64,000 nucleotides of DNA from Oligoflexus sp. FD111 (lineage in GTDB: Bacteria > Bdellovibrionota_B > Oligoflexia > Oligoflexales > Oligoflexaceae). Positions within the stretch are counted from its first letter, which is position 1. Each line of letters opens with the position of its first letter. The notes under the pieces are model-generated. The model worked only from the letters and a program-made list of their open reading frames with translations, was not told the origin of the DNA and did not search any database. The stretch spans positions 24,766 through 88,765 of the forward strand of contig JBMDZZ010000028.1 of the NCBI GenBank assembly GCA_048816425.1. Direction: 5' to 3'. Of this stretch, positions 1-64,000 are shown piece after piece. The position numbers and the translations under genes are program-made.

Positions 1-3
1 GGA

Positions 4-3000
4 TTGGGAAACCTTCAATTTAGAAATTCCCCACAGACCATTGATCTCTATTCACATAGACACCGGCTTCTGGACATCACAAATAAATCTCTCTATTTTA
101 TTGATATCAATAAGAATGGATATAAAGATATTGTTGCTTTAAGTGAAAGTTATCCCAATATTCTCTATTTTAATGGTGAAGCCTTTACCGAGTACGAGCA
201 ATATGATTTTTTTGATAGCTTTTCTAGAAGTATCTTTACCTTATTAAATATCGATGGCACTCAACTCCCCGAAATTGTACAAGCAGCACGAAATGGGACA
301 GTTAGCTATGTTGATTTTGATCGCCCTGAAGTAGGGAAGCCGAAATTTATTGACGATGGGTATGGTAATCGTCTCAGTTTTACCTGGGATCTTCATACCC
401 CTGTTCCATATGTTGGAAAAACTGCAGTAATTAGCCAATTGATTAAATCATCTAATGGCCAGGATAATTTTTCTACTGTTTATTCATATCATGAACCCCA
501 AATTTCTAGTGAATCTCCCAGGCTCTTAGGTTTTCGCTTGGTAGAAGAAAAAAATGACTTAACACTTTCGCAAGTTACTTATAAGAATTTTGAACATCAA
601 GCTCCTATTGTTGAAAAAACAATTACCAAGGATCAACTTCACAAAAGTGAATTTGAAAAATATGAAGAATTCAAGTTTATATTTGGTGACTATAATGGTG
701 TAAATTTTCAAATTGTTAGTGAAAAAACAGAAGGTTTATCACAGGCTCCCCAGAAGGTCTCGTCGCGGCAGACTTTCCAATACAATGACCACCTTTGCCT
801 AATTGCACATCAACAGATTCATGACAATTCGACATTAACCACTATCCTTAATTACAAGGACAGTATTGATTTAAATCAGCATCCCAAATGTATTTGGGAA
901 AGCAAACAACTAAGTGGAAAACATACAAGACGAGATTATGACTTTGATTACCACCTCAAGGTCAAAAGAAATAATTTTGATCAAATTCAATTAGTTTCAA
1001 TTGGTGACGGAAAAAATTGGATAGACCTTCAGGAGCTTGAATATTCCGACAATGGATTGATGAAAAGCTTAAAAGAACCAACAGGAATCGTTAAGCATTT
1101 TAAATACGAAGAAGAAACACAATTTATTACAGAAATTACCGATAGCCGTGGATATTCTGAGAAAGCAGCACTTGACGAAACTGGCGAGCGTTTATTACAA
1201 ATCAGTCAATTAAATGGATCAACTGACTATACACAACATTTTGGCTATGATGATTATTATCGATTGAATAAGATTTGGGATAATATCTCACAAACTACAA
1301 TGTCAGATCCACTCATCCAATATATTTATCGAAATGCAAGTGATAGTCATCCAGGATATATATCAAGCGCAAAAAAGCTCGATGACTTTGTTAAAAAGCA
1401 AGATGTTCAACTTTTTGAAAGTAATGGAGAGCTAATTACCCAATTCCAAAAGCATGATAATTTTTGGATCGCAAATGAAGTTTTTGACAACAATACACTC
1501 GCTGCCAGCTCTACAACTCGTCAAAGTTTTGCTGTATTTGACGATTTCTCGACATTAGATAAGCAAAATTTAATAAACTCTTCTGCTATAAAAAACACAG
1601 CCCGTTCAAATCCTATACTTGGCACAATAGCAGGCGCCCACACTGTTGAGCAGGGAAAACTTAAGTCCCAGAAGTTTACCTATAGGCTTGCCGACAACCG
1701 ACTTGAAGTAACTGAAAAGATCAATGATCTGCATAGCATTATCCGTTCTTTCGATAAAAATGGCAACTTAACCTCACTGACCGATCAAGAGAAAGCAACT
1801 TTCAAATATGAGTATGATGCTCTCGGACGAATTCGTTACTATGTAAGTCCCAAAGGTCATATTCATAGCGTAAATTTTGACAGTTTTGGTCGAATTGCTG
1901 AAAACACTCGCAAAAATCTCACCAGTGTTCGATATCGATATAAGAACGATTCTACTTTACTTCAAAAGAAAGAATATTTAGATAGAAATGAGAATCTCAG
2001 CCGCACGGTAGAATTCAAATATGACAGTAATGGTCGAATTACAAATCAACTAAATTCAAATTCGACATCAACCGAAGATTTCAGCTTTTACTATGACGGA
2101 CAAACGTCATCTGGCACAAAGATCGATGATCAGATTGGTTTTTTGACAGAAGAAAAAGGTAGCAACTACCAAATCATCAATGATTATCGTGCTGATGGCA
2201 AACTTAAAAAGCAAACTTTAAATCTCTTAGGTAAATATAGCGTCACCCGTCACTATAACTATATGCTTGACGGTAGTCTTAAAGCCGAAAATTTTTTCAT
2301 CGAAAATAAAATAAATGGTAAACGCGTAAAACTTGGACAAGAGTACAAACTCAACACTGATGGTAAACCAAAGCTTATCCATTTGAGTGACGGAACGATA
2401 TTACACATTTTTTATAATGAACAGGGTGACTTAGAAGCAATTGGTCCGTTAGATGATCCTAGCCAAGTAAAATTCGATCCTATAACAAAAAAAATAAAAT
2501 CAATTCAAACTAAGAATAGCTCCTATTCTATCTCGTTTAATACCTTTGGAAATATTGATTTTGAAGAGTTTCAGGTATCTGGCAAAAACAAAAAACGGGA
2601 CTATGATTATAGTGCGAGAGATTTTTTAATATCAGATCATCTGGATACAGAAGATAGCCACTATAGCTATGATTTAGATGGATTGTCGGACGACGAAGAG
2701 TTCCAAAGCTTTAGCATATCAAATATTGACGCTTTAGGTCGGTTAACGAAAAAAAATGGCTGGAAGTTAAAATACGGTCCCGATTCTAATTTGCAAAGCG
2801 CCAGCAAAAATGACGAACATATTGAATTTATCTACGACAGCAACGGGCAAAGACTAGCTAAGTTGAAGAATGATAAGATCTCGTATGTGAAGTGGGGAAA
2901 TCTTTTAATCTATGATGATAAGCCTTACTTGACCATAAAGTTTAATGGTCTTTTGCTTGGTCTTGTCACCGAAGATGAGTTTAAGCCTCTCAATTCCGAT

Positions 3001-3885
3001 ATACGCGGCACGCCGTTTTCTGATTTAAATGGAGAACTTGATCTAGCTAATCCTTGGGGTCTGCGTTCAAAGGCAAATTTCTCTCATGAAATATTGAATT
3101 TTGTGGCTCAAGGACTTGACGCTGACTTGAGGTTGGTGAGGTTCGGGGTACGGGATTATGATCCCGAAATGCTTTCTTTCACTAGTCCTGATCCACTTTT
3201 TCTAGAAAATCTTGAATTGTGTATTGAAAGTCCGATTGAATGTAATTTGTATTCGTATGCGCAGAATAATCCGCTGAAATATACTGACTCAACTGGAATG
3301 TGTACTTCATGTTATGAAGGAAGTCGCCTTCCAGAACACAACCCTGTCGCTATAGCAAATAAGCAAGCGCTAATAGAGTTGCTGTCGCTTGATATATTGG
3401 CGATAGCCTTAAATGAAAGTGAAACGGCGGAAAGAAGAGCTACAGCAAGTCTAGTTTTAGCTTTCGAGGTTGGATTTGGTGCTAAAGCTGTTGGAAAACT
3501 TAGCTCCGCTGGAATGGCACTGATAGACAATGCGGCAGCAAAATTCAGTCGGAATAGCCAGTATGTCCCAGATGCGCCTCTTCTCATGCAGAGAGTTAAA
3601 GGGCAGGATATCCCTTTGCCTGATTCACGTGCTCAAGGTGCATCTCATACGGTTTTAGGAGGAAGAGTTGGGGGTGATGGGGTAAAATATAGACAATCTG
3701 CGACTTTTAGTGGATCAAGTTGGCCTCGTGCCAATAACCAGGATGTTCCATTGAGCCGGGTTGATTGGAGTAATCATGGGCGCCCACATGATCACCCTGA
3801 TGTTCATCAGCATATCTTTTCCTTCGATCGTCAAAACAATATGTGGAAAGAAGGGCCGCCAGCACATTTTTGGAAGGGGAATTAA
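4..3885 (+). CDS. RHS/YD-repeat polymorphic toxin, C-terminal 1293 aa (5' end lies outside the window)
   Basis: ORF is open at the window edge. YD-type repeats are present (FKYEYDALGRI, FKYDSNGRI, YSYDLDGL). The RHS core terminus reads RFGVRDYDPEMLSFTSPDPL...YSYAQNNPLKYTDSTGM and is followed by a 194-aa non-repeat tail (3301-3882). Confidence 0.9.
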   Translation: MGNLQFRNSPQTIDLYSHRHRLLDITNKSLYFIDINKNGYKDIVALSESYPNILYFNGEAFTEYEQYDFFDSFSRSIFTLLNIDGTQLPEIVQAARNGTVSYVDFDRPEVGKPKFIDDGYGNRLSFTWDLHTPVPYVGKTAVISQLIKSSNGQDNFSTVYSYHEPQISSESPRLLGFRLVEEKNDLTLSQVTYKNFEHQAPIVEKTITKDQLHKSEFEKYEEFKFIFGDYNGVNFQIVSEKTEGLSQAPQKVSSRQTFQYNDHLCLIAHQQIHDNSTLTTILNYKDSIDLNQHPKCIWESKQLSGKHTRRDYDFDYHLKVKRNNFDQIQLVSIGDGKNWIDLQELEYSDNGLMKSLKEPTGIVKHFKYEEETQFITEITDSRGYSEKAALDETGERLLQISQLNGSTDYTQHFGYDDYYRLNKIWDNISQTTMSDPLIQYIYRNASDSHPGYISSAKKLDDFVKKQDVQLFESNGELITQFQKHDNFWIANEVFDNNTLAASSTTRQSFAVFDDFSTLDKQNLINSSAIKNTARSNPILGTIAGAHTVEQGKLKSQKFTYRLADNRLEVTEKINDLHSIIRSFDKNGNLTSLTDQEKATFKYEYDALGRIRYYVSPKGHIHSVNFDSFGRIAENTRKNLTSVRYRYKNDSTLLQKKEYLDRNENLSRTVEFKYDSNGRITNQLNSNSTSTEDFSFYYDGQTSSGTKIDDQIGFLTEEKGSNYQIINDYRADGKLKKQTLNLLGKYSVTRHYNYMLDGSLKAENFFIENKINGKRVKLGQEYKLNTDGKPKLIHLSDGTILHIFYNEQGDLEAIGPLDDPSQVKFDPITKKIKSIQTKNSSYSISFNTFGNIDFEEFQVSGKNKKRDYDYSARDFLISDHLDTEDSHYSYDLDGLSDDEEFQSFSISNIDALGRLTKKNGWKLKYGPDSNLQSASKNDEHIEFIYDSNGQRLAKLKNDKISYVKWGNLLIYDDKPYLTIKFNGLLLGLVTEDEFKPLNSDIRGTPFSDLNGELDLANPWGLRSKANFSHEILNFVAQGLDADLRLVRFGVRDYDPEMLSFTSPDPLFLENLELCIESPIECNLYSYAQNNPLKYTDSTGMCTSCYEGSRLPEHNPVAIANKQALIELLSLDILAIALNESETAERRATASLVLAFEVGFGAKAVGKLSSAGMALIDNAAAKFSRNSQYVPDAPLLMQRVKGQDIPLPDSRAQGASHTVLGGRVGGDGVKYRQSATFSGSSWPRANNQDVPLSRVDWSNHGRPHDHPDVHQHIFSFDRQNNMWKEGPPAHFWKGN

Positions 3886-4352
3886 TGAATTCAGCGATCT
3901 TTATTCTAGCTAATAGACCGCGTATTCCTGAACTTAAAGAATCAGCAATATATTTTGACTTGGAAGGGAAATCATATTTACAAGAAATTAACTATGTATG
4001 GAACAATTTAATAGTAATGAAAACTGATATTTTGCCTGATTGGCTTATAAAAAAGCTCCCAAAAGAGCTAATAGAAAACACTAAAGTTTATCTGGTAGAT
4101 AATCACTTTGCTGACTTACTTGAAAACAGTGTGAATAATCAAAGTGCTGATGATGCTAATCAATCTCTTGAACTTGTTTATGAAATTATTAATTCGTCGA
4201 ATGTGTGGGGTTTAGTGTTTTTAGAAAACTGGGATTCTGTTAAGGAAATTAAGGCTTTAAATAGTAATGAAGCTCTTGAAGAGCTTAAAAAGTCTTTGAA
4301 TTGGAATAATGAAAGATTTGGCTTTGCCTATTATCAATTAGAACAAAGCTAG
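3885..4352 (+). CDS. putative cognate immunity protein for the upstream RHS toxin tail
   Basis: ATG at 3885 overlaps the RHS stop codon (TAATG). The product is 155 aa with no signal peptide. The role is inferred only from its position immediately after an RHS toxin tail. Confidence 0.5.
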   Translation: MNSAIFILANRPRIPELKESAIYFDLEGKSYLQEINYVWNNLIVMKTDILPDWLIKKLPKELIENTKVYLVDNHFADLLENSVNNQSADDANQSLELVYEIINSSNVWGLVFLENWDSVKEIKALNSNEALEELKKSLNWNNERFGFAYYQLEQS

Positions 4353-4639
4353 CTGTACTGTCCGAGTAGGGGTGTCACAAACCAGGTCAAAAATTGGAAT
4401 GGTTCTAAACTCGGCCATTTCTTGACTGCTAAATTGAATTTTCGCCTTTCCTTCGCTTTAGTAGGCTGATACCCAAATCGGGAAGGTTTTAAAATGACCT
4501 TTTTGTCAATCTCTCTTGTCTGAAGCATAAGCTTGCTACTAGCTTAAAATACAATAAAAAGTCCCTGGTAAAAATTTCGACTTCCACCTAGGTAACTACA
4601 TATCTCAACGGGCTGGCCTGGATGTCCCGAAATTGTTTC

Positions 4640-4667
4640 TTGACTGTACACTTAAAGAGTGTACAAT
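4640..4667 (+). promoter_or_regulatory. sigma70-like promoter with embedded palindromic operator upstream of a HigBA-like module
   Basis: TTGACT (4640-4645) and TACAAT (4662-4667) are separated by 16 nt. A perfect inverted repeat TGTACAC-N7-GTGTACA (4645-4651 / 4659-4665) spans the spacer. Confidence 0.5.
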
Positions 4668-4695
4668 TCATCTTGATAGGAATGCAGGAGTCGCA

Positions 4696-4957
4696 TGGTA
4701 GTTGTTGAAATCTTTAAGAAAGGCCCCTCAGCATATTGTCCTCTAAAATGAAAGCTTGGATTGAGATGGTCGAACATGATGGTCTAGTTGAAGCTAGAAG
4801 AATTCCTGGTTTCCACGATGAGCCACTTAGAGGTGAGTAAAAGGGAAAACGATCGATTCGATTATCGAAACAATGGCGAGCAATTTATTCAATTGTGAAT
4901 GAAAAGATTGAGTTTGTTTTACTAGAAAAGGTAACGCCCCATGAGTACAAAAAGTAA
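4696..4957 (+). pseudogene. RelE/HigB-family toxin gene, disrupted by a frameshift and an in-frame stop
   Basis: ATG 4696 reads MVVVEIFKK, then the frame must shift near 4715-4722. The second frame reads ...IPGFHDEPLRGE*KGKRSIRLSKQWRAIYSIVNEKIEFVLLEKVTPHEYKK, with TAA at 4838-4840. The pattern G..KG..SIRL..QWR..Y is RelE/HigB-like. The 3' end overlaps the antitoxin start by 17 nt. Confidence 0.65.
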
Positions 4958-5264
4958 GGCAATGAATGCTCTAGAAGGCATGACTGGTGGCCCATTAACT
5001 CTTGGTGAATTGCTTTGCTCGATTCGTGAAGGCGAGGAGATGACTATTACGGTTTTTGCCGAAAATCTGGGTATTTCTAGATCGCATCTTAACGATATTG
5101 AGAAGGGTAATAAGTCTGTTAGTCCTCAAAAGGCTGCTGAATATGCTCAGATTTTAGGATATAGCGAACAACAATTCGTTCGGCTAGCCCTACAAGATTT
5201 ACTTAATAGGTATGAGCTGCCTTATTTAGTAGAAGTGACGAAAATGAAATCTAAAAAGGCTTAG
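4941..5264 (+). CDS. XRE-family HTH antitoxin (HigA-like)
   Basis: 107 aa. The HTH segment is TITVFAENLGISRSHLNDIEKGNKSVSPQKAAEYAQILG. It lies directly downstream of, and overlaps, the toxin remnant. Confidence 0.75.
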   Translation: MSTKSKAMNALEGMTGGPLTLGELLCSIREGEEMTITVFAENLGISRSHLNDIEKGNKSVSPQKAAEYAQILGYSEQQFVRLALQDLLNRYELPYLVEVTKMKSKKA

Positions 5265-5269
5265 CGCCG

Positions 5270-5620
5270 GTGCTTTGCAGAAGCAGATTCGGGGCAGCAT
5301 GCAGTGAAAGTATTGGTTGGATTCACTCAAGTCTGAATGAAGCTGAAAGTCACCGGTGATGTACGCAAGAATCCGATTCGCAAGCTATTGCTGCGCAATC
5401 ATTCCAAGCTGAAAGCATTTGAACGTCGAGCCGTCCGGAAGTGGCTTGAGCTTTACCCTGAAGTGAAAGAGGTCTACGAGACGAAAGAGTTGGTTTGCGC
5501 CTATTCTTGTATCCGTAAGAGCAAAAGGGCTGAAAAGAACATTCGTTGGTCGAGATCATTCTCGTCCCAAGTCAAAATAAAGCCGTCACTTTGTGGGTGA
5601 TTTCAGACGGACTAAATGTG
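5270..5620 (+). pseudogene. ISL3-family transposase remnant (internal/C-terminal pieces only)
   Basis: Translated pieces WIHSSLNEA and VRKNPIRKLLLRNHSKLKAFERRAVRKWLELYPEVKEVYETKE resemble the central region of ISL3 transposases. There is no intact N-terminus and the frame is broken. The 3' flank CTTTGTGGGTGATTT resembles the flank of the second remnant near 22091. Confidence 0.55.
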
Positions 5621-5683
5621 GCGGTTAGTAATTCTTAACTATTTGATAAAGTTAATAAATCTTTGAATTGCTTCGAGATACCA

Positions 5684-5769
5684 CATAAAAAGCGAATTTA
5701 TCCTCGACACAAAAAGCGAATATTAATACAACATAAAAAGCGAATAATCGCACAGCATAAAGAGCGAGA
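5684..5769 (+). repeat. four direct repeats CA(T/C)AAA(A/G)AGCGA(A/G) at exact 24-bp spacing, immediately upstream of the Fic gene
   Basis: Copies start at 5684 (CATAAAAAGCGAAT), 5708 (CACAAAAAGCGAAT), 5732 (CATAAAAAGCGAAT) and 5756 (CATAAAGAGCGAGA). The last copy ends about 10 nt before the ATG at 5779. Confidence 0.85.
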
Positions 5770-5778
5770 AATTCCACG

Positions 5779-7299
5779 ATGGTAAAGCCCTCTGATAAAT
5801 TATCGGAATCCTTGGGAATTCTTCACAGACTACAAACCCAGGACAAGATCGTTATTCGCTCTAGCGATCTGACTAGGACTCATAGAGAGCGCCTCTGCAA
5901 GCATGGATTTCTGCAAGAGGTCATCAGCGGATGGTATATTCCTTCCCGACCAAATGAGCCGGCAGGAGAAAGTACGGCTTGGTATACCTCTTTTTGGCAT
6001 TTTTGTGCTTCCTATCTGCAATTTCTGAAAGGCGACGACTGGTGCCTTTCGCCAGAACAGTCACTTTCTCTGCATGTAGAAAACTGGACAGTGCCTCCGC
6101 AGCTACTAGTGCGTGCGACGAAAGCTAGAAATAACGTCACTTCGTTGCCCCATGGCACGTCTATGTTGGTGATCCGCTCTATCATGCCGGCAAGCAATGA
6201 TATTGTTGAAAAAAATGGCTTACGATTGTTTTCATTGCCAGCAGCGCTTGTAAACTGTTCACCTAGCTTTTTCCAGCAGAATCCAACGGATGCTAGAGCA
6301 GCTTTATTGATCATGCGAGATGTTTCTGAAATCTTGAAAAAACTATTGGAAGGTGGGCACAGCACGGTTGCCGGTCGTCTTGCGGGTGCATTTCGAAGTA
6401 TTGGCCGAGAACGGGAAGCAAATGAGATTGTTCAGACTATGCGGGCAGCCGGATATGATATTAGAGAGAGCGATCCATTTGAAATACCAACTCGGCAAAT
6501 CATGTTACCTCCTAGAGGGGAGTCGCCGCTTGTCAGTCGCTTGCGCCTAATGTGGCAAGATATGCGCGAACCGATCATAAGCCGTTTTCCTAAAGCCCCG
6601 GGTCTTCCTAAAGACATGCATGGATATTTGAATCAGGTCGAGGAAATGTATGCCTCTGATGCCTACAACTCGTTATCGATTGAAGGTTACCGAGTAAATC
6701 CTGAGCTCATCGACAGGGTTCGTGATGGTAACTGGAATCCAATAGGTAATGAGCAGGACCGGGAGCATTCCAATGCTCTTGCAGCACGAGGTTACTGGCT
6801 GGCTTATCAGGCAGTAAAGGAAAGCATTGCGAAGATTCTTAAAGGTGAAAATTCTGGTGCCGTTGTCGATATGGATCATGGAACTTGGTACCGAGAAATG
6901 TTCGCTCCCACTGTGATGGCTGGATTAATGCGTCCAGCAGATCTAGCAGGTTATCGCAATGGGCCAGTCTACATCCGCCAGTCAATGCATGTTCCACCGA
7001 GCCGAGAAGCTGTACGAGATGCAATGTCAGCATTTTTTGACCTTCTGAAAGCTGAGTCAGAGGCAAGTGTTCGAGTCGTACTTGGACATTTTATCTTTGT
7101 CTATATCCATCCCTATTTCGATGGGAATGGCCGTATAGGTCGTTTTTTGATGAATACTATGACGGCAAGCGGCGGATATCCATGGATTGTAGTTCCTCTG
7201 GAAAAGCGTCATCAATATATGGCGGCGTTGGAAGAAGCTAGCGTTGGTAGGAATATTGAGCCATTTGCAGATTTTCTGGCTCGTTTGGCGGAAAGCTAA
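5779..7299 (+). CDS. Fic/DOC-family protein (class II type, internal inhibitory motif) with an AbiEi-like/wHTH N-terminal region
   Basis: The Fic motif is HPYFDGNGRIGR. The upstream sequence YNSLSIEGY fits the S-x-x-x-E-G inhibitory-helix motif. The N-terminal segment LHRLQTQDKIVIRSSDL...LCKHGFLQEVISGWYIP looks like an AbiEi-type wHTH. Confidence 0.85.
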   Translation: MVKPSDKLSESLGILHRLQTQDKIVIRSSDLTRTHRERLCKHGFLQEVISGWYIPSRPNEPAGESTAWYTSFWHFCASYLQFLKGDDWCLSPEQSLSLHVENWTVPPQLLVRATKARNNVTSLPHGTSMLVIRSIMPASNDIVEKNGLRLFSLPAALVNCSPSFFQQNPTDARAALLIMRDVSEILKKLLEGGHSTVAGRLAGAFRSIGREREANEIVQTMRAAGYDIRESDPFEIPTRQIMLPPRGESPLVSRLRLMWQDMREPIISRFPKAPGLPKDMHGYLNQVEEMYASDAYNSLSIEGYRVNPELIDRVRDGNWNPIGNEQDREHSNALAARGYWLAYQAVKESIAKILKGENSGAVVDMDHGTWYREMFAPTVMAGLMRPADLAGYRNGPVYIRQSMHVPPSREAVRDAMSAFFDLLKAESEASVRVVLGHFIFVYIHPYFDGNGRIGRFLMNTMTASGGYPWIVVPLEKRHQYMAALEEASVGRNIEPFADFLARLAES

Positions 7300-7321
7300 G
7301 CTGGTATTGATTAACTTCAGC

Positions 7322-7483
7322 GTGACAGGGGACATTCGTTGCGTTGGACGAACAGCACATACGGCTAAACTTCAAGCTAATGATAGTTACAAGCTTGTAG
7401 GGCTGGACGAGCAGGACATGGTATTGACAGTGATATGCCGGTTATCAACACAGACTGGTGTACTTATCATTACCGTATATTAG
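7322..7483 (+). CDS. 54-codon ORF (GTG start) just upstream of an MqsA-like HTH gene; possible short or decayed toxin partner
   Basis: It ends 12 nt before ATG 7496, and the stop-proximal TAGGAG could serve as the RBS of the next gene. The C-terminus ...MVLTVICRLSTQTGVLIITVY is beta-strand-like, as in small RNase toxins. There is no ATG start and the upstream part of the reading frame overlaps the Fic 3' end. Confidence 0.2.
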   Translation: MTGDIRCVGRTAHTAKLQANDSYKLVGLDEQDMVLTVICRLSTQTGVLIITVY

Positions 7484-7495
7484 GAGATCGACTTT

Positions 7496-7909
7496 ATGAG
7501 TACTTTCAAAACAATCCATTACACACTTTGTGGGCTTGAATATGTCTACATTATCAATGCTCCGATTGGTATTGATGAAGGAGAAGAGTACATTGACCTT
7601 CCTCCTGAACAAATTGATAGGATGATTGCCGCTGAAATTGTCCGTCAAGGCGTACCAATCCGTGGTCGGGAGGTTCTATTTTTGCGGAAGGCTCTCAAGA
7701 TGAACCGCAATCAGTGGGCTGAAAAGCTGGGTGTAACAGCCTCAGGTATTTTGAGATGGGAGCAGGGTAACGACAAGCGCCTTTCCAAAATCAATGAAGT
7801 CGCGATTAGGATGCTGTGTGCTGAGGAATTAGGAGTCGAGCTTGAAGGCAAGTGGTCAGCAGTTGTTACGGGAAATGATCTGCCGGTACGGTTGGAGGTT
7901 GCGGCATAG
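7496..7909 (+). CDS. XRE-type HTH protein with MqsA-like antitoxin architecture
   Basis: 137 aa. An N-terminal beta-rich region is followed by the HTH segment REVLFLRKALKMNRNQWAEKLGVTASGILRWEQGN. It is a paralogue of the 22394-22852 product. Confidence 0.6.
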   Translation: MSTFKTIHYTLCGLEYVYIINAPIGIDEGEEYIDLPPEQIDRMIAAEIVRQGVPIRGREVLFLRKALKMNRNQWAEKLGVTASGILRWEQGNDKRLSKINEVAIRMLCAEELGVELEGKWSAVVTGNDLPVRLEVAA

Positions 7910-7922
7910 ACTATAAATTTTG

Positions 7923-7954
7923 AAAAGACCCGCTGTTTCTTGACTGGTCTTTTT
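7923..7954 (+). terminator. possible rho-independent terminator
   Basis: The stem AAAAGACC (7923-7930) pairs with GGTCTTTT (7946-7953). The loop is 15 nt and the right arm runs into a T-tract (TCTTTTT). It lies 14 nt after the 7909 stop. Confidence 0.45.
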
Positions 7955-7990
7955 AATTCTGTTTTATCTTTCTGATATGATTATAATTTT

Positions 7991-8165
7991 TGGAGGAGGT
8001 GGCGGAAGTCGAAGACTAAATAGTGCATCGGAAAATTTAAGTGATAACTATTAGTTACGCAATCAAAACAGAAACTTAGCTGCTCTGAGATGATCTCACA
8101 AGTTTCCCCTATTTTCCTCAGCTTCTCCGGAAGATGTTCGTGATTTGTTCGCGAAACCAATAGTT
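7991..8165 (-). repeat. ~175-bp repeat, copy 1, ending in a tRNA-Ala/tmRNA-like 3' fragment (att-like scar)
   Basis: The minus strand of 7991-8013 reads TTCGACTTCCGCCACCTCCTCCA: T-loop, 3' T-stem, the acceptor 3' strand CACCTCC with a U70-type T, a discriminator and CCA. There is no 5' T-stem or 5' acceptor strand. The adjacent ~150 nt align by eye with 22213-22360 through the shared blocks GAAGACTAAAT, AAACTTAGCTGCTCT and GATGTTCGT.ATTTGTTCGCGA. Confidence 0.6.
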
Positions 8166-8295
8166 CCGTCAGCTTTTTGCTCAAGAGTTTCTGAAAACCA
8201 TCCAATACCGGGGTGATTGTTTCGCTTATTTCGTATATTTCTAATATTGCGAATAATCGCGATGCCTCTTAAAAATCGCCACCAGGAGTTTAACA

Positions 8296-8754
8296 ATGCA
8301 AGCTTTGGAGATAATGGCTCCGAGTCCCGAAGAAAGAAAAAAGGCCGAGCAAGCGCTCCAAGCATTGGTGCCACTCCTTAAGGTCTTGAATAAAGATTCT
8401 TCATTGTCATTGACCTTTACGAATGACGGAAAGCAGCGGAACGTAGGGATCCCAATGGCTGCTTTTGTCATGTTTGAAGAAATATTGCGCTGTATGTCCG
8501 AGGGCCAAGCCATAACGTTGATTCCCCAGAATAAGTATTTCACGACTCAAGAAGCTGCCGATTTTTTAAATGTCTCAAGGCCCTATGTTGTGAAGCTTCT
8601 GGAGAAAGGTGAGATTCCTTTCGTAAAGATCGGCAAGCATCGTAGGGTAAAAGCTACTGACTTATTTGACTATGCGAAAAAGCAGAACTTGCAGACCGAG
8701 CAAAGCTTAGAAGAACTGGCGAAAACAGCACAAGACTTAGATATGGGTTACTGA
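8296..8754 (+). CDS. excisionase-family (MerR-like) HTH protein, antitoxin-like, with no partner toxin
   Basis: YFTTQEAADFLNVSRPYVVKLLEKGEIPFVKIGKHRRVKATDLFDY is the excisionase-type HTH. The C-terminus is EELAKTAQDLDMGY. Only a 22-codon ORF (MQHVLTARVA...) follows where a PIN-type toxin usually sits. Confidence 0.65.
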   Translation: MQALEIMAPSPEERKKAEQALQALVPLLKVLNKDSSLSLTFTNDGKQRNVGIPMAAFVMFEEILRCMSEGQAITLIPQNKYFTTQEAADFLNVSRPYVVKLLEKGEIPFVKIGKHRRVKATDLFDYAKKQNLQTEQSLEELAKTAQDLDMGY

Positions 8755-8818
8755 TGCAGCATGTACTTACTGCAAGAGTGGCCATGGCATGGTTGTGGGT
8801 TAAAACCACATACGTCGG

Positions 8819-9724
8819 TTGATTGTTGAAGACGAGCAGCAAGGGAAGAACCGTGCAGTTTATGGCAAGCAGCAGCTCCAGCAGCTCTCTGCCCAGCTTA
8901 TTAAGGACTTCGGAAAAGGCTTTAATATTAGAAACTTAAGCAATATGAGGTCATTCTATCAAACTTTTCCAATTTGGAACGCAGTGCGTACCGAATTGAG
9001 CTGGACCCACTATAGAGCCCTGATCCGGGTAGAAAACCCCCAAGCTCGCGCCTGGTGCATGCAAGAGGCTATTGAGCAAAACTGGAGTGCCCGTGCCCTT
9101 GAACGCCAAATTAGCGTTCTTTATTATGAACGCCTGCTTAGCAGTCAGGACAGACCGGCTGTAGAAAAAGAAGGGAGAGAAAAAACTGCGGCTTTGCAAA
9201 GCAACTCAAAAGAATACCTTCGCGACCCATACGTTCTGGACTTTCTCAACTTGCCTAGCGCCAGATATCTGGAGAGTGACCTCGAGCAAGCTCTAATTAA
9301 TAACTTACAAAACTTCTTGCTGGAACTGGGTAAGGGCTTTGCATTTGTCGACCGGCAGCAGCGAATTAGCACGGAAGATCAGGACTTTTATATTGACCTG
9401 GTATTCTACAACTTTAAGCTCAAATGTTTTATGTTGATCGACCTAAAACTAGGCAAGCTTAGCCATCAGGATGTTGGACAAATGGATACTTATATCCGCA
9501 TTTACGACCAGCACAAAAAGGGGAATGATGACAACCCCACCATCGGTCTGATCCTTTGTAGCCAGAAAAGCGAAGCGGTGGTGAAATACTCGGTGTTGAC
9601 AGACAGTCAGCAGCTTTTTGCGGCTAAGTATTTGTCGTACTTGCCAACTGAAGAAGAGTTGAAACGAGAGCTGGAAAAGGAAAGGGCGGAAATTTTAAAA
9701 AGCTTAGGTCAGGATAACGACTAA
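8819..9724 (+). CDS. YhcG/DUF1016-type PD-(D/E)xK nuclease family protein, apparently truncated at the N-terminus
   Basis: The ORF begins with TTG inside the conserved segment ...EDEQQGKNRAVYGKQQLQQLSAQLIKDFGKGFNIRNLSNMRSFY. The nuclease core reads FYIDLVFYNFKLKCFMLIDLKLGKLSHQDVGQMDTY. About 40-50 N-terminal residues expected for this family are missing. Confidence 0.6.
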   Translation: MIVEDEQQGKNRAVYGKQQLQQLSAQLIKDFGKGFNIRNLSNMRSFYQTFPIWNAVRTELSWTHYRALIRVENPQARAWCMQEAIEQNWSARALERQISVLYYERLLSSQDRPAVEKEGREKTAALQSNSKEYLRDPYVLDFLNLPSARYLESDLEQALINNLQNFLLELGKGFAFVDRQQRISTEDQDFYIDLVFYNFKLKCFMLIDLKLGKLSHQDVGQMDTYIRIYDQHKKGNDDNPTIGLILCSQKSEAVVKYSVLTDSQQLFAAKYLSYLPTEEELKRELEKERAEILKSLGQDND

Positions 9725-9990
9725 ACGACTTCACTGCTCGTTGCATGACGACTGGGTCTCGCTTAAATCTGATATGAAAGAGTCAATTGCTTCAAATTAA
9801 TGTGAACGAGGAGTATGTGATAGGTGACCTGAATGGTATTGGGATCACTTGAGCCGGGACTTACTTCGCAGCAGTCTTCCAGACATGCCTTGAGTTCTTG
9901 CAAGAATTCGGTGCACAGAAAGGCCTAAGTTTGGGCTTGGATTGCCTGATCATTTCTTTAGGGACGGGGCATGAGTCCTAATGGCTTTAA

Positions 9991-10035
9991 GATACAAATA
10001 TACCACAAAAAGTCAATATGTGGTAATATTGTATC
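9991..10035. promoter_or_regulatory. 17-bp imperfect inverted repeat upstream of abiEi (candidate autoregulatory operator)
   Basis: GATACAAATATACCACA (9991-10007), then 11 nt, then TGTGGTAATATTGTATC (10019-10035). It lies 27 nt upstream of ATG 10062, which has a GGAG RBS. Confidence 0.5.
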
Positions 10036-10061
10036 ACCATTGCTGAAAGAAGGAGTAATTT

Positions 10062-10640
10062 ATGGGGGCTACGAAGCCATTACTTGCGAAATTAAAGTCC
10101 AGGAAGGTCATGAAAGCCTCTGAGTTAGCACCCTACATTTCCACGCGCACACAATTACGACGTATGGTGGAGGCGGGTAAGCTCATAGCGCTTGGATCTG
10201 GAATCTATGCACATCCTACCTTAGACCCTTTCACAGCATCGCTCATTGCAGCTGCGAAATACTACCCGACAGCCGTAATTTCAAATATTACAGCATTAGT
10301 CATTCACGGATTATCAGATGAAAGGGTCGATCGCATCGATGTCGATATTCCTAGAAACTCTTCAATACGCAATAGACTTCTTTGTACTCATCGTGTGCCG
10401 GATCACAAGATCGTTGGCGCAATAAAACTAGACTATAATGGTCATAAAATCCGAGTTTATTGCCAAGAGCGGGCTCTTTGTGATGCTTACCGAATAGACC
10501 CAGATGGCCCAATTTTTTTGAAGGCGATGAAAAGATATGTCAAAAATGGTGGGACTAATGCTGACCTCATCGCAGAATACGACGAAGTTGTCTCAACGAA
10601 TGTACTTCGATCTTTAAGACAGGAGCTAGCTGATGGCTAA
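10062..10640 (+). CDS. abiEi: AbiEi-family type IV toxin-antitoxin antitoxin
   Basis: 192 aa. The N-terminal wHTH reads MKASELAPYISTRTQLRRMVEAGKLIALGSGIYAHP. There is an 8-nt overlap with the downstream nucleotidyltransferase gene. Confidence 0.85.
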   Translation: MGATKPLLAKLKSRKVMKASELAPYISTRTQLRRMVEAGKLIALGSGIYAHPTLDPFTASLIAAAKYYPTAVISNITALVIHGLSDERVDRIDVDIPRNSSIRNRLLCTHRVPDHKIVGAIKLDYNGHKIRVYCQERALCDAYRIDPDGPIFLKAMKRYVKNGGTNADLIAEYDEVVSTNVLRSLRQELADG

Positions 10641-11412
10641 GAAAAAGAAAACATTTCTTGCTCTGGCCCGATCTTGGATTTCGCGAAATCAATTATATGG
10701 GCCGCACGCTTTCTTGCGATTTGTTATGCTGGCCTATGTTCAACGTCTTAATGAAATAACCGACGAGTTTGTTTTCAAGGGTGGGAATTTATTGTGGCTC
10801 TACATCAAAACACCTCGTTCAACCGTTGATATCGACTTTGTTACTAGGTCGCTTGCTAATCATCAGGAAGTTAGGAATAAGCTTGAAGAGGTATGCCAAA
10901 AATCGGACGGGAATATTCAGTTTTCCATAAAATCCTTCGAACCGGTTACACAGCAGGGAACCATTGGTGCAGCGGTTACAATTCGCTATGTTACTTCTGA
11001 AGGCCAAGAAAACACGTTCGATTTGGATATAGTCTATGCAATTTCATCTTCAATCACAAAAATTGAGTCTCCAATTGATGCCGAAGATCCCATTTATGTT
11101 GCAACTATCGAAAACATTATTAGTGACAAAATCGCAGCATGTCATCGTTTCAAAAGTGGCAACACCAGAATGAAGGATTTTGATGACCTGTGGAGGATCG
11201 CAATGTTTCAGCCGAGTCCGGTGAGATGGGATTTGCTTCGAGAAATACTGGATTCAAGAGCAATATCACCTTTCCTAGACAAGGACTAGATTAATTCGCA
11301 AATGGAGAGATCCTGGAAAGCTCATATTAAACGAAATAAAGGCCTTCCGGCCGATCTTTCGCTCCTAATGGATACTGTCAATAATTGGCTTAAAGCAGGC
11401 CTAGATCAGTAA
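10633..11412 (+). pseudogene. abiEii: AbiEii/DUF1814 nucleotidyltransferase toxin gene interrupted by an in-frame TAG (11287-11289)
   Basis: FVFKGGNLLWLYIKTPRSTVDIDF is the NTase motif. After the TAG the same frame continues for 40 codons (INSQMERSWKAHIKRNKGLPADLSLLMDTVNNWLKAGLDQ) to the TAA at 11410-11412. That segment aligns with KKQWAAFIKRNRAIDIPVSFVEVANAISKFVEP in the second AbiEii. Confidence 0.75.
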
Positions 11413-12064
11413 AGATTAATTCTATTTATGAATTACTGTGCTTGAAGGTTTTCAGGGGCTATTATCATGAAGCTTATAGTATTTCGAAATTTTCAATAAT
11501 CGGTAGCGAATGCATTCTGGGATTAGCTACCGAATTCCGGCATGCTATGTTCACTAAGCGGCAGCAATGTCGAAGTTGAGTTAACTTAACTCTGCATCCG
11601 TTTTTTCCGGGGAAGCTCACAGGATGATATACTGATCTTTGGTCATGGTTCCACTTCTCCTGATAAGATTTTTGTGTGGTAACTTCAATCTTACCGAAGG
11701 GAACCTGACCAACCTCTAGGCAGAAACTACCTGATGTAAATGCTTTTCTAAACTACACCATATCAATCTTTACTTCTATCAGCATGATTTCACATAACCA
11801 ATAATAGCTCAGCGTCTTGTCGGATGTTCTTGTAGAACATTATTTTCTTCCAATAGATATTGGGTCACATCCACTTGATAAGAACGATCTGGTGAATAAA
11901 GTGAAGCCGTTTGATATTTAAGCTGCAAATATCATTGCATTAAATATGTTTTTTATGGTTTTCGCAATATTCTGTTGATAGCAGTGTCCTCCCAATGTAG
12001 AACCGCCTTTTACTAAGCTATTTTGGCATTAAATTCCAGATCCCTAACTTTTGCGGGTAAGCCA

Positions 12065-14014
12065 ATGCGATCTTCACATATTAATATGTTGATTCTATTT
12101 ACTTTTTTTTATCACTTTGGGTGCGGTAAACACAAAGTAGGCGATATCAATCAGCCTATTGACCCTCATAAGGAAGAAAGCCAATTTTTTATCAAAGGCG
12201 ACGTCAACGAGCTGATCGAAGGCACATCACAAAACAGCACTTCGTTTATCACCTTAGAAAATATGAAGTCTTTTGAAGGATTCACGATTGGAAAGACCTA
12301 TGGTTTTATTGAAAAACGCCCCCTTGAAGATAGTGAAAATCTAGTTGTTGATAATCAGCTTACAGAACCTGAACCATTACTTGCAGCAATCAAAAATTCA
12401 GAGATCTTTTTTGATGAATGGAATTACAAGTTTCACGATTTGGGTGACGGTAAGTACGAATACAAAGCACCAGAATCACCACTTGGTACTTTTATTTTCC
12501 AGGAAACCAATGAACGCTTAGAGCTCATTGATATTACGGGCGATGATTGGACTATGGATATCAGTCGCATCGTTCACTATAGCGTCACCCCTGAAATGGA
12601 TGCGTTTTCGATTCTTCTTGAAACAGAAAGTGTCAAAAGCGGAAAAGCATTGGTGGCCTACTATTTCTATCAGCTAGCAAAAGACGAAGAAGATTATTTT
12701 GGATTCTACGATGGTAGCGGGCATAAGTATTCGGATATGACTGCGGATAATATGCCTTGGAAGAAGAATATAAGCTTTGAAATTTGTGGAAAGAAGGCTC
12801 AGGACTATAAAGACACTATTAAAAATGCAATCTCTGCCTGGGACAATGGTTATCCATCTGGATCAATCGGCTGGTTGCGCTACGATATAAAAGAGAATCT
12901 AAACCCTCCACCTTTTACCGACTTGAATCATCACTGCATTTTTGTTGCCGATAATTATAGATTCGAAGATTCTGAAAACAACCAAATCCTAGGAATTGTA
13001 TTTTCACTTCAAAATCGCAGTAGAAAACATATGGTGGCTGCATCAGCATTTATTCCGACCCCGAAAGATCCAGGACACTATGAAAAGATGCCTTTTGAAT
13101 CAGTGATCATTCATGAAATTGGCCATATGTTAGGCCTCGGCCATGAATTAGATATTGATGAAAATCGTAAGCCTTTTGTTGATTCTGTTATGGGATACTT
13201 CGGTATCACAAAACCAACAGATTGGGATTTCGAGGCCATCAACCGTCTTTACACGTTTCCCTATAGCAATCGTGAGTCCATTGTTGATCTAAAGACTCAC
13301 ATTAAAATACCGAATTCTTTGAATGACAAATTATCCATCGTTTCTGCAAATGGAAAAACTGGAACTGCCTGGCTGGATTTGCGACCTCAGCCAAATGAAT
13401 CAGACATTAGAGTGAACCAACGCTACAGGCGCCTTGAACACATTCCGGTAAAGATTGAGAATATAAGCGATGAACACTGGTGTTTTCCATCACTGGAGAT
13501 GTCTGCATCTGATCTATCAGGTAAGGAAACCTTTCATATTCCAATTGAGTTACTAAGCCGAAATCTTTACCAAACGGATGAAGGACTTGTCTCCCATTGC
13601 CTTGAACCAAAAGATGTCGGTTATTTTCAGGTCGATCTCAAGGACCTATACATCAATATGAATAAAATTGTAAATCTTGGAATTTCTGAAGGTGAGGCCG
13701 CCTCTTTCAAAACTGATAAAAATTCAATTTATCATGGACTAAAAACAGAAATATCATGGTTGGAAAATAAGAATATATTTTCAATTGGATTTTTCGAAAA
13801 ACAACCTTCTACCGTCTTAAGTTATGACGTGCGTGCTGCTTACGGCATAAAGGGTCAATTTGATAAGCTTTTAAAAAGACATACTTCTGCAGAATTTCTA
13901 TATAGTGGTGAGTCATATTTAAGATATCCGGCTCTCAAGAATGACAATAATCCCAATAATTATCACTTCTTATTTAAAGTTTCAAAAACAAAGGATTACG
14001 AGGTAGGACTATGA
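12065..14014 (+). CDS. metzincin-type zinc metalloprotease, probable lipoprotein
   Basis: The motif HEIGHMLGLGHE (HExxHxxGxxH) has a downstream Met-turn, DSVMGY. The N-terminus MRSSHINMLILFTFFYHFGC has a lipobox-like Cys. I chose the start at ATG 12065 rather than the alternative start at 12023 in the ORF track. Confidence 0.8.
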   Translation: MRSSHINMLILFTFFYHFGCGKHKVGDINQPIDPHKEESQFFIKGDVNELIEGTSQNSTSFITLENMKSFEGFTIGKTYGFIEKRPLEDSENLVVDNQLTEPEPLLAAIKNSEIFFDEWNYKFHDLGDGKYEYKAPESPLGTFIFQETNERLELIDITGDDWTMDISRIVHYSVTPEMDAFSILLETESVKSGKALVAYYFYQLAKDEEDYFGFYDGSGHKYSDMTADNMPWKKNISFEICGKKAQDYKDTIKNAISAWDNGYPSGSIGWLRYDIKENLNPPPFTDLNHHCIFVADNYRFEDSENNQILGIVFSLQNRSRKHMVAASAFIPTPKDPGHYEKMPFESVIIHEIGHMLGLGHELDIDENRKPFVDSVMGYFGITKPTDWDFEAINRLYTFPYSNRESIVDLKTHIKIPNSLNDKLSIVSANGKTGTAWLDLRPQPNESDIRVNQRYRRLEHIPVKIENISDEHWCFPSLEMSASDLSGKETFHIPIELLSRNLYQTDEGLVSHCLEPKDVGYFQVDLKDLYINMNKIVNLGISEGEAASFKTDKNSIYHGLKTEISWLENKNIFSIGFFEKQPSTVLSYDVRAAYGIKGQFDKLLKRHTSAEFLYSGESYLRYPALKNDNNPNNYHFLFKVSKTKDYEVGL

Positions 14015-15153
14015 AAAAAACAAAGTACCTATATGCCATTGGCATATTACTAATCTCATCCCAGCTTTATGCTCAACAAGAAGATTTACTAAGTGAGAAT
14101 AGATCACTTGAAATCTCATCAATTGAGGAGCTTCGCGAAGGCTGTAAGGAAACGATCTATAACCCAATCGATTTATATGCACCGCGCTCCGTTGCCACAG
14201 ATTTTGGTGTTGATGAATACTTTAGCTGTCTTTACCTTGATCCTCTTGTGTTAGATCCGAACGTTTACCTATATGAAAACAAAGCACACGTTGCAAAATG
14301 GACTGTTGCCAATAATTCTAAGGATAAAATTTATCGTTGCGTAGTTAATGGTGGTGCATTTAGGTCAGTAAAATTTGATGCTATTGCCAACTATGCCGAT
14401 TGCACCAATCCACATCAACTTGCACCTGAATCCATTCTTACACAAGATGAAATTGATGTTCAGCCAGGGGAAATCAAATCACTAAGTAGAGGACTTGATG
14501 TCGAAAATAGAAAAATCTGTTCAATTGAAGGATCTATCAGCTGCCAAGAAATTGAATGTATCGAGGATGGCCCACTTCCGGATAAATTTATTGATCTTGC
14601 ATCGATTTCAGGGATGATTGTGGAAGGTTCAGCCTGTAGCAGAAGAAAAGAAATTAGAACATGTGCTAATGGAAAAATACAAACCAAGCTTGATCATAAT
14701 GATGAGTATGTTGGAATCTATGCTAAAGATTCATCAGGTAATCTTTATTGTGAAAAGACGATTCGTTGTATTGCAGGGAATGAAACGTATACAGTTGGAA
14801 AAGGGTATAGCGAAACTTTTCCCGTCAGATTTACAGGAACTACTCTTAACACGCCTTGCGCTCAATCAAGGGAAACCTTTACTTGTGGCTCAGATGGTCG
14901 TTTTTCTAATTCTGGTTCTCAACCCCTTTTAAGTGGCTATCGCTCAAATTCAGGCAAATGCCTCACTAAAAGGTCTTGCACCAACGGAAAAGACCATGGT
15001 TACCAATCACCGCGAGTTAATAAATATTGTGGCCGGTACCTATATGAAGAAACCTGGGAAACATGCAATGACGGAAAATATGAGTTCAAACGACATCGTC
15101 ACAGACCCTGCGATACTAGTGGTGGTCTTCCTATCCCTGGTCATGCAATTTAA
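14011..15153 (+). CDS. secreted cysteine-rich repeat protein of unknown function
   Basis: The signal peptide is MKKTKYLYAIGILLISSQLYAQQ. A Cys-framed motif recurs: RTCANGK, FTCGSDGR, RSCTNGK, ETCNDGK. ATGA overlaps the metzincin stop. Confidence 0.6.
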   Translation: MKKTKYLYAIGILLISSQLYAQQEDLLSENRSLEISSIEELREGCKETIYNPIDLYAPRSVATDFGVDEYFSCLYLDPLVLDPNVYLYENKAHVAKWTVANNSKDKIYRCVVNGGAFRSVKFDAIANYADCTNPHQLAPESILTQDEIDVQPGEIKSLSRGLDVENRKICSIEGSISCQEIECIEDGPLPDKFIDLASISGMIVEGSACSRRKEIRTCANGKIQTKLDHNDEYVGIYAKDSSGNLYCEKTIRCIAGNETYTVGKGYSETFPVRFTGTTLNTPCAQSRETFTCGSDGRFSNSGSQPLLSGYRSNSGKCLTKRSCTNGKDHGYQSPRVNKYCGRYLYEETWETCNDGKYEFKRHRHRPCDTSGGLPIPGHAI

Positions 15154-15173
15154 GAAAATTTTTAGGTAATGAA

Positions 15174-18100
15174 ATGAACAATATCACAGGTCTCATAGTT
15201 TTAGTCACATACATGCTTTTTTCAGTAAGTGTAAAAGCTGAAAGCGTTGGCGCGTTGCCAGGTTCTTTAGATGTCACGCAAACTGGAGACCTGCGATATC
15301 AAATTCCCATTGATCTGCCTCAGGTTGGAAATGGTTTTAGTCCGCAATTAGGGTTCGGATACAACAGCCTGTCCCCTGCTACATTCTTAGGCCTGGGGTG
15401 GTCATTTTCTGGTATCTCAGAAATTAGACGATGTGCCGCAACAGAAGATCAAGACGGTTTCCAACATCTTCAGAACTTGTCAGTAAAAGATCGATTTTGT
15501 CTTGATGGTCAAAAGTTAATTGCTAATGGCGCTGAGAATTACGGCAAACCAAACAGTGAGTATAGAACGTTTAGAGATTCTTATAGAAAAATCTTGTTAG
15601 ATGAAAATCTAAACTTTTTAGTATTTGATCGATCTGGAGAAATCTCAACCTATGAACCAATTGGGGACGGCCCAACCCATTGGCGGATTCGTGAACACGC
15701 AGATCGCCATGGTAACTATATTAGTTTTCAGTATGCGAAATCCAGTGATACCCCATATATTGATAGCATACCTTTAAGTATAGACTTTGGTGGAAATCGG
15801 ACGTCTGGGCTTTCGCATTATCGATCGGTAAGGTTTGAATATGAAGAACATCATCCGAACGATATCCTCTATCGTTTTGGCAAGGCCTATAAGAGATCGC
15901 CATTATTGAAAAAAATTGCGATTTATTCCTACGAAAACAAAATTTGGGATTATAGATTTCAATATAGGATCGGTCTATCGAAGCAGCTGACATTTCTAGA
16001 ATCAGTGACAAAATGTGTCAGTGACGATGATTGTTTAAAACCCAGTAAATTTGAATACGACAACGACGACAGAGGCGAACCATTTTCTACAAATGGCTTT
16101 CTGAACATATTAGATTCGACAAACCCTGGAGCAACTTGGACAAGGACGACCAGCGTACGCACATTGATTGATCTTAACAAAGATGGCCATCTGGATTTTT
16201 TTGGAATGCGTCCCTTTAAAATGATCATGGCTTACGGAAGCCCAGATGGTTTCTCAGAAGTTCGAGAAATTGAAAGCGAGCTTGCCTATAGATGGCAAGC
16301 TGCACGTTCCCCAGTCAGTTTCGGAGACATCGATAGAGATGGCTACTCCGACATCATTATTTTTACTCCTGACGAAGTTCGGATCGGTTATGGCGATGGC
16401 GAGAGCTTTCCAGACATACTAACGTTTAAAGACCCTGAGCTTGATATGGCCAAAAAGCCTGCTCACGATCAAAACTCACGCTTCCTACAGGATTTTAACA
16501 ACGATGGAATTCTTGATATCCTTGCGATCAATGCAGTAAGTTACACACTTTACATAGGTACAGGTGATCGTGACCGTCCTTTCAATGAAGGTATCACCAC
16601 ACGAAGTGACTTAGGGCATATACCTGCCGATCCAAGGCAGAACCCAAGACATATTATTGATTTAAATCGTGATGGCTTTCCCGATCTTCTCGTTTTCAAA
16701 AACGACGCGGTTGTTGTCGCCTTGGGTTCAGAAACGGGGTTTTTGGAACCAGAGGCTTGGAGTACAGATTTTCTACCAGGGAAAGGCTGGCTCGCTGGAA
16801 ATTCCAGAAGATTTTTCGCCGATGTCAATGCTGATGGCATCCCTGACATTGTAGGCAATAAGCATGACGGGGTTTGGGTAGCTCTTGGAACAGGCTATGG
16901 ATTTGAGCCTGTTAGCTTATGGCTTTCTTATTTCAGAAGGCAAGATGGTTGGTTTCCAAATAGCAATTTTCTAGTTTCCTTTGATGTCAATGGCGACGAT
17001 ATTGCTGATTTTGTCGGCTTTACAGCTCGGAAAATCATCGTTGTGCTTGGCAACGGTGCGTCCCTGTCTTCGCCTGATGGACGAATTTTCGAATACAGCC
17101 TACCCGACAGAACAAGTTGGGACTTTAAAAACGATCTCGTAAACTTTCTAACTGATTTTGATAATGGCCGGCATGGCCCCATTCTTCATACGAGGATGGG
17201 GGACCTGTATTTACGAAACAACAGTCCCAAGAACCTTTTAAATCGCATTACTGATGCCTATGGAAGACAGCACTTGATTGAATGGTCTTCAAGCCTTGAC
17301 CCTGCGATCTATCGTGAAAGTTTCTCTCAGGACTATCCTATTCGGTCCTTAGCTGCCCACAGACCACTCGTTTCTTCAATCCAAAAAACTAACGGTAATG
17401 GTGGTTTAAACAGAGTTAGCTACAAGTATTACGATGGCAAACTCAGTATTCGAGGTGGAGGGTTTCTGGGTTTCGCCAAGGTTGAAGAAACCGATCATGC
17501 ATCGCGAAATCTATCTATTAAACACTACCTTCAAGGCAACATGCCACCAACTCTAGGTCTGCCATCTAAGGTTGAAAATTTTCAGATTATTAAAGGAGAA
17601 AAACGCCTCAAAAGACGCATAAATTACGAATATAGGGTGCGTTCTGACAACAATGGCTACTTCCAGATATATCCGGAATCAATCCTTACTGAAACCTACG
17701 ATGAAAATAAGCAGCTTCTAAGCCAAATGTCAGTAACTGAAGTCCAGGATGTGGTTGGTAATCAACTTTCTTCCAAGACGACAATCACAGATCGCTTTGG
17801 AAGCTATGTAACAGAAATCACCAATCAGTTTGACGAAGATAATTACGAGAATTGGCTAATCGGAAGAGTTACCTTTGCCCAATCTAAAACCCGTGGCCCC
17901 CATGGGCCTGAAATTACTCGTAAGGCGAAGTTTAGTTATGATCAGGAAACCGGAGAAATAATAAAGGAAACTAAATATTCGGGTAGCGATGATGAGCTAA
18001 CAAAGACATTTGCCTACGATCCCGTTTTTGGGCATATCATCACGCAAACTACACGGCTAAAAAATTTCAGCGGCTTTTCAAAGTCCGATATAATCGCTCG

Positions 18101-21100
18101 CTATGAATTCGACGAGCTAGGATTTTTAAAGGCATCTATAAATGCCAAAGGACATAGGACGCATTATAGCTACCACAATGATTTTGGCACTAGGATTCGA
18201 TCAATCGACCCCAATGGCCAAAGCTCGAATATTGACTATGACATGTGGTCGAGAGTTCGCTCAGAATGGACTTCACACGGAAGCTCTTCAAATGTTAGCT
18301 GGGAGTATTGCGACGAGATTAATGGTAGTTGTGAGAAAAATGAGATCATTAAACAAATATCATCAGCAAATGATGGTAGTGAATTGATTAATTATCTTGA
18401 CAGGCTGGAACGGGTTGTACGCGAAGAGACCCTCAACTTTGATGGTAAGCGTGTTTTCAAAAGGTTTGGATTTAGAGATAATGGACTTCAGGAAAAAACA
18501 TCTAAGCCATTTTTTGAAGGGGATTTGGTTTACTGGACGCAGATCGATTATGATGACTACAATCGCGTTGCTATGGTCGAAAACCCCGATGGATCGAAAA
18601 AAAGATTTCGATACCAGGGTTTTGAACGCATCGAAATAGATGATCTAGGTCATGAAACAAGATATCTAACCAACGCTCTGAAGCAGACTCTTTTGGTTAC
18701 AAATGCTAAAGGCGAAAAGGTTAAATACACTTACGATTCCAGAGGTAATCTCACCAAAATCCTAAACCCGGCTGGTCAGCTTACAGAGCTTTTCTATGAT
18801 GAACACGGTAGGATGATCCTTCTTGATGACCCCGCCGCAGGAGTTAGCCGAAAATATTACAACAGCCTGGATATGGTATATCGTTCCCAAGATGCTGACG
18901 GGATCGAAGTTACCTATGGCTTTGATAACCTAGCTCGAAAAGTATCTAAAACTTACTCAAAAGTTGGCAAAATTCTCTCGCAAGAAAGCTGGATTTATGA
19001 CGAGTCGGAAAATGGTATTGGCCAATTATCAGTCGCAAGTAAAGGCAGCTACTCACAAAGCTACCAATATGATGCGAAAGCAAGAATTAAGTCTCTAGCG
19101 ACAAGTTTTGCGGGTCAAAGTTATTTTGATACATATATTTATGACGAGCTTTCTCGGCTTAAGGAAAAAAACTTTGCAAGCGGCGAACATACAGCATATC
19201 AATACGGTCCCCATGGGGATCTGATCGAGATCACTGATAAGCTTCAAAAAAATACGTTATGGTCGTTAAATGAAACCACCGCAAGTGGATCTATCATCGG
19301 CTATAATCTGGGAAAAAATATTTCTATCAAAAATGAATTTGATCCCAAAACAGGACTTCTTCGTTCGACTCAGGCTAAAAATAGCACCGATGCCTTACTC
19401 CACGATTTGAGCTTTGATTTTGATAGTCTCGGAAATCTTCGTGAAAAAAAGGACCAACTAGCAGGCCATCGGGAGTTTTTTGATTATGATCAACTGAATC
19501 GACTCATTGTTGCAGGTTCCAATCTGTTTGGTGAGGAAAGCTATCGATACGATGTACTTGGAAATCTCATTGAAAAGAATAGTTCGTTAAGTCATCTAAG
19601 CCTTAGCTATCAAAGTAATTGTGGCGGCACTACAAATGGACAGAAGTTATGCTATCTTTCAAAGACTAGCTCGACGGGGGCAACAGAAAAACGGAACTTT
19701 TCCTATGACAAATCTGGTAAAATCTTATCAGACGGTGTGCGCAGATTCGAATATGCCCCGGGTGGCAAGCTTTCTAGAGTCGATAGCGTCGGAAAAACAA
19801 CCGGTTTTGTCTATGGCCCTGATGAGCGCCGCATCGAACGCTTTGATGAATTAGGCGGTGACACCACCTTAACACGCTATGTTGGTGATGGATCAGAGCT
19901 TAGCATCAAAGATGGAGAGAGTGTTTGGCGAACGGCTATAGCTCCTGGTGTTATCGCTACTAAAACTGCCAACGCGCGCAAGTTACATTTCCAGCTTACC
20001 GATCATCTTGGCAATATTTTAAAAGTTGTTGATGAGTCTGGAATAATCACTGAGCGCTACGATTACGATCCCTGGGGAGCTAAGCGCAAAGATGCCTTTA
20101 GTGTGGACGAAATTTTCGCGCGCACGAGCTTGCGTGGCTTTACTGGTCATGAACAGATTGATTCACAAAACCTCATCCATATGAATGGCCGGGTGTATCA
20201 TCCTGAAATAGGAAGATTCACTAGCCCTGACGCCTTTATTCAGGATAGTTATAACCTGCAAAGCCTTAACCGATATAGCTACGTTTGGAATAATCCCCTG
20301 ACCAATACTGATCCAAGCGGACATTTTTCTATCGGAAACTTCCTTGGCGGGCTAGCAGGATTTGTCACCGGCTTGGGTGATATGTTGGGAATCAATAGCG
20401 GTCTTGAACGCCTTTCCAGTTGGACTTATGCCAATCGAAGACAAATATACTCTGTAGCGATCATGGCAGCAAGTTGGTACGCAGGTGGATATTTTGGTGC
20501 CATGGAGCCGTGGCTTATGGCAGGTGGCTTTACTTCAGGCTATGTAGCCTCAGACGGAGATGTGGGCGTTGCCATGGTCTCACTTGTCACCGCCGTAGCC
20601 TTTTATGGAGTTGGGGAGGGCTTTCAATCGCCCTATTGGGCAGGCAGTCAACTAGCCGCCCCAGCTAAAGTTGCAAGCCATGGTTTTGTTGGCGGTTCAA
20701 GTTCGGTTCTTTTGGGCGGAGATTTTGAAAGCGGGTTTATGAGTGCGGCGGTCTCGGAAGCCTTTACTCAGTTTGGTACATATGAGGCTCTTGGTGCCAA
20801 AACTAGTGATTTAGGAATTGCCGATGTTGCCTGGAACGCTGTTGTTGCAGGCGCTGTAGGTGGAACAGTTTCTCGAATCACTGGTGGAAGCTTTGAGAAT
20901 GGATTTGCGACGGCTGCCTATGGAAGACTTTTTAATGAACTCTATCACCTGGGTAAACCCCATGATGAGGCCATTACTGTCTACGATGACGAAATAGAAA
21001 TTTGTACTGGTGATGGCATAAAGCATGCTGCTGTAGGGAAAATTTATCGCTCGGGTCTGGCTCTAGAAGATGATATTGTTACAGAAATTGTTGCAACGGG

Positions 21101-21428
21101 ATTTATTGGTGGTGTGCGAGCAGGAGTCAGATCGCTAGTCACATCAAAGAATCCAAATGGACTCGTTACAGTCACCAGATGGGGACGACCAGGATTGGAG
21201 TCGGGTGATTGGGTTATGAAGGGTGGTAAGACGTGGAAGAACTATACGCTATCAGGGAAGGGTCAACCCCAATGGTTGCCAGGGAACAACATCCCAGCAC
21301 CTATTAGCTCAGGTCAAACATTTTTTGTTCCTAAGCAAACCCTAAGATTTCCTATAAATGAAGGTGGGAAGGCTAACCCCCTGAATTACATAAAATATGG
21401 ATTAGGACAGAGACAGTACATACCATGA
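15174..21428 (+). CDS. TcB/TcC-like fusion toxin: signal peptide, SpvB/TcaC N-terminal domain, FG-GAP/VCBS propeller, RHS/YD shell and a C-terminal variable toxin
   Basis: SpvB-type: GALPGSLDVTQTGDLRYQIPIDLPQVGNGFSPQLGFGYNS...GLGWSF. FG-GAP-like: DLNKDGHLDFF, DIDRDGYSDII, DFNNDGILDIL, DLNRDGFPDLL, DVNADGIPDIV. There are many YD repeats. The RHS core end reads YDYDPWGAKR...GFTGHEQID...MNGRVYHPEIGRFTSPDAF...YSYVWNNPLTNTDPSGH and is followed by a 367-aa tail. Confidence 0.9.
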   Translation: MNNITGLIVLVTYMLFSVSVKAESVGALPGSLDVTQTGDLRYQIPIDLPQVGNGFSPQLGFGYNSLSPATFLGLGWSFSGISEIRRCAATEDQDGFQHLQNLSVKDRFCLDGQKLIANGAENYGKPNSEYRTFRDSYRKILLDENLNFLVFDRSGEISTYEPIGDGPTHWRIREHADRHGNYISFQYAKSSDTPYIDSIPLSIDFGGNRTSGLSHYRSVRFEYEEHHPNDILYRFGKAYKRSPLLKKIAIYSYENKIWDYRFQYRIGLSKQLTFLESVTKCVSDDDCLKPSKFEYDNDDRGEPFSTNGFLNILDSTNPGATWTRTTSVRTLIDLNKDGHLDFFGMRPFKMIMAYGSPDGFSEVREIESELAYRWQAARSPVSFGDIDRDGYSDIIIFTPDEVRIGYGDGESFPDILTFKDPELDMAKKPAHDQNSRFLQDFNNDGILDILAINAVSYTLYIGTGDRDRPFNEGITTRSDLGHIPADPRQNPRHIIDLNRDGFPDLLVFKNDAVVVALGSETGFLEPEAWSTDFLPGKGWLAGNSRRFFADVNADGIPDIVGNKHDGVWVALGTGYGFEPVSLWLSYFRRQDGWFPNSNFLVSFDVNGDDIADFVGFTARKIIVVLGNGASLSSPDGRIFEYSLPDRTSWDFKNDLVNFLTDFDNGRHGPILHTRMGDLYLRNNSPKNLLNRITDAYGRQHLIEWSSSLDPAIYRESFSQDYPIRSLAAHRPLVSSIQKTNGNGGLNRVSYKYYDGKLSIRGGGFLGFAKVEETDHASRNLSIKHYLQGNMPPTLGLPSKVENFQIIKGEKRLKRRINYEYRVRSDNNGYFQIYPESILTETYDENKQLLSQMSVTEVQDVVGNQLSSKTTITDRFGSYVTEITNQFDEDNYENWLIGRVTFAQSKTRGPHGPEITRKAKFSYDQETGEIIKETKYSGSDDELTKTFAYDPVFGHIITQTTRLKNFSGFSKSDIIARYEFDELGFLKASINAKGHRTHYSYHNDFGTRIRSIDPNGQSSNIDYDMWSRVRSEWTSHGSSSNVSWEYCDEINGSCEKNEIIKQISSANDGSELINYLDRLERVVREETLNFDGKRVFKRFGFRDNGLQEKTSKPFFEGDLVYWTQIDYDDYNRVAMVENPDGSKKRFRYQGFERIEIDDLGHETRYLTNALKQTLLVTNAKGEKVKYTYDSRGNLTKILNPAGQLTELFYDEHGRMILLDDPAAGVSRKYYNSLDMVYRSQDADGIEVTYGFDNLARKVSKTYSKVGKILSQESWIYDESENGIGQLSVASKGSYSQSYQYDAKARIKSLATSFAGQSYFDTYIYDELSRLKEKNFASGEHTAYQYGPHGDLIEITDKLQKNTLWSLNETTASGSIIGYNLGKNISIKNEFDPKTGLLRSTQAKNSTDALLHDLSFDFDSLGNLREKKDQLAGHREFFDYDQLNRLIVAGSNLFGEESYRYDVLGNLIEKNSSLSHLSLSYQSNCGGTTNGQKLCYLSKTSSTGATEKRNFSYDKSGKILSDGVRRFEYAPGGKLSRVDSVGKTTGFVYGPDERRIERFDELGGDTTLTRYVGDGSELSIKDGESVWRTAIAPGVIATKTANARKLHFQLTDHLGNILKVVDESGIITERYDYDPWGAKRKDAFSVDEIFARTSLRGFTGHEQIDSQNLIHMNGRVYHPEIGRFTSPDAFIQDSYNLQSLNRYSYVWNNPLTNTDPSGHFSIGNFLGGLAGFVTGLGDMLGINSGLERLSSWTYANRRQIYSVAIMAASWYAGGYFGAMEPWLMAGGFTSGYVASDGDVGVAMVSLVTAVAFYGVGEGFQSPYWAGSQLAAPAKVASHGFVGGSSSVLLGGDFESGFMSAAVSEAFTQFGTYEALGAKTSDLGIADVAWNAVVAGAVGGTVSRITGGSFENGFATAAYGRLFNELYHLGKPHDEAITVYDDEIEICTGDGIKHAAVGKIYRSGLALEDDIVTEIVATGFIGGVRAGVRSLVTSKNPNGLVTVTRWGRPGLESGDWVMKGGKTWKNYTLSGKGQPQWLPGNNIPAPISSGQTFFVPKQTLRFPINEGGKANPLNYIKYGLGQRQYIP

Positions 21429-21438
21429 GACTAAAAAA

Positions 21439-21711
21439 ATGAAATATTTTGCGATTTCTTTAATTATTATATTTGTTATTTTTGCAATTAGTCATCTGAT
21501 TTTTGCTTATTTACGTCTTATTAGAAAGAAGAATGGCTATAGCTACGTTCCACTTATTAATGGGCTTATAGGATCAGTTGCGTTAGTTCTTTATCCTAAT
21601 AATGGGTTTTCGGAATATTGGTGGCTTCCATTTGTAGTAGATTGGGGATGTTTACCTTTATTAGTTGAAACGATTGTATTTCGATTCATTGTTCGGAGGA
21701 GGAGGTCATAA
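21439..21711 (+). CDS. small membrane protein, probable immunity partner of the preceding toxin
   Basis: 90 aa with 2-3 hydrophobic helices (ISLIIIFVIFAISHLIFAYL, LINGLIGSVALVLY, WLPFVVDWGCLPLLVETIVF). It starts 10 nt after the toxin stop. The role is inferred from context. Confidence 0.5.
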   Translation: MKYFAISLIIIFVIFAISHLIFAYLRLIRKKNGYSYVPLINGLIGSVALVLYPNNGFSEYWWLPFVVDWGCLPLLVETIVFRFIVRRRRS

Positions 21712-21795
21712 TTAATGAATGAAATTCATTATTTAAATCCTCCCAGTTGTAAAGATTGGTGATACTGAAATTAGAATTGAATACAAAATGGAACT

Positions 21796-22135
21796 TTGTA
21801 TAAAGAAGCAATGAGTCGGCTTTATCACATCAAAGATTACAATCGAGCCAATCGTGTCTTTAAGCTGTTATTGGATACCATGGGGCGCTCTCAACAAAAG
21901 GCTGTTTTGGCAATCCGAGCGATGCTCATTTCTTGGTCAAGCGAGATCACCAATTATTTCAAAACTGGTCTGACAAATGCACGTACTGAGGGGGCAACCT
22001 AATCGATAAACTCATTCAGCGACAAGCGTTTGGTTACAAAAGCTTTCGGAATTATCGTTTGTGTCTTTTGTATGTTTATTCGTGAAAGGGCTTTGTGATT
22101 TGACCCACACTCAAGTGAGGGGAGCCCCAATTTTG
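21796..22135 (+). pseudogene. ISL3-family transposase C-terminal remnant with a frameshift, plus probable terminal inverted repeat
   Basis: ...LYKEAMSRLYHIKDYNRANRVFKLLLDTM...WSSEITNYFKTGLTNARTEGA, then a +1 shift gives NLIDKLIQRQAFGYKSFRNYRLCLLYVYS*. This matches the ISL3 C-terminal consensus (TNG.TEG.NNKIK...AYGY.NF.NFR). It is followed by CTTTGTGATTTGACCCACACTCAAGTGAGGGGAGCC. Confidence 0.6.
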
Positions 22136-22189
22136 CGCGGCGTTTTTCGTAAGTGATTTATGTGATTGATTTATTTTGTGTGCGGCAAA

Positions 22190-22360
22190 TGGAGGTGGCG
22201 GGAATTGAAGACTAAATGGCGCATCCATAAAGTTCAATGATAACAGTAATTTATTTAATTAATACTGAAACTTAGCTGCTCTAGGATTGTCCCTCAATTT
22301 CTTCCTATTTCTCCCAATTTCTCTGGACGATGTTCGTAATTTGTTCGCGATATAGAAACA
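22190..22360 (-). repeat. ~175-bp repeat, copy 2, ending in a tRNA-Ala/tmRNA-like 3' fragment (att-like scar)
   Basis: The minus strand of 22190-22209 reads TTCAATTCCCGCCACCTCCA, very close to the canonical tmRNA 3' end TTCAACTCCCGCCAGCTCCACCA as I recall it for E. coli. There is no 5' half. The interior aligns with copy 1. Confidence 0.6.
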
Positions 22361-22393
22361 GAAAAATTTCGTTCGCCAATTATCGACCGCTTG

Positions 22394-22852
22394 TTATTTT
22401 GCATCATCGTAGTCGATCGATATAGCAAAGGCTTTGACACCGGAACTAGTCAACTGTTGCAAGTTTTCGATATCTGCTTCAGACAACTTGATTTTTCTAT
22501 TGTGGAAGAAAAGAGCTTTCAGGCGAATCAATAGTTCAGTGTGTTGATCCATCCCAGTTGACTTTCCCTTCTGCGCCTCCCATTTCGAGATCAGGCTTCG
22601 ATCCTTGATACCAATTTTTTTTGCAAAGGCTTCTTGGGTCTGTTCCATTGTAGTTCGAATAAACTTGACCTCTGCTCCTGTGAGGCAGGCTGGTTTATTG
22701 ATTATCTCAAGAAAGACTTGGCCCTTGATTGAGGCAGGGTCAATATCGAGAATCTCAGTGTTTCCCAGTTTATGAAAAGGTGCATTGTTGATCATAACGG
22801 GAAAACTAAAGCCCTTGAAGATCATGTCTTTGTGATAGTTGCCTTTCTTCAT
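22394..22852 (-). CDS. XRE-type HTH protein with MqsA-like antitoxin architecture (paralogue of 7496-7909)
   Basis: 152 aa. The HTH segment is GAEVKFIRTTMEQTQEAFAKKIGIKDRSLISKWEAQKG. The N-terminal beta-rich region is similar to that of the 7496 product. Confidence 0.6.
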   Translation of the reverse strand: MKKGNYHKDMIFKGFSFPVMINNAPFHKLGNTEILDIDPASIKGQVFLEIINKPACLTGAEVKFIRTTMEQTQEAFAKKIGIKDRSLISKWEAQKGKSTGMDQHTELLIRLKALFFHNRKIKLSEADIENLQQLTSSGVKAFAISIDYDDAK

Positions 22853-23001
22853 TCACCCGGATCCTTATTCATAATAAGCACGTTAATCACTTTGCTGTGA
22901 ACTACAACAAGACTCGGGCCAATGTACTCGAAGATCCTCGAAGTTGGCCAACTAAACCGCTGGTTGTTAGTTGGGAAGTTGACCCGCTCATTTAGGATCA
23001 T
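22849..23001 (-). CDS. 50-aa ORF coupled by ATGA overlap to the HTH gene; possible C-terminal remnant of an MqsR-like toxin
   Basis: Sequence MILNERVNFPTNNQRFSWPTSRIFEYIGPSLVVVHSKVINVLIMNKDPGE. The stop TGA overlaps ATG 22852. The tail L.VVH...I.VLI..K loosely resembles the MqsR C-terminus (recalled). It is too short to be a full toxin. Confidence 0.25.
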   Translation of the reverse strand: MILNERVNFPTNNQRFSWPTSRIFEYIGPSLVVVHSKVINVLIMNKDPGE

Positions 23002-23203
23002 CCAAACTTTGCGCCAACTTTTTTCCCTTTTTTGTGAGCCGGTATCGCTGTTTGCTACTTTGAGGCTTGCTGGGAATAGTCATCTCAAATAATTTGGCCT
23101 CGAGGGCTGGTTGCAAATATGACGTATGGAAATGCTTTTCATCGATAAGCCCAAGTGCGGTTTGAAGCTCCTGGTGGCTCATTTCACCTTTGAAAACCTC
23201 CAT
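22988..23203 (-). pseudogene. isolated C-terminal wHTH fragment of the kind found at the end of Fic-family/AlbA-type ATPase proteins
   Basis: LGLIDEKHFHTSYLQPALEAKLFEMTIPSKPQSSKQRYRLTKKGKKL matches the recurrent C-terminal module (..drkhfr..yl.Pal..gl.e.t.P.kp.s..QkY.lT.kG). There is no upstream catalytic domain. A TAA lies 12 nt upstream of its ATG in the same frame. Confidence 0.45.
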
Positions 23204-23221
23204 AATTACATGTACTTATTG

Positions 23222-23269
23222 GGTGACTTCGGTGGTGACTTCGGTGGTGACTTCGGTGGTGACTTCGGG
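23222..23269. repeat. 12-bp tandem repeat GGTGACTTCGGT x4 (last unit GGTGACTTCGGG)
   Basis: Units are at 23222, 23234, 23246 and 23258. The repeat lies between the wHTH fragment and the second abiEi promoter region. Confidence 0.9.
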
Positions 23270-23440
23270 GGTAAGGTTGACGCAATATTCTTCGAATACA
23301 TCTTCGAAGCATTATTTTGCTCGCCTTGTCTAGCAGTGGCAACATCTCAATATTTTTAAAAAATAACAGTTAATTAGATAAGCTGGCATAATCGAGACAA
23401 AATACCTGCAAATATTAATAAATGCTGGTATTATGTCTCC

Positions 23441-24058
23441 ATGGGGAAAAAAGGAAATAAAAATCAATTTATAGAAGCAACCACCAAAATCCGGGAGAAA
23501 GGTGGCACTCTTCGCATGTCCGAAGCCCTCCAGATGGGTATCTCTCGCAAGACCCTCTATTCGATGCGCGACGAGGGAGTCTTAGAACAAATTAGTCGGG
23601 GTATTTACCGGCTAACCGAGCTAGCAGACCTTAGCCAGCCTGATCTTGTTACTGTCGCGAATCGAGCACCAAATGGGGTGATATGCTTAATATCTGCCCT
23701 TTCGTATCACGAGCTCACCACTCAAATTCCCCATGAGGTCCACCTAGCTATAGAGCGGGGAGCAGAGACGCCTCGCATCGATTATCCTCCGGTGGCCATT
23801 TACTGGTTTTCAGGAGCAGCTTTCCGCGAAGGAATAGAAGTTCACATGATCGATCAAATGCGCATACGGATCTACAGCCCTGAAAAGACGATCGCTGACT
23901 GCTTTAAATATCGCCATAAGATCGGGATGGATATTGTACTGGAGGCATTGAAGCTTTGGCGGGAAAAACGATCAGATAAAACCGAAGAGCTACTAAAAAT
24001 GGCACGTTTTTGCAGAGTCGAGCGTGTCATTCGACCTTATTTGGAGGCCATCATATGA
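23441..24058 (+). CDS. abiEi: AbiEi-family type IV toxin-antitoxin antitoxin (second copy)
   Basis: 205 aa. The N-terminal segment is LRMSEALQMGISRKTLYSMRDEGVLEQISRGIYRL. ATGA overlaps the downstream gene. Confidence 0.85.
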   Translation: MGKKGNKNQFIEATTKIREKGGTLRMSEALQMGISRKTLYSMRDEGVLEQISRGIYRLTELADLSQPDLVTVANRAPNGVICLISALSYHELTTQIPHEVHLAIERGAETPRIDYPPVAIYWFSGAAFREGIEVHMIDQMRIRIYSPEKTIADCFKYRHKIGMDIVLEALKLWREKRSDKTEELLKMARFCRVERVIRPYLEAII

Positions 24059-25017
24059 CTATAAAAAATCTTCCAGCGTCTGTACGAGCGCGCATCATGC
24101 AAAGGGCTAAAGACACAAACAGGCCTTTCCAAGAAGTCTTGCAATACTATGCCATGGAGCGGTTCTTATACCGATTATCACAGTCATCATACAATCAAAA
24201 CTTTGTTCTCAAAGGCGCATTAATGCTGCGTGCTTGGAATGCAGCGGATACTAGGCCAACACGAGATATTGACTTGCTTGGTCAAATAAATAATGAAACA
24301 GAGTATCTCACTCAAGTCTTTCGAGAAATTTGCGCTGCTAACGTTGAGGCAGATGGTATTTTTTATGACCCAGCGACTGTCAAAGGTGAAATAATCAAAG
24401 AGAATGCGACCTATCATGGAACTCGGATCATATTCCGTGGCAAACTCGAAAATGCTTCAATTCCTATGCAGATCGATATCGGTTTCGGCGATGTTGTTTC
24501 ACCAAAACCTATGGATATTGAATATCCAACTATTCTCGACTTTCCCGCTCCTAAGTTAAATGGATATCGGCCTGAAACCGTGATCGCTGAGAAGTTTCAA
24601 GCTATAGTGGCTCTTGGTACTCTTAACAGCCGTATGAAGGATTTCTATGATATTTGGCTCTTGAGTAGGCAGTTCAATTTTAAAGGCGCAAACATGGCAG
24701 AAGCGCTTGATGCCACCTTTAAGAATCGAAATACCCCAATGCTACAAAATCCTGATGCATTACAGACTCCGTATACTGAAAGTGATTCAGTTAAAAAGCA
24801 ATGGGCAGCGTTTATTAAAAGAAACCGAGCAATTGATATTCCTGTCTCATTTGTGGAAGTAGCGAATGCCATTTCAAAATTTGTGGAGCCATTCAGTGTC
24901 GAGAGAAATGAAGATATTCACAATCTTTTTTGGACGGCACCAGGCCCATGGAATTCGTCCGAGGAGGCTTTGCAGGAATTAGCAAAGATGGCTCAAGAAT
25001 TAGACATGGGATATTGA
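24055..25017 (+). CDS. abiEii: AbiEii/DUF1814 nucleotidyltransferase toxin (second copy) with an atypical 17-aa C-terminal tail
   Basis: The start at ATG 24055 (MTIKNLPASVRARIMQRAKDTNRPFQEVLQYYAMERFLYRL) overlaps the abiEi stop. The NTase motif is FVLKGALMLRAW...RPTRDIDL. The tail is SSEEALQELAKMAQELDMGY. Confidence 0.85.
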   Translation: MTIKNLPASVRARIMQRAKDTNRPFQEVLQYYAMERFLYRLSQSSYNQNFVLKGALMLRAWNAADTRPTRDIDLLGQINNETEYLTQVFREICAANVEADGIFYDPATVKGEIIKENATYHGTRIIFRGKLENASIPMQIDIGFGDVVSPKPMDIEYPTILDFPAPKLNGYRPETVIAEKFQAIVALGTLNSRMKDFYDIWLLSRQFNFKGANMAEALDATFKNRNTPMLQNPDALQTPYTESDSVKKQWAAFIKRNRAIDIPVSFVEVANAISKFVEPFSVERNEDIHNLFWTAPGPWNSSEEALQELAKMAQELDMGY

Positions 25018-25212
25018 TTTGCGAAAATTTTCAATGGAAGTAATATAGTCACAGGACAGCCGAAAGGAAATTTCTAGCCAAAACCAATTGGCAAGAGGAT
25101 TAAAGAATAACAGACCAGCATTCCGGGGTATTCTAGGTAAAAACGGGTTATCTAATGGCCCAGGACTAAGATTTAGATGCGACCTGATCAGTTCGGTCGA
25201 GATTAGGTGACG

Positions 25213-26385
25213 CTATTCGCTCTCCGTTTCAAAATCCCAGAGAAATGGTCTAAATGCATTGACAAATGGATTTGTGTTTTCAAGGAAAAACTTCATGATA
25301 TCAGCCTTGGCTTCCTCAGAATAAATTTCTTTTACAGGCTTTTTAAAAATAATGGTCATGTCTAAGCTTGATTGGTTAGGCCTCCATAAAACTCCATTGG
25401 GAAGAATTTTAAGTATTTCATTCTTATGCTCATCAAGAAGCCTGAAAACTTTTTCATCAAATTGTGCTTTTTTTGTAGCACGAAAATATATCCCGACCTG
25501 TCCTGATGCTGGTGCGAAATACAAAGATATCCATGCTTTGCCAGATGGAGTTAAATTGAAGTAGAGATTCTGGCCTTTAGAAGCTTTAGGAAATGGCTGC
25601 TCAGGGTCGTCTAACCTAATTTTAGACAGGAAGTCAGACCAAAATTCGAAGTAATAGTTGCTTTCTTCACTTGTTTCACTAGACTCGATTTCTTCTTCTA
25701 CTGTAATTTGGCTGTTTTTAAACGAAAGTACGGTTCTTTCGATGATCGAAGTTTTCGCGTGTAATCGCGGGATGATGATTTTTTGCTCATTGTCCGCGTA
25801 TACATCGATTGTGATAAGAGAAAGATTGAAATGAAGATTAATGTGGTTTCTCAGATAGCTTGAAATAGCTGCCGTTTGAGACCGAATTCCATCTCCTGCT
25901 ATGATTAAGTGTAACCTTCCAGCTTGCAGATTATGCGATACATGATCTATGAACTCTGCTTCGTCGATCGTACTATTAGCGGAGTAAATCAACTCGAAAA
26001 GGTGGTTCCCGGATTTTTTATGGTGTCTTGAGACTTCTCTTTGAAGGTCTGCGTAAGACCATTGAGAGAATTCCTTAGCATAGTCTAGAATCTGTGCAAT
26101 GACCTTTCTTCGTGCTTCAGGATTTTTCCAAAGTTTGGTCTCGACCAGAACAATTTGGCCTCTTGGTGTCACGAAAAGTATATCAATCGGTCCAGCAGGT
26201 GTATAGAATTCACGTGCTATAGGCACAAGTTCTGCTAGGCCAGGATCAATCTCTTCAATTGGGATGGTCTCAGGATGCTTGAAAAGGAAATCTTGGAGCC
26301 ATTTCTCACTTAACTCTCCTCTACTACCGGTGGATAGAACTGACGATGATCCATCTGATTTCAATAAACAAAGTTTAAAAACCAT
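25213..26385 (-). CDS. PD-(D/E)xK nuclease-fold protein (NucS/DUF91-like N-terminal domain, DUF4268-like C-terminal part)
   Basis: ...WLQDFLFKHPETI...AGPIDILFVTPRGQIVLVETKLWKN gives a D ... E-x-K arrangement. The C-terminal YYFEFWSDFLSKI region resembles DUF4268 (recalled). Confidence 0.5.
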   Translation of the reverse strand: MVFKLCLLKSDGSSSVLSTGSRGELSEKWLQDFLFKHPETIPIEEIDPGLAELVPIAREFYTPAGPIDILFVTPRGQIVLVETKLWKNPEARRKVIAQILDYAKEFSQWSYADLQREVSRHHKKSGNHLFELIYSANSTIDEAEFIDHVSHNLQAGRLHLIIAGDGIRSQTAAISSYLRNHINLHFNLSLITIDVYADNEQKIIIPRLHAKTSIIERTVLSFKNSQITVEEEIESSETSEESNYYFEFWSDFLSKIRLDDPEQPFPKASKGQNLYFNLTPSGKAWISLYFAPASGQVGIYFRATKKAQFDEKVFRLLDEHKNEILKILPNGVLWRPNQSSLDMTIIFKKPVKEIYSEEAKADIMKFFLENTNPFVNAFRPFLWDFETESE

Positions 26386-27008
26386 TTTGATTCACTTTCA
26401 TTCTGATCTTTTGATGTTATCGGAAGATTTTAAGGGCAGTGCTAGGTAGGGTTTTCCTAACGTCGGGATCGCTAGGCAAGAACCGTTCGGTATATGGTGA
26501 GTAAAGTATTTTTTATAGATAGTTAAAGGCGATATTGAACTAAACCAAGGAAACGAGGAGCTTCGAGGAAGTGTGCAGTACATTAACCGTTGGTACAGAT
26601 TGCAATACGTGCCTGTAGCCACGTTAGTTATTTTTCTCGTGTGATTGTTTGTTTGATTTAGTAGCGAAATTGCCGAAAAATGAAAAAGACTTATTGATGG
26701 TTTATGGATTTGGTCCTGTCAAGACAAAAGCCTTTGATTAGCTTATATTAAAGCATTTAAATGAATTTTTGTTCAATCAAGCAGGATAACTAATCTGTTA
26801 GTTCGAAATCGCGTTTCAGTGTAATCAGGGAAATATTGCGCATGCTGATCGGCATGTCTTAGATCAAGATTTCCGCTCTCTTAAGTTTCTAATCGTAGAG
26901 CTTTTTATAAACAATAACATCAAGTTATATCGGAGTTCGTTAAGAGTCTAGGCAATAGGCCGAATAAACTATTTGCAAGATTTTTTTACCTTAACCGCCA
27001 GGTTCACC

Positions 27009-28157
27009 ATGATCGACCCAAAAAGCCATGACCGACTACGTAAAGAGATTAGTGCACGCCTGGTGGAAGATAAATCTATTCTAGACCTACTTCGGCGAGA
27101 AATATCTATTATCAAGTCGGACGTTCACCCTATTAAATCACAGTCATCAGCTTCGATTGCGCTTGTTGCTGCTGATGGAGGCAATAATAGCCTGAAATTT
27201 GATCCGTTCATGGTGCAGCTCGTACGAGTTGTTGACTCAAGCAATAATGAGTATTGTTTGGAAGCTATTACGCCAACAACCGATGTCATAGCATTAAGTC
27301 GAAGCCAGTTTAAAAAAGATGGAACGCCTAGGACAGCTTTAGGGACTATGATGCAGTTTCTAAATACCCCGACTTTACCCGATCTGTCCTACATGATTAA
27401 GAGTCCAGCTAGTAATGAACCAGTTTCAACTTCTTGGATTAAGGCCTATCGGGAGCTAGTCGAATGGGCCATACTTTTTAATATCGTAAGAACTAAGGAT
27501 TTTGCGACCGACACCCTTTTAATCTTTGACGGACTTTTACGCAGCAAGGTCTTTTCATCAGATAACTTTATAAAGCTTAAGGAAGGTTTTGCTGAGGCAA
27601 TAGAGCATCAACGGGTCAAACATCGCCGTAATATCTACTTGGCGGGCATCGCCAAACATTCGAAAGTCATCGAGCGCTATCGATTAGCTATGCATCTAGA
27701 AAGCATCTTGACCTGTGATTATCCCGCTTATGTCGAAATCCCTAGGGAAATTGAAGAGAAAGCTTATAAATGGTCTGAATATGCCAGGGGCGATGATAAC
27801 GTAGTTGAAGGTGAAGTGAATAGATTTGTCGCTGGTAAGATGTTTTTTGTTAAGTTTGGCACTTCCCTGCGCGATCCAATCTGGCCAATCGATATCTTCA
27901 CATCTCAACTGAGCCAAGCTCCAACCATCTTAGGTTGCATGCTGGAAGACGCTAAAAATGGCTTTCCAGTTCCTCATTATCCCAGATGCCTGCAAAGGGC
28001 TCATGATAATGCAGCTCTGGTCGATTTTGATACACATATTTTGCAAGACGAAATTTTGAATGCTCTACGCCTTGCTTTGGGCGACAGTTGGACAGTCTTG
28101 GATAGTTTTTTGATCCAGGATCACGATCCAGCGAGAGCGCGCTACAGGAAGGCTTGA
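27009..28157 (+). CDS. NurA-like nuclease
   Basis: NurA-type blocks are IALVAADGGNNSL, TLLIFDGLLRSKVF and IYLAGIAKHSKVIE. I chose the start at ATG 27009 (MIDPKSHDRL) rather than the TTG at 26973 in the ORF track. The stop lies 1 nt before the HerA-like start. Confidence 0.6.
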   Translation: MIDPKSHDRLRKEISARLVEDKSILDLLRREISIIKSDVHPIKSQSSASIALVAADGGNNSLKFDPFMVQLVRVVDSSNNEYCLEAITPTTDVIALSRSQFKKDGTPRTALGTMMQFLNTPTLPDLSYMIKSPASNEPVSTSWIKAYRELVEWAILFNIVRTKDFATDTLLIFDGLLRSKVFSSDNFIKLKEGFAEAIEHQRVKHRRNIYLAGIAKHSKVIERYRLAMHLESILTCDYPAYVEIPREIEEKAYKWSEYARGDDNVVEGEVNRFVAGKMFFVKFGTSLRDPIWPIDIFTSQLSQAPTILGCMLEDAKNGFPVPHYPRCLQRAHDNAALVDFDTHILQDEILNALRLALGDSWTVLDSFLIQDHDPARARYRKA

Positions 28158-28158
28158 T

Positions 28159-30294
28159 ATGGGACTAGAACTCTTTCCTAAAGATCGTATTGTAGGCGTG
28201 TTTCGTGGTTTTCAGGAAGGTGGCTATGAGTTTAAAGCTGATTTGGTTCTGCCTTACCAAGCTGACTTTCAAAACCGTCCTATGCATGGGCAGTTTCTCC
28301 TCATTCAATTGGAGACGCCCGACGAAGCGATTATGGGAAGGATTGCCTCACTTTCTTCCGAGGGTAGAATGGCATATGGCAATGGAGAAGAATTCAGTAT
28401 CAGAGCGGTTCAAGAGAGCCGGGATGTACCTGACGATCTTCGTCAGCAATATCTCCGTTATCGGGTAAGTGTCCGGATCTTAGGAGTTCTTAGAAAGACG
28501 GAAGATGATAAGGTCAAGTTTGCGCCGTCGCATCGTAGACTGCCTCATGTTGGTTCTCCAGTAGCATTTCCATCCGACCAAGTGCTCCGTGAAATTGTCG
28601 GTCATAACATTCAGGGGGCAAAAATTGGACACTTTGCACTGGGCGAGTTTGTGTATTGCGGTGATTCAGATGACACCGAACTTGACGGCTGGGCTTTAAA
28701 ATGTGAACCGGAAGTCGAGATCAGATTTTCTATTGATAAGTTAGTAGCGCGCAGAAGTTTTATCTTTGCGCGAGCTGGCTATGGTAAATCGAATCTAAAC
28801 AAGCTTCTCTTTAGCGCCCTATACCAGAATACGCCACTCGTTCAGAAGAGAGACAAGCAAGTTCCAGTAGGGACGGTGATATTCGACCCAGATGGAGAGT
28901 ATTTTTGGCCAGACGATAAAGGGAGGCCTGGTCTCTCCGATGTTCCTCACCTAGAGGACAAGCTTGTTGTATTTACTGACCGGCGGGCTCCAAGTCGCTT
29001 TTACCAATCTTTCGTTGCTGGTGGAATCCGGCTAGATATCAGAAGGTTAAGGCCTGCTGATATCATTGCTATCGCCCTTCCTCCCGAGAAGCAGGACCAG
29101 CAAAATGTTAGTAAATTAAAGGCTTTAGATGACAATCGTTGGGCCGAATTGGTCGATTTGATTTATTTAAATGGCAATGACACGACCATCGAGGATATGT
29201 GCCGTACCCTACGTCTTGAAATCGGTAGACAGGATGCCGAAGCTATTGCCGCTAGATCAAATATGTCTGTCATCGTGCGTCTGTTTCATGATCCCTCAAG
29301 TCAGTTCATGGATAAACTGCTCTATTGCCTCTCTAAAGGTAAACTTTGTGTCGTGGATGTGTCTCAGATGCGTGGGACCCAATCATTGATCCTTTCAGGT
29401 TTGGTTCTGAGACGAATCTTTGATAAGAACCAGGACGAGTTTACCAAGCAGCATCCGCAGACTATTCCGACTATTGCTGTGATTGAAGAAGCTCAATCTG
29501 TTTTAAATGACAAGGCGAGTGCCGCAGCTCCATACGTTGAATGGGTGAAAGAAGGTCGAAAATATGACCTTGGTGCGGTCTTGGTGACTCAGCAGCCGGG
29601 CAGTATACCTGTAGAAATTCTGAGTCAAGGAGATAATTGGTTTGTATTTCATCTGCTCTCATCAGCGGATCTTGCGTCTGCGAAGCATGCCAATGCTCAT
29701 TTCAGCCAAGATATTCTGAACTCGCTTTTAAATGAACCGATTAAAGGGCAGGGGGTTTTCTGGAGTTCAGAAGGCGGAACAGCATATCCGGTGCCTTTGC
29801 GGGTGCTTTCGTTCAATATGATCTACAAGATGACCGATCCGGAGTTCAATCGAAATCCTCATGATACATTCGCCAGTCAAGTCGAGCAACGGTTTGCTAG
29901 CATTGTAAGGCGAACCTCTGACCCGAAAGAGTCTGGTAATGCTAGTAACGGCGGAGCTTTAGGAAACCTGAATCAACCCAATTCCAGTGCGAATACTGAA
30001 AGTATAGTAAAAACTACCCGTGAAGATCCTCTTCGTAGCTTAGAGGAGAAGGCAAGGGAAAGAATTGAAAACGACGAATTTATTATGAACGCTATCAATA
30101 GCGAACAAGGTGTGGCCTGGGGAAGAATCAAAGCTGCGATAAAGGAAGTGGTTCCTGATGAGATGGATGATCCCGGAAAAATCGCTTATAACCTCGTGCC
30201 TTACGTCTTAGCTTCTCTATTAGGGGAAAAAAATAGCAAATGGGAGACTTATCGGCATGAAACCCGGAATACTACGTATGTGCGGGCAAAGTAA
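28159..30294 (+). CDS. HerA/FtsK-superfamily ATPase (DUF87-type) with a ~150-aa C-terminal extension
   Basis: Walker A FARAGYGKSNL, Walker B TIAVIEEAQSV, and LGAVLVTQQPGSI. The N-terminal barrel-like region reads IVGVFRGFQEGGYEFKADLVLPY...GQFLLIQL...IMGRIASL. Confidence 0.8.
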   Translation: MGLELFPKDRIVGVFRGFQEGGYEFKADLVLPYQADFQNRPMHGQFLLIQLETPDEAIMGRIASLSSEGRMAYGNGEEFSIRAVQESRDVPDDLRQQYLRYRVSVRILGVLRKTEDDKVKFAPSHRRLPHVGSPVAFPSDQVLREIVGHNIQGAKIGHFALGEFVYCGDSDDTELDGWALKCEPEVEIRFSIDKLVARRSFIFARAGYGKSNLNKLLFSALYQNTPLVQKRDKQVPVGTVIFDPDGEYFWPDDKGRPGLSDVPHLEDKLVVFTDRRAPSRFYQSFVAGGIRLDIRRLRPADIIAIALPPEKQDQQNVSKLKALDDNRWAELVDLIYLNGNDTTIEDMCRTLRLEIGRQDAEAIAARSNMSVIVRLFHDPSSQFMDKLLYCLSKGKLCVVDVSQMRGTQSLILSGLVLRRIFDKNQDEFTKQHPQTIPTIAVIEEAQSVLNDKASAAAPYVEWVKEGRKYDLGAVLVTQQPGSIPVEILSQGDNWFVFHLLSSADLASAKHANAHFSQDILNSLLNEPIKGQGVFWSSEGGTAYPVPLRVLSFNMIYKMTDPEFNRNPHDTFASQVEQRFASIVRRTSDPKESGNASNGGALGNLNQPNSSANTESIVKTTREDPLRSLEEKARERIENDEFIMNAINSEQGVAWGRIKAAIKEVVPDEMDDPGKIAYNLVPYVLASLLGEKNSKWETYRHETRNTTYVRAK

Positions 30295-30353
30295 ACTTAG
30301 CTATTTTTACGGTCGAAACTTGTGCCACTGGGACTTTTCATTTTAAGGTATGA

Positions 30354-30824
30354 TCAAACGGCATTGGGCACTTGGTTTTCCAGCTTTAATCGAAATAGAA
30401 TTTGTTGCAAAAGATCTTCTCCCATCATCTCCGGTTCTGATTCAAGGTCAACCGCAATCTGATGAATCCAGTAATCGGCTTCTCCAACAGAAATTTCAAT
30501 ACTTCGTATTTTTTCGTTTTTCTGCTTATTTGCATTAGGATAAATTAGCCAAGCATTTTTCGATCCACTTGCAACCATATAAGCCAACATTTGATAGGCG
30601 TCTGCTGTGTTAATAGTATCCTTTTCAAAACTAGCTTTATACTTTGTATCTAAAATGGTGGACGATATAGGTTCTTGCCTCAGGCTGATTTGTAGGTCAG
30701 GGTAGCATTTCACATGGCTTGTGCGGTCCAAATACATTGACTTTTGCAAATGCAGATCAATACCATATGCAGATGCCGCTCGACTTAGACTTTTACTGAC
30801 ATAGCGCTCAAATAATGAAGCCAT
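30354..30824 (-). CDS. stand-alone McrC-like PD-(D/E)xK nuclease domain (156 aa)
   Basis: LFERYVSKSL ... STILDTKYKA ... ADAYQMLAYMV matches the McrC/LlaJI-type C-terminal nuclease block (FE.fv ... DtKYK ... yQ..aY). It lacks the N-terminal half of McrC. Confidence 0.5.
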   Translation of the reverse strand: MASLFERYVSKSLSRAASAYGIDLHLQKSMYLDRTSHVKCYPDLQISLRQEPISSTILDTKYKASFEKDTINTADAYQMLAYMVASGSKNAWLIYPNANKQKNEKIRSIEISVGEADYWIHQIAVDLESEPEMMGEDLLQQILFRLKLENQVPNAV

Positions 30825-30934
30825 ATTGTAAACGCCCCATTAACAAACGTCTAGCCCACCCAAAAGGAAAATCCTAGACTTGTCCTAGCAAGCCGGGCAT
30901 CCATTCAGCCTGAGTTGTTAGCCAGTCTACGAAT

Positions 30935-32032
30935 TTAAAGATTAGATGGGTAACCTATAAAATTTATTGGCTTTAGCTGACTATGCTTATCAACGGATCC
31001 TTTTAGTACATATATTCTACCGCCAATACTAAATTCGAATACTCTGTAGATACGGTATGACTCTCCGAAGATCTTTGATTTCTCAATTTCATTTAAAGAA
31101 ATTTTATACGGAGTGTTGATTCCGCCGTTAGTTGTTTTTACTTCTATGTAAATCACTGAACCATTTTCATCGAAAGACTCAATGTCGTAACCTAAACCGT
31201 CGCCTTCTTTATCAGATACCCACTTTACCCTTTCTGCTAGATCGGGACGTCCTATAGAGCTCAGCTTAATTTTCTCAGTTTCATAAACGAATTTTTCACC
31301 TAAATTACCTAGCTCCTTATTTGTTGCATATAGAGCGTCATATTCAGGTTTTGAAGAATTAAAGTTCCTGTTTTGTTCTGCAGGCAATTGCAGGATTGGA
31401 GGGTCAACAAATATTTCCTTTGAAGCATACTTTGGTACGATGATGAAACCAAGTTCCGACAATATTCTAAAGCATTTGGTCCCTCGGCCTCCTTTAAAAC
31501 CAAAAAGAACTTGCCCAGTCACGTACCTAGCAGCTAAGCCAACAAGTGCTTTAGGAGGATAACGTCGTTCGTTATATAGGACGTCATATCCTGTCGACTC
31601 TTTAAATTTGTGCGAAATTTTTTGCTCGTCAAAATCCCTGATGGCGTCGATAATATGCTCGTACGTTATATTGTCTGGAATTTCGCTATCAGGAAGATAC
31701 TCTCTCTTTTTATCAATGCGATTCTGTCCTGGGTCGAATTCGTCATTTAACCACCTTTCGACCTTACTATGTGTCGTTGTACTTATCTCAAGCAATACCC
31801 GAACTGCACGAATCACTTCGTAAACCCAAGTGTTTCGATGACTTAGGGAATAAGGTATGTTTGTAAACGGATTTATTCCAAAGGCATGTTTGCTTAGATA
31901 AATATCCCAGAGTTTTCTATCAGATTCTTTTTGAGTCTTTTTTAAAGCAAGGTCATATATAAGCTTCTGTATTTCTCTATCAGGAAAAGCTTCACGTATT
32001 GGAGTTGGAAGTTTCAATGATTCAAAATTCAT
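30935..32032 (-). CDS. DUF3883 (restriction-endonuclease-like) protein with a central domain resembling the ScoMcrA-type sulfur-binding/DNA-reader domain
   Basis: DUF3883: GEKFVYETEKIKL...VKWVSDKEGDGLGYDIESFDENGSVIYIEVKTTNG...YKISLNEIEKSK...YRIYRVFEF. The central segment YDVLYNERRYPPKALVGLAARYVTG...FKGGRGTKCFRILSELGFIIV contains Y-P-x-x-A, which I recall as the sulfur-pocket residues of the SBD. Confidence 0.65.
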   Translation of the reverse strand: MNFESLKLPTPIREAFPDREIQKLIYDLALKKTQKESDRKLWDIYLSKHAFGINPFTNIPYSLSHRNTWVYEVIRAVRVLLEISTTTHSKVERWLNDEFDPGQNRIDKKREYLPDSEIPDNITYEHIIDAIRDFDEQKISHKFKESTGYDVLYNERRYPPKALVGLAARYVTGQVLFGFKGGRGTKCFRILSELGFIIVPKYASKEIFVDPPILQLPAEQNRNFNSSKPEYDALYATNKELGNLGEKFVYETEKIKLSSIGRPDLAERVKWVSDKEGDGLGYDIESFDENGSVIYIEVKTTNGGINTPYKISLNEIEKSKIFGESYRIYRVFEFSIGGRIYVLKGSVDKHSQLKPINFIGYPSNL

Positions 32033-32089
32033 GATTAGCTCCTTAATTCTGTATTGCCACGGAGTTCGACGTCAAAAAAATTTCCCATT

Positions 32090-32745
32090 TAATGTGAGAC
32101 ACATACACCTCGCCTATCTCAAAGTTTTTTTGCCAGCTCCGTGGCTGTAATTTCACCGTCGATCTTCTCCTTTACCTGCTGTGTCCATGCACTTGAGTAT
32201 CTGCGTTGGTTTCCCATGAACATATACGCCATCCGGAGTCATCGGATTACCACCTCGCTTGGGTATCAATGTCTAGCGCGGACGATGGGAGTTATAGCGA
32301 TGCTTGAATTTGGCCAATCTCTCGTACTGCAAACGGTGAATCGGAGATTTTCCAGTAAACCTCTTCCTGTTTAAATGTCTGATGGAATCGCTCAAGAAGG
32401 CGTAGCTGTTGTGGCGTTCGATACTGAATGCGCACATATGTGAAATTGTCGTTATTTAATTATCCAGCAAATCGCCTCGGTACAAAGTATGGACCATTAT
32501 CAGTCACCAGGAATACAGGAGCATTCAGCTTGCTGCAAATCCTTTCTGCCTAGGCTTTCGCCACTTGCAAAGCTTCGCAGCAGCCAGCCGCCCCATAGCT
32601 AGGTGGGGAGTGGCATACAAATAGATAATGCGAGAAATAGTCAATCTCTGTCACTGCATTTCACCTGCCATGATCTGATGCATACACATATGTAATATCA
32701 TCCTGCCAGAACTGATTTGGACGCACAGGCAAGAGTTCATAAAGT
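32090..32745 (-). pseudogene. IS481/IS3-type DDE (rve) transposase pseudogene
   Basis: The minus-strand translation reads PVRPNQFWQDDITYVYASDHGR*NAVTEIDYFSHYL...A*AERICSKLNAPVFLVTDNGPYFVPRRFAG*. The DDE landmarks (W..DIT, DNGP.F) are interrupted by several stops. Confidence 0.65.
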
Positions 32746-32761
32746 TTTTGAGCTTGATACA

Positions 32762-32975
32762 TGAGGTGCGTTGAACATAATTGGAGAAAATCGAATCTTT
32801 TGCTAAGCTACTATAATTGCGAAGGAGATTCGGTAGATGCAAAAGAATAGGCTCCATCGTTCTTTCGCAACCTAGCAAAAAACCGACATTGTTCGCTGTG
32901 TACAGTCCGACTCATCAATCCAGCAAGGGCTTTTTCAAGTACCTAGAGGTTGAAAATAGCCAGTTCAAAGAGGGT
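32762..32975 (+). mobile_element. solo left-end fragment (copy C) of the IS3-family element found at 33747 and 54741
   Basis: It starts TGAGGTGCGTTGAACATAATTGGAGAAAATC, nearly identical to the left ends of copies A and B. It carries the orfA start (MQKNRLHRSFAT*QKTDIVR...) with a stop and an internal deletion of ~130 nt, and it ends near CAGTTCAAAGAGG. Confidence 0.6.
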
Positions 32976-33032
32976 CTCTGATGAGAAAGTGTTTTTTATA
33001 AACTATGTTGTTTTCGATAGGGGATCAAGCGC

Positions 33033-33620
33033 TTGGATTCAGTTCGTTGGTACGATCAGCATGCCCAAGATTTTTTTGATAGTACGATCAATGTAGAAAT
33101 GGGTGGTCTTTACTCCCGGTTTCTCAAAACGATGCAGCCAAAAGCAAAAATTTTGGATGCCGGTTGCGGAGCTGGACGGGATACTCTTTTTTTCTCAATG
33201 CAAGGGTATGACGTGCAGGCCTTTGATGCGGCACCCATATTGGTCGAGCTAGTCAGAAAGCATACCGGCATTAATGTGCAAGTCATGAGGTTTGAAGATC
33301 TCAAATGCCAAGATGAGTTCGATGGAGTATGGGCATGCGCCTCATTACTCCACTTTGATAAACATGAACTTGAAAGGGCATTAGCAAGGTTGTTTGCAGC
33401 CCTCAAGGTCGGTGGAGTACTTTATACTAGTTTTAAATATGGTACGGAAATATACGAACGTGATGGAAGGCAGTTTTATCCTTTTAACGAAGAAAGTTTT
33501 ATTGAGGTGATTACAGCTCATATGCATGTTGAACTCGATAGCATTTGGATAACTCATGATGTGCGTAAGGAAAGAACTGACGAGAAGTGGCTCAATTGTT
33601 TAGTACGACGTATTGAATAA
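33033..33620 (+). CDS. small class I SAM-dependent methyltransferase
   Basis: The SAM-binding motif is KILDAGCGAGRDTLFF, followed by VQAFDAAP and GVWACASLLH. The protein is 195 aa with a TTG start. The gene is sandwiched between IS fragments. Confidence 0.7.
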   Translation: MDSVRWYDQHAQDFFDSTINVEMGGLYSRFLKTMQPKAKILDAGCGAGRDTLFFSMQGYDVQAFDAAPILVELVRKHTGINVQVMRFEDLKCQDEFDGVWACASLLHFDKHELERALARLFAALKVGGVLYTSFKYGTEIYERDGRQFYPFNEESFIEVITAHMHVELDSIWITHDVRKERTDEKWLNCLVRRIE

Positions 33621-33746
33621 TTCCTGGAAATTTCCAGAATGGATGGCCGATTGTGATGTAGCGACGAGAGCTACCTCAAATATAACCATGTCACCACAAG
33701 TATCCCGTCCAGAAACAAACGATGACGCTGCTACAGGCTCATATTT

Positions 33747-35198
33747 TGAGGTGCGTTGAACATAATTGGAGAAAATCAAATCTTTTACTAAGCTATCATA
33801 ATTGCGAAGGAGATTCGATCGATACAAAAGATGATACCCCGTCGTTCTTTCATACACCCCAGCAAAAAGCCGACATTGTTCGCGGTGTCCAGTCGGCTTC
33901 ATCAATCCAGCAAGCGCTTGACCAGATTGGATTTACCAGCAGCTTATACTACAAATGGTCGAGGCAGCTTGAGGTTGGAATCAACACTAGCCTTCGCAAC
34001 TCAAAACCCCTAAATTCTGTCGAATTGAAGCGCCTAATGGCTGAAAATAGGCAGTTCAAAGAGGTTGTTCTCAACCAATCACTGGAATTGACCATTTTAA
34101 AAAAAGATTGAGTTTGGATCCATGAAGGAGGGCTTCAGAGTGAGCTACGAATATAAAGTCGCAGTGATTGAATTTGTCGAACGCTAACTGGAGCTTGGTC
34201 AATCGCGGAGCAATACTTTGGCAACTTTAAAGATTTCGCCTTCAACTTACTATATAGCTGGAATAAGGCTGTCCTTAATGCAGAAAAGCCTAAGAAACCA
34301 GCCAAGCCACATCCTATGAAATTGACTCCAGGTGAAAAAGAGCTCATCCTCGCAACAAAAAAAAACTATCCAACGATGAGGCATAGGCAGATATAGGACG
34401 TGATGCAAGGTGAAGGCTGCAAAATTTCGCCAAGTTCAGTTTTTACCGTCTTAAAAGCTAACGGAAAGGTTGAACCTTTTAAGCGGCGTGAAGCACCGTG
34501 GAAAGAGCCTAAATACGAAGTGCGAGCTAGAAACCTTATTTGGGGAAAGGATTGGACGAAGATCAAGATCAATCACGAAACCTGGCAGCTTTTGGCTCTC
34601 ATCGTTTTTTCTAGAAAAGTCATTGCATGGGATATCCAGCCAAGCATCAATGCGGGCCATATCAAGGCGATCTATAGCCAAGCACTTGCGGCCGAGCAAC
34701 TAACGCACAAAAAGCAAAAGCTCAAGTGACGGGTGGATCAAGGTTCGCCCAATACCTCTTGGTCATCAATGAGTTTATTGCAAGCCTTGCAGGTGAGCTA
34801 TCGCTTGCGCGAGTCAGAAGGCCTATCGACAATGCAATAACAGGGCGGTTTTACGGCACGATAAAGCAAGAAGAGATTTTTGTAGTTGGTAGCTATCCTG
34901 ACCTGTGATCAGCTAAATCTGAAATAGGAAACTACATCGAATTTTATAATGAATACAGGCCACATCAAGCAATATGGTATTTACGCCCGACTATATGCAT
35001 GAGCTGTACAATAAATCGAAAGCATTGGCTGAGCTAGGGGTCATGAAACATGCCACTAAACGTCGCCACCGCGAGTACTGAGAGTTGAGGGAAGCTTATG
35101 ATTTATAGCAGAAATTCAGGCAAGAGTTGACGAATGTGCCAAGCCAGGATATCACACAAACCTGATCGGCTTTCTCCAAGTTCGACTTAAGCACCACA
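33747..35198 (+). mobile_element. IS3-family insertion sequence, copy A (1452 bp), with orfA and orfB both pseudogenised
   Basis: Left end TGAGGTGCGTTGAAC, right end ...GTTCGACTTAAGCACCACA (reverse complement TGTGGTGCTTAAGTCGAAC, IR-like). The orfA-like segment is QQKADIVRGVQSASSIQQALDQIGFTSSLYYKWSRQLE. The orfB rve landmarks W..DWTKI, FSRKVIAWDI, DQGSPNTS and DNAITGRFYGTIKQEEIF are interrupted by several stops and frameshifts. Confidence 0.75.
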
Positions 35199-35400
35199 GA
35201 GTTACCAATTAATGAGTCAGAAACGCATTCAATTGGAATGGAGTTGACATTCGAAAGCCTTTTTTTAGAAGATAAGTCTATTTGAATTCGCTTTACTTAT
35301 TTATTTATCTTTTAGATGATGAGTTTGTATGCGGGCTTGACTTCCTCTATAATACTCTCGCATTATTTCACTAAATCGCAAACCAGCATGATGGGTCAAA

Positions 35401-36285
35401 ATGAAACTAGGTGGGCATCAGACTTTTCACCTCAGAGAGTCATGGCTTCATAAGGGCATGGCCTCTCTAGTGAACGACCATAGAATTTTCCAAGACGCCA
35501 TGGCGTCAAGTAGGCTTGGAGTTGGCAAGAACATGGTCGAAGCCATGCGGTATTGGCTTCAGGCATGTCAACTTGTAAAGATTGATGACGAATATAGCCT
35601 AAGTAAAGTTGGATCGAAAATCTATGAAGCTGATCCTTTTTTTGAGCTAGATGGTACAGTGCTATTGCTACATTATTTACTCGCAACAAACGAGAGGCAA
35701 GCAACTGCATGGCACTGGTTTTTTAATAAGTTTGGTGCGACCGACTTCGACATAGATGGAGTCCAAGTATACTTAACGACCTATCTTGCAAACACACTGA
35801 AGAAAAATAGTAGCCCAAATGTTATTAGGCGAGAGATACAATGTTTGCTCAAGATGTATACGGATGTCGAGTACAGGATACGGGAAACCCCAGAAACAGA
35901 AAACCCCTCTCCATTTTGTAGGTTTAAAAGCATTCAAAAGGATGGTGAGAAATATCGTAAAGTTGGATTTGACGTTAACTTGATCGATCCACTTATTTAT
36001 AGCTACTGCTTATATCTATTCTGGATAATGACTGAACGCCCAGCAACAATTTCTTTCGAAAATATTTGCAAGCAGCCGGGTTCACCAGGGGTTATCTTTG
36101 GACTTTCGAGTGATAGCAATATCTATATTCTCGAATTAGCAAAGGAAATCGATTCTGCTCCGATAGCAATTAGCAGGAGTGGAGGGTATTTTTCGATATC
36201 AATTGATGAAGAAAAAGCCGCTAAAACACTAGATTTTTATTACGATAAATATTCTGATCTTTTGCAGGAATCAAGATGGCTATAA
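35401..36285 (+). CDS. sspB: SspB-like DUF4007 protein (phosphorothioation-system nickase family)
   Basis: The N-terminus MKLGGHQTFHLRESWLHKG matches the DUF4007 signature as I recall it (GHETF.LR..WL.KG). It is the first gene of a 4-gene block with an ATPase, a PAPS-reductase-like protein and a cysteine desulfurase. Confidence 0.7.
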   Translation: MKLGGHQTFHLRESWLHKGMASLVNDHRIFQDAMASSRLGVGKNMVEAMRYWLQACQLVKIDDEYSLSKVGSKIYEADPFFELDGTVLLLHYLLATNERQATAWHWFFNKFGATDFDIDGVQVYLTTYLANTLKKNSSPNVIRREIQCLLKMYTDVEYRIRETPETENPSPFCRFKSIQKDGEKYRKVGFDVNLIDPLIYSYCLYLFWIMTERPATISFENICKQPGSPGVIFGLSSDSNIYILELAKEIDSAPIAISRSGGYFSISIDEEKAAKTLDFYYDKYSDLLQESRWL

Positions 36286-39200
36286 ATATTGAACTTCTTC
36301 CTTATTTGGCTGATGAGATTTCACTCGCACCTAGTTTTGACCGATCGACAAATCTAGAGGCAGATTTTAATAACAAGAAAAAGATAGATACGATTTATAT
36401 TTCCGAAAAATTTGCATCTACTTTAATTGATATTATTCATTCCGTCCTAAACGAAGATAGCAATCAGCGTGTACGGGTTTTTTCTGGCTCCCCAGGGCTC
36501 GGTAAGTCAACATTTGCGCTTCTACTCTTGAAGATATTATCTAAGAATCAAACCACAAATATAAGACAGCTCTTAGCTAAGGCTGAAACAAATAACGTCG
36601 AAGAACTTAGTGAGCTTTTGGAATCCTTCATCACCAAGAAAAGAGGAAACAAACTTCTTCCAATTATTATTAATGGCTATGAAGGCGACATCGAAAAAGC
36701 TTTTTTACATAAGCTTGAAAAGGCATTTAGTGATGCTGATTTAGCCAATGAGTGGAAAGAGCTCTTGGTAAAAACAACTGACTTGACTAGTATTATAAGA
36801 GACTGGAAAAAAAATTATCCTAGGGTCTATGATCAATATTTAAGTAGCTTAAATGAAAACTTATTGATCCAGAAATCATTTGAAAGTGGATTAAGGAAAG
36901 GGCAACTGAAGAATAGGGAAAAGTTTCTCGAAATTTGTGAACAAGTGACAGGCAGGACAAATGCAAATACCCCGTCTTCTGATGTCATTCACCTGTATAA
37001 AAGCGCCACCAAATTATTGTCTGAGCGTGGTTACGGGGGAGTTTTCGTTGTTTATGATGAATTCGGAAAATACTTAGAAAAAGGTATTCACTCACCGTCT
37101 AGTCTGAATGTTCAGTTTCTTCAAGACTTTGCTGAGTTTTGTGATCGTTCTGGTGAATATCAGTGTCATTTGGTCTTAATAACTCATATGTCGGTTAGTC
37201 AATATGCCTCGCAATTACCGATAAACATCCAAAACGAATGGGCGAAAATTGAAGGACGTTTCCAAGAAAATAGCTTCTATGATAGATCCGTAAATTACTA
37301 CCGCCTTATAGAAAAAGTTTTTGAAAAGAAACTTTCAGATAACAAGAGGTCTAAGCTTTATCGTAAAGCTAGGTCGTTCTATTCTAACTTTGTTGAGGTA
37401 TTTAACAAAGTTTCGGGCCTAGAAGGCTTTTTAGATGCCGTTAGCGTTGATCTCATCATTAATTGCTTTCCACTTCACCCTATTTCTTTAGCCTTTCTTC
37501 CATTTCTTTCACAAAAAGTGTCACAAAATGAAAGGACATTGTATACCTTTCTAACTAGAGAAGAAGATCATTCTTTAAATAGCTTTTTGCAGCAGAGTTA
37601 TGCTGAAGATGAAATACCATTGCTAATGCCGTCCAGATTGTATTTATATTTTAGTAATTCGATCAAAAGAGACCTTGGGCCTGGTGGTGTCTATCGGATA
37701 GGTTTAATCGCCGAAGAGGCGCTTAACACTGTTTCAGCTAAAGACAGCTTAGCTCACGAACTATTGTCCATTATTGCCCTGTCAGAAGTTATTAAGATGC
37801 CAAGACTTGCACCAGTTAATGAAGAGTTTCTAAAGGCAAGTTTGATAGGCCTGTATACTCATAAAGATGTAGCGAAGAAATTAAAGGAGCTTCAAGAACA
37901 GAAGTTGATTTTCTATAATCGCTTTAGGGAGCGCTTTGAGCTACGACAAGGATCCTCGGTGGATCTGCAAGAAGAGCTTGATAAAGGGCGAGAAATCAAA
38001 TTAACGAGCAAAGATCTTGTTGGTATTATTAAAAAATATAATAATTATGACTATATAATCACAAAAAAATATAATTTTAGCCATAATATTTGTAGATTCT
38101 ATGAAACATGTTTGATTTCTGTAGAAGAGCTGAAGGGAAAGAAATTTAGGTTATCTCCAGATTACGATCAAACAGATGGAATTGTTTACTACATTTTGCC
38201 TTTTGATCAAGATGAGCTTGCTGTAGCTAGGGAGTTAGTTGATCAAGTAAAATCCGAATTGGTTGTGTTTATACTTCCTAATAAGTTCATTGAATGCCGC
38301 AAGGATATCGAAGAACTAAATGCGATTAATAGTCTTTATAGCAATAAAGAACTGCTCGCTACAGGCCCCCTAGTCCGCAAGGAACTCGACTTCCATAAAT
38401 CAACCGTCTTAAAATCGATTGAGAGAGTTCTAGATCCGGTCGTCGGAAGGTTTGGCATTGACGTAACCCTAAAGTATAATAAAATCTTTGATAATGTAAA
38501 ATGCCGGTCTTTCATCGAACTGCAAAGGTATCTCGGAGAAGTATTCACACACGCATATAGCTCTTCTATTGATATAAATTCTGAGCTTATAAATAAACAT
38601 AAAGTTTCCTCGTCTGTTACTCTTGCTCGGCGGATTTTTATTCAACACCTTATTGAAAATCCAGATAAGAATGAATTAGCAATCGAGGGCAATGGCCCAG
38701 AAAAGGCACTTTATTATGCTATTAAAGAAGTTAGCGATGTTGTATGGGATAATACTTCAAACAAGTTGAAGCTCGGACCTAAAAACAAATTAGACCAATT
38801 ATACAAGATGTATCAGAAAATGCTTGCAAAAAGCTCCTCAGGCGTAAGCTTTGAAACAATTATAGATACATTTAGTAAACCACCATTTGGACTGAGAAAA
38901 GCCGTTATTCCATGTTATATCGCAATTTTTGATTTAATATCGGAAAACCAGGTTAATCACTATTTTCAGGACGCGTACGTCTCTAATCCAGACGGAGAAC
39001 ACTACGATTTAATCTTCCGCCATCCGAAACTATCTCGCATTCAAATGACTAAAATAACAGACGTCCATGAAGTGTACCTTAGAACTGTAGCTACTGCTTT
39101 CGGAGCAAAGCAAGTCGACAGTATTCCCGATATCGTCAGTGCAATCTTCAACTGGAGAAAGGCCATTCCTGAATATGTCAAATATTCGGATGAAGTGTCT

Positions 39201-39947
39201 ATCAAAGCAAGGCGAATCCTTGTAGCCATCGACAGCGCTGAAGAACCTGATAAACTTCTCTTCAAAAGTCTTCCCGAATCATTAAGATTTAATACAGAAA
39301 ATGAAGATTACCTGCGGAAACCATTGTTAGTGGAAAAAGAGTTGCAGGAAGCTTTGATTGACGCTAAGCAAGCATATTCAAATCTACTTTTTAAAATTAG
39401 AGATCACCTCGAAGAGGCTATTCAGATACTAAATGACAAATGTCTATCCAAGAAACTCAGAATCGATACCAAAAAAGATCTAGCTGGTTCCTATAAACTT
39501 ATTTTTTCAGCTCTTGAAAGCAGGATTAGAAACCATAAGTTTTCGAAAGTAACGACTCATTTTATAGAACGATTTATGACTTTCGATACCACCAGCCATA
39601 AGCAGTATTTTGTAGAAACTATTGGAGATGTCTTAACTGGAGCCAGTCCTCGAGTTTGGGAGGGTAAGACGATAAACTTATTTCTTTTCACGCTTCATAA
39701 AGTCATGGAGGAAATAATCCATGTTTCTTCGACTGTATCATCAGAACTCGAAGGACATTCTGTAGTTGCAATTACTAATATTAGCAATAACCAGAGTAGA
39801 TACATTGATTTAGGTGCAAAGCAGGGGCTTAAGACTAAGCATCTAAAGCTTAAAAATGAGATACTTGAAAAATTCGAAGATGACTGGTCACCAACAGATA
39901 TCAAAATTCTCCTAGTTGATTTGTTATCGACATTGGATTTAAACTAG
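36276..39947 (+). CDS. sspC: SspC-like large P-loop ATPase (BrxC/DUF499-style)
   Basis: 1223 aa with Walker A FSGSPGLGKST and Walker B-like VFVVYDEFGKY. The start overlaps the sspB-like stop by 10 nt. Confidence 0.65.
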   Translation: MAINIELLPYLADEISLAPSFDRSTNLEADFNNKKKIDTIYISEKFASTLIDIIHSVLNEDSNQRVRVFSGSPGLGKSTFALLLLKILSKNQTTNIRQLLAKAETNNVEELSELLESFITKKRGNKLLPIIINGYEGDIEKAFLHKLEKAFSDADLANEWKELLVKTTDLTSIIRDWKKNYPRVYDQYLSSLNENLLIQKSFESGLRKGQLKNREKFLEICEQVTGRTNANTPSSDVIHLYKSATKLLSERGYGGVFVVYDEFGKYLEKGIHSPSSLNVQFLQDFAEFCDRSGEYQCHLVLITHMSVSQYASQLPINIQNEWAKIEGRFQENSFYDRSVNYYRLIEKVFEKKLSDNKRSKLYRKARSFYSNFVEVFNKVSGLEGFLDAVSVDLIINCFPLHPISLAFLPFLSQKVSQNERTLYTFLTREEDHSLNSFLQQSYAEDEIPLLMPSRLYLYFSNSIKRDLGPGGVYRIGLIAEEALNTVSAKDSLAHELLSIIALSEVIKMPRLAPVNEEFLKASLIGLYTHKDVAKKLKELQEQKLIFYNRFRERFELRQGSSVDLQEELDKGREIKLTSKDLVGIIKKYNNYDYIITKKYNFSHNICRFYETCLISVEELKGKKFRLSPDYDQTDGIVYYILPFDQDELAVARELVDQVKSELVVFILPNKFIECRKDIEELNAINSLYSNKELLATGPLVRKELDFHKSTVLKSIERVLDPVVGRFGIDVTLKYNKIFDNVKCRSFIELQRYLGEVFTHAYSSSIDINSELINKHKVSSSVTLARRIFIQHLIENPDKNELAIEGNGPEKALYYAIKEVSDVVWDNTSNKLKLGPKNKLDQLYKMYQKMLAKSSSGVSFETIIDTFSKPPFGLRKAVIPCYIAIFDLISENQVNHYFQDAYVSNPDGEHYDLIFRHPKLSRIQMTKITDVHEVYLRTVATAFGAKQVDSIPDIVSAIFNWRKAIPEYVKYSDEVSIKARRILVAIDSAEEPDKLLFKSLPESLRFNTENEDYLRKPLLVEKELQEALIDAKQAYSNLLFKIRDHLEEAIQILNDKCLSKKLRIDTKKDLAGSYKLIFSALESRIRNHKFSKVTTHFIERFMTFDTTSHKQYFVETIGDVLTGASPRVWEGKTINLFLFTLHKVMEEIIHVSSTVSSELEGHSVVAITNISNNQSRYIDLGAKQGLKTKHLKLKNEILEKFEDDWSPTDIKILLVDLLSTLDLN

Positions 39948-39979
39948 TACCTATACAAAAGTATTGGGGTCCGTTTTTT

Positions 39980-40798
39980 ATGTCACAATTCTTATACGAC
40001 GCAAATAGGCGTCAAATTTGTCCACTGTCTGGAGGAAAAGATTCAACTGCACTCGCAATTTTTCTGAAAGACAAGATTCCAAATCTAGAGTACGTCTTTA
40101 CTGATACGGGTGCCGAACTCCCTGAGACTTATGAGTATCTCGATAAATTAGAGGCTTTTTTAGGTAAACCAATCGTCCGATTAAATTCTGACAAACCGTT
40201 TGATTATCTTTTGAAAAGGCATGGTGATTACCTACCCTCTCCTAGAGCCCGCTGGTGTACTATTGAAATGAAAATAAAGTCGTTTGAGAAGTTTATCGGT
40301 GATGATCCTATTGAAAGTTATATTGGAATTCGAGCAGACGAAAATCGTGATGGTTATATTTCAAAGAAAGAATCCATAAAACCCCGCTATCCCTTTAAAG
40401 AGCTCGGAATAGACCTTGGGGGAGTGAATAAACTACTCGACCAAGCAGGAATCGGACTGCCTAAATACTATGAATGGCGATCAAGATCGGGGTGCTATTT
40501 CTGTTTCTTTCAAAGAAAAATCGAATGGGTAGGTTTAAAAGAAAGACATCCCGATCTATTTGAAAAAGCAAAAGAATACGAAACCCGAAGCTACAGGGGG
40601 GACGGGGTGAAATTCACTTGGGTTCAAGACTCCCCACTAGAGGAGATCGCGACTAACGCGGAATTTATAAAAGAAAATCATGCCAAAAGAATGGAGAGAG
40701 AGACTAAGAAGCAATCCAACAAACGCCTTTCCGATATTTTTAAAGATGTAGTGTCAGATGACGATATGGAAGACTCTTGTCTAATTTGTGACCTTTAG
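39980..40798 (+). CDS. sspD: SspD-like PAPS-reductase/ATP-pyrophosphatase family protein (DndC-related)
   Basis: The PP-loop is CPLSGGKDST. C-terminal cysteine clusters are SGCYFCFF and SCLICDL. The protein is 272 aa, shorter than canonical DndC. Confidence 0.75.
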   Translation: MSQFLYDANRRQICPLSGGKDSTALAIFLKDKIPNLEYVFTDTGAELPETYEYLDKLEAFLGKPIVRLNSDKPFDYLLKRHGDYLPSPRARWCTIEMKIKSFEKFIGDDPIESYIGIRADENRDGYISKKESIKPRYPFKELGIDLGGVNKLLDQAGIGLPKYYEWRSRSGCYFCFFQRKIEWVGLKERHPDLFEKAKEYETRSYRGDGVKFTWVQDSPLEEIATNAEFIKENHAKRMERETKKQSNKRLSDIFKDVVSDDDMEDSCLICDL

Positions 40799-40933
40799 CA
40801 TCACTATTTCGCGCTAGTACACTAGCGCAATGTCTTTTCCTGCTTGAGTTGTGATCTCAAAAGTAATACTTTGCCATTAGTCTTACTGCATCGCTTCTTG
40901 CGATGAAAAACTTCCAAATTCGAAGCAGATCAG

Positions 40934-42058
40934 ATGGTTGATGCGATTTATCTAGATTACAATGCCACGAGCCCGCTTTCTCCTTCCGTTATAAATTATA
41001 TTAAGGAAGGCATGATTAGAGATTGGGCTAATCCCTCCTCAGAGCATGATGCTGGCTATGAAAAAGCTATTGAAATACGGAAGAGCCGAAGCCGAATAGC
41101 CGATTTTCTTGGGTGCTCGACTAGCCAAATCACATTTACCAGTGGCGCTACAGAATCAATCAATACTGTATTGAGTGCTGATACGCTAGCAAGTCTAGGT
41201 GTTAAAACGGTCATTACCTCACCTATGGAGCATCACGCCACCCTTGATAGGGCGAAATACCTTGAAACAAAGGGTTTTCATATTAAAATGGTCCGGACTT
41301 TACCCACAGGTTCTTTGGATTACGATCATTTAGATCATCTCGCAAGTTTTAGTAAAAAAGCCATTATTTCCCTTCTATATACTAACAACGAGACTGGCAT
41401 AATCAATGATGTTAAAAAAATTTCTTCAATATCTCAACGTCACGGATGTCTAGTTCATATTGATGCCGTGCAGGCTCTTGGCAAAATCAAGTTTAGCTTA
41501 AACGAGCTGGAGGTGGATTTTGCCAGCTTTTCCGGCCATAAAATTGGATCACTTAAAGGAATCGGTATGCTGTATAGAAAGCAGCATGAAATTGTCCCCT
41601 TGATGCATGGAGGCGGACAAGAAAAAGCGCTTCGTCCAGGTACATACAATTTACCAGGTATCAAGTCGATAGAAATGGCGATATCAGATATCGATTTTGA
41701 TGCTATTGAAAAACGAGGATATGAGGCTCGCTTCGCTATCGAACAGCTGTTCAAACAGATCTTTCCTAGCGCCATAGTGAATGGCGCAGAGTGCGATAGA
41801 GTTTATAACACTATCAGTCTCGCCATACCCGAACATTCGAGCAAGGCAATTATGTTAGGAATGTCAAGGAGTGGTATTTATATTTCAACAGGTTCAGCCT
41901 GCTCATCAGGAATTGAAGTTGGAAGCCATGTACTAAAAGAGTTTACTGAGTTTGAAAAGAATTCTATCAGAATTTCGTTTTCTATATCGATGCTGGATCC
42001 ATCTGTAATACATACAATTTCGATGAAATTAAATGATTACAAGGTAAAGTCAATTTGA
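40934..42058 (+). CDS. sspA: cysteine desulfurase (NifS/IscS/DndA-SspA type)
   Basis: Class V aminotransferase fold. The PLP-lysine motif is SFSGHKIGSLKGIG and the catalytic Cys loop is STGSACSSG. Confidence 0.8.
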   Translation: MVDAIYLDYNATSPLSPSVINYIKEGMIRDWANPSSEHDAGYEKAIEIRKSRSRIADFLGCSTSQITFTSGATESINTVLSADTLASLGVKTVITSPMEHHATLDRAKYLETKGFHIKMVRTLPTGSLDYDHLDHLASFSKKAIISLLYTNNETGIINDVKKISSISQRHGCLVHIDAVQALGKIKFSLNELEVDFASFSGHKIGSLKGIGMLYRKQHEIVPLMHGGGQEKALRPGTYNLPGIKSIEMAISDIDFDAIEKRGYEARFAIEQLFKQIFPSAIVNGAECDRVYNTISLAIPEHSSKAIMLGMSRSGIYISTGSACSSGIEVGSHVLKEFTEFEKNSIRISFSISMLDPSVIHTISMKLNDYKVKSI

Positions 42059-42383
42059 TTATCGATTTTGAATTTAAGAGCTTCCCATATGCGTATAGTT
42101 TACCTTCTAAATCTTAAAGTAGCTATGAGAAAAAAAACGCACCAAAGGTGCCCAGGTGGTTTTCTAAAGATGTTCTATTAGCCAAACATTTTTATAAAGC
42201 GTGCCATAAAGAAATTTATTTCAGTGTTAAGTGTTTTGAGGCAGTTGATGATGCGCAATTAGAAATAACTTCATTTCGCTAATTGGGTTGCATCTCAATC
42301 TTGACAGAGTAAAAACTTAGTAATCAAAGGTGTTACTATGAAAATGGTATGGCCTTGCTGATAAATTCTTTAAATGTGATCAA

Positions 42384-42848
42384 ATGATTCTATTTGCAAC
42401 ATCTGCTGATAAAGCAATGATCGCTCTTTTATTTGCTAGCACTGCTATCAGCATTACGCCGAGGGTCAAAAAAATTTCGGAAAATCATGAACACATGGGG
42501 TCTGTTCGAGTTTTAGCAGGCAAAAATCAATTTAGCTTAGATAAGCTTGATATGAGATTCACTTGGCTTTCTAAGAGAAAACTTAAGTCTTTTAAAGTGT
42601 TAAATTGGATCTACAACATGACTAGCTACTTTCACACTAAAAGAGAAATAAGCAGCCACGAGAAAAAATCCCCACCAAAAGCTTATACATTCCCTACAAT
42701 AGAAAGTTCTGCAATCTCCACTAAAAACAAAGATATTATGAAAAGAGAGGAAGTAGGATCTGAGTTCAAATTCACTTTCGAAGTGAAAACTGAGGACTTC
42801 ATGCCGAATTCTAAAGAGAATGACATTTTACAAGGCTCCCGCTCTTAG
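42384..42848 (+). CDS. doubtful hypothetical ORF in the 870-bp spacer between the modification and restriction-like genes
   Basis: 154 aa, Lys/Ser-rich, with one N-terminal hydrophobic stretch. I see no recognisable motif or convincing RBS. Confidence 0.15.
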   Translation: MILFATSADKAMIALLFASTAISITPRVKKISENHEHMGSVRVLAGKNQFSLDKLDMRFTWLSKRKLKSFKVLNWIYNMTSYFHTKREISSHEKKSPPKAYTFPTIESSAISTKNKDIMKREEVGSEFKFTFEVKTEDFMPNSKENDILQGSRS

Positions 42849-42927
42849 ATGGATATGGAGCATCTTTTACATGAGAACAATCCTTCTGACACAAAATAAA
42901 AAATTATAACCTCTTAAGGATGCTTCC

Positions 42928-44700
42928 ATGAGATGGAAAGAAAATAATTGGATAAAGTTTTTAGAAGGATACTGCAAAGGCAATGGGCAGATCCAGGACG
43001 AATATGTCCGGAAAATAGCTTCTGCACTTAGACTCGATGAGCCGCTTGAAATAAAATTTCCTTGGCAAGAAGAAATTCTCCAAAAATTTAAGGATCCAAA
43101 CAATCTGCAAGTTATTATATTGACTGGGACTGCTGGGGATGGAAAAACACGCCTATGTAGAGAAATATACCAGGAAGTTTGTGGAACCAGCTTTTCTGAA
43201 GAGTCATGGAACTCAAAAAGCTATTTTAGTAATGAATTAAGCACGATCGTTAAAGATTTTTCTGAACTGAAGGATGAGAAATCAAAGGTAATTGGTGAAT
43301 TGATAGAAGTGTTAAAAAATGGATTTGCTACAAAACAAATTCTAATCGCAGTGAATGACGGAGTGTTCATAGAAGCTCTAGATAGTTATATTGATGACGC
43401 TAATTTAGCAGATCATAAAAAGGAAGCTAAGTTATTAAAAGAGATAGTAGAAGATAAAATAAACATTGGAATTAGTAATTGTGAAAAGCAGGGACTTATA
43501 AATTTAATAAACCTTTCAAAATTGGATGCAAAAGAAAACTTCAAGTTAATTTTTAAAGCTATCCTTGACAATAGTGGATGGAATCAATGCAAAGATTGTA
43601 TTGGATCTATCGAAAATAGTTGCCCTATCTACTCTAAATATCAGATTTTTAAATCTCGCGCTGAAACAATCGAAAATTTGGCAAATATCATCTTGCTGCT
43701 GCAACTCAATAACCAGCATTTCACAATTAGAGAGCTACTCAATCTTGTATCGAATACTTTAGTGTCATCTATTCCTAAAAGCAAAAAATACCGGATCACA
43801 GACTTTGAGCATTCTAATAGCATTTTTACTTGCAAAACTATATCAACTATAAACGAAATCAACAAAGCGAATATAGAATCTAGCATAGAAGTAGGTTTTT
43901 GGGGCTTGAACCTCGGTCCTCAAAAGTCCTTATCTAAAAGGCCTTATTCAGAGATAAATAAACTGAGGTTTGGTGATACTTCCAGCAATTACTGGGATAG
44001 CCAGATATCTAAGCCGGAAGAAAGGCATTTTACTATACCAATTGATGAATTTCTTCGAGGAAGCGAAAAATCTGCTATTTACAGCGAATCTAGCAAAACA
44101 TGGATGCCAACTCTTCGTCGATCAAGAATGCAATTATATGCTTTTTGCAAAGACAATGATGAAAAGCTGTTTCATCTACAAAAGTATCCTTCATATGGCA
44201 TATATAAGGAAAAAATTTATAATCAGCTCACGGCAAAAAAAATGTGTAGTGATTTAAAGGTCAAAACGTCAATAATTCTTGCCTTGAACAGGGCTTTTCA
44301 TGGGCGCTTTATATCTGATAAAGCCGGGGAACTTTTCATTCCCGAGAAAGGCCAGGGATCTTTAGTATCTACTACAGTATTTCATGGTGAAGAAATTCGT
44401 GAAAAATATATTACGATTGAAACTTTAGGCAACGATTTTTCGTTATCGGGCGCTAGAATTGAACCAATAGTAAAAATATTTGTAGATAAGCAAGAAGTAA
44501 AAGTTTCGTTAACTGTTGAGGTCTTTGACTACCTTGATCAAGTATCCAAAGGTGCCCCACCTAATACAGCTGATCCACGAATCTATAAAAAACTTTGTAT
44601 TCTTCGATCTAAGCTAGCTTCAATGATTCGACCTAATAGAAGAATTGAAACCTATAAAATTAGTAATGGCCAATTTAAAATTGTCCCAATGGAGTTTTGA
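42928..44700 (+). CDS. DptF/SspF-like P-loop protein (first gene of a DndFGH/SspFGH-type PT-dependent restriction trio)
   Basis: 590 aa with an N-terminal Walker A ILTGTAGDGKTRLC. The assignment rests on its position, size and the identity of its two downstream partners. Confidence 0.55.
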   Translation: MRWKENNWIKFLEGYCKGNGQIQDEYVRKIASALRLDEPLEIKFPWQEEILQKFKDPNNLQVIILTGTAGDGKTRLCREIYQEVCGTSFSEESWNSKSYFSNELSTIVKDFSELKDEKSKVIGELIEVLKNGFATKQILIAVNDGVFIEALDSYIDDANLADHKKEAKLLKEIVEDKINIGISNCEKQGLINLINLSKLDAKENFKLIFKAILDNSGWNQCKDCIGSIENSCPIYSKYQIFKSRAETIENLANIILLLQLNNQHFTIRELLNLVSNTLVSSIPKSKKYRITDFEHSNSIFTCKTISTINEINKANIESSIEVGFWGLNLGPQKSLSKRPYSEINKLRFGDTSSNYWDSQISKPEERHFTIPIDEFLRGSEKSAIYSESSKTWMPTLRRSRMQLYAFCKDNDEKLFHLQKYPSYGIYKEKIYNQLTAKKMCSDLKVKTSIILALNRAFHGRFISDKAGELFIPEKGQGSLVSTTVFHGEEIREKYITIETLGNDFSLSGARIEPIVKIFVDKQEVKVSLTVEVFDYLDQVSKGAPPNTADPRIYKKLCILRSKLASMIRPNRRIETYKISNGQFKIVPMEF

Positions 44701-44704
44701 TATT

Positions 44705-46195
44705 ATGAAACAATTAGAATTCAGAGATATCAGAAAGGACTATAAACCCAACCTTAACCATGCAATTATAGAACAAATTTGGGGACATCGATTCAGAGTA
44801 GAGCAAAACCCAATGCTACTCCTTTGTGAGCTTTTGTGCGTACTTGAAAATCAGTTTTTCTCTAAAGAAACTGGAGAGATTCAGCAAGTTTTTTCTCCAG
44901 AACATACCCATCTAAAATACAAACATTCAGATAAGATTGGTTTACGATTTTTATTATATAAAAATGATAAATTGGAAAGCATTAAGAAAAGTAGTCAAAA
45001 TGAAAAAGAAAAATTTAAGATGCAAATTGAATATTTGAAAACTTCTGACCAACTTTCAGATTCGGACATCACTCATCTAGAGAAACAGTTCGACTCATTT
45101 GATAGCTTCTATAATTCATGCAAGATTTTGAGCTCATTAACTTTCGATCCATTGTCAAATAAACGATGGGGATCTAAGTTTGTATATCCCTTAAGTCGTG
45201 ATCTTTTATGGAGTGACTACAACAACATTAAGAAAAACTTCGATAGGCGATTTTTCGCTAGAGGAGGAGAACTTATCTATTTGATGCTTTCTAGAACATC
45301 GGAAACCAAAAGAGATGAACTAGAGCAGCTATTCGATGATTGGATGAAGAGCAAAGAGGATTCTTATTCTAAACTGGTCAAGATTATATATCCGGCGGTT
45401 ACCGAGCGTGATAAAGTAAACAAGCCTACCAGGCTTGGGCACCTACCATATGTTAGTTCAAGCTGCTTTGAAACACTTGCCGATGATCTTATTACAATCC
45501 TAAAGCTTGATTTAGAAAGGCTAGATAAAGCTAAACTTATGGCTGACATGATTGGTTTTCATATAGGCAATTATATTTTAACTATAGGTGAGATGTTCTC
45601 GGATAGCAATTCATCTGTCATAGAAAAGAAACCTCATTTCATTGTTGAGATTCCACTAAAGTCTTCAAACAGCATCAGGAAAAGTTCTATTGAAAGTATT
45701 TCCAGGCAAAAGAACAAATTAAAAAATACACTTAACAATCTCTTCCCCGCAATTGTGAATAATTATTTTTTTGAAAGCTTAGATGTCGAAGGTATAGATC
45801 AAGAAAAAAAAGAGGCAAAAAAATCAGCTGAAAAATACCTCTCAGACCACATTATGCCTTACCCTAATGCGTGTTTTCGGCACATTGGTTTTGTTTCAAA
45901 AAAACATTCGAGAAGCTATAGATACGTGTTTTCAGAAGATTTTCTTCAATCTATTGTTATAACAGTTCTTGGCGCAGGGAAAAGACTAGAATTTTCCAAA
46001 TTCATTAAGACTCTTGAGTATCGCTATAATATCTTTGTCGACAGAGTCCCGGATTCTAGCTATTCGATTTTACAAACCGACCTGAATAAAAACACGAAAA
46101 ACTTGTCAAATCTACTCTATCAAATGGGAATGCTTCGCCACCTCTCGGATGCATGTAGCTATGTTATCAACCCATATAGAGAGGATGCAATTTGA
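44705..46195 (+). CDS. DptG/SspG-like protein (middle gene of the trio)
   Basis: ATG 44705 lies 5 nt after the previous stop, with GGAG 11 nt upstream. 496 aa with no motif I can name. Its stop overlaps the next start (ATTTGA). Confidence 0.45.
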   Translation: MKQLEFRDIRKDYKPNLNHAIIEQIWGHRFRVEQNPMLLLCELLCVLENQFFSKETGEIQQVFSPEHTHLKYKHSDKIGLRFLLYKNDKLESIKKSSQNEKEKFKMQIEYLKTSDQLSDSDITHLEKQFDSFDSFYNSCKILSSLTFDPLSNKRWGSKFVYPLSRDLLWSDYNNIKKNFDRRFFARGGELIYLMLSRTSETKRDELEQLFDDWMKSKEDSYSKLVKIIYPAVTERDKVNKPTRLGHLPYVSSSCFETLADDLITILKLDLERLDKAKLMADMIGFHIGNYILTIGEMFSDSNSSVIEKKPHFIVEIPLKSSNSIRKSSIESISRQKNKLKNTLNNLFPAIVNNYFFESLDVEGIDQEKKEAKKSAEKYLSDHIMPYPNACFRHIGFVSKKHSRSYRYVFSEDFLQSIVITVLGAGKRLEFSKFIKTLEYRYNIFVDRVPDSSYSILQTDLNKNTKNLSNLLYQMGMLRHLSDACSYVINPYREDAI

Positions 46196-49100
46196 AAAGC
46201 TTAGCCCGTTACTATTTCAACAAAATCGTGAGAGAATACCAAGATTGGCTTCCTACCAATTCTACCCACGGTACACCCGGTAGAGTCATTCTCAGTGAGT
46301 TTGATTCAGATATTGTTAGTGAGATCTTTGATACATTCCATTCTTCTGACCTGAAGATTTCAGAGCCAGGGAGCGAGGATGGCATAATACTCCTTCTAGA
46401 AGATCATGAAATATATGTAGACATCAAAGAAAAAAAATATTCATTCGCCGACTTAACCCGAGAGCGAAATCGGGCCGGCAAGTTTTTTTGTGTCATGTTT
46501 ATAGCTGAAACAAAGCCTACTCACGAACAAGTTGCTAGTATTCATCAAGAAAGTATCTACGAAGAAGGAGAACTTGAAGAATGGGTAAATATATCGCTGT
46601 CCTATCATGCAAAAAGAGATCACTTCCCAATATCTCATACACGAGATATCGCTAAATTTCTAAACGAGTTGACACATAAAAAGTGGAATCATAGACCATC
46701 TATAAAGTTGAAGGAAATTAGCAGTTTCATTGCATCGGTAATTGATGACACTATCCAAGATGGTCTATTCTGGGATGCGCTTGGAAGAAATTTTACTAAA
46801 TTGGGAGGAATAAATCGCCTTGATAATTGTAGGAAGTTAGAAGGTGCAAAGTCTAAGTATAGATCTATTTTTCGAAAAGAGATCTCAAATACTCTCATTC
46901 CCGATCAGAACTTTTGGAGAGCTGTATACAAAGATCGGGAAGTAGAAAAATCAGAAATAGAAGATAACTTAAAAGACATTCTAGAAGAAGACTCAATTGA
47001 TTACTCATGTTTCTGTCAATCAATATCTGCATATTTCGAAAGCTACTTTGCTAACAGACCAGATACAAGTCTCCTTCAGCAGGAGATAAAAGACAAGTTC
47101 GATTCAACCTTTCCCTTCACCTCTGTACTTCATGCAAAAAAAACTAAATCTAAACTTCAGATTGGTGGGGAGACAAAAAAATTCTTATTAGAAAATGATG
47201 TAAATATTTCGGAAAATGATGAACTACTCCTTGAAAGCTTAGACTCCCGAGATAACAAGCCCGATAGGAATGAAATTAGGAGTTTCTACTTCCCTCGGCA
47301 GAGGCTACTTTCTACTGATCCTAAGTTAGATAAAGCATGGAAGAAAGAAGTCAGCTCAAGCAAAGATGTGGAATGTAGTAATTTACTTGATGGTATTCTC
47401 AAAGTATTGTCTAGCTACATACTTTTGACTGATATTGGCAACGATTCAGTATTGTTACGACAAAGAAGGGATAGAAGAAAGTCATCTCTTCAAAAAAAGA
47501 ACGTTGATGCCCTAAATTTCTTTCTTCATGAATATAAAGACCTCGACAAATTCTGGAGTCTTTTTGGTGATAAATTTGAACTCGATATAAAAGTATTTGA
47601 GTATGCTAATGATTTAGCCGATGAAAAACTAAAAGTTAGGAGTGGTAAACAAGCAAATATACTTGAATTTGAAATACTTCTTTATTCCATAGATCCGAAA
47701 TCGCCCTCTCAAGTATGGCACCTAAAATGGATCTTTGATCACAATGGCTTCGAAAGCATCAAACATTATGAATTGAATCATCTAAAATCAAGAAGAGGCT
47801 ACTACCACAAGCATGAATTAGCAATCGATCCTCTGTTTGTAAAACGTGCAGATAAGAACCCAAGTATAAAAAACAAAGAGATGTTTCAGGCGAGCGGGGC
47901 ATCGCGAAAACCTGGTTCAGTGGTCAAGAAAACAGATAAGCCAGATGATCTAATTTCAAAATTCCTTAAAGATCTTCAAAAGCACGGTCGACTATCAGAA
48001 CATGACCTAAATATACTAGAAAATTCTTATGAGAAATTTTATGAAGATTGGAAGCAGGCAATAGATCTGAATTCGACTACACCTATTACATCTGACCTTA
48101 CTTTCTTCAATTCTAGTTTCAATAGCTTTATTGACCTTATTGATAAAAAAACCTTAGAAGCTGAACACAAGAGAGAATTGTTTAAGCATATAAAAGCTGC
48201 CCACACTATTTCAGTAAAAGACACTCCTAATTATCTTTTATATCTTCCCTGGTCGCCCTTTAGTCTGCTAATGACATGGATGAAAAACAAAATTTTTCAT
48301 CAGATCGCAGGTTCTTATAAAAATGGATCGTTTAGAATTGGAAATCTTGATGATGGGGTGTTTCCTGATATTATAACAGAACTGGTGGAAAGCTTCGGCA
48401 ATACTTTTTATATAAATGATCACTCCGCCCCTCTTATATCAACGGCTTCGATCTGTGGCTATTATGAGTTTAGCTCTCTTGCTGATTCTAGAAATTCACT
48501 TTCAATCAAAGAAATAAAAAACGTCATGAATTCGGTGCTTCAAAAATTTTTGGAAGTCTATCCAAATCAGCGAGATCATATCGATATACTATTCGAGGGA
48601 ATAGGTTCATTTGAGCATCTTTTTGCTATCTATGAAGAAGCCTTAAAATTCTCAAGTGAACAAGAAGATCATTTTTCGATTCGAATACTATTCCACAGCA
48701 AGAATAATCGGGAGTTTTTAGATCTTTCATATGAAAGAATTACCGAAACATTCAACTCTCATTTATTAGACACTGATATTAAGATAGTGATAGTTGACAA
48801 CATTGAGTCCATTGAAGAGAACGAACTTGATTTAATTTTTAGCTTTGATCCTTTGTCTGTTGAAAAAAAATTGGCCCAGGACTCTGAAAAATTCTGCCTT
48901 TCGAATGAAAATTATGCGTTTTGGGAATATTGCAATACTAGAAAACTACCCTCAAACAAACTGTCTTTAAAAAGCTCTTTTGCGGTAAATAATCATAGAA
49001 TGGATTCAGTTTCAGCTGTCTTTCACAAGATTTCGATGATAACAGCTGCTAGGGATCGAACTGAGTCTTATTGTTTTGAAGTCTCACAGGACGTCATTAA

Positions 49101-51396
49101 GAATGAATTTTCCAAATCACTAAAAAAGTGCACCTGGCTAATAGTGTACGACTATTTATTGTCAAAAGAAACCTGCGCTGGAACTGCAACCGGGGCCAAT
49201 TCAAATAGAGTTTTACGATACGTTCAGGGAGAGGGCACAAAACGCTCCATGGCGATTGTTACTAGCAAGGACATTGACACCATAAAATCCAAGATATCAA
49301 ATAAGCTTCGGGATTTAAACCTTTCCACTGCCGGCAAAGTATCGAGCCTATGTGAGGAGCTATTTTCTATTTCTAATTCCTTCAGTGGCGATACTTTACT
49401 TAAAACCAGCGGTAATGGAAATTTTTCTCACGACCTTATAGGTAATGTCGGAACTATTCGATTAGTGGAAAGCCTGTTTGAGAATGCAAGAAAAATTGCT
49501 CCAATTTTTTGGGTTCACTTAGATGATTATGTCAATTGGTTTAAGTCATCAACTGAAGACGATTCCTTTAGGTATTTGGGGAAAAAGCGTTCATATATTT
49601 CTGATCTTTTAGGAATATTTTTAGATAGAACTGACGATAAAATAAGTCTCAATCTTATCGTTTGTGAATCCAAGTTGACAAATGGTTCGGATGATCAAAA
49701 GATTAAATCATGCAAGCAACTAGTAGCGACGTGTAGTTTAATCAAAGGTATGTTAGCTAGCTCGAAACTCTTCGATTACAAATATTGGGTAAATAAATTT
49801 TTGGAATTTGTTATTGAGAACTTTGACTTCAATCCTAATTTGCTGTCGTTTCATGATCTTATGAAAGTAAATGCGGAGGATATGGACATTTTTCTATCAG
49901 GAATTTCTTCAATACTGCTGTATGGAGATAATTCAGAAGAAACGAGATTTGAGAAAGTGAAAGAGGAAAACTATTTGCGACAGATTATTGTCTCTACAGA
50001 AGACACTAGAAAGATTTTTGATTCGATAAGTCGTGGTGAACATCCTGTAATTAAAGACCTCTACAACAACTTAGAGCCCATAAAACTAAATAGCTCTTCC
50101 CTATTAGGACATATAGTAGCTTATCCAAAAATCGATAACACTCAGAAAATTCCTGAAAGACCATCTTCTGAAGTTAAAGAAGTAAATGAAACAGACAACT
50201 TAGATAATACAACCGAAGAGGCGCTCCCGGTCTCTCGATGCTTGAGCCTTTTAAATAAAGCGATAAATTTTCTAGACGAAAATACTCTCACTGTTCAAGA
50301 TACAGACCCGGTTAATATCGATAGAGTTCAAGAAGGCATACGAACAATATTCTCTCATCATAACTTACCATCCAAGTTTTTAGAATCGCAAACTACTCCT
50401 AACTCAGTCGTAATAAAAGTAGCCGGAAACATAAAAATATCTGCAAAAAAAGTTCTTTCTATGCGAGATAATTTTGTCTCGGTAGCGAGTTTACATCTTC
50501 GAAAGGTTTATCCAGAACCAGGCTGCATGGTCTTGGTTTTCGATCGCAATACCAGAGAACGAGTCCTCTATGTTTCTCTTTTAAGAGAATCTTTAAAAAA
50601 TCGAAGAACAACCCTCGAATTAGACTTCAACAACAAAATCATTCTTGGTCTAGATGAGTTTAAAAAAAATATCTGTTACTATAGGCTGGATGGCCCAAGC
50701 CCTCATGCTCTAGTCGGAGGACAGACAAAGTCAGGAAAATCGGTTTTGATGAATAATATGATCATGGATCTTATTCTGACTAACGATCCAAAATATCTTA
50801 AACTCAGACTATTTGATCCAAAACAAGTTGAATTTTCGTCCTACAGCGAAGCGCCACATCTCGCACACCCAGTGGTAGTCGATAAGCAAGAAGCTGTTCA
50901 CTGGCTTAAAGATATCGAAGACTTAATGAACGCACGCTACGAAAGCTTCTCTAAACTAAACTTAAAAGACATAGAGTCTTACAATAATAAATACCCAGAG
51001 AATAGGATGTCTCGACACATCGTTTTCTTTGATGAGTTAGCTGACTGGATTTTGGACGATCATTTTAAGGAGAATGCTAAGGATATTATAATTAGAGTTT
51101 CTTCCAAAGGGAGAGCTGCAGGTGTACATCTAGTAATAGCAACTCAAAGGCCAAGCAATGATGTCGTCTTCCCACTTCTAAGGGCGAATTTGGATACTAA
51201 AATTGCATTGAAAGTCGATCGAGATCAAAACTCGGTTATCATTTTAGGGGAATCTGGCGCCGAAGACCTTTTAGGGTATGGGCATGGTATAATTAAAACA
51301 GAGGGTGAAACCCACTATATTCAAGGTGGCTTTACTGAGGCCTCAATTTTTGAGCAGCTTATAGACCTAGCTATTGAATTTTGGAGAAACCAATAA
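46192..51396 (+). CDS. DptH/SspH-like giant protein with a C-terminal FtsK/HerA-type motor ATPase
   Basis: 1734 aa with a TTG start overlapping the upstream stop. C-terminal motifs are Walker A VGGQTKSGKSV, Walker B IVFFDELAD and HLVIATQRPS (the FtsK/SpoIIIE hallmark). Confidence 0.7.
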   Translation: MKSLARYYFNKIVREYQDWLPTNSTHGTPGRVILSEFDSDIVSEIFDTFHSSDLKISEPGSEDGIILLLEDHEIYVDIKEKKYSFADLTRERNRAGKFFCVMFIAETKPTHEQVASIHQESIYEEGELEEWVNISLSYHAKRDHFPISHTRDIAKFLNELTHKKWNHRPSIKLKEISSFIASVIDDTIQDGLFWDALGRNFTKLGGINRLDNCRKLEGAKSKYRSIFRKEISNTLIPDQNFWRAVYKDREVEKSEIEDNLKDILEEDSIDYSCFCQSISAYFESYFANRPDTSLLQQEIKDKFDSTFPFTSVLHAKKTKSKLQIGGETKKFLLENDVNISENDELLLESLDSRDNKPDRNEIRSFYFPRQRLLSTDPKLDKAWKKEVSSSKDVECSNLLDGILKVLSSYILLTDIGNDSVLLRQRRDRRKSSLQKKNVDALNFFLHEYKDLDKFWSLFGDKFELDIKVFEYANDLADEKLKVRSGKQANILEFEILLYSIDPKSPSQVWHLKWIFDHNGFESIKHYELNHLKSRRGYYHKHELAIDPLFVKRADKNPSIKNKEMFQASGASRKPGSVVKKTDKPDDLISKFLKDLQKHGRLSEHDLNILENSYEKFYEDWKQAIDLNSTTPITSDLTFFNSSFNSFIDLIDKKTLEAEHKRELFKHIKAAHTISVKDTPNYLLYLPWSPFSLLMTWMKNKIFHQIAGSYKNGSFRIGNLDDGVFPDIITELVESFGNTFYINDHSAPLISTASICGYYEFSSLADSRNSLSIKEIKNVMNSVLQKFLEVYPNQRDHIDILFEGIGSFEHLFAIYEEALKFSSEQEDHFSIRILFHSKNNREFLDLSYERITETFNSHLLDTDIKIVIVDNIESIEENELDLIFSFDPLSVEKKLAQDSEKFCLSNENYAFWEYCNTRKLPSNKLSLKSSFAVNNHRMDSVSAVFHKISMITAARDRTESYCFEVSQDVIKNEFSKSLKKCTWLIVYDYLLSKETCAGTATGANSNRVLRYVQGEGTKRSMAIVTSKDIDTIKSKISNKLRDLNLSTAGKVSSLCEELFSISNSFSGDTLLKTSGNGNFSHDLIGNVGTIRLVESLFENARKIAPIFWVHLDDYVNWFKSSTEDDSFRYLGKKRSYISDLLGIFLDRTDDKISLNLIVCESKLTNGSDDQKIKSCKQLVATCSLIKGMLASSKLFDYKYWVNKFLEFVIENFDFNPNLLSFHDLMKVNAEDMDIFLSGISSILLYGDNSEETRFEKVKEENYLRQIIVSTEDTRKIFDSISRGEHPVIKDLYNNLEPIKLNSSSLLGHIVAYPKIDNTQKIPERPSSEVKEVNETDNLDNTTEEALPVSRCLSLLNKAINFLDENTLTVQDTDPVNIDRVQEGIRTIFSHHNLPSKFLESQTTPNSVVIKVAGNIKISAKKVLSMRDNFVSVASLHLRKVYPEPGCMVLVFDRNTRERVLYVSLLRESLKNRRTTLELDFNNKIILGLDEFKKNICYYRLDGPSPHALVGGQTKSGKSVLMNNMIMDLILTNDPKYLKLRLFDPKQVEFSSYSEAPHLAHPVVVDKQEAVHWLKDIEDLMNARYESFSKLNLKDIESYNNKYPENRMSRHIVFFDELADWILDDHFKENAKDIIIRVSSKGRAAGVHLVIATQRPSNDVVFPLLRANLDTKIALKVDRDQNSVIILGESGAEDLLGYGHGIIKTEGETHYIQGGFTEASIFEQLIDLAIEFWRNQ

Positions 51397-51586
51397 GAAT
51401 CTCGTGATTTCTAAATTTTCATATCCAAGTTTAAGGTGAAGGGTGTTTGAATGGTTTTGCATTGGTATGCTTCCCTCGAAAAAATTCTCCTAAATCACGT
51501 CGCGACGTATGCCGTCGGTAATTGGCATTAGCTTGGCAAGGTTAACATCTCCGGTAGAAAGGTATATTTGTTAAGATGCAAATAAT

Positions 51587-53620
51587 TTACACTCTAGTAG
51601 TGGTTTCATTCCTCAATGTAAAAAATCTAAATCCCTTAATCTCTAAATCTTTTTCACTTAGTGCCTGGTTTAACTCTTCGAAGTTTTTCGGCTCTCGTCC
51701 TTCCAATATCTTCATTAGCCTCGCGTCAAAATTTCTTTGTTTTTCATATTCTAAGAACGAACTATCCATAAATAAAGACTTGTTATATAGCGCAGTTGGC
51801 TTGAATTGGCCGGAGTAATCAAAAAAACTTATTTCTTGTGTCGCTAGATTGACTTTTACCCTTTCTTTTAAAGCTGGGACTGATTGACTATCAAAACAAT
51901 CGTATTTCAAAAATGTACATTTATGTGAGCCTATATGGACTTTAATTAAGTCAATATTATCGAGATCCCCAAATAGTTTTTCAGCACAGCCTACATATAT
52001 TCTGATCAATAAGGGTAGACGTCCAAGAAATTTTCTGTGAAAAGTATAGGATTTATGTGGCAAAAATAAACCGCTGTTGATTTCTCCTAATGAATCTCTA
52101 CAACACTTATCAATATCATTAACATTTGCAATTTTACTCAATTCTTGCAAACCGCGTTCTTTGGCGCGACTGTAACTTCCAAAAAACTCGCTAACATCCT
52201 TTTGCAGAGAATCAGGTAAATTTTTATATGGCTTATTTTTGCCAAAGTGAGACAATGCAAAATATAGTATTAAATCTTCAATTCTTTCTTCGCGAGCCTT
52301 TTTGAATAGTGAAGTGTCATAATAATTGCTTATAACTTTAAAAATTTTCTTAGGTGGACCAATTAATTCTGATAATCGTTCGATTTTTTGCACTTCTTGG
52401 ATCGCAGGTATTCGTCCAAGATTAAGACAAGTCTTCCAAAATTGATCAACTTGATCTTTGTTTTCATCAATTTTGAGTTTGAGTTGATCCAATTTTTCCT
52501 TAGGAAATGAACTTAAAGTTTCCCACTTGGAATGCCGTCTATTTCTTTTTTCGTAAAATAATTGCTCTTCGTTCTTATCTTTAAAAACAAAGAATATACC
52601 AGGGGATATGGGAATTACTGGATCAGCAAGAATTTCTTCAAGAAAATTCTTAAGTTCCGCTTGGGTATAGTATTTTTGGAAAGTATTTCTTGATGTGATG
52701 ATACCATCTTTGTAAGGAGTATATCTATTGACGAAAGACTCTGTGCCTATCATAGCTGAAATAACTAAAAGTTTATCTGTTAAATGATAGGCTTTTTTTA
52801 TAGCTTCTATTCGTTCTTTTTTTTCTTCAATTACGTTAATGACAAATCCCAAATTTACGATATCAGCAGATCTAATATCGGAATCAGGATTAAAGTGAGG
52901 ATCCCATCCTTCCGCTTTAATACCGAATGCTTTTAGTTCACGTAGGTCATCACCTCTACCACACCCATAGTCAAAAACTGTATACCTTCCATCAAGATAG
53001 CCATGCTTGCCAAGGCACTTAATGGGAGCTGAAAAATCACTGCGTGAGATTGCCGTTTTATATCTATGAATATCAGTATCTAACGAGGACTTTCTGAAAA
53101 GCCGACCATCTAATATTTGGTAGCCTTTACTCTGTATTAAGTGTTCCCAATTTTTTTTGAATCCAATGTTCTTAGTATCCTCATAGAGACCAGCATTTAC
53201 TCCTTCTTGAGTAATTTCTGAGAATTCTAGATAGTAAGGATGGTCATTAGGAACAAAAAGCTCTTTGCGATGAAGGATTGGCGGATTAAAAGACGATTTG
53301 AATGATAACTCCCGCATCTTACCTGATGTGAGATCAACCGTGACGCTTTTTTCAAGAGTTGGATATGCATCTTCAAAAAAACTTGGGTAGTATAGCAGTG
53401 TGATTTTGAATACAAACTTGTGAATTTTTAGAACATTCCAGTTGGGGTCTTTCAATTCAAGTTGCGCCGTCACCTCTTCAAGAAATCGGTTTAAAGAGGC
53501 TGGAATTCTGCACAACGCGTCTTTGTGCAAATATATTGAATCTGGTAAGTGTTTTCCAATTTTGATAGATTTAATCAGATTAGAAAAATTTTCATGTTTT
53601 AAGCTTAAATGAAACATCAT
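51587..53620 (-). CDS. large SAM-dependent methyltransferase-like protein of the 'DNA phosphorothioation-associated putative methyltransferase' type
   Basis: 677 aa. The central class I SAM motif is VFDYGCGRGDDLRELKAFGIKAEGWDP, with long flanking regions. It is convergent with the DptH-like gene. The family name is recalled from NCBIfam/TIGRFAM naming. Confidence 0.55.
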   Translation of the reverse strand: MMFHLSLKHENFSNLIKSIKIGKHLPDSIYLHKDALCRIPASLNRFLEEVTAQLELKDPNWNVLKIHKFVFKITLLYYPSFFEDAYPTLEKSVTVDLTSGKMRELSFKSSFNPPILHRKELFVPNDHPYYLEFSEITQEGVNAGLYEDTKNIGFKKNWEHLIQSKGYQILDGRLFRKSSLDTDIHRYKTAISRSDFSAPIKCLGKHGYLDGRYTVFDYGCGRGDDLRELKAFGIKAEGWDPHFNPDSDIRSADIVNLGFVINVIEEKKERIEAIKKAYHLTDKLLVISAMIGTESFVNRYTPYKDGIITSRNTFQKYYTQAELKNFLEEILADPVIPISPGIFFVFKDKNEEQLFYEKRNRRHSKWETLSSFPKEKLDQLKLKIDENKDQVDQFWKTCLNLGRIPAIQEVQKIERLSELIGPPKKIFKVISNYYDTSLFKKAREERIEDLILYFALSHFGKNKPYKNLPDSLQKDVSEFFGSYSRAKERGLQELSKIANVNDIDKCCRDSLGEINSGLFLPHKSYTFHRKFLGRLPLLIRIYVGCAEKLFGDLDNIDLIKVHIGSHKCTFLKYDCFDSQSVPALKERVKVNLATQEISFFDYSGQFKPTALYNKSLFMDSSFLEYEKQRNFDARLMKILEGREPKNFEELNQALSEKDLEIKGFRFFTLRNETTTRV

Positions 53621-54155
53621 GTTCGCTAATCCTTACGGGATGTAATCTGCCATTTTTTTCTTTGAGCCAGTATATTTCTCGTGAACAGTCTTCACCTAGA
53701 CTAACATGGATAGGACGGTCCTTTCCGTAGTAGTATATGCGATCAAAATGGCAGTTACCTGTAATCCAATCTAAGACAATTCTCATGTCACTGTTAGCTA
53801 CAATGAAATCACAGGCTGCACCGCCCCTTTTACAGATTCTATTTCCATGATTGTTACACTCGTATCCAGCATGTTGATCTCGATCTGGAGCTATACGGGG
53901 GCGCTTATTTTTCTTAATTCTGTTAGCCAAGCTTGACGAGCAAAAACCGTAAGTCAAATGTAGTTCGCCAAATGCCTCCCATACAGGATCTAGAATCGTA
54001 CGGCCTAGATCTTGTATTGCGCTCCAAGTCCTCGGGTCTGATGGCAAATTACTTATCGTTGTCTTCTTCCATGTTTCACTACATTCAAAAAAGTCTCTAA
54101 AAGTAAAATATTTGCAACAGTGCTCATCAGGATCAAAGGGAAATGGAGGTGGCAC
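53592..54155 (-). CDS. peptidase M15/LAS-fold (zinc D-Ala-D-Ala-carboxypeptidase-like) small protein, coupled to the methyltransferase-like gene
   Basis: GTG start with AGGA 9 nt upstream. The pattern FTFRDFFEC ... ILDPVWEAFGELHLTYGF ... DQHAGYE ... GAACDFIV ... DRPIHVSL fits the H...D...H arrangement of M15-like proteins. It overlaps the downstream gene by 29 nt. Confidence 0.4.
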   Translation of the reverse strand: MPPPFPFDPDEHCCKYFTFRDFFECSETWKKTTISNLPSDPRTWSAIQDLGRTILDPVWEAFGELHLTYGFCSSSLANRIKKNKRPRIAPDRDQHAGYECNNHGNRICKRGGAACDFIVANSDMRIVLDWITGNCHFDRIYYYGKDRPIHVSLGEDCSREIYWLKEKNGRLHPVRISEHDVSFKLKT

Positions 54156-54503
54156 TTAGCTATTCCTTTTATATCAATCATCAATCAACAGTCTTTGTAT
54201 TCTGTTTGAACAACTACAAGTCATATCTAGAAAGGTAATTGTGAAATTATCATTATTAAAAAACTGACGATAGAAAGAAAGCTGGACATAAAATGCGTAT
54301 TATTTTAGTGAGGTGTAATTCAGACATGTGTTGAAATGGGGTGGCATTTCGTTAGCTCCTGGTAAAATTCACGATATTATTCATGCCAAAACTAAATCCC
54401 CCTCGTTTTAGTAATCTTATTTTGCAGGCTACCAAGAAATCGTCAAGAATAGTGTTCCCCATTTGATGCAGACCACATTTACTGCTAAATATAGGAGGCA
54501 ATT

Positions 54504-54716
54504 ATGGCAGTGAATGAGGTTTCAAATATGTCAGATGTGAAGCGCTGGACCGGAAAGAAGAAGGCAGAAGCAACACTGGGCAATATTAAGGGCAAGTGCG
54601 CCCTGGTAGACTTTTGTCGGGCCAATGACCTCAAGCAGCCTGAAGTAGAAAAGTGGATAGATGATTGTGTGAAGTTTGGAACGGACGGTCTGAAAACTAA
54701 CCCAAAGGGGCAGTAG
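54504..54716 (+). CDS. IS orfA-like HTH protein (DUF1153-like), probably the 5' part of another IS truncated by IS copy B
   Basis: KRWTGKKKAEATLGNIKGKCALVDFCRANDLKQPEVEKWIDDCVKFGTDGLK resembles transposase orfA/DUF1153 HTH proteins. The RBS is AGGAGG. The ORF ends 24 nt before the IS left end at 54741. Confidence 0.45.
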   Translation: MAVNEVSNMSDVKRWTGKKKAEATLGNIKGKCALVDFCRANDLKQPEVEKWIDDCVKFGTDGLKTNPKGQ

Positions 54717-54740
54717 ATTGAGTATAGAAAGCAGATCAAT

Positions 54741-56179
54741 TGAGGTGCGTAGAACATAATTGGAGAAAATCGACTCTTTAACTAAGCTATTATAATTGTG
54801 AAGGAGATTCGATCGATGCAAAAGTAGAGACCCCCGTCGTTCTATCCCACCCCAGCAAAAAGCCGACATTGCCTGCGATGTCCAGCCCGCTTCATCAATC
54901 CAGCAAGGGCTTGACCAGTTTGGAATTACCAGTAGCTTGTATTACAAATGGTCAAGACTGCTTGAGGTTGGAATGAACGATAGCCTTCGCAACTCAAAAC
55001 CCCTAAAATCTGTCGACTTGAAGCGCCTAGAGGCTGAAAATAGGCAGTTCTCAACCAATCACTGGAATTGACAAGTTTAAAAAAAGATTGAGCTTGGATC
55101 CATGAAGGAGGGCCTCAGAGTGAGCTACGAATATAAAGTTGAAGTAATCGAATTTGTCGAACACCAACAGGAGCTTGGTTAATCGCAGAGCAAGACTTTT
55201 GGAACTCTAGAGATTTCGCCTTCTACTTACTATAGCTGGAATAAGGCTATCCTTAATGCAGAAAAGCCTAAGAAACCAGCCAAGCCACATCATATGAAAT
55301 TGACTCCAGATGAAAAAGAACTCATCATCGCAACAAAAAAGACAATCCAACGATGAGGCATAGGCTGATACAGGGCTTGAACCAAGCTGAAGGCTGCTAT
55401 ATTTCGCCAAGCTCGGTTTTTACCGTCCTAAAGGCCAATGGGTTGGTTGAGCCTTTTGAGCGGCGTGAAGCGCCGTGGAAAGAGCCTAAATATGAAGTGC
55501 GAGCAAGGAACTTGTTGTGGGGAACAGATTGGACGAAGTTCAAGATCAATCACGAAACCTGGCAGCTTTTGACTCTCATTGACTTTTTTTCCAGAAAAGT
55601 CATCGCTTGGGATATTCAGCCTAACATCAGTGCGGGCCATATCAAGGCACTATAGCCAAGCGCTTGCAGCCCGGCAACTAACGAACAAAAAGCAAAAGCC
55701 GAAGCTTCGGGCGGATAAAGGTTCCCCCTAACACTTCTTGGGTCATCAAGGAGTTTATTGCAAACCTTGCAGGCTAGCTATCGCTTGCGCTTGTCAGAGG
55801 TCCTGCCGACAATGCAATAACAGAGCGGTTTTACGGCACCAAAAAGCAAGAAGAGATCTTTGTGGTTGGTAGCTACAATCAGCTAAAACTGAAATAGGAA
55901 ACTATATCGAATTTTATAATGAATATAGGTCACATCAAGTGATATGGAATTTTACGCCCGACTATGTTCATGAGCTGAACAATAAATCGAAAGTATAGGC
56001 CGAGCTAGAGACCATGAAATATGACACCAAACGTCGTCGCCGTGAGTGCTGGTAATTAAAAGAAGTTTACGAATTACAGCAGAAATTCAAGCAAGAGTTG
56101 ACGAAGGCGTCAAGTCAGAATATCACACAAACTTGATCGATTCTCTCCAAGTTCGACTTAAGCACCACATAATATCGTT
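54741..56179 (+). mobile_element. IS3-family insertion sequence, copy B (1439 bp), pseudogenised, same orientation as copy A
   Basis: It has the same termini as copy A (TGAGGTGCGTAGAAC ... GTTCGACTTAAGCACCACA). orfA reads MQK* and carries an internal deletion. The orfB-like frame (REAPWKEPKYEVRARNLLWGTDWTKFKINHETWQLLTLIDFFSRKVIAWDI) is broken by stops. Confidence 0.75.
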
Positions 56180-56323
56180 TAGTATGGATAGGATTTAGAT
56201 TATATATTGAAAATGAGGGAGATTAATGTAAACTGCTGCACTAAGTGAAGTGCTGAAATATAATCTACCAGAATTTGAACTATTACCAAAGTTTCTGTCA
56301 TCTTGATGGATCTAATAAATACT

Positions 56324-58465
56324 TCATGGTAGCAGCGCGAGCTGGAGCCCATACTCGGCAATTATATCGTTAAGTACCTCCACTGTATCAGAAAAGTTGA
56401 CTGAATGTTCTGCAAACTCTTTTACACGTTTAAGCTCTTGTTCAATTAGTTTTCTTTCATGGTGTCGATCAAGAACGTTATTTGGCAGTCGGATGAAAAA
56501 GTCAAATATCCTTGCTTTGTCTTTTCCTGGTGCTTTTCTGAGAACGCGCCCTCTTCTTTGTATGTACTGCCTTGGATTTCGGCTGCTAGCAAGTATATAG
56601 GCATCCTGGCAAGCAGGAATGTCAACCCCTTCATCAAGACACCTAATTGCAGCTAAAACAAGTACGTTCCCTTGGTTGAATTCTTTTAAAATCATTTGGC
56701 GTTGGAGGCTTGACTCTCGAGATGTGTAACGAGAAGCGCGGTAACCAATTGAATCTATTGCTGAAGTCACAGCATCTATTTGTCGCGATGATTCGTTAAT
56801 TTCCTCATCGCCAACAGAACCGTCACCACAATATATGAGTGTTCGCGACGTGATACCCCGCTGTTTGATCTGCTCTATAAGGGATACTAGCTTGTTCTTT
56901 GCACTCCCTAAAATCCGTGATCGCTCGAACATAAGCAGCTCAAGTCCGCCTGCTCTTGAGCTAATAGCCCTATCGATATTTCCCCCACTTGAAGCTAGCG
57001 CTTTAGCGATTCTGTCCGATAGCTCCTGATATTCTTCATACTCGCTATCTGTAAGTTCAACTATCTCAATATGATATTCGTAAGGGCACAGAACACCTAA
57101 ACTGAGCGCTTCTTCTATTCCAAATGTGTAGACGACGTCCCCATAGAAGTCTTCCAGCCTTGCAGTGCCTTCTTGATCCCCATATCGCTCGTATGTTGCT
57201 GAAAGACCCATTCTCCACTCGCTATGGGAAGGAAGCGATTTGTAATAGTTTTCAGTACCATGATAATGACACTCATCACCAATAAACAACAAACTTTCCC
57301 CTGGAACTCTATGTATTGCTTTTTGAAACTCGCCAGATAAAAAACTCTTATTTACAACAACCACAGCTTCAAAATTTGTGCGACTACTAATAAATGCATT
57401 AACACCATTATTTAACTCTTCCAGCCATTTCATCTTTCCTCCGAAACATTTAACTGGAAATATGTTAAAATCACGTAATTCTTCTACCCATTGTTCTACA
57501 AGATTTTGGTATGGTACTGCGATCACGATGAACAATCGACGTCTATTCTCGAAGACCTTTGCAGCGCCATAGATTGCGGTTAAGGTTTTTCCAGCTCCTG
57601 TTGCCATATTGAAAATACCTTGGAAATTATGGGACTTCCACGAATTTAGAGCCGATCTTTGATGAGGCCGTATTTCAAAACTAACCGGAATCTCGGGGCC
57701 ATAGATTTTTTCTTCACGGAGTGCTTTATATTTCAACGCTAGCGCGACTTCATTGTCAGGTCCGATTTCATTACGAGGTTTATGTAACTCGAGAATTTTT
57801 TCTGCGACAGCTTTAGGAAAGTCGAGTGTTATGGTTCCCTTTGAATTCCCATTCCACAAATCTTCAAACATCTGTTTATAAGGCTGAGAGTGTGCAGTTT
57901 CTGCCTGATTCCAGCTCCTGAAGACATTGATCACTTCATAGTTGAAACCAGATTCTAGAGCATGTAGAGAGTCATTTGCTGACCCTTGGAATACAATTAC
58001 GTTGTCCAACTCATCAGTCATTATGCCAATTTTTGCATGAAACATTCCCTTTGCTCTGAGTGCAACTTTAATTTCGATCAACTCTTTTTCAACCAGATAG
58101 CTAAGAGCTTCCCACCTCATTTTTATCAGATCGTTTCCAGTAGATCCTTGCACAATCTGGATGAACTGCTCTGTCAGGGACTCATTACAGCGAATAAGAA
58201 CTTCTTCTCTGCTTTTGTATCCCTTTGAGATAGCCTCCCGATCTCTCTCGTCCAGCACTGCCCCTACTAGTAGACGCATGCGTCCATTATTTCGTATAAA
58301 CGCAGTTAATCCTTGTGTAGCAAGAGAGATCATAGATGCTGAAAAGAACCCTACCGCGCGATCAAATCTGACGCTTTGGCTCAAAGATGGTATATAGAAT
58401 TCTCTGAGGATATCATCAGTCTCAGAACTGTATACTGCTTTCAAATTCGAAAATCTGTAGCTCAA
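56324..58465 (-). CDS. PLD-nuclease + SF2 (type III restriction res-like) helicase fusion, of the 'DNA phosphorothioation system restriction enzyme' type
   Basis: HKD motif FHAKIGIMTDELDNVIVFQGSAN. Helicase motifs are I NMATGAGKT, II FIGDECHY, III LGLSAT and VI QRRGRVLR. The TTG start overlaps the upstream stop. Confidence 0.75.
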   Translation of the reverse strand: MSYRFSNLKAVYSSETDDILREFYIPSLSQSVRFDRAVGFFSASMISLATQGLTAFIRNNGRMRLLVGAVLDERDREAISKGYKSREEVLIRCNESLTEQFIQIVQGSTGNDLIKMRWEALSYLVEKELIEIKVALRAKGMFHAKIGIMTDELDNVIVFQGSANDSLHALESGFNYEVINVFRSWNQAETAHSQPYKQMFEDLWNGNSKGTITLDFPKAVAEKILELHKPRNEIGPDNEVALALKYKALREEKIYGPEIPVSFEIRPHQRSALNSWKSHNFQGIFNMATGAGKTLTAIYGAAKVFENRRRLFIVIAVPYQNLVEQWVEELRDFNIFPVKCFGGKMKWLEELNNGVNAFISSRTNFEAVVVVNKSFLSGEFQKAIHRVPGESLLFIGDECHYHGTENYYKSLPSHSEWRMGLSATYERYGDQEGTARLEDFYGDVVYTFGIEEALSLGVLCPYEYHIEIVELTDSEYEEYQELSDRIAKALASSGGNIDRAISSRAGGLELLMFERSRILGSAKNKLVSLIEQIKQRGITSRTLIYCGDGSVGDEEINESSRQIDAVTSAIDSIGYRASRYTSRESSLQRQMILKEFNQGNVLVLAAIRCLDEGVDIPACQDAYILASSRNPRQYIQRRGRVLRKAPGKDKARIFDFFIRLPNNVLDRHHERKLIEQELKRVKEFAEHSVNFSDTVEVLNDIIAEYGLQLALLP

Positions 58466-58926
58466 AATGTTATAGTTCCTTGCATTGGAGTAACTTCACT
58501 ACCAATGAAATTATTTTTAGCTAAATTAGTTACGATAGTTTCTAGGCCTATGAGATCTTGTGGCATTTCATCATGCCATGATTTGATGATGGATAGTCCA
58601 CCATTTGCAAATTCCTCAAAGCAACGTACCATTTCATCACTATTTTCTTCTTTGAATATAGTTATACTTTTTGAAGCCGCTAGCGCAATTAGATATATGA
58701 CTCTCATGGCCTCCTTATCTTTTGAAAATATAAACTCCTGTATATCATCTTTTGGTTCACCATGGTCGAACGGAACTCTCTTATTTTTTGCATAACCAAG
58801 AACAGCGGCGAAACATAGAAAATCCTTGATAGTAGCAAACACACTCTTTCCTGTGAGTTCAGTAGGCTTCTTAGTAAACATATCATATAGATCATCGTAT
58901 CTTTTAGATCGAAATATGTTCCGCAA
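58462..58926 (-). CDS. small helical protein between the ATPase and the PLD-helicase (possibly 'dnd system-associated protein 4'-like)
   Basis: 154 aa from a TTG start (or 139 aa from ATG 58881). It is tightly coupled on both sides. I can name no catalytic motif. Confidence 0.45.
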   Translation of the reverse strand: MRNIFRSKRYDDLYDMFTKKPTELTGKSVFATIKDFLCFAAVLGYAKNKRVPFDHGEPKDDIQEFIFSKDKEAMRVIYLIALAASKSITIFKEENSDEMVRCFEEFANGGLSIIKSWHDEMPQDLIGLETIVTNLAKNNFIGSEVTPMQGTITF

Positions 58927-58927
58927 T

Positions 58928-60976
58928 TTAAGTTACCTCCTCAATCGAGACGTCACCTGAATCTCCAAGCTGACTTAATGCATTTAGAGTTATTGCACCA
59001 AGGTGGTACCTTGTCTCATTGATGCTAGTAGTATCACTTCCTACCGATGATAAGACTAAAATATATTCCTTACCAATAAACTGCTTAGTTCTAGATGACT
59101 GCAAACCTGCCGACTGAAAGTCGGAAACAAGAATTACTACTTGCTCAGCGAGCTCCGGAATTGATTCAACAATTACTGACTGAAAAGTACTATCAAGTTG
59201 ACCGAAAGGCGCGTCGAGTACAAGAGGTGCCACAGTTCCTGGTATAAATAAACGACTAGATTCATGTAATCTCTTAGAGCAAAAATTTATTAACGCGGCT
59301 GTGAAAGCAAGTGTTAACATTTGGTTTTCACCTGTACTTCTCGATCCATAAAAGTTAGTCTCTTTGTTTCTCAGCTGTAGATTGAAATCCGAATCGAATT
59401 CAGCATCATAGCTTCGATGCATTTTACTTACGTACTGATTCAAAATTTTTCCGATTTCATTGCGAGCAATTAACTCATGCTCATTTGCTACGTCTTCCAA
59501 ATACGTGGCTAAATTTCCACAGATATCTCTTAGTTTTTTTTGCTTTATCTTCCTGGGAACTGTTGCTGTCATCTTATCGTAGTCTTCCTGCTGCTTTTTA
59601 AGAAGTGGTTTCAACTCCATCTTGATCTTTCGACTTATATCACCAGTTTCCGATGTCAATTGTTTTATAATTTCCAAGCTCTTTTGTTTTTTCTCGTTAG
59701 CGTCCCTAACTGCTTCGATGTCTACTTTTCTCAATTTTTCCTGTAATTCATCGATTTCGTCATCTAATTTTTTAATTTTACTGTGTGACGCCTCAATCCT
59801 TTTAGAGATTTGCTGATATGAGTGTCTTGCAGGCCTATACCTATCCTGAAAATATTTGACAGCAGATTGGGCTTCAATTGCTTTTTCTTGAATGTTCTTG
59901 TCTCCGGCATCAGTTAAAAGTGAACGGATTTTTTCATATTCAATTTCTCCTTCAGAAAATGAACGACCACAAATACATTCTAGGCTATTTAGAATATTCA
60001 TAATAAAAGGCTCTTGATAATCAGCGGGTAGCTTACCTCTAATCTCAGGAAGATCAATCAGATCCTCAGTATCGTTTGCTAAGGAAAAAGACATGCTATA
60101 GATAGCGTCTTTTCTTAGCCACTCGAAAAGTAAAACCTTATTCTCATTGAGCTCCCGAGTTTGTCCCTGCAAATCAATTATTTTAGATTGTAGAGATTCT
60201 TGAATTTCCTTACTCCCAGCATTATTTTCTAAAACCTTGTCTGCGTCAGACATAGCATCTTGCGCTAGATCAATTTGGGATTTCTTTTTTTCAATTGTGC
60301 TTTCAAGTTCGGAAATTCGATCCAGTATACTTTCGATATTTCTGGCAAGATCTTTTATTTGTTGATCGTCTAAATCATCTGACAGTTCCTTGTTGAATTT
60401 TCTTTCGACTTGGCGCAAATCTGCAATCGTAGTATCTAATGTAGTACTCCCAAGTATTTGTCGAATGGCTGTTTTTACATTCTTTTTATTTGCATTGCCT
60501 TGCATAGATTGAGCCTTTTTTTCACCATGAAAGAAAAATTGACTCGACATCTCGGGAGGTACTACTCTGTTGACTAGAGCTTCGATTCTAGGAACTGGAG
60601 TGCTGCTTCCAAATTCTGATTTTTCGTATAGGGTGCAGGAATGTTTCGACTTAAACTTGCCATTCCCTAGAAAAGTGTATTCAACCAATCGATTTATCTC
60701 ATATATTTTTTGCTCGAATTCGAACTGTAAGTTAACACTAGAGGTTGACCCACCATTTTTCTGGGCGTTGAAGTTTAGCAACATGTCTGGATTCTCGAAG
60801 TCAGGTTGAGTTTTCCCATGTAGAGCCCAGCAAATTGCATTCAGAATTGTGGATTTACCAAAGCTATTCATTCCATAGATGACAGTCACATTCTGGTTTT
60901 CTCCAGAAGCAAATTCTATGGTGTTTTGGCCCCTGAACTGTCTAAAGTCCGTCAGAGTTAATTTCTTTAGTCGCAT
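58928..60976 (-). CDS. DndD-like SMC/ABC-type ATPase
   Basis: I chose the start at ATG 60976 (MRLKKLTLTDFRQFRG). Walker A is YGMNSFGKSTILNAICWALHG. A long coiled-coil middle region follows, then GENQMLTLAF (signature-like) and Walker B/D-loop PLVLDAPFGQLDS. Confidence 0.8.
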   Translation of the reverse strand: MRLKKLTLTDFRQFRGQNTIEFASGENQNVTVIYGMNSFGKSTILNAICWALHGKTQPDFENPDMLLNFNAQKNGGSTSSVNLQFEFEQKIYEINRLVEYTFLGNGKFKSKHSCTLYEKSEFGSSTPVPRIEALVNRVVPPEMSSQFFFHGEKKAQSMQGNANKKNVKTAIRQILGSTTLDTTIADLRQVERKFNKELSDDLDDQQIKDLARNIESILDRISELESTIEKKKSQIDLAQDAMSDADKVLENNAGSKEIQESLQSKIIDLQGQTRELNENKVLLFEWLRKDAIYSMSFSLANDTEDLIDLPEIRGKLPADYQEPFIMNILNSLECICGRSFSEGEIEYEKIRSLLTDAGDKNIQEKAIEAQSAVKYFQDRYRPARHSYQQISKRIEASHSKIKKLDDEIDELQEKLRKVDIEAVRDANEKKQKSLEIIKQLTSETGDISRKIKMELKPLLKKQQEDYDKMTATVPRKIKQKKLRDICGNLATYLEDVANEHELIARNEIGKILNQYVSKMHRSYDAEFDSDFNLQLRNKETNFYGSRSTGENQMLTLAFTAALINFCSKRLHESSRLFIPGTVAPLVLDAPFGQLDSTFQSVIVESIPELAEQVVILVSDFQSAGLQSSRTKQFIGKEYILVLSSVGSDTTSINETRYHLGAITLNALSQLGDSGDVSIEEVT

Positions 60977-60998
60977 GATATAGATCCATACAAGTATA

Positions 60999-61139
60999 TT
61001 AATCGAGTGAGTTAAGGATAATTTCCTGGATTTTTTTTTGACGTTCTTGTGGTGATGTATTTTCTGCAATCAACGTACGAATCGTATCAACAATCAATTC
61101 TGCTAAGCTAATCAAATCATCATCTATCTCAAAGGGCAT
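60999..61139 (-). CDS. 46-aa acidic ORF heading the DndD-like operon
   Basis: Sequence MPFEIDDDLISLAELIVDTIRTLIAENTSPQERQKKIQEIILNSLD. GGGGAG lies 9 nt upstream of the ATG, and the ORF ends 22 nt before the DndD-like start. Confidence 0.3.
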   Translation of the reverse strand: MPFEIDDDLISLAELIVDTIRTLIAENTSPQERQKKIQEIILNSLD

Positions 61140-61299
61140 ATTGATTACTCCCCAGTAATTCACTACATAAATGGTATCGGAGCTTATTGAGGATAACTTT
61201 AGAAGAAGCCTCATGATTCCGCTTCTTTCCGCCGGGCATATTTTCCTTTGCGTTGCGATGAGCTTTCTCGTGCCCCATCGGAAACAAAAAATAATTCTG

Positions 61300-61480
61300 G
61301 TATATGGAATCGGCCGGAGTGTAGGCTGCGAAACCTCCCCGTAACCGAGTCGTATCCTCTCTTATCATGGTAAAGCTTCTGCGAGCTATCCGGTGAGCAA
61401 GTGTCTCTGTTGCTTTGTTCATACCAAATTTAGCCTTAAGAGGAGCAGCCCAAGTTCGGTTCGGACGTATCTCTCCTTGA
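61300..61480 (-). pseudogene. possible IS110-family transposase C-terminal remnant
   Basis: The minus-strand peptide ...LKAKFGMNKATETLAHRIARRSFTMIREDTT loosely resembles the IS110 C-terminal block (..A.vAvArKLarii..ml..g). No N-terminal domain was found. Confidence 0.25.
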
Positions 61481-62395
61481 TGAGGGCATCAGGGTGGTGC
61501 ACCAGAGATTTCAAAACTGATTCGAATATGCATTTTTTTTCATGTTATTGTGGTAACGTATAAGAGATTTTCAGTCTTTATGTAAGGTTCTTCTTTCTGA
61601 TCGCTTGGTAAACAGCTTTTGCTCGATGGCATCGATCGCAAGCTGCATTTACGAGATCAACTCTGCAAGCCACCGACGACTAGATTTTTTGGATTTTTCC
61701 TTCATATCATCAAACACTTACATGTGTCAGTTCTTCAACAAGAAATGGACCGTGGCCCTTTGCGATCAAGAAAGTTTCTGGTGAATCAACCCCTGCACGA
61801 AAAAATTATAATTGCCAGCCATCTAAAACCGTAGTTATGCTGCTTGCAATCGGAATGAGTCATATCACAAATGAAAGCTAACAATCATATCAACCTCAGT
61901 TTGCGACACCAAAAAAACTTAGGTTAGTATGACTAAAAATAGTTAAACGATATGCCCTGGACTAGTTTGAAGTGCTGCCAGCTTGTCAAATTAAGTCCTT
62001 TTTTGATGTTGAAGTGATACAGCTAATTCATTGGCAGCAACTTTCCTCTCTAGCTCGATAGGGATGACTGAGATTGCAGTTAATTTATGGTATCAAAATA
62101 ACGCTCAGTCTTTGTGGGGTCCAACTTCTAGTTAAAGCGACGTATTAGTCGTGCATATCAATTCCTCAAGAAAATTCTAGCTAGAAAGTGCAATAAATCG
62201 TTTGGTCTGTTGTCTGAGCTTTCAGGAGATGATTTTCGTGAGATCTGAATGGCGCAATTATTTCCAAAGCATTTAATGGAAAAACTGCCCACTGACTTTC
62301 CAACTAAGGAAACGCATTTTGATCAAGAAATATTCATTTTAACTTCTCAAAATCATCCAAATAATCGTTTGTTTATTCAATGTGGAGCTTACATT

Positions 62396-62977
62396 ATGAA
62401 ACGCCTTAATTTCTCATTTTTGATACTCAGTGCCTTATCGTTAACTGAGTTAAAAGCAGAAACTTTTCTAACTAATCCTAATTTTAGCTTGGGAAAAAAT
62501 GAGTGGTCATCTGGTTGGCCAAGTGAAGTTGTGCGCTATACTGAAGAAGATCAAGGAGTTACAATTCGAGATCAATATTTGGCCCTCCAGCACAACAATG
62601 GTGTGAATTGGAATCCCTTAGTAACTGGCAGAGCAACTAATTTTTATGAAGGAACGCCGCTGTATTTTTATATCGAGGCGAGTCATTCCGAACAATGTGA
62701 AGAGGTTGAATTGATGGTTCGGATTGTTGATACCGGAAATGGCAGAGGTGGGATTCTCGATGAGAAGACTGTTATTCTAAATGATCATACCCGCTGGCAT
62801 GCGATTAGATCCGACTACGTAGTATATACTCCATATGATACTGATCGCATCTCTTTGCAATTGTGGTACTGGCCTAAAAACTGTGAGAACGGAACTTTCG
62901 ATGTGAATTTTGCACAAATAGGCACTGACGTCACGGAGCTTTCACTTCTGGTCAGGGGCAGAAGGTCAAGAAATTAA
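62396..62977 (+). CDS. secreted protein of unknown function
   Basis: I chose the start at ATG 62396 because it gives the signal peptide MKRLNFSFLILSALSLTELKAE. The protein is 193 aa and beta-rich, with a basic tail RGRRSRN. Confidence 0.5.
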   Translation: MKRLNFSFLILSALSLTELKAETFLTNPNFSLGKNEWSSGWPSEVVRYTEEDQGVTIRDQYLALQHNNGVNWNPLVTGRATNFYEGTPLYFYIEASHSEQCEEVELMVRIVDTGNGRGGILDEKTVILNDHTRWHAIRSDYVVYTPYDTDRISLQLWYWPKNCENGTFDVNFAQIGTDVTELSLLVRGRRSRN

Positions 62978-63069
62978 ATCAATCCCCAATTATCAATTGT
63001 TTGTGTAATTCTGACATCAAGAAAAATTGAAAAATATAGTTAAACAAGTTCTATAAGTACTTTTTTGAG

Positions 63070-63852
63070 GTGAAAATGAAACCCTTGATCATCCTTCTGG
63101 CTTTGTTCTTTCCCCATATAACTTTGGCCAGTGTAGTTCCCGATGTTATTGATAATCGGGGTGGATTTATAGAGGGAACACTTGTATGGACTCCTTGGGG
63201 GCCAACTGAGATTCAGAGGTTGAAAAAAGGTGATGTAGTTATCAGCTATGACCTTGAAAGTGGTCAGATAGTTGAGACTAAAGTCACTGATAACCACATT
63301 TTTCAAGAGTCAAAAGTTGTCGAGCTTAAAGCTGGTGGGGAAGTGTTCCTTGTTAACCCAGATCATCGATTTTATAATCCTGAGTCTGCAAATTGGATTG
63401 ATGCTCAAGACCTGATCCCTGGCCAGGATATTCTCCTATCTAAAGAACATACTCACATTAAAGTCGAAAGCGTTCGGGAAATTTGGAGAAACCGCTGGTT
63501 ATATGAGTTGACGGTAGAGAAAAATCATAATTTCTTTATCGGTCAGGAAGGCCTGCTTGCGCATAACTTCGCCTTCGTGATTCCAATAGGAGCTTGGGTC
63601 ATTGGGCAGGGATGGGTTTGGACATCGGGTGCATTATTGGCCGCTGGTGTTACGACGGCAATCATTCTAGAAAGAAATGACGGTACTCCCGGATGCAATG
63701 CAGCCCAAAATAAGCAATTTAGCGATGCAACAAGAGGCCTAACAAAGGATGAAAAGCGCCGAGTTCATGATGAAATAAGTGGTTGCAACTTAGACTATCA
63801 TGAGATTAAACGCATTGCTGATGAGATTAAACGTGGGCGAGGAAGAAAATAA
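63070..63852 (+). CDS. Hint-domain (PT-HINT type) polymorphic toxin with a short C-terminal effector
   Basis: Signal peptide first. The Hint module reads GFIEGTLVWTPWGPTEIQRLKKGDVV...VNPDHRFY...WIDAQDLIPGQDILL...ELTVEKNHNFFIGQEGLLAHN. A hydrophobic segment follows, then a ~70-aa basic tail (QNKQFSDATRGLTKDEKRRVHDEISG...). Confidence 0.7.
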   Translation: MKMKPLIILLALFFPHITLASVVPDVIDNRGGFIEGTLVWTPWGPTEIQRLKKGDVVISYDLESGQIVETKVTDNHIFQESKVVELKAGGEVFLVNPDHRFYNPESANWIDAQDLIPGQDILLSKEHTHIKVESVREIWRNRWLYELTVEKNHNFFIGQEGLLAHNFAFVIPIGAWVIGQGWVWTSGALLAAGVTTAIILERNDGTPGCNAAQNKQFSDATRGLTKDEKRRVHDEISGCNLDYHEIKRIADEIKRGRGRK

Positions 63853-63858
63853 AAAGAT

Positions 63859-64000
63859 ATGAAGCTTGAACGAATAAAAAAAGAATTCAAGCCTGTATGG
63901 CAGGCTAAAAAAGGTCATGGTAGCTTTTTAACCTTCGACATGGGTGAAAAAATAGAGCGTACCTATGAGACTAAGGCTGGCTCATACTTGGTTGGTAGCG
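63859..64000 (+). CDS. partial ORF (runs off the window), possibly immunity for the Hint toxin
   Basis: ATG 63859 lies 6 nt after the toxin stop. The sequence reads MKLERIKKEFKPVWQAKKGHGSFLTFDMGEKIERTYETKAGSYLVGS... The role is inferred from position only. Confidence 0.25.
   Translation, partial: MKLERIKKEFKPVWQAKKGHGSFLTFDMGEKIERTYETKAGSYLVGS

Follow-up and report, generated by a model that had tools for sequence, protein, structure and literature searches.

A 64,000-nt window of Oligoflexus sp. DNA (the whole stretch analysed here) carries three genes, sspF, sspG and sspH, which very probably make up the restriction half of a phosphorothioate (PT)-based SspBCDA-SspFGH defence system in a horizontally acquired island, as judged from sequence comparison and predicted structures. 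They are a clear, previously unlabelled copy of SspFGH, a known anti-phage module attacking DNA without the PT mark of the neighbouring ssp genes. The assignment corrects the public record, in which SspF and SspG are "hypothetical" and SspH is "FtsK/SpoIIIE domain-containing", and extends the range of SspBCD-SspFGH to a Bdellovibrionota genome. The general picture of how such systems work is left unchanged by these findings. All feature coordinates are given in Table 1.

ORF calls agreed with the preliminary description of three intact, tightly linked ORFs of 590, 496 and 1734 aa in a very AT-rich region. The genes are contiguous, in the order F-G-H on one strand, with Shine-Dalgarno sequences before the sspG and sspH starts, and the GC content of the region is 34–37% against 39–46% in the flanks. 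The gap between sspF and sspG had been counted as 5 nt but is 4 nt (TATT); the overlap of sspG and sspH at ATTTGA, with a TTG start and 4 shared nt, is as described. In the mechanical ORF list sspG appears in a longer form (516 aa, TTG at 44645), but the 496-aa start is backed by a GGAG 10 nt upstream, by alignment of homologues and by the public gene call. The TTG start of sspH is preceded by the Shine-Dalgarno sequence GAGAGGA, and the N-terminus it gives is common to 15 aligned homologues (MKSLA or MRSLA in 14, VKALA in one). SspH of the window is 100% identical to NCBI MFW7382187.1 (Oligoflexus sp. MAG, Bdellovibrionota). That the ORFs are genuine genes rather than products of chance follows from homologues 48–56% identical to the three proteins over their full length.

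Table 1. Features of the ssp island, in window coordinates
Feature	Position	Strand	Remarks
Decayed IS3-like element, left copy	33746-35198	+	Left border of ssp island; direct repeat
sspB	35401-36285	+	DUF4007; DNA-nicking/target-selection subunit; PADLOC SspB E=4.9e-57, Pfam DUF4007 E=1.2e-64
sspC	36276-39947	+	1223-aa BrxC-like ATPase; PADLOC SspC E=8.9e-155
sspD	39980-40798	+	PAPS-reductase-like ATP pyrophosphatase; PADLOC SspD E=3.9e-110, Pfam PAPS_reduct
sspA	40934-42058	+	Class-V aminotransferase/cysteine desulfurase, sulfur donor; PADLOC SspA E=5.6e-92, Pfam Aminotran_5 E=2.1e-58
Spacer between modification and restriction genes	42059-42927	.	869 nt
sspF	42928-44700	+	590 aa, ATG start; P-loop NTPase
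sspG	44705-46195	+	496 aa, ATG start
sspH	46192-51396	+	1734 aa, TTG start; 4-nt overlap with sspG stop
SspH 1-1010, conserved multi-domain region	46192-49221	+	AlphaFold2 mean pLDDT 72.6
SspH ~1040-1290, candidate PD-(D/E)xK nuclease domain	49309-50061	+	Conserved residues and predicted topology
SspH ~1350-1734, FtsK/SpoIIIE-type alpha-beta DNA-translocase motor	50239-51393	+	Pfam, PDB, Foldseek
DNA phosphorothioation-associated putative methyltransferase	51587-53620	-	NCBIfam TIGR04096 E=1e-185; convergent with sspH
187-aa protein, upstream partner of the methyltransferase	53592-54155	-	Conserved position
Decayed IS3-like element, right copy	54740-56169	+	Right border of ssp island; direct repeat

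Profile searches gave very strong matches for all three proteins in PADLOC: SspF to PDLC02797 (E=9.1e-240, residues 4–567 against profile positions 1–568 of 568), SspG to PDLC02800 (E=3.6e-191, whole profile covered) and SspH to PDLC02806 (E=6.5e-159). The genes had been proposed as DptFGH/SspFGH-like, with HMM searches as the check. Because the SspF, SspG and SspH profiles match this strongly, similarity to these complexes is established on the SspFGH side; the DptFGH side of the proposal found no matching profile. A further suggestion, that the sequences might be distant from known members, applies to SspH with respect to its best-fitting profile but not to SspF and SspG. SspH scores 529 bits on PDLC02806, where four other SspH relatives reach 752–2278 bits (a fifth, best on another SspH model, scores 500); its N-terminal ~960 aa fit this profile poorly, and residues ~314–801 match a different SspH model, PDLC02803.

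SspF is 56% identical to its Aurantivibrio counterpart, SspG 52% to that of the same genus (from an sspBCD-FGH locus), and SspH is 43–48% identical over its full length to 25 other clusters defined at 90% identity. Vibrio species are among the closest relatives. A scan of genomes for relatives of SspF from a single-protein query came back empty, as even the nearest are only ~55% identical. Searching for homologues a second time, from the alignment of SspH, gave the 26 clusters of the first search again, so that the alignments used for structure prediction stayed shallow (25 sequences).

In the literature searched, the only experimental study of SspFGH is that on Vibrio anguillarum FF-93 (Wang et al., mBio 2021, PMC8092258), which names no nuclease. 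There, the single-strand PT marks of host DNA are the work of SspABCD, DNA without PT is damaged by SspFGH, and defence against phages needs all three proteins (PMC8092258). The Oligoflexus genes resemble this SspBCD(+IscS/SspA)-SspFGH system in forming a three-gene, operon-like cassette adjoining sspBCD, whose products all match the PADLOC SspF, SspG and SspH families, with a Walker A motif in the first protein and an FtsK/SpoIIIE-like end on the third. They differ in the host, an Oligoflexus sp. MAG whose taxon is absent from those that the text of PMC8092258 names as enriched for the module, and in the position of sspA, which lies between sspD and sspF and is followed by the 869-nt spacer. 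The two systems are likened here through profiles, and the nearest database relatives of the Oligoflexus proteins are only 43–56% identical.

The modification genes sspBCDA lie on the same strand as sspFGH. The restriction genes had been placed immediately downstream of them; the two sets do adjoin, but not immediately, as sspF begins 869 nt past sspA. Within this spacer a 154-aa ORF (42384–42848) has no family match in PADLOC, NCBIfam or Pfam. Promoter, terminator, Rfam and tRNA scans gave nothing above chance, the spacer itself being without Rfam match. SspD is 50% identical to Aurantivibrio SspD and shows a weak local DndC match (1.5e-5, PADLOC). SspB and SspC are very divergent: SspB is 25–29% identical to SspB of related loci and SspC 24% to Aurantivibrio SspC, as against 48–56% for SspF, SspG and SspH across six related loci. 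The modification and restriction modules thus have separate histories. Both the far greater divergence of SspB and SspC, compared with SspD, SspF, SspG and SspH, and the bracketing of the island by IS copies are relevant to the exchange of modules for PT modification and restriction.

Such independence would also be expected if SspFGH were self-standing and did not read the PT of the neighbouring sspBCDA, their adjacency reflecting only the clustering of defence genes. The spacer between the modules agrees with this, as do the character of the window as a defence island (PbeA/C, HerA and other candidates surround the ssp genes) and the methyltransferase, which is a more constant neighbour of sspH; a parallel decoupling has been argued for DndFGH (PMC10853773). 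Against it, sspBCD and sspFGH stand side by side in 6/6 related loci, and the entire sspBCDA-FGH-methyltransferase block sits between a single pair of IS copies. Moreover, in the characterised system SspFGH is toxic without the modification genes, and it is SspBCD in particular that lifts this toxicity: heterologous SspBCD from E. coli does so too, whereas DndBCDE does not (PMC8092258). We consider a self-standing SspFGH improbable and assume that the modification and restriction modules of this island are functionally matched.

The genes could alternatively be a DptFGH/DndFGH module, the double-strand PT partner of DndABCDE, with which they share much of their logic: a P-loop protein of ~590 aa with Walker A, a middle protein of ~500 aa and an effector of ~1700 aa, in similar order. 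In DndH, also of ~1700 aa, a HerA/FtsK-class ATPase comes after a nuclease domain (PMC10853773), and DndFGH is likewise toxic without PT (PMC10853773, PMC8092258); the nuclease part of Oligoflexus SspH is only a candidate. Foldseek did return the structure of the DndH C-domain, 7es4 (E=3.2e-5, rank 40), but the match is poor (TM 0.34, rmsd 14 A). Sequence profiles detect no similarity: SspF, SspG and SspH had no match at E<=0.01 to DptF, DptG, DptH or Dnd F-H profiles in the PADLOC and NCBIfam libraries, which we take to include the Dpt models, while all three SspF/G/H profiles matched at E<1e-150, and five distant SspH-type relatives match SspH models only. In addition, the adjoining modification genes are sspB, sspC and sspD (single-strand PT) and not dndB-E (double-strand PT). 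A Dpt/Dnd module is accordingly very unlikely. A DndD-like gene at 58928–61069 was noted elsewhere in the window as part of the separate Pbe cluster.

DndG is reported to resemble SspB, and we asked the same of SspG. A comparison by hhalign detected no relation between SspG and SspB (probability 0.07%), a weak negative with profiles as shallow as these (Neff 1.8), and SspG was not retained as a DndG/SspB-like triple winged-helix protein. Its C-terminal ~90 aa are related to MAD7 (NCBIfam E=5.1e-8); it is otherwise without named domain. The SspH motor similarly matches PADLOC mad8 (E=5.8e-18), which suggests that the methylation-associated defence system (MADS) and SspFGH share a pair composed of an adaptor and an FtsK-like ATPase. 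These matches are local only, with scores far under the family cutoff (32 bits against 410), and the other MADS components are absent. In SspF, the N-terminal Walker A GTAGDGKT reported initially was recovered in the translation (residues 67–74, nt 43126–43149) and is invariant in 7 sequences; a cysteine cluster (C221, C224 and C232) is also invariant. Scanned in segments against Pfam at E<=1, SspF, SspG, SspH, the N-terminal part of the methyltransferase and the 187-aa protein yielded nothing but noise.

The two IS3-like copies bracket the whole 19.5-kb ssp island in direct orientation and are 85.4% identical over 1460 nt. Both are degenerate: in the left copy the transposase ORFs are fragmented and HTH_Tnp_1 scores 22.5 bits (E=1.4e-4) against a Pfam cutoff of 24.1. 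This mutual identity of 85% and the fragmented transposase ORFs, together with a truncated McrC fragment nearby, would fit a relic locus left inactive by the decay of a composite transposon. The nine ORFs of the ssp island, however, are all full length relative to their homologues and without frameshifts, and they keep every family-invariant motif residue, which makes such a relic highly improbable.

The last protein had been described as ending in an FtsK-type motor, and every motif cited is present: Walker A GGQTKSGKS (residues 1509–1517, nt 50716–50742), Walker B FFDELAD (1612–1618) and ATQRPS (1650–1655), all invariant in the family. The C-terminal ~385 aa match Pfam FtsK_SpoIIIE PF01580 (E=3.7e-34) and the PDB sequence of FtsK 2ius (E=5e-32), and superpose on the FtsK alpha-beta motor (Foldseek E~3e-20, TM 0.70–0.75 over ~400 columns at 24–25% identity). 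Whereas a cellular FtsK consists of membrane anchor, linker and alpha-beta-gamma motor, SspH resembles it in the motor only and ends ~25 residues past it. That the large protein is instead a DNA-transfer or segregation translocase of a mobile element (FtsK/TraB/TcpA-like) with two accessory proteins and no role in restriction, a reading to which the motor matches to FtsK, EssC/EccC, plasmid TraB and TcpA, the TraI or TraG genes near some related loci and the distant SspF relatives on conjugative plasmids might point, can practically be dismissed, given that FtsK scores fall far under family cutoffs (NCBIfam PRK10263, 119.9 bits against 1566), that the 1350 residues fused in front of the motor are SspH-specific, that all three proteins match defence-system profiles and that no conjugation genes occur among the window ORFs scanned with Pfam, a set excluding several ORFs, two of them very large.

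The N-terminal ~1300 aa of the large protein had been said to hold no nameable motif. This stands for residues 1–1010 but not for ~1040–1290, where we observed a conserved candidate nuclease site just before the motor. D1081, D1138, E1159-x-K1161 and Q1176 are invariant in an alignment of 16 SspH sequences, with the D...ExK codons at nt 49603–49674. Several of the more distant relatives, at 21–26% identity, are gene predictions cut short; those that cover the site retain D1138 in 8/8 cases and ExK in five, and all nine that include the region have Glu at position 1081. The model of this region shows an alpha-beta-beta-beta-alpha topology with pLDDT 81–91. The profile of the region matched neither PDB sequences nor Pfam, and Foldseek searches with the model of SspH 940–1734 were dominated by the FtsK motor, with hits to the motor domain only, and thus speak neither for nor against the nuclease fold. 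As sequence profiles from Pfam and PDB give no support, we infer, rather than assign, a PD-(D/E)xK nuclease here; D1138/E1159-x-K1161 beside the FtsK motor is in any case a concrete target for mutagenesis. Small proteins matching SspH 966–1190 were also seen; by look they are mostly truncated or frameshifted gene predictions, and a free-standing form of this domain is not claimed.

SspH 1–1010 has no Pfam match and no significant match to PDB folds (best Foldseek E=0.067, with weak AAA+/Rossmann-methyltransferase noise). Unlike in DndH, no helicase-like or methylase-like domain rose above noise in this N-terminal region by Foldseek. Its 1000 residues probably house DNA-binding or subunit-docking domains without solved relative.

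Taken as the restriction half of an Ssp system, the three proteins could work as follows. SspH would be the effector: the FtsK-like motor at its C-terminus, which probably forms a ring like that of FtsK, would pump double-stranded DNA, and the adjacent D1138/E1159-x-K1161 domain would nick or cut this DNA. By analogy with reports on DndFGH, SspF, as a P-loop NTPase, and SspG may provide nucleotide-dependent control and possibly PT recognition; the same analogy suggests that such recognition would halt motor and nuclease on self DNA.

The putative TIGR04096 methyltransferase accompanies sspH in 7/7 loci (this one and the six related), is convergent with it in six of the seven, directly follows it in 5/6 related loci, and is 46% identical to the Thalassotalea copy. 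This constant neighbour is a testable candidate and probably serves the SspFGH subfamily as an accessory gene. An essential role is disfavoured, since plasmids with cloned iscS-sspBCD and sspFGH were enough for defence in E. coli, in a paper that makes no mention of such a methyltransferase (PMC8092258). A wider proposal is tentative and appears rather unlikely as a whole: that the subfamily system has more than seven genes, with the methyltransferase (and in some loci its small partner) as a functional accessory that might write another epigenetic mark or adjust SspFGH, and that SspH carries the PD-(D/E)xK nuclease of the system, D1138/E1159/K1161, fused to the FtsK motor. In its favour are the constancy of the methyltransferase and the retention of the catalytic candidates down to ~21% identity where the site is covered. 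The small partner, the 187-aa protein, matches no Pfam, NCBIfam or PADLOC family, but is 41% identical to the Thalassotalea protein at the same position and is conserved in V. parahaemolyticus too.

The three genes at 42928-51396 are firmly assigned to the SspFGH family. In PADLOC, the sspF product matched the SspF model at full length (E=9.1e-240), the sspG product covered the whole SspG profile (E=3.6e-191), the sspH product matched the SspH model (E=6.5e-159), and those of the upstream modification genes matched SspB (E=4.9e-57; Pfam DUF4007), SspC (E=8.9e-155), SspD (E=3.9e-110; Pfam PAPS_reduct) and SspA (E=5.6e-92; Pfam Aminotran_5). The preliminary description had proposed a DptFGH/SspFGH-like restriction candidate. 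Only its SspFGH half stood: no match to DptF/G/H or other Dnd restriction profiles was found at E<=0.01 in PADLOC and NCBIfam, which argues against DptFGH and agrees with the reported absence of significant sequence identity between SspFGH and DptFGH (PMC8092258). The locus is thus a divergent, complete SspBCDA-SspFGH system without prior annotation. SspH is 100% identical to NCBI MFW7382187.1, while SspF (MFW7382185) and SspG (MFW7382186) are both publicly labelled "hypothetical protein". Its added interest beyond family membership is modest and lies in a candidate nuclease site in SspH, a constant methyltransferase companion, an IS-bracketed island and uneven module divergence.

A mechanical ORF list extended sspG upstream to a TTG at 44645, but the ATG used here is the better start, given a GGAG 10 nt upstream, homologues aligning from residue 4 and the public product of the same length. 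The sspH start is preceded by a GAGAGGA Shine-Dalgarno sequence, and the SspH N-terminus is common to 15 aligned homologues (MKSLA or MRSLA opening in 14). The junctions are as tight as first described, with a gap of 4 rather than 5 nt between sspF and sspG and a 4-nt overlap of sspG and sspH within ATTTGA. All four motifs initially reported were found, GTAGDGKT and GGQTKSGKS by translation, FFDELAD and ATQRPS in the SspH family alignment, where both are invariant; the region is also AT-rich as claimed (GC 34-37% vs 39-46% in the flanks). The trio does lie downstream of the ssp genes, but not immediately: 869 nt (42059-42927) separate sspA from sspF and contain a 154-aa ORF (42384-42848) with no family match in the libraries searched. 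Judging by its accession numbers, the public record could accommodate one gene call in this interval, and in related loci the sspD-sspF distance is only ~25 nt.

Features of the ssp island, its surroundings and related loci (window positions unless a locus is named)
Feature	Coordinates	Strand	Remarks
sspF	42928-44700	+	590 aa, ATG start
sspG	44705-46195	+	496 aa, ATG start
sspH	46192-51396	+	1734 aa, TTG start
TIGR04096 'DNA phosphorothioation-associated putative methyltransferase' gene	51587-53620	-	NCBIfam E=1e-185; convergent with sspH
187-aa protein gene	53592-54155	-	convergent with sspH
Decayed IS3-like copy	33746-35198		left border of ssp island
Decayed IS3-like copy	54740-56169		right border of ssp island
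Third IS3-like fragment	32762-32973
Pbe-type system	56324-61422	-	adjoins ssp island
PbeA	56324-58465	-	PLD + SF2 helicase, PADLOC E=3e-236
PbeC	58928-61069	-	DndD-like ABC ATPase, PADLOC E=7e-137
HerA-like ATPase and 394-aa upstream partner	26973-30294	+	DUF87; PADLOC HerA E~2e-18
DUF4268/NucS_C protein	25213-26385	-	PADLOC PDC-S11
Truncated McrC fragment	30354-30824	-	profile positions 216-318 only
NOV_C/DUF3883 protein	30935-32032	-	PDC-S36, E=3e-46
Fic-domain protein, SoFic-like	5779-7299	+
Very large ORF, from window edge	4-3885	+	1293 aa
Very large ORF	15174-21428	+	2084 aa
TIGR04096 region, L001	20852-22729
TIGR04096 region, L002	15404-18123
TIGR04096 region, L003	16369-18966
TIGR04096 region, L004	15307-17205
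TIGR04096 region, L005	15339-17213
TIGR04096 region, L006	15353-17227

The C-terminal ~385 residues of SspH form an FtsK-type alpha-beta motor (Pfam FtsK_SpoIIIE, E=3.7e-34; PDB sequence match to FtsK, E=5e-32). Modelled with AlphaFold2 (mean pLDDT 64), residues 940-1734 gave TM 0.70-0.75 against FtsK motor structures over ~400 columns; the linker before the motor (~1300-1350) is variable and of low model confidence. Residues 1-1010, modelled reasonably (pLDDT 72.6), matched neither solved folds (best E=0.067) nor a Pfam family, in line with the earlier remark that no motif could be named there. Upstream of the linker, SspH ~1040-1290 was modelled with confidence (pLDDT 81-91) as an alpha-beta-beta-beta-alpha unit. 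D1138 opens one strand and E1159-x-K1161 lies within the next; the helix before them carries D1081, and the helix after them K1172, K1175 and Q1176. These residues are invariant among 16 homologues. Among distant relatives (21-26% identical, from an exhaustive HMMER search, several truncated), D1138 is kept in 8/8 that cover it; five retain ExK, and Glu occupies position 1081 in 9/9. The layout is the classic PD-(D/E)xK arrangement, which leads us to infer that the nuclease of the system resides in this domain. Pfam and PDB sequence profile searches gave no support for the region, and the Foldseek match list for the C-terminal model was dominated by the motor. In a 798-aa "mini-SspH" (P0095) the ~960-aa N-terminal region is missing and the 966-1190 nuclease-like region leads straight into an FtsK_SpoIIIE domain, which suggests that nuclease-like region and motor are the conserved core.

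In SspF the Walker A motif is invariant, as is a cluster of cysteines (C221, C224 and C232); a Walker-B-like segment (ILIAVNDG) is also present, and Pfam gave only weak P-loop matches. The one part of SspG that could be named is its C-terminal end, where ~90 aa resemble MAD7 (NCBIfam E=5.1e-8). As the SspH motor also matched PADLOC mad8 (E=5.8e-18), this hints at an adaptor-plus-ATPase pair common to SspG/SspH and the MADS defence system. An underpowered profile-profile comparison revealed no relation between SspG and SspB, and PDB sequences contained no relative of SspF, SspG or SspH outside the FtsK motor.

SspBCD and a cysteine desulfurase install single-strand phosphorothioate (PT), while SspFGH damages PT-free DNA and blocks phage DNA replication; this activity depends on all three genes, and SspFGH is toxic when SspBCD is absent (PMC8092258). 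The present locus belongs to the SspFGH family, is linked to a complete sspBCDA set, keeps its ATPase motifs intact and has an FtsK-like motor. By analogy with DndFGH (summarized in PMC10853773), the motor would translocate DNA, the D1138/E1159/K1161 domain would cut or nick it, and SspF and SspG would regulate SspH action and may sense PT.

A search of 5.8 billion proteins recovered only 26 clusters (90% identity) of this SspH subfamily; their sources are Vibrio, Thalassotalea, Aurantivibrio and marine metagenomes. Oligoflexus, the genus of the window, belongs to Bdellovibrionota, and the nearest relative in this search was 48% identical. Five distant SspH relatives matched SspH models alone, never DptH. 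With the main PADLOC SspH model, SspH of the window scored 529 bits vs 752-2278 bits for four of them, and therefore represents a divergent branch. Six loci (L001-L006) taken from subfamily relatives all encode DUF4007 (SspB), a ~1100-aa SspC and a PAPS_reduct SspD, followed by F-G-H in this order (~597, ~500 and ~1770 aa). Identity to the Aurantivibrio locus reached 56% for SspF, 52% for SspG, 48% for SspH and 50% for SspD, but only 24% for SspC, and SspB was 25-29% identical to related loci. Divergence or exchange has thus gone much further in the modification subunits that select targets than in the restriction genes. The pattern suggests that modules were exchanged or that these subunits evolve fast, and possibly that the PT motif is a different one. 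In L001 (Aurantivibrio plasticivorans), the gene after sspH encodes a 756-aa protein with GmrSD_N/GmrSD_C domains (15329-17599), probably SspE. If so, this locus carries both SspFGH and SspE, as do 36 strains (PMC8092258).

The two IS3-like copies, 85.4% identical over 1460 nt, in direct orientation and with fragmented transposase ORFs, bracket exactly sspBCDA-sspFGH and two convergent genes (19.5 kb in total), resembling a decayed composite transposon. Horizontal acquisition of the block fits with its low GC. Each of the six related loci, like the window, has a TIGR04096 gene; in the window and 5/6 it is convergent with sspH and adjoins it directly. The small partner protein (187 aa in the window; motifs DQHA, ICKRGGAACDF and GKDRPIHVS) is conserved in the three loci with the long (672-678 aa) methyltransferase form. 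The SspFGH founding paper (PMC8092258) does not mention this methyltransferase, and the library searched contains almost nothing on it.

Elsewhere the window forms a defence island, to which PbeA, PbeC, the HerA-like ATPase, the truncated McrC and the NOV_C/PDC-S36, PDC-S11 and Fic proteins of the table belong. The two very large ORFs had no PADLOC match. The HerA-like ATPase and its partner, which matched no family, may be another two-gene defence system. In the Pbe cluster, another 154-aa ORF, between PbeA and PbeC, and a 97-aa upstream ORF, both without PADLOC match, could be PbeB and PbeD.

Follow-up and report, generated by a model that had tools for sequence, protein, structure and literature searches.

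Is a defence cassette that lies beside a DNA phosphorothioation (PT) module served by that module, or does it read a different mark? The question is raised by four minus-strand genes at 56324..61139 of a 64-kb stretch of the Oligoflexus sp. FD111 genome, the whole of which is referred to here as the window. An earlier annotation made from the letters alone (the sequence-only reading) described them as a DndD-like ATPase, a small protein and a nuclease-helicase fusion, with an additional ORF, lying outside an IS-bounded module. The locus is almost certainly a complete and intact PbeABCD / CxC-ABC-ATPase cassette. It is a new and divergent member of the known Pbe kind, with at most 48% identity to its relatives, and no new kind of system.

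Genes and products of the cassette

The order of the genes in the direction of transcription is pbeB-pbeC-pbeD-pbeA, all on the minus strand. The first, the pbeB-like gene (60999..61139), encodes a small protein of 46 aa that is acidic, as had been noted, with a net charge of about -6. [quoted passage not shown] Both remaining genes start with TTG: pbeD (58462..58926) for a helical protein of 154 aa, the DndE cognate ('dnd system-associated protein 4'), and pbeA (56324..58465) for a 713-aa fusion of an HKD (PLD-family) nuclease with an SF2 DEAH helicase. The tight coupling that had been claimed was confirmed by reading the junctions directly. There is a gap of 22 nt between the pbeB stop and the pbeC ATG, pbeC and pbeD meet at TAAATTG with a 1-nt gap, and pbeD and pbeA overlap by 4 nt at TTGA. 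Three of the starts have Shine-Dalgarno-like motifs in front of them: GGGGAG 8 nt upstream of the pbeB ATG, GAGGAGG ahead of the pbeD TTG and AAGGAA ahead of the pbeA TTG. The shared strand and the short junctions are compatible with co-transcription of the four genes and with coupled translation. A consensus scan of 55800-62400 found fewer promoter and terminator sites than in shuffles, none of them where expected; an Rfam scan of 54000-64000 had no match at E up to 0.1, and repeat searches of the 1.1-kb gene-poor stretch upstream of the cassette (61140-62250) found nothing.

PbeA was identified by the PADLOC PbeA model (784 bits, E 3e-236), which matches residues 7-691 and is therefore full-length. 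Pfam detects ResIII, Helicase_C and DEAD, with a weak PLDc_2. The motifs picked out by the sequence-only reading are all present and, in an alignment of 22 sequences, all lie on invariant columns: the HKD motif (H143-x-K145...G161-S-A-N164) as well as GxGKT (290-294), DECH (397-400), SAT and QRRGR (636-640), which are helicase motifs I, II, III and VI. That reading had pointed to the family 'DNA phosphorothioation system restriction enzyme', which is TIGR04095. It is by far the best NCBIfam match, but the score of 491.1 bits is below the 600-bit cutoff and the match covers residues 258-707, the helicase half only, which fits a divergent member. Among 5.8 billion proteins the closest homologue has 48% identity, and no PbeA of the GTDB species representatives is more than 47% identical. 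Type I/III restriction-modification was considered and rejected: there are only weak helicase-domain cross-matches, such as 27.6 bits to HsdR TIGR00348 with its cutoff of 284, and the cassette has no HsdM, HsdS or Mod gene.

The 682-aa ATPase is matched by the PADLOC PbeC model with 456 bits (E 6e-137), so that the Pbe-type systems named by the earlier reading were the right lead; the E-values of PbeA and PbeC are both far beyond chance. GMNSFGKST and VLDAPFGQLD are found, as reported, at residues 35 and 586. The protein keeps both Walker motifs, with the B at 586-595, and the SxGE signature at 547, together with all columns conserved at 93% or more except for G38S and T42S, both within a still-valid Walker A (GMNSFGKS). 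Centrally, the protein has a CxC, C334-I-C336, which is a predicted zinc hook. A central CxC is present in 71 of 71 PbeA-adjacent ATPases versus 1 of 28 DndD-like ATPases. The ATPase is not DndD, which it had been said to resemble closely: TIGR03185 gives it 108.6 bits where the cutoff is 245.85, and the CxC hook is that of the sister clade PbeC. The authentic DndD neighbours of relatives score 504-601 bits on the DndD model, and the rest of a DndBCDE operon is missing, with no dndB, dndC or dndE in the window.

PbeD passes the model TIGR04062, 'DNA phosphorothioation-associated protein 4' (76.0 bits, cutoff 74.25), the second family that had been named, and PF27807 is recorded for its identical Logan gene. 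Aligned to the N-termini of 29 relatives, the TTG start is in register (MRNIFRSKRY versus MRGFRRSKKY). In a database search the single PbeD sequence recovered nothing but itself, and an alignment was used as query instead. No DndE sequence model recognizes PbeD. Its AF2 model (pLDDT 85.6, pTM 0.83) was compared with the PDB by Foldseek, and the top two matches are both DndE, 7X4E and 4LRV, with target TM of 0.60 and 0.59 at a Foldseek E of about 1; matches other than DndE have a target TM of 0.24 or less. By hhalign, PbeD aligns co-linearly with the DndE profile but without significance (E 0.039), and the PbeD profile has 0 matches to PDB sequences at E up to 10. The fold of PbeD is predicted to be DndE-like, on matches that are specific but weak.

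Relatives have a family of small ORFs directly upstream of PbeC, and in three of them (L082, L084 and L085) independent gene calls place genes of 55-60 aa at the position equivalent to pbeB. An HMM of these small proteins, built without the window, ranks the 46-aa segment first of 1846 window segments (E 0.087). As a single target, the ORF has an E of 2.3e-4 with the Dnd-clade HMM, over 35 aligned residues, and 7e-5 with the Ssp-clade HMM, with the core ERQKKIQEII; the two HMMs do not assign the protein to either clade. On these grounds a chance ORF was rejected. It has the sequence features of PbeB, being small, rapidly evolving and immediately upstream of PbeC. Both it and the small proteins of the relatives look helical, with a conserved ER..K...II core. 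Because the 46-aa ORF is PbeB and the 154-aa protein is PbeD, the cassette is a full four-gene system; the sequence-only reading was right about the cassette and wrong about its composition, a trio with an extra ORF. All family-conserved catalytic residues are intact, the invariant catalytic columns are kept, and the proteins are full-length and match the lengths of those of the relatives.

Neighbourhood and relatives

The IS-bounded module that had been reported is real. Two degenerate IS3-family copies, both on the plus strand and both frameshifted, form direct repeats at 33747..35198 and 54741..56169, about 85-90% identical overall and 80-95% per segment. The right-hand copy consists of rve and HTH fragments with frameshifts and is between pbeA and a methyltransferase pair; its end at about 56169 was set by blastn of locus L001, and the cassette begins 154 bp outside it. 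Because both IS copies are decayed while the cassette is intact, continued selection on the cassette can be argued.

Bracketed by the two copies are the PT modification module sspB-sspC-sspD-sspA (35401..42058, plus strand; PADLOC SspB 191, SspC 515, SspD 366 and SspA 307 bits), the restriction module sspF-sspG-sspH (42928..51396, plus strand; SspF 795, SspG 634 and SspH 529 bits) and the methyltransferase pair (51587-54155, minus strand), which is separated from the cassette by the IS. The larger gene of the pair (51587..53620) encodes a 677-aa protein of TIGR04096, 'DNA phosphorothioation-associated putative methyltransferase', with 618 bits against a cutoff of 150. The smaller (53592..54155) encodes 187 aa with no match in Pfam, NCBIfam or PADLOC; its homologues adjoin the TIGR04096 gene in L064 and L019, are 1.2 kb off and convergent in L007, and are fused to the C-terminus of the methyltransferase in L002 (residues 747-899 of 918) and L004 (676-842 of 847). 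Within 10 kb of PbeA, TIGR04096 homologues are found in 18 of 80 surveyed loci, Dnd- and Ssp-linked alike, and the methyltransferase is a recurrent accessory of islands with PT and Pbe.

The sequence-only reading would have counted it against its view if the genes were found mainly in genomes without PT. The survey did not refute that view: of 79 relatives, at least 67 carry genes for PT modification no more than 10 kb away, SspBCD in 42 and DndBCDE in at least 25, and at most 12 have no PT module over this distance. Among these relatives SspBCD and DndBCDE are about equally frequent as neighbours of Pbe, and for the pairing with Ssp no description was found in the literature searched. An SspE-cluster protein is absent within 10 kb in 31 of the 42 Ssp-linked loci. 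No homologue of SspF, SspG or SspH was found in any surveyed locus, and the combination of Pbe with SspFGH is seen in 0 of the 79.

The Pbe phylogeny divides by type of partner, and in 61 of 63 cases the nearest neighbour shares the partner type; this suggests a sensor tuned to the kind of PT mark. In all of 200 NJ bootstraps of PbeA, PbeC and PbeD together, the sister group of the window cassette is made up of Dnd-linked cassettes only. Both the tree and the per-protein identities place it outside the Ssp-linked clades. Taken singly, all three proteins are more similar to the Dnd-linked clade, by a margin of about 2-3.5 percentage points, and the three best metagenomic relatives, which are independent, are all Dnd-linked. 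Judged by its sequences, the cassette is of the Pbe lineage linked to Dnd, though an Ssp module adjoins it and no dnd gene is in the window. The SspC of the window shares only 21-26% identity with its counterparts in Pbe-linked Ssp modules, and its best PADLOC sub-model is a different one.

Which mark does the cassette read?

In archaea, DndCDEA-PbeABCD gives protection of about 10^4-fold for which all four pbe genes are needed, and what Pbe requires is PT itself, not contact with Dnd proteins (PMC6459918). An antiviral effect that depends on PT and blocks the replication of viral DNA has been shown only for this system, from Haloterrigena jeotgali, and no DNA cleavage was observed for it in spite of the conserved HKD site (PMC6459918). 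Two groups disagree on the sensing of PT by Pbe/CxC systems and on the cutting of DNA by HKD (PMC6459918 versus PMC10853773). The view of the cassette as sensor and effector, rather than part of the modification machinery, agrees with both publications.

That this intact PbeABCD-type cassette reads host modification, with the PT of the adjoining SspBCDA as its likeliest single partner, is a proposal we hold with about even confidence. PbeC would dimerize through its CxC zinc hook and, together with PbeD as a DndE-like DNA binder, would scan DNA and report the status of its backbone modification. PbeA would be the effector, its SF2 motor providing ATP-driven translocation and its HKD a phosphodiesterase site, and the small acidic PbeB may be a regulator or stabilizer. 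PT would not be installed by the cassette; the host modification would act as the signal of self or of activation. From its adjacency, Pbe might join SspFGH as a second effector served by one modification module. There is a precedent, as SspE and SspFGH, which are different effectors, additively share one SspABCD module (PMC8092258). Functional coupling of the cassette to the neighbouring Ssp module is plausible.

Several observations were counted against Ssp coupling. IS copies enclose the Ssp block, which has SspFGH already, and Pbe together with SspFGH is absent from the relatives; the cassette is placed in the Dnd clade; and the SspC subtype differs. In addition, Dnd-type PT is not accepted by SspFGH (PMC8092258), and therefore effectors can be specific to one type of mark.

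Might the cassette have changed partners? We regard it as possible, though doubtful, that a Pbe whose lineage is otherwise always found with the double-stranded PT of Dnd, kept intact beside an IS-mobilized SspBCDA-SspFGH block, now reads the single-stranded Ssp PT or the TIGR04096 methyl mark, with SspBCD-Pbe adjacency (42 of 79) being a common configuration of PT defence in which Pbe clades are specialized by type of mark. If so, one modification module would feed two unrelated effectors, SspFGH and Pbe, and this adjacency would explain many pbeAC and sspBCD loci that earlier surveys listed as 'solitary'.

Alternatively, a Dnd-lineage Pbe may merely neighbour the Ssp module. The cognate dndBCDE would be elsewhere in the genome, outside the window, or lost, and the Ssp-methyltransferase block would have been juxtaposed by IS-mediated rearrangement; Pbe would then be blind to the single-stranded PT of Ssp, and either served by a distant dnd or an orphan. 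We think this unlikely, but it accounts for the clade placement and for an Ssp module of another subtype that has its own effector in SspFGH. In the Dnd-linked relatives of that clade, dndBCDE directly adjoins the cassette, either upstream, at pbeC, or downstream, at pbeA, and here both positions are disrupted, by the gene-poor 61140-62250 and by the decayed IS at 54741-56169. A further precedent is that 320 of 553 pbeAC have no dndCD within 10 kb (Xiong et al., PMC6459918). However, tblastn of 63 DndB/C/D/E proteins found no dnd remnant anywhere in the window, only cross-matches to PbeC and SspD. The Pbe genes are intact beside IS copies decayed to 85-90% identity, where an orphan of no use should have decayed as well, and the clade placement depends on a small margin of similarity and on an NJ tree only.

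The cognate mark could instead be base methylation by the TIGR04096 protein and its 187-aa partner, in a self-contained R-M-like CxC system later split from its methylase by the IS insertion. We consider this improbable. The methyltransferase pair shares its strand with the cassette, from which the IS copy alone divides it, and among the 18 loci with TIGR04096 the gene directly adjoins the Pbe genes in L004 and L051; in L066 about 0.2 kb divides it from pbeD, and in L064 a single gene intervenes. CxC systems with methylases and an accessory domain have been reported by Rakesh et al. (PMC10853773), and 155 of the 320 'solitary' pbeAC are near methyltransferases (PMC6459918). Mostly, however, a Dnd or Ssp module stands between TIGR04096 and Pbe (L002, L007, L011, L019, L020, L049, L054 and L062), and a methyltransferase on the far side of the PT module looks like a third component of the island rather than Pbe's own partner. 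It is also absent within 10 kb in 61 of 79 relatives, and the Pfam methyltransferase signal of the protein is weak, at 20 bits.

Least probable, and in our judgement very unlikely, is modification-independent abortive infection, the alternative model of Rakesh et al. (PMC10853773), in which PbeB would restrain a PbeC-PbeD-PbeA nuclease until a phage factor removed it and host DNA was cut: the conserved HKD site, the rapidly evolving small protein as first gene of the operon and the relatives without a nearby PT module are consistent with it, but archaeal protection was gone when DndA C344S abolished PT and virus carrying PT escaped (PMC6459918), linkage to PT extends to at least 85% of relatives, and an irrelevant mark would not readily explain why the Pbe phylogeny co-varies with the type of PT system.

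Comparison with known systems

The cassette has the same four components as PbeABCD of H. jeotgali A29 (Xiong et al. 2019, PMC6459918): an HKD/SF2 helicase, an SMC-like (CxC) ATPase and two further proteins, one small and one of about 150 aa. There they are co-transcribed and adjoin PT modification genes, and the PADLOC Pbe models match the window proteins full-length. The order is B-C-D-A in the window and A-B-C-D in H. jeotgali, the former being common in the nearest bacterial relatives, and PbeB has 46 aa instead of 66. The adjoining module is SspBCDA, for single-stranded PT, instead of DndCDEA. Unlike that of H. jeotgali, the island in the window also includes SspFGH and the TIGR04096 methyltransferase.

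With the CxC ABC-ATPase / DndE-cognate systems (Rakesh et al. [quoted passage not shown] Those systems are described as in tandem with DndD-DndE or stand-alone, with Ssp neighbours unmentioned. Their small protein is mostly disordered, whereas here it is, to judge from the sequences, apparently helical around its conserved core. As for DndD-DndE of DndBCDE, the predicted fold of PbeD best matches DndE crystal structures, but PbeD fails the DndE sequence models, PbeC fails the DndD model and has the CxC, and the Pbe cassette has no DndC-type sulfurtransferase. The Type I/III Res subunits, PADLOC PLD_Helicase and NCBIfam NF042964 share the fusion of a ResIII/DEAH translocase with a nuclease. Cross-matches of PbeA to these are weak (E 1e-22 to NF042964 and 6e-11 to PLD_Helicase; 80 bits against a cutoff of 1100), and, unlike in Type I/III Res, its nuclease is HKD rather than PD-(D/E)xK and Mod and specificity subunits are absent.

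SspABCD with SspE and SspFGH (Wang et al. 2021, PMC8092258) is the precedent for an island in which one PT module has two restriction partners that differ in mechanism; in the window, the place of SspE as second effector would be taken by Pbe. As a Dnd-lineage Pbe beside an Ssp module with SspFGH, the window cassette is an apparent exception, and it is a convenient natural construct for distinguishing generic from specific recognition of the mark by Pbe.

The Pbe cassette

The cassette consists of four minus-strand genes in the order B-C-D-A: a pbeB-like ORF (60999–61139), pbeC (58928–60976), pbeD (58462–58926) and pbeA (56324–58465). Their products measure 46, 682 (counted from the ATG), 154 and 713 aa, the last two read from TTG starts; the smallest contains 10 acidic residues against 4 basic ones. 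Both the ORF list and direct reading of the junctions bear out the arrangement described in the sequence-only reading, in which the successive junctions are a 22-nt gap, the sequence TAAATTG and an overlap of TTGA. Shine-Dalgarno-like motifs lie upstream of the 46-aa, 154-aa and 713-aa starts, and the pbeD TTG lines up with the N-termini in 29 relatives. Neighbouring genes of the cassette are translationally coupled.

The 713-aa protein matches the PADLOC model of PbeA over its full length (784 bits). Its best NCBIfam match is TIGR04095, 'DNA phosphorothioation system restriction enzyme', at 491 bits, under the 600-bit cutoff and confined to the helicase half. The HxK...GSxN, GxGKT, DECH, SAT and QRRGR motifs are intact, and all of them occupy invariant positions in an alignment of 22 sequences. 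The 682-aa ATPase had been thought close to DndD. This assignment fails, as the protein scores 108.6 bits with the DndD family TIGR03185, well short of the 245.85 cutoff. The protein is PbeC, with a PADLOC match of 456 bits and a CxC hook, C334-I-C336, in the middle of the chain. All 71 of the PbeA-adjacent ATPases have a central CxC, versus 1 of 28 DndD-like ATPases from the same loci. PbeC also keeps all columns conserved at ≥93%, bar two conservative changes within a still-valid Walker A.

The 154-aa protein is matched by TIGR04062, 'DNA phosphorothioation-associated protein 4' (76.0 bits, cutoff 74.25), and its predicted fold is DndE-like. An AF2 model from 42 homologues is confident (pLDDT 85.6, pTM 0.83). 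Compared with 350,542 PDB chains, it matches the two DndE crystal structures best, 7X4E at a target-normalised TM of 0.60 and 4LRV at 0.59, the non-DndE Foldseek matches having TM of at most 0.24. The Foldseek E-value for PbeD and DndE is ~1, which on its own is not significant, and profile–profile comparison of the two is co-linear and weak (E 0.039).

Directly 5' of PbeC, the relatives share a small conserved ORF with the pattern ...EIIELER.YFFEKRN.KTERQKKLR.IIE.... An HMM of this ORF that leaves out the window sequence places the segment with the 46-aa ORF at the top of the 1846 window segments (E 0.087), and single-target E-values for the ORF are ~1e-4. In three metagenomic relatives, independent gene callers place 55–60-aa genes at the pbeB position. 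The genes first described as a trio with an accompanying 46-aa ORF are real and form the full four-gene system, the small ORF being PbeB.

All Pbe parts and their catalytic residues are present in the window by the part definitions of Xiong et al. and Rakesh et al. On the defining features of PbeA, PbeC, PbeD and PbeB, the cassette is a complete, apparently functional Pbe system. It is a divergent new representative of an already known system, the closest PbeA among 5.8 billion proteins having 48% identity.

The surrounding island

On the plus strand, sspB, sspC, sspD and sspA (35401–42058) and sspF, sspG and sspH (42928–51396) all have strong PADLOC matches. Between sspA and sspF is a 154-aa ORF (42384–42848, plus strand) with no NCBIfam, PADLOC or Pfam match and no counterpart in 80 surveyed loci encoding PbeA relatives. 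A minus-strand methyltransferase pair (51587–54155) sits between sspH and the cassette. One gene encodes 677 aa and belongs to TIGR04096, 'PT-associated putative methyltransferase' (618 bits, cutoff 150); the other, overlapping and upstream of it, is a 187-aa gene without a match in family searches. This partner is separate and near the TIGR04096 gene in the window and in surveyed loci L064 (17229–19963), L019 and L007. In L002 (18148–20904) and L004 (3987–6530) the two make up a single fused protein, with the partner at the C-terminus of the methyltransferase, which provides a Rosetta-stone link between them. Since phosphorothioate (PT) modification module, Pbe and TIGR04096 recur together in the survey, the window island is a variant of a recurring three-part island, with SspFGH added.

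Two IS3-type copies in direct repeat (~33747–35198 and ~54741–56169), both frameshifted, lie 20,980 bp apart with 80–95% identity per segment and about 85–90% overall. They bracket SspBCDA-SspFGH and the methyltransferase pair, resembling an old composite transposon. The cassette starts 154 bp past the right-hand copy. The junction of pbeA and IS recurs with 100% identity in an independent Logan contig, and run SRR31093534 contains an identical piece of 3.4 kb. The IS copies noted at first reading are confirmed, with the accessory methyltransferase pair on the other side of the right-hand copy from the cassette. That the cassette is intact while both flanking IS copies have decayed speaks for continuing selection on it in its present context. 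A partial third IS3-family copy is found at 32762–32973, and a 195-aa class-I methyltransferase (33033–33620) lies between it and the left full copy.

The remainder of the window (4–32032 and 62249–63852) is a toxin and defence island. It encodes an RHS-repeat protein (4–3885), a Fic protein (5779–7299), a YhcG/DUF1016 PDDEXK nuclease (8819–9724), a second RHS-repeat protein with FG-GAP and SpvB domains (15174–21428), an AbiEii toxin (24010–25017), a DUF4268 protein (25213–26385), a DUF87/HerA-like ATPase (28159–30294) preceded by an unassigned 394-aa gene, a NOV_C protein (30935–32032) and a PT-HINT pretoxin protein (63070–63852). A 160-nt direct repeat with 76% identity occurs at 7995–8154 and 22191–22350, the copies 14.2 kb apart.

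Modification partners and lineage

One genome per GTDB species was scanned, yielding the 80 PbeA-relative loci (≤47% identity) with 10-kb flanks; PbeA/C/D relatives as a whole number at least 408 hits. ORFs were called and labelled with the window's proteins, the remainder was clustered, and representative labels were HMM-checked for DndB, DndC, DndD, DndE, SspB, SspC, SspD, PbeA, PbeC and SspE. Had the trio occurred mainly in genomes without PT genes, it would have been an independent system. It does not, since 42 of the 79 scorable loci have SspB/SspC within 10 kb of PbeA and at least 25 have DndBCDE, including two in which the locus edge truncates DndC. At most 12 loci have neither type, several of these on short contigs. 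SspF, SspG and SspH homologues were found in none of the surveyed loci. An SspE-family cluster is present in 18, 11 of them Ssp-linked (two members PADLOC-verified), and ~31 Ssp-linked loci have no SspE-cluster or SspFGH gene within 10 kb. In four loci (L005:4386–7112, L040:12140–14650, L041 and L042) an 836–908-aa protein directly beside Pbe has RpoA-C-terminal-domain-like and sigma-70 region-4-like segments and weak MzaA similarity.

The PbeA tree splits almost perfectly by adjacent modification type: in 61 of 63 cases the nearest neighbour shares the type. Gene order (C-D-A versus A-C-D) also tracks the PbeA clade. In concatenated PbeA, PbeC and PbeD (1521 columns), the sister group of the cassette contains Dnd-linked cassettes only, in 200 of 200 NJ bootstraps. 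Median identities to the Dnd-linked and Ssp-linked clades are 44.3 versus 42.3%, 28.4 versus 26.5% and 34.0 versus 30.5% for the three proteins, with per-protein p of 1e-5 to 6e-4, a significance overstated by the relatedness of the sequences. DndB-DndC-DndD-DndE flank all three of the best metagenomic relatives, which come from outside the survey. The cassette therefore likely, if not provably, belongs to the Dnd-linked Pbe lineage, the clade margin being small and the tree method simple. Two of these relatives (L082:2647–7136 and L084:5867–7024) have an extra 385-aa PAPS-reductase-family gene upstream of Pbe. In L082 the region also includes an intact IS3 (HTH_Tnp_1 and rve) as well as a gene of GmrSD type (DUF262/DUF1524), so an IS3 element adjoins Pbe in that lineage as well.

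Is the mark read by the cassette the PT of the neighbouring Ssp module? Or does it come from elsewhere? We tentatively prefer the neighbouring module. A dnd locus elsewhere, or an orphan cassette, is a rather unlikely alternative with the lineage in its favour. Dnd-linked relatives have dnd directly upstream of pbeC or directly downstream of pbeA; in the window the first of these positions is a 1.1-kb stretch poor in genes and the second is taken by the decayed IS, and no dnd gene or remnant was found in the window. In the upstream stretch (61140–62250, directly upstream of pbeB) there was no long ORF, repeat or Rfam match; dndB often occupies the matching position in Dnd-linked relatives. The window SspC has 21–26% identity to SspC of Pbe-linked Ssp modules and a different best PADLOC sub-model, and its module looks unrelated to theirs. 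It is improbable that the partner is the TIGR04096 methyltransferase, whose gene, although adjacent here, is in 18 of 80 loci, in Dnd- and Ssp-type islands alike, mostly on the far side of the modification module. Least probable is a modification-independent abortive mechanism; PT itself, with all four pbe genes, was needed for protection in the described system (PMC6459918).

PbeC dimers joined by their CxC hooks would, together with PbeD, scan DNA and detect its state of modification. PbeA would translocate and nick or cut via its HKD site, and PbeB may regulate. The sensor and effector interpretation of the sequence-only reading is supported overall, with amendments as to PbeC, the four-gene composition, the methyltransferase pair and the probable Dnd-linked lineage.

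Comparison with described Pbe systems

PbeABCD was named by Xiong et al. in 2019 (PMC6459918), with PbeA a helicase, PbeB 66 aa, PbeC SMC-like and PbeD 152 aa. The PT-dependent protection blocks viral DNA replication, and viral DNA cleavage was not detected (PMC6459918). Rakesh et al. in 2024 (PMC10853773) re-annotated PbeA as a fusion of HKD endoDNase and SF2 helicase, PbeB as small and rapidly evolving, PbeC as a CxC-hook ABC ATPase and PbeD as a DndE cognate. The 2019 Pbe survey scored dndCD only, and 320 of 553 pbeAC were 'solitary' (PMC6459918). The 2021 Ssp survey scored sspE and sspFGH only, with neither near ~84% of 2,678 sspBCD clusters. The 2024 re-appraisal made no link between CxC systems and Ssp (PMC10853773), and our targeted full-text search of the open literature found no description of Ssp-Pbe pairing. 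As a component of a PT island, the Pbe system is nothing unusual. Worth following up are the widespread pairing of Ssp with Pbe, the rule that clade follows partner, and the window locus as its apparent exception.
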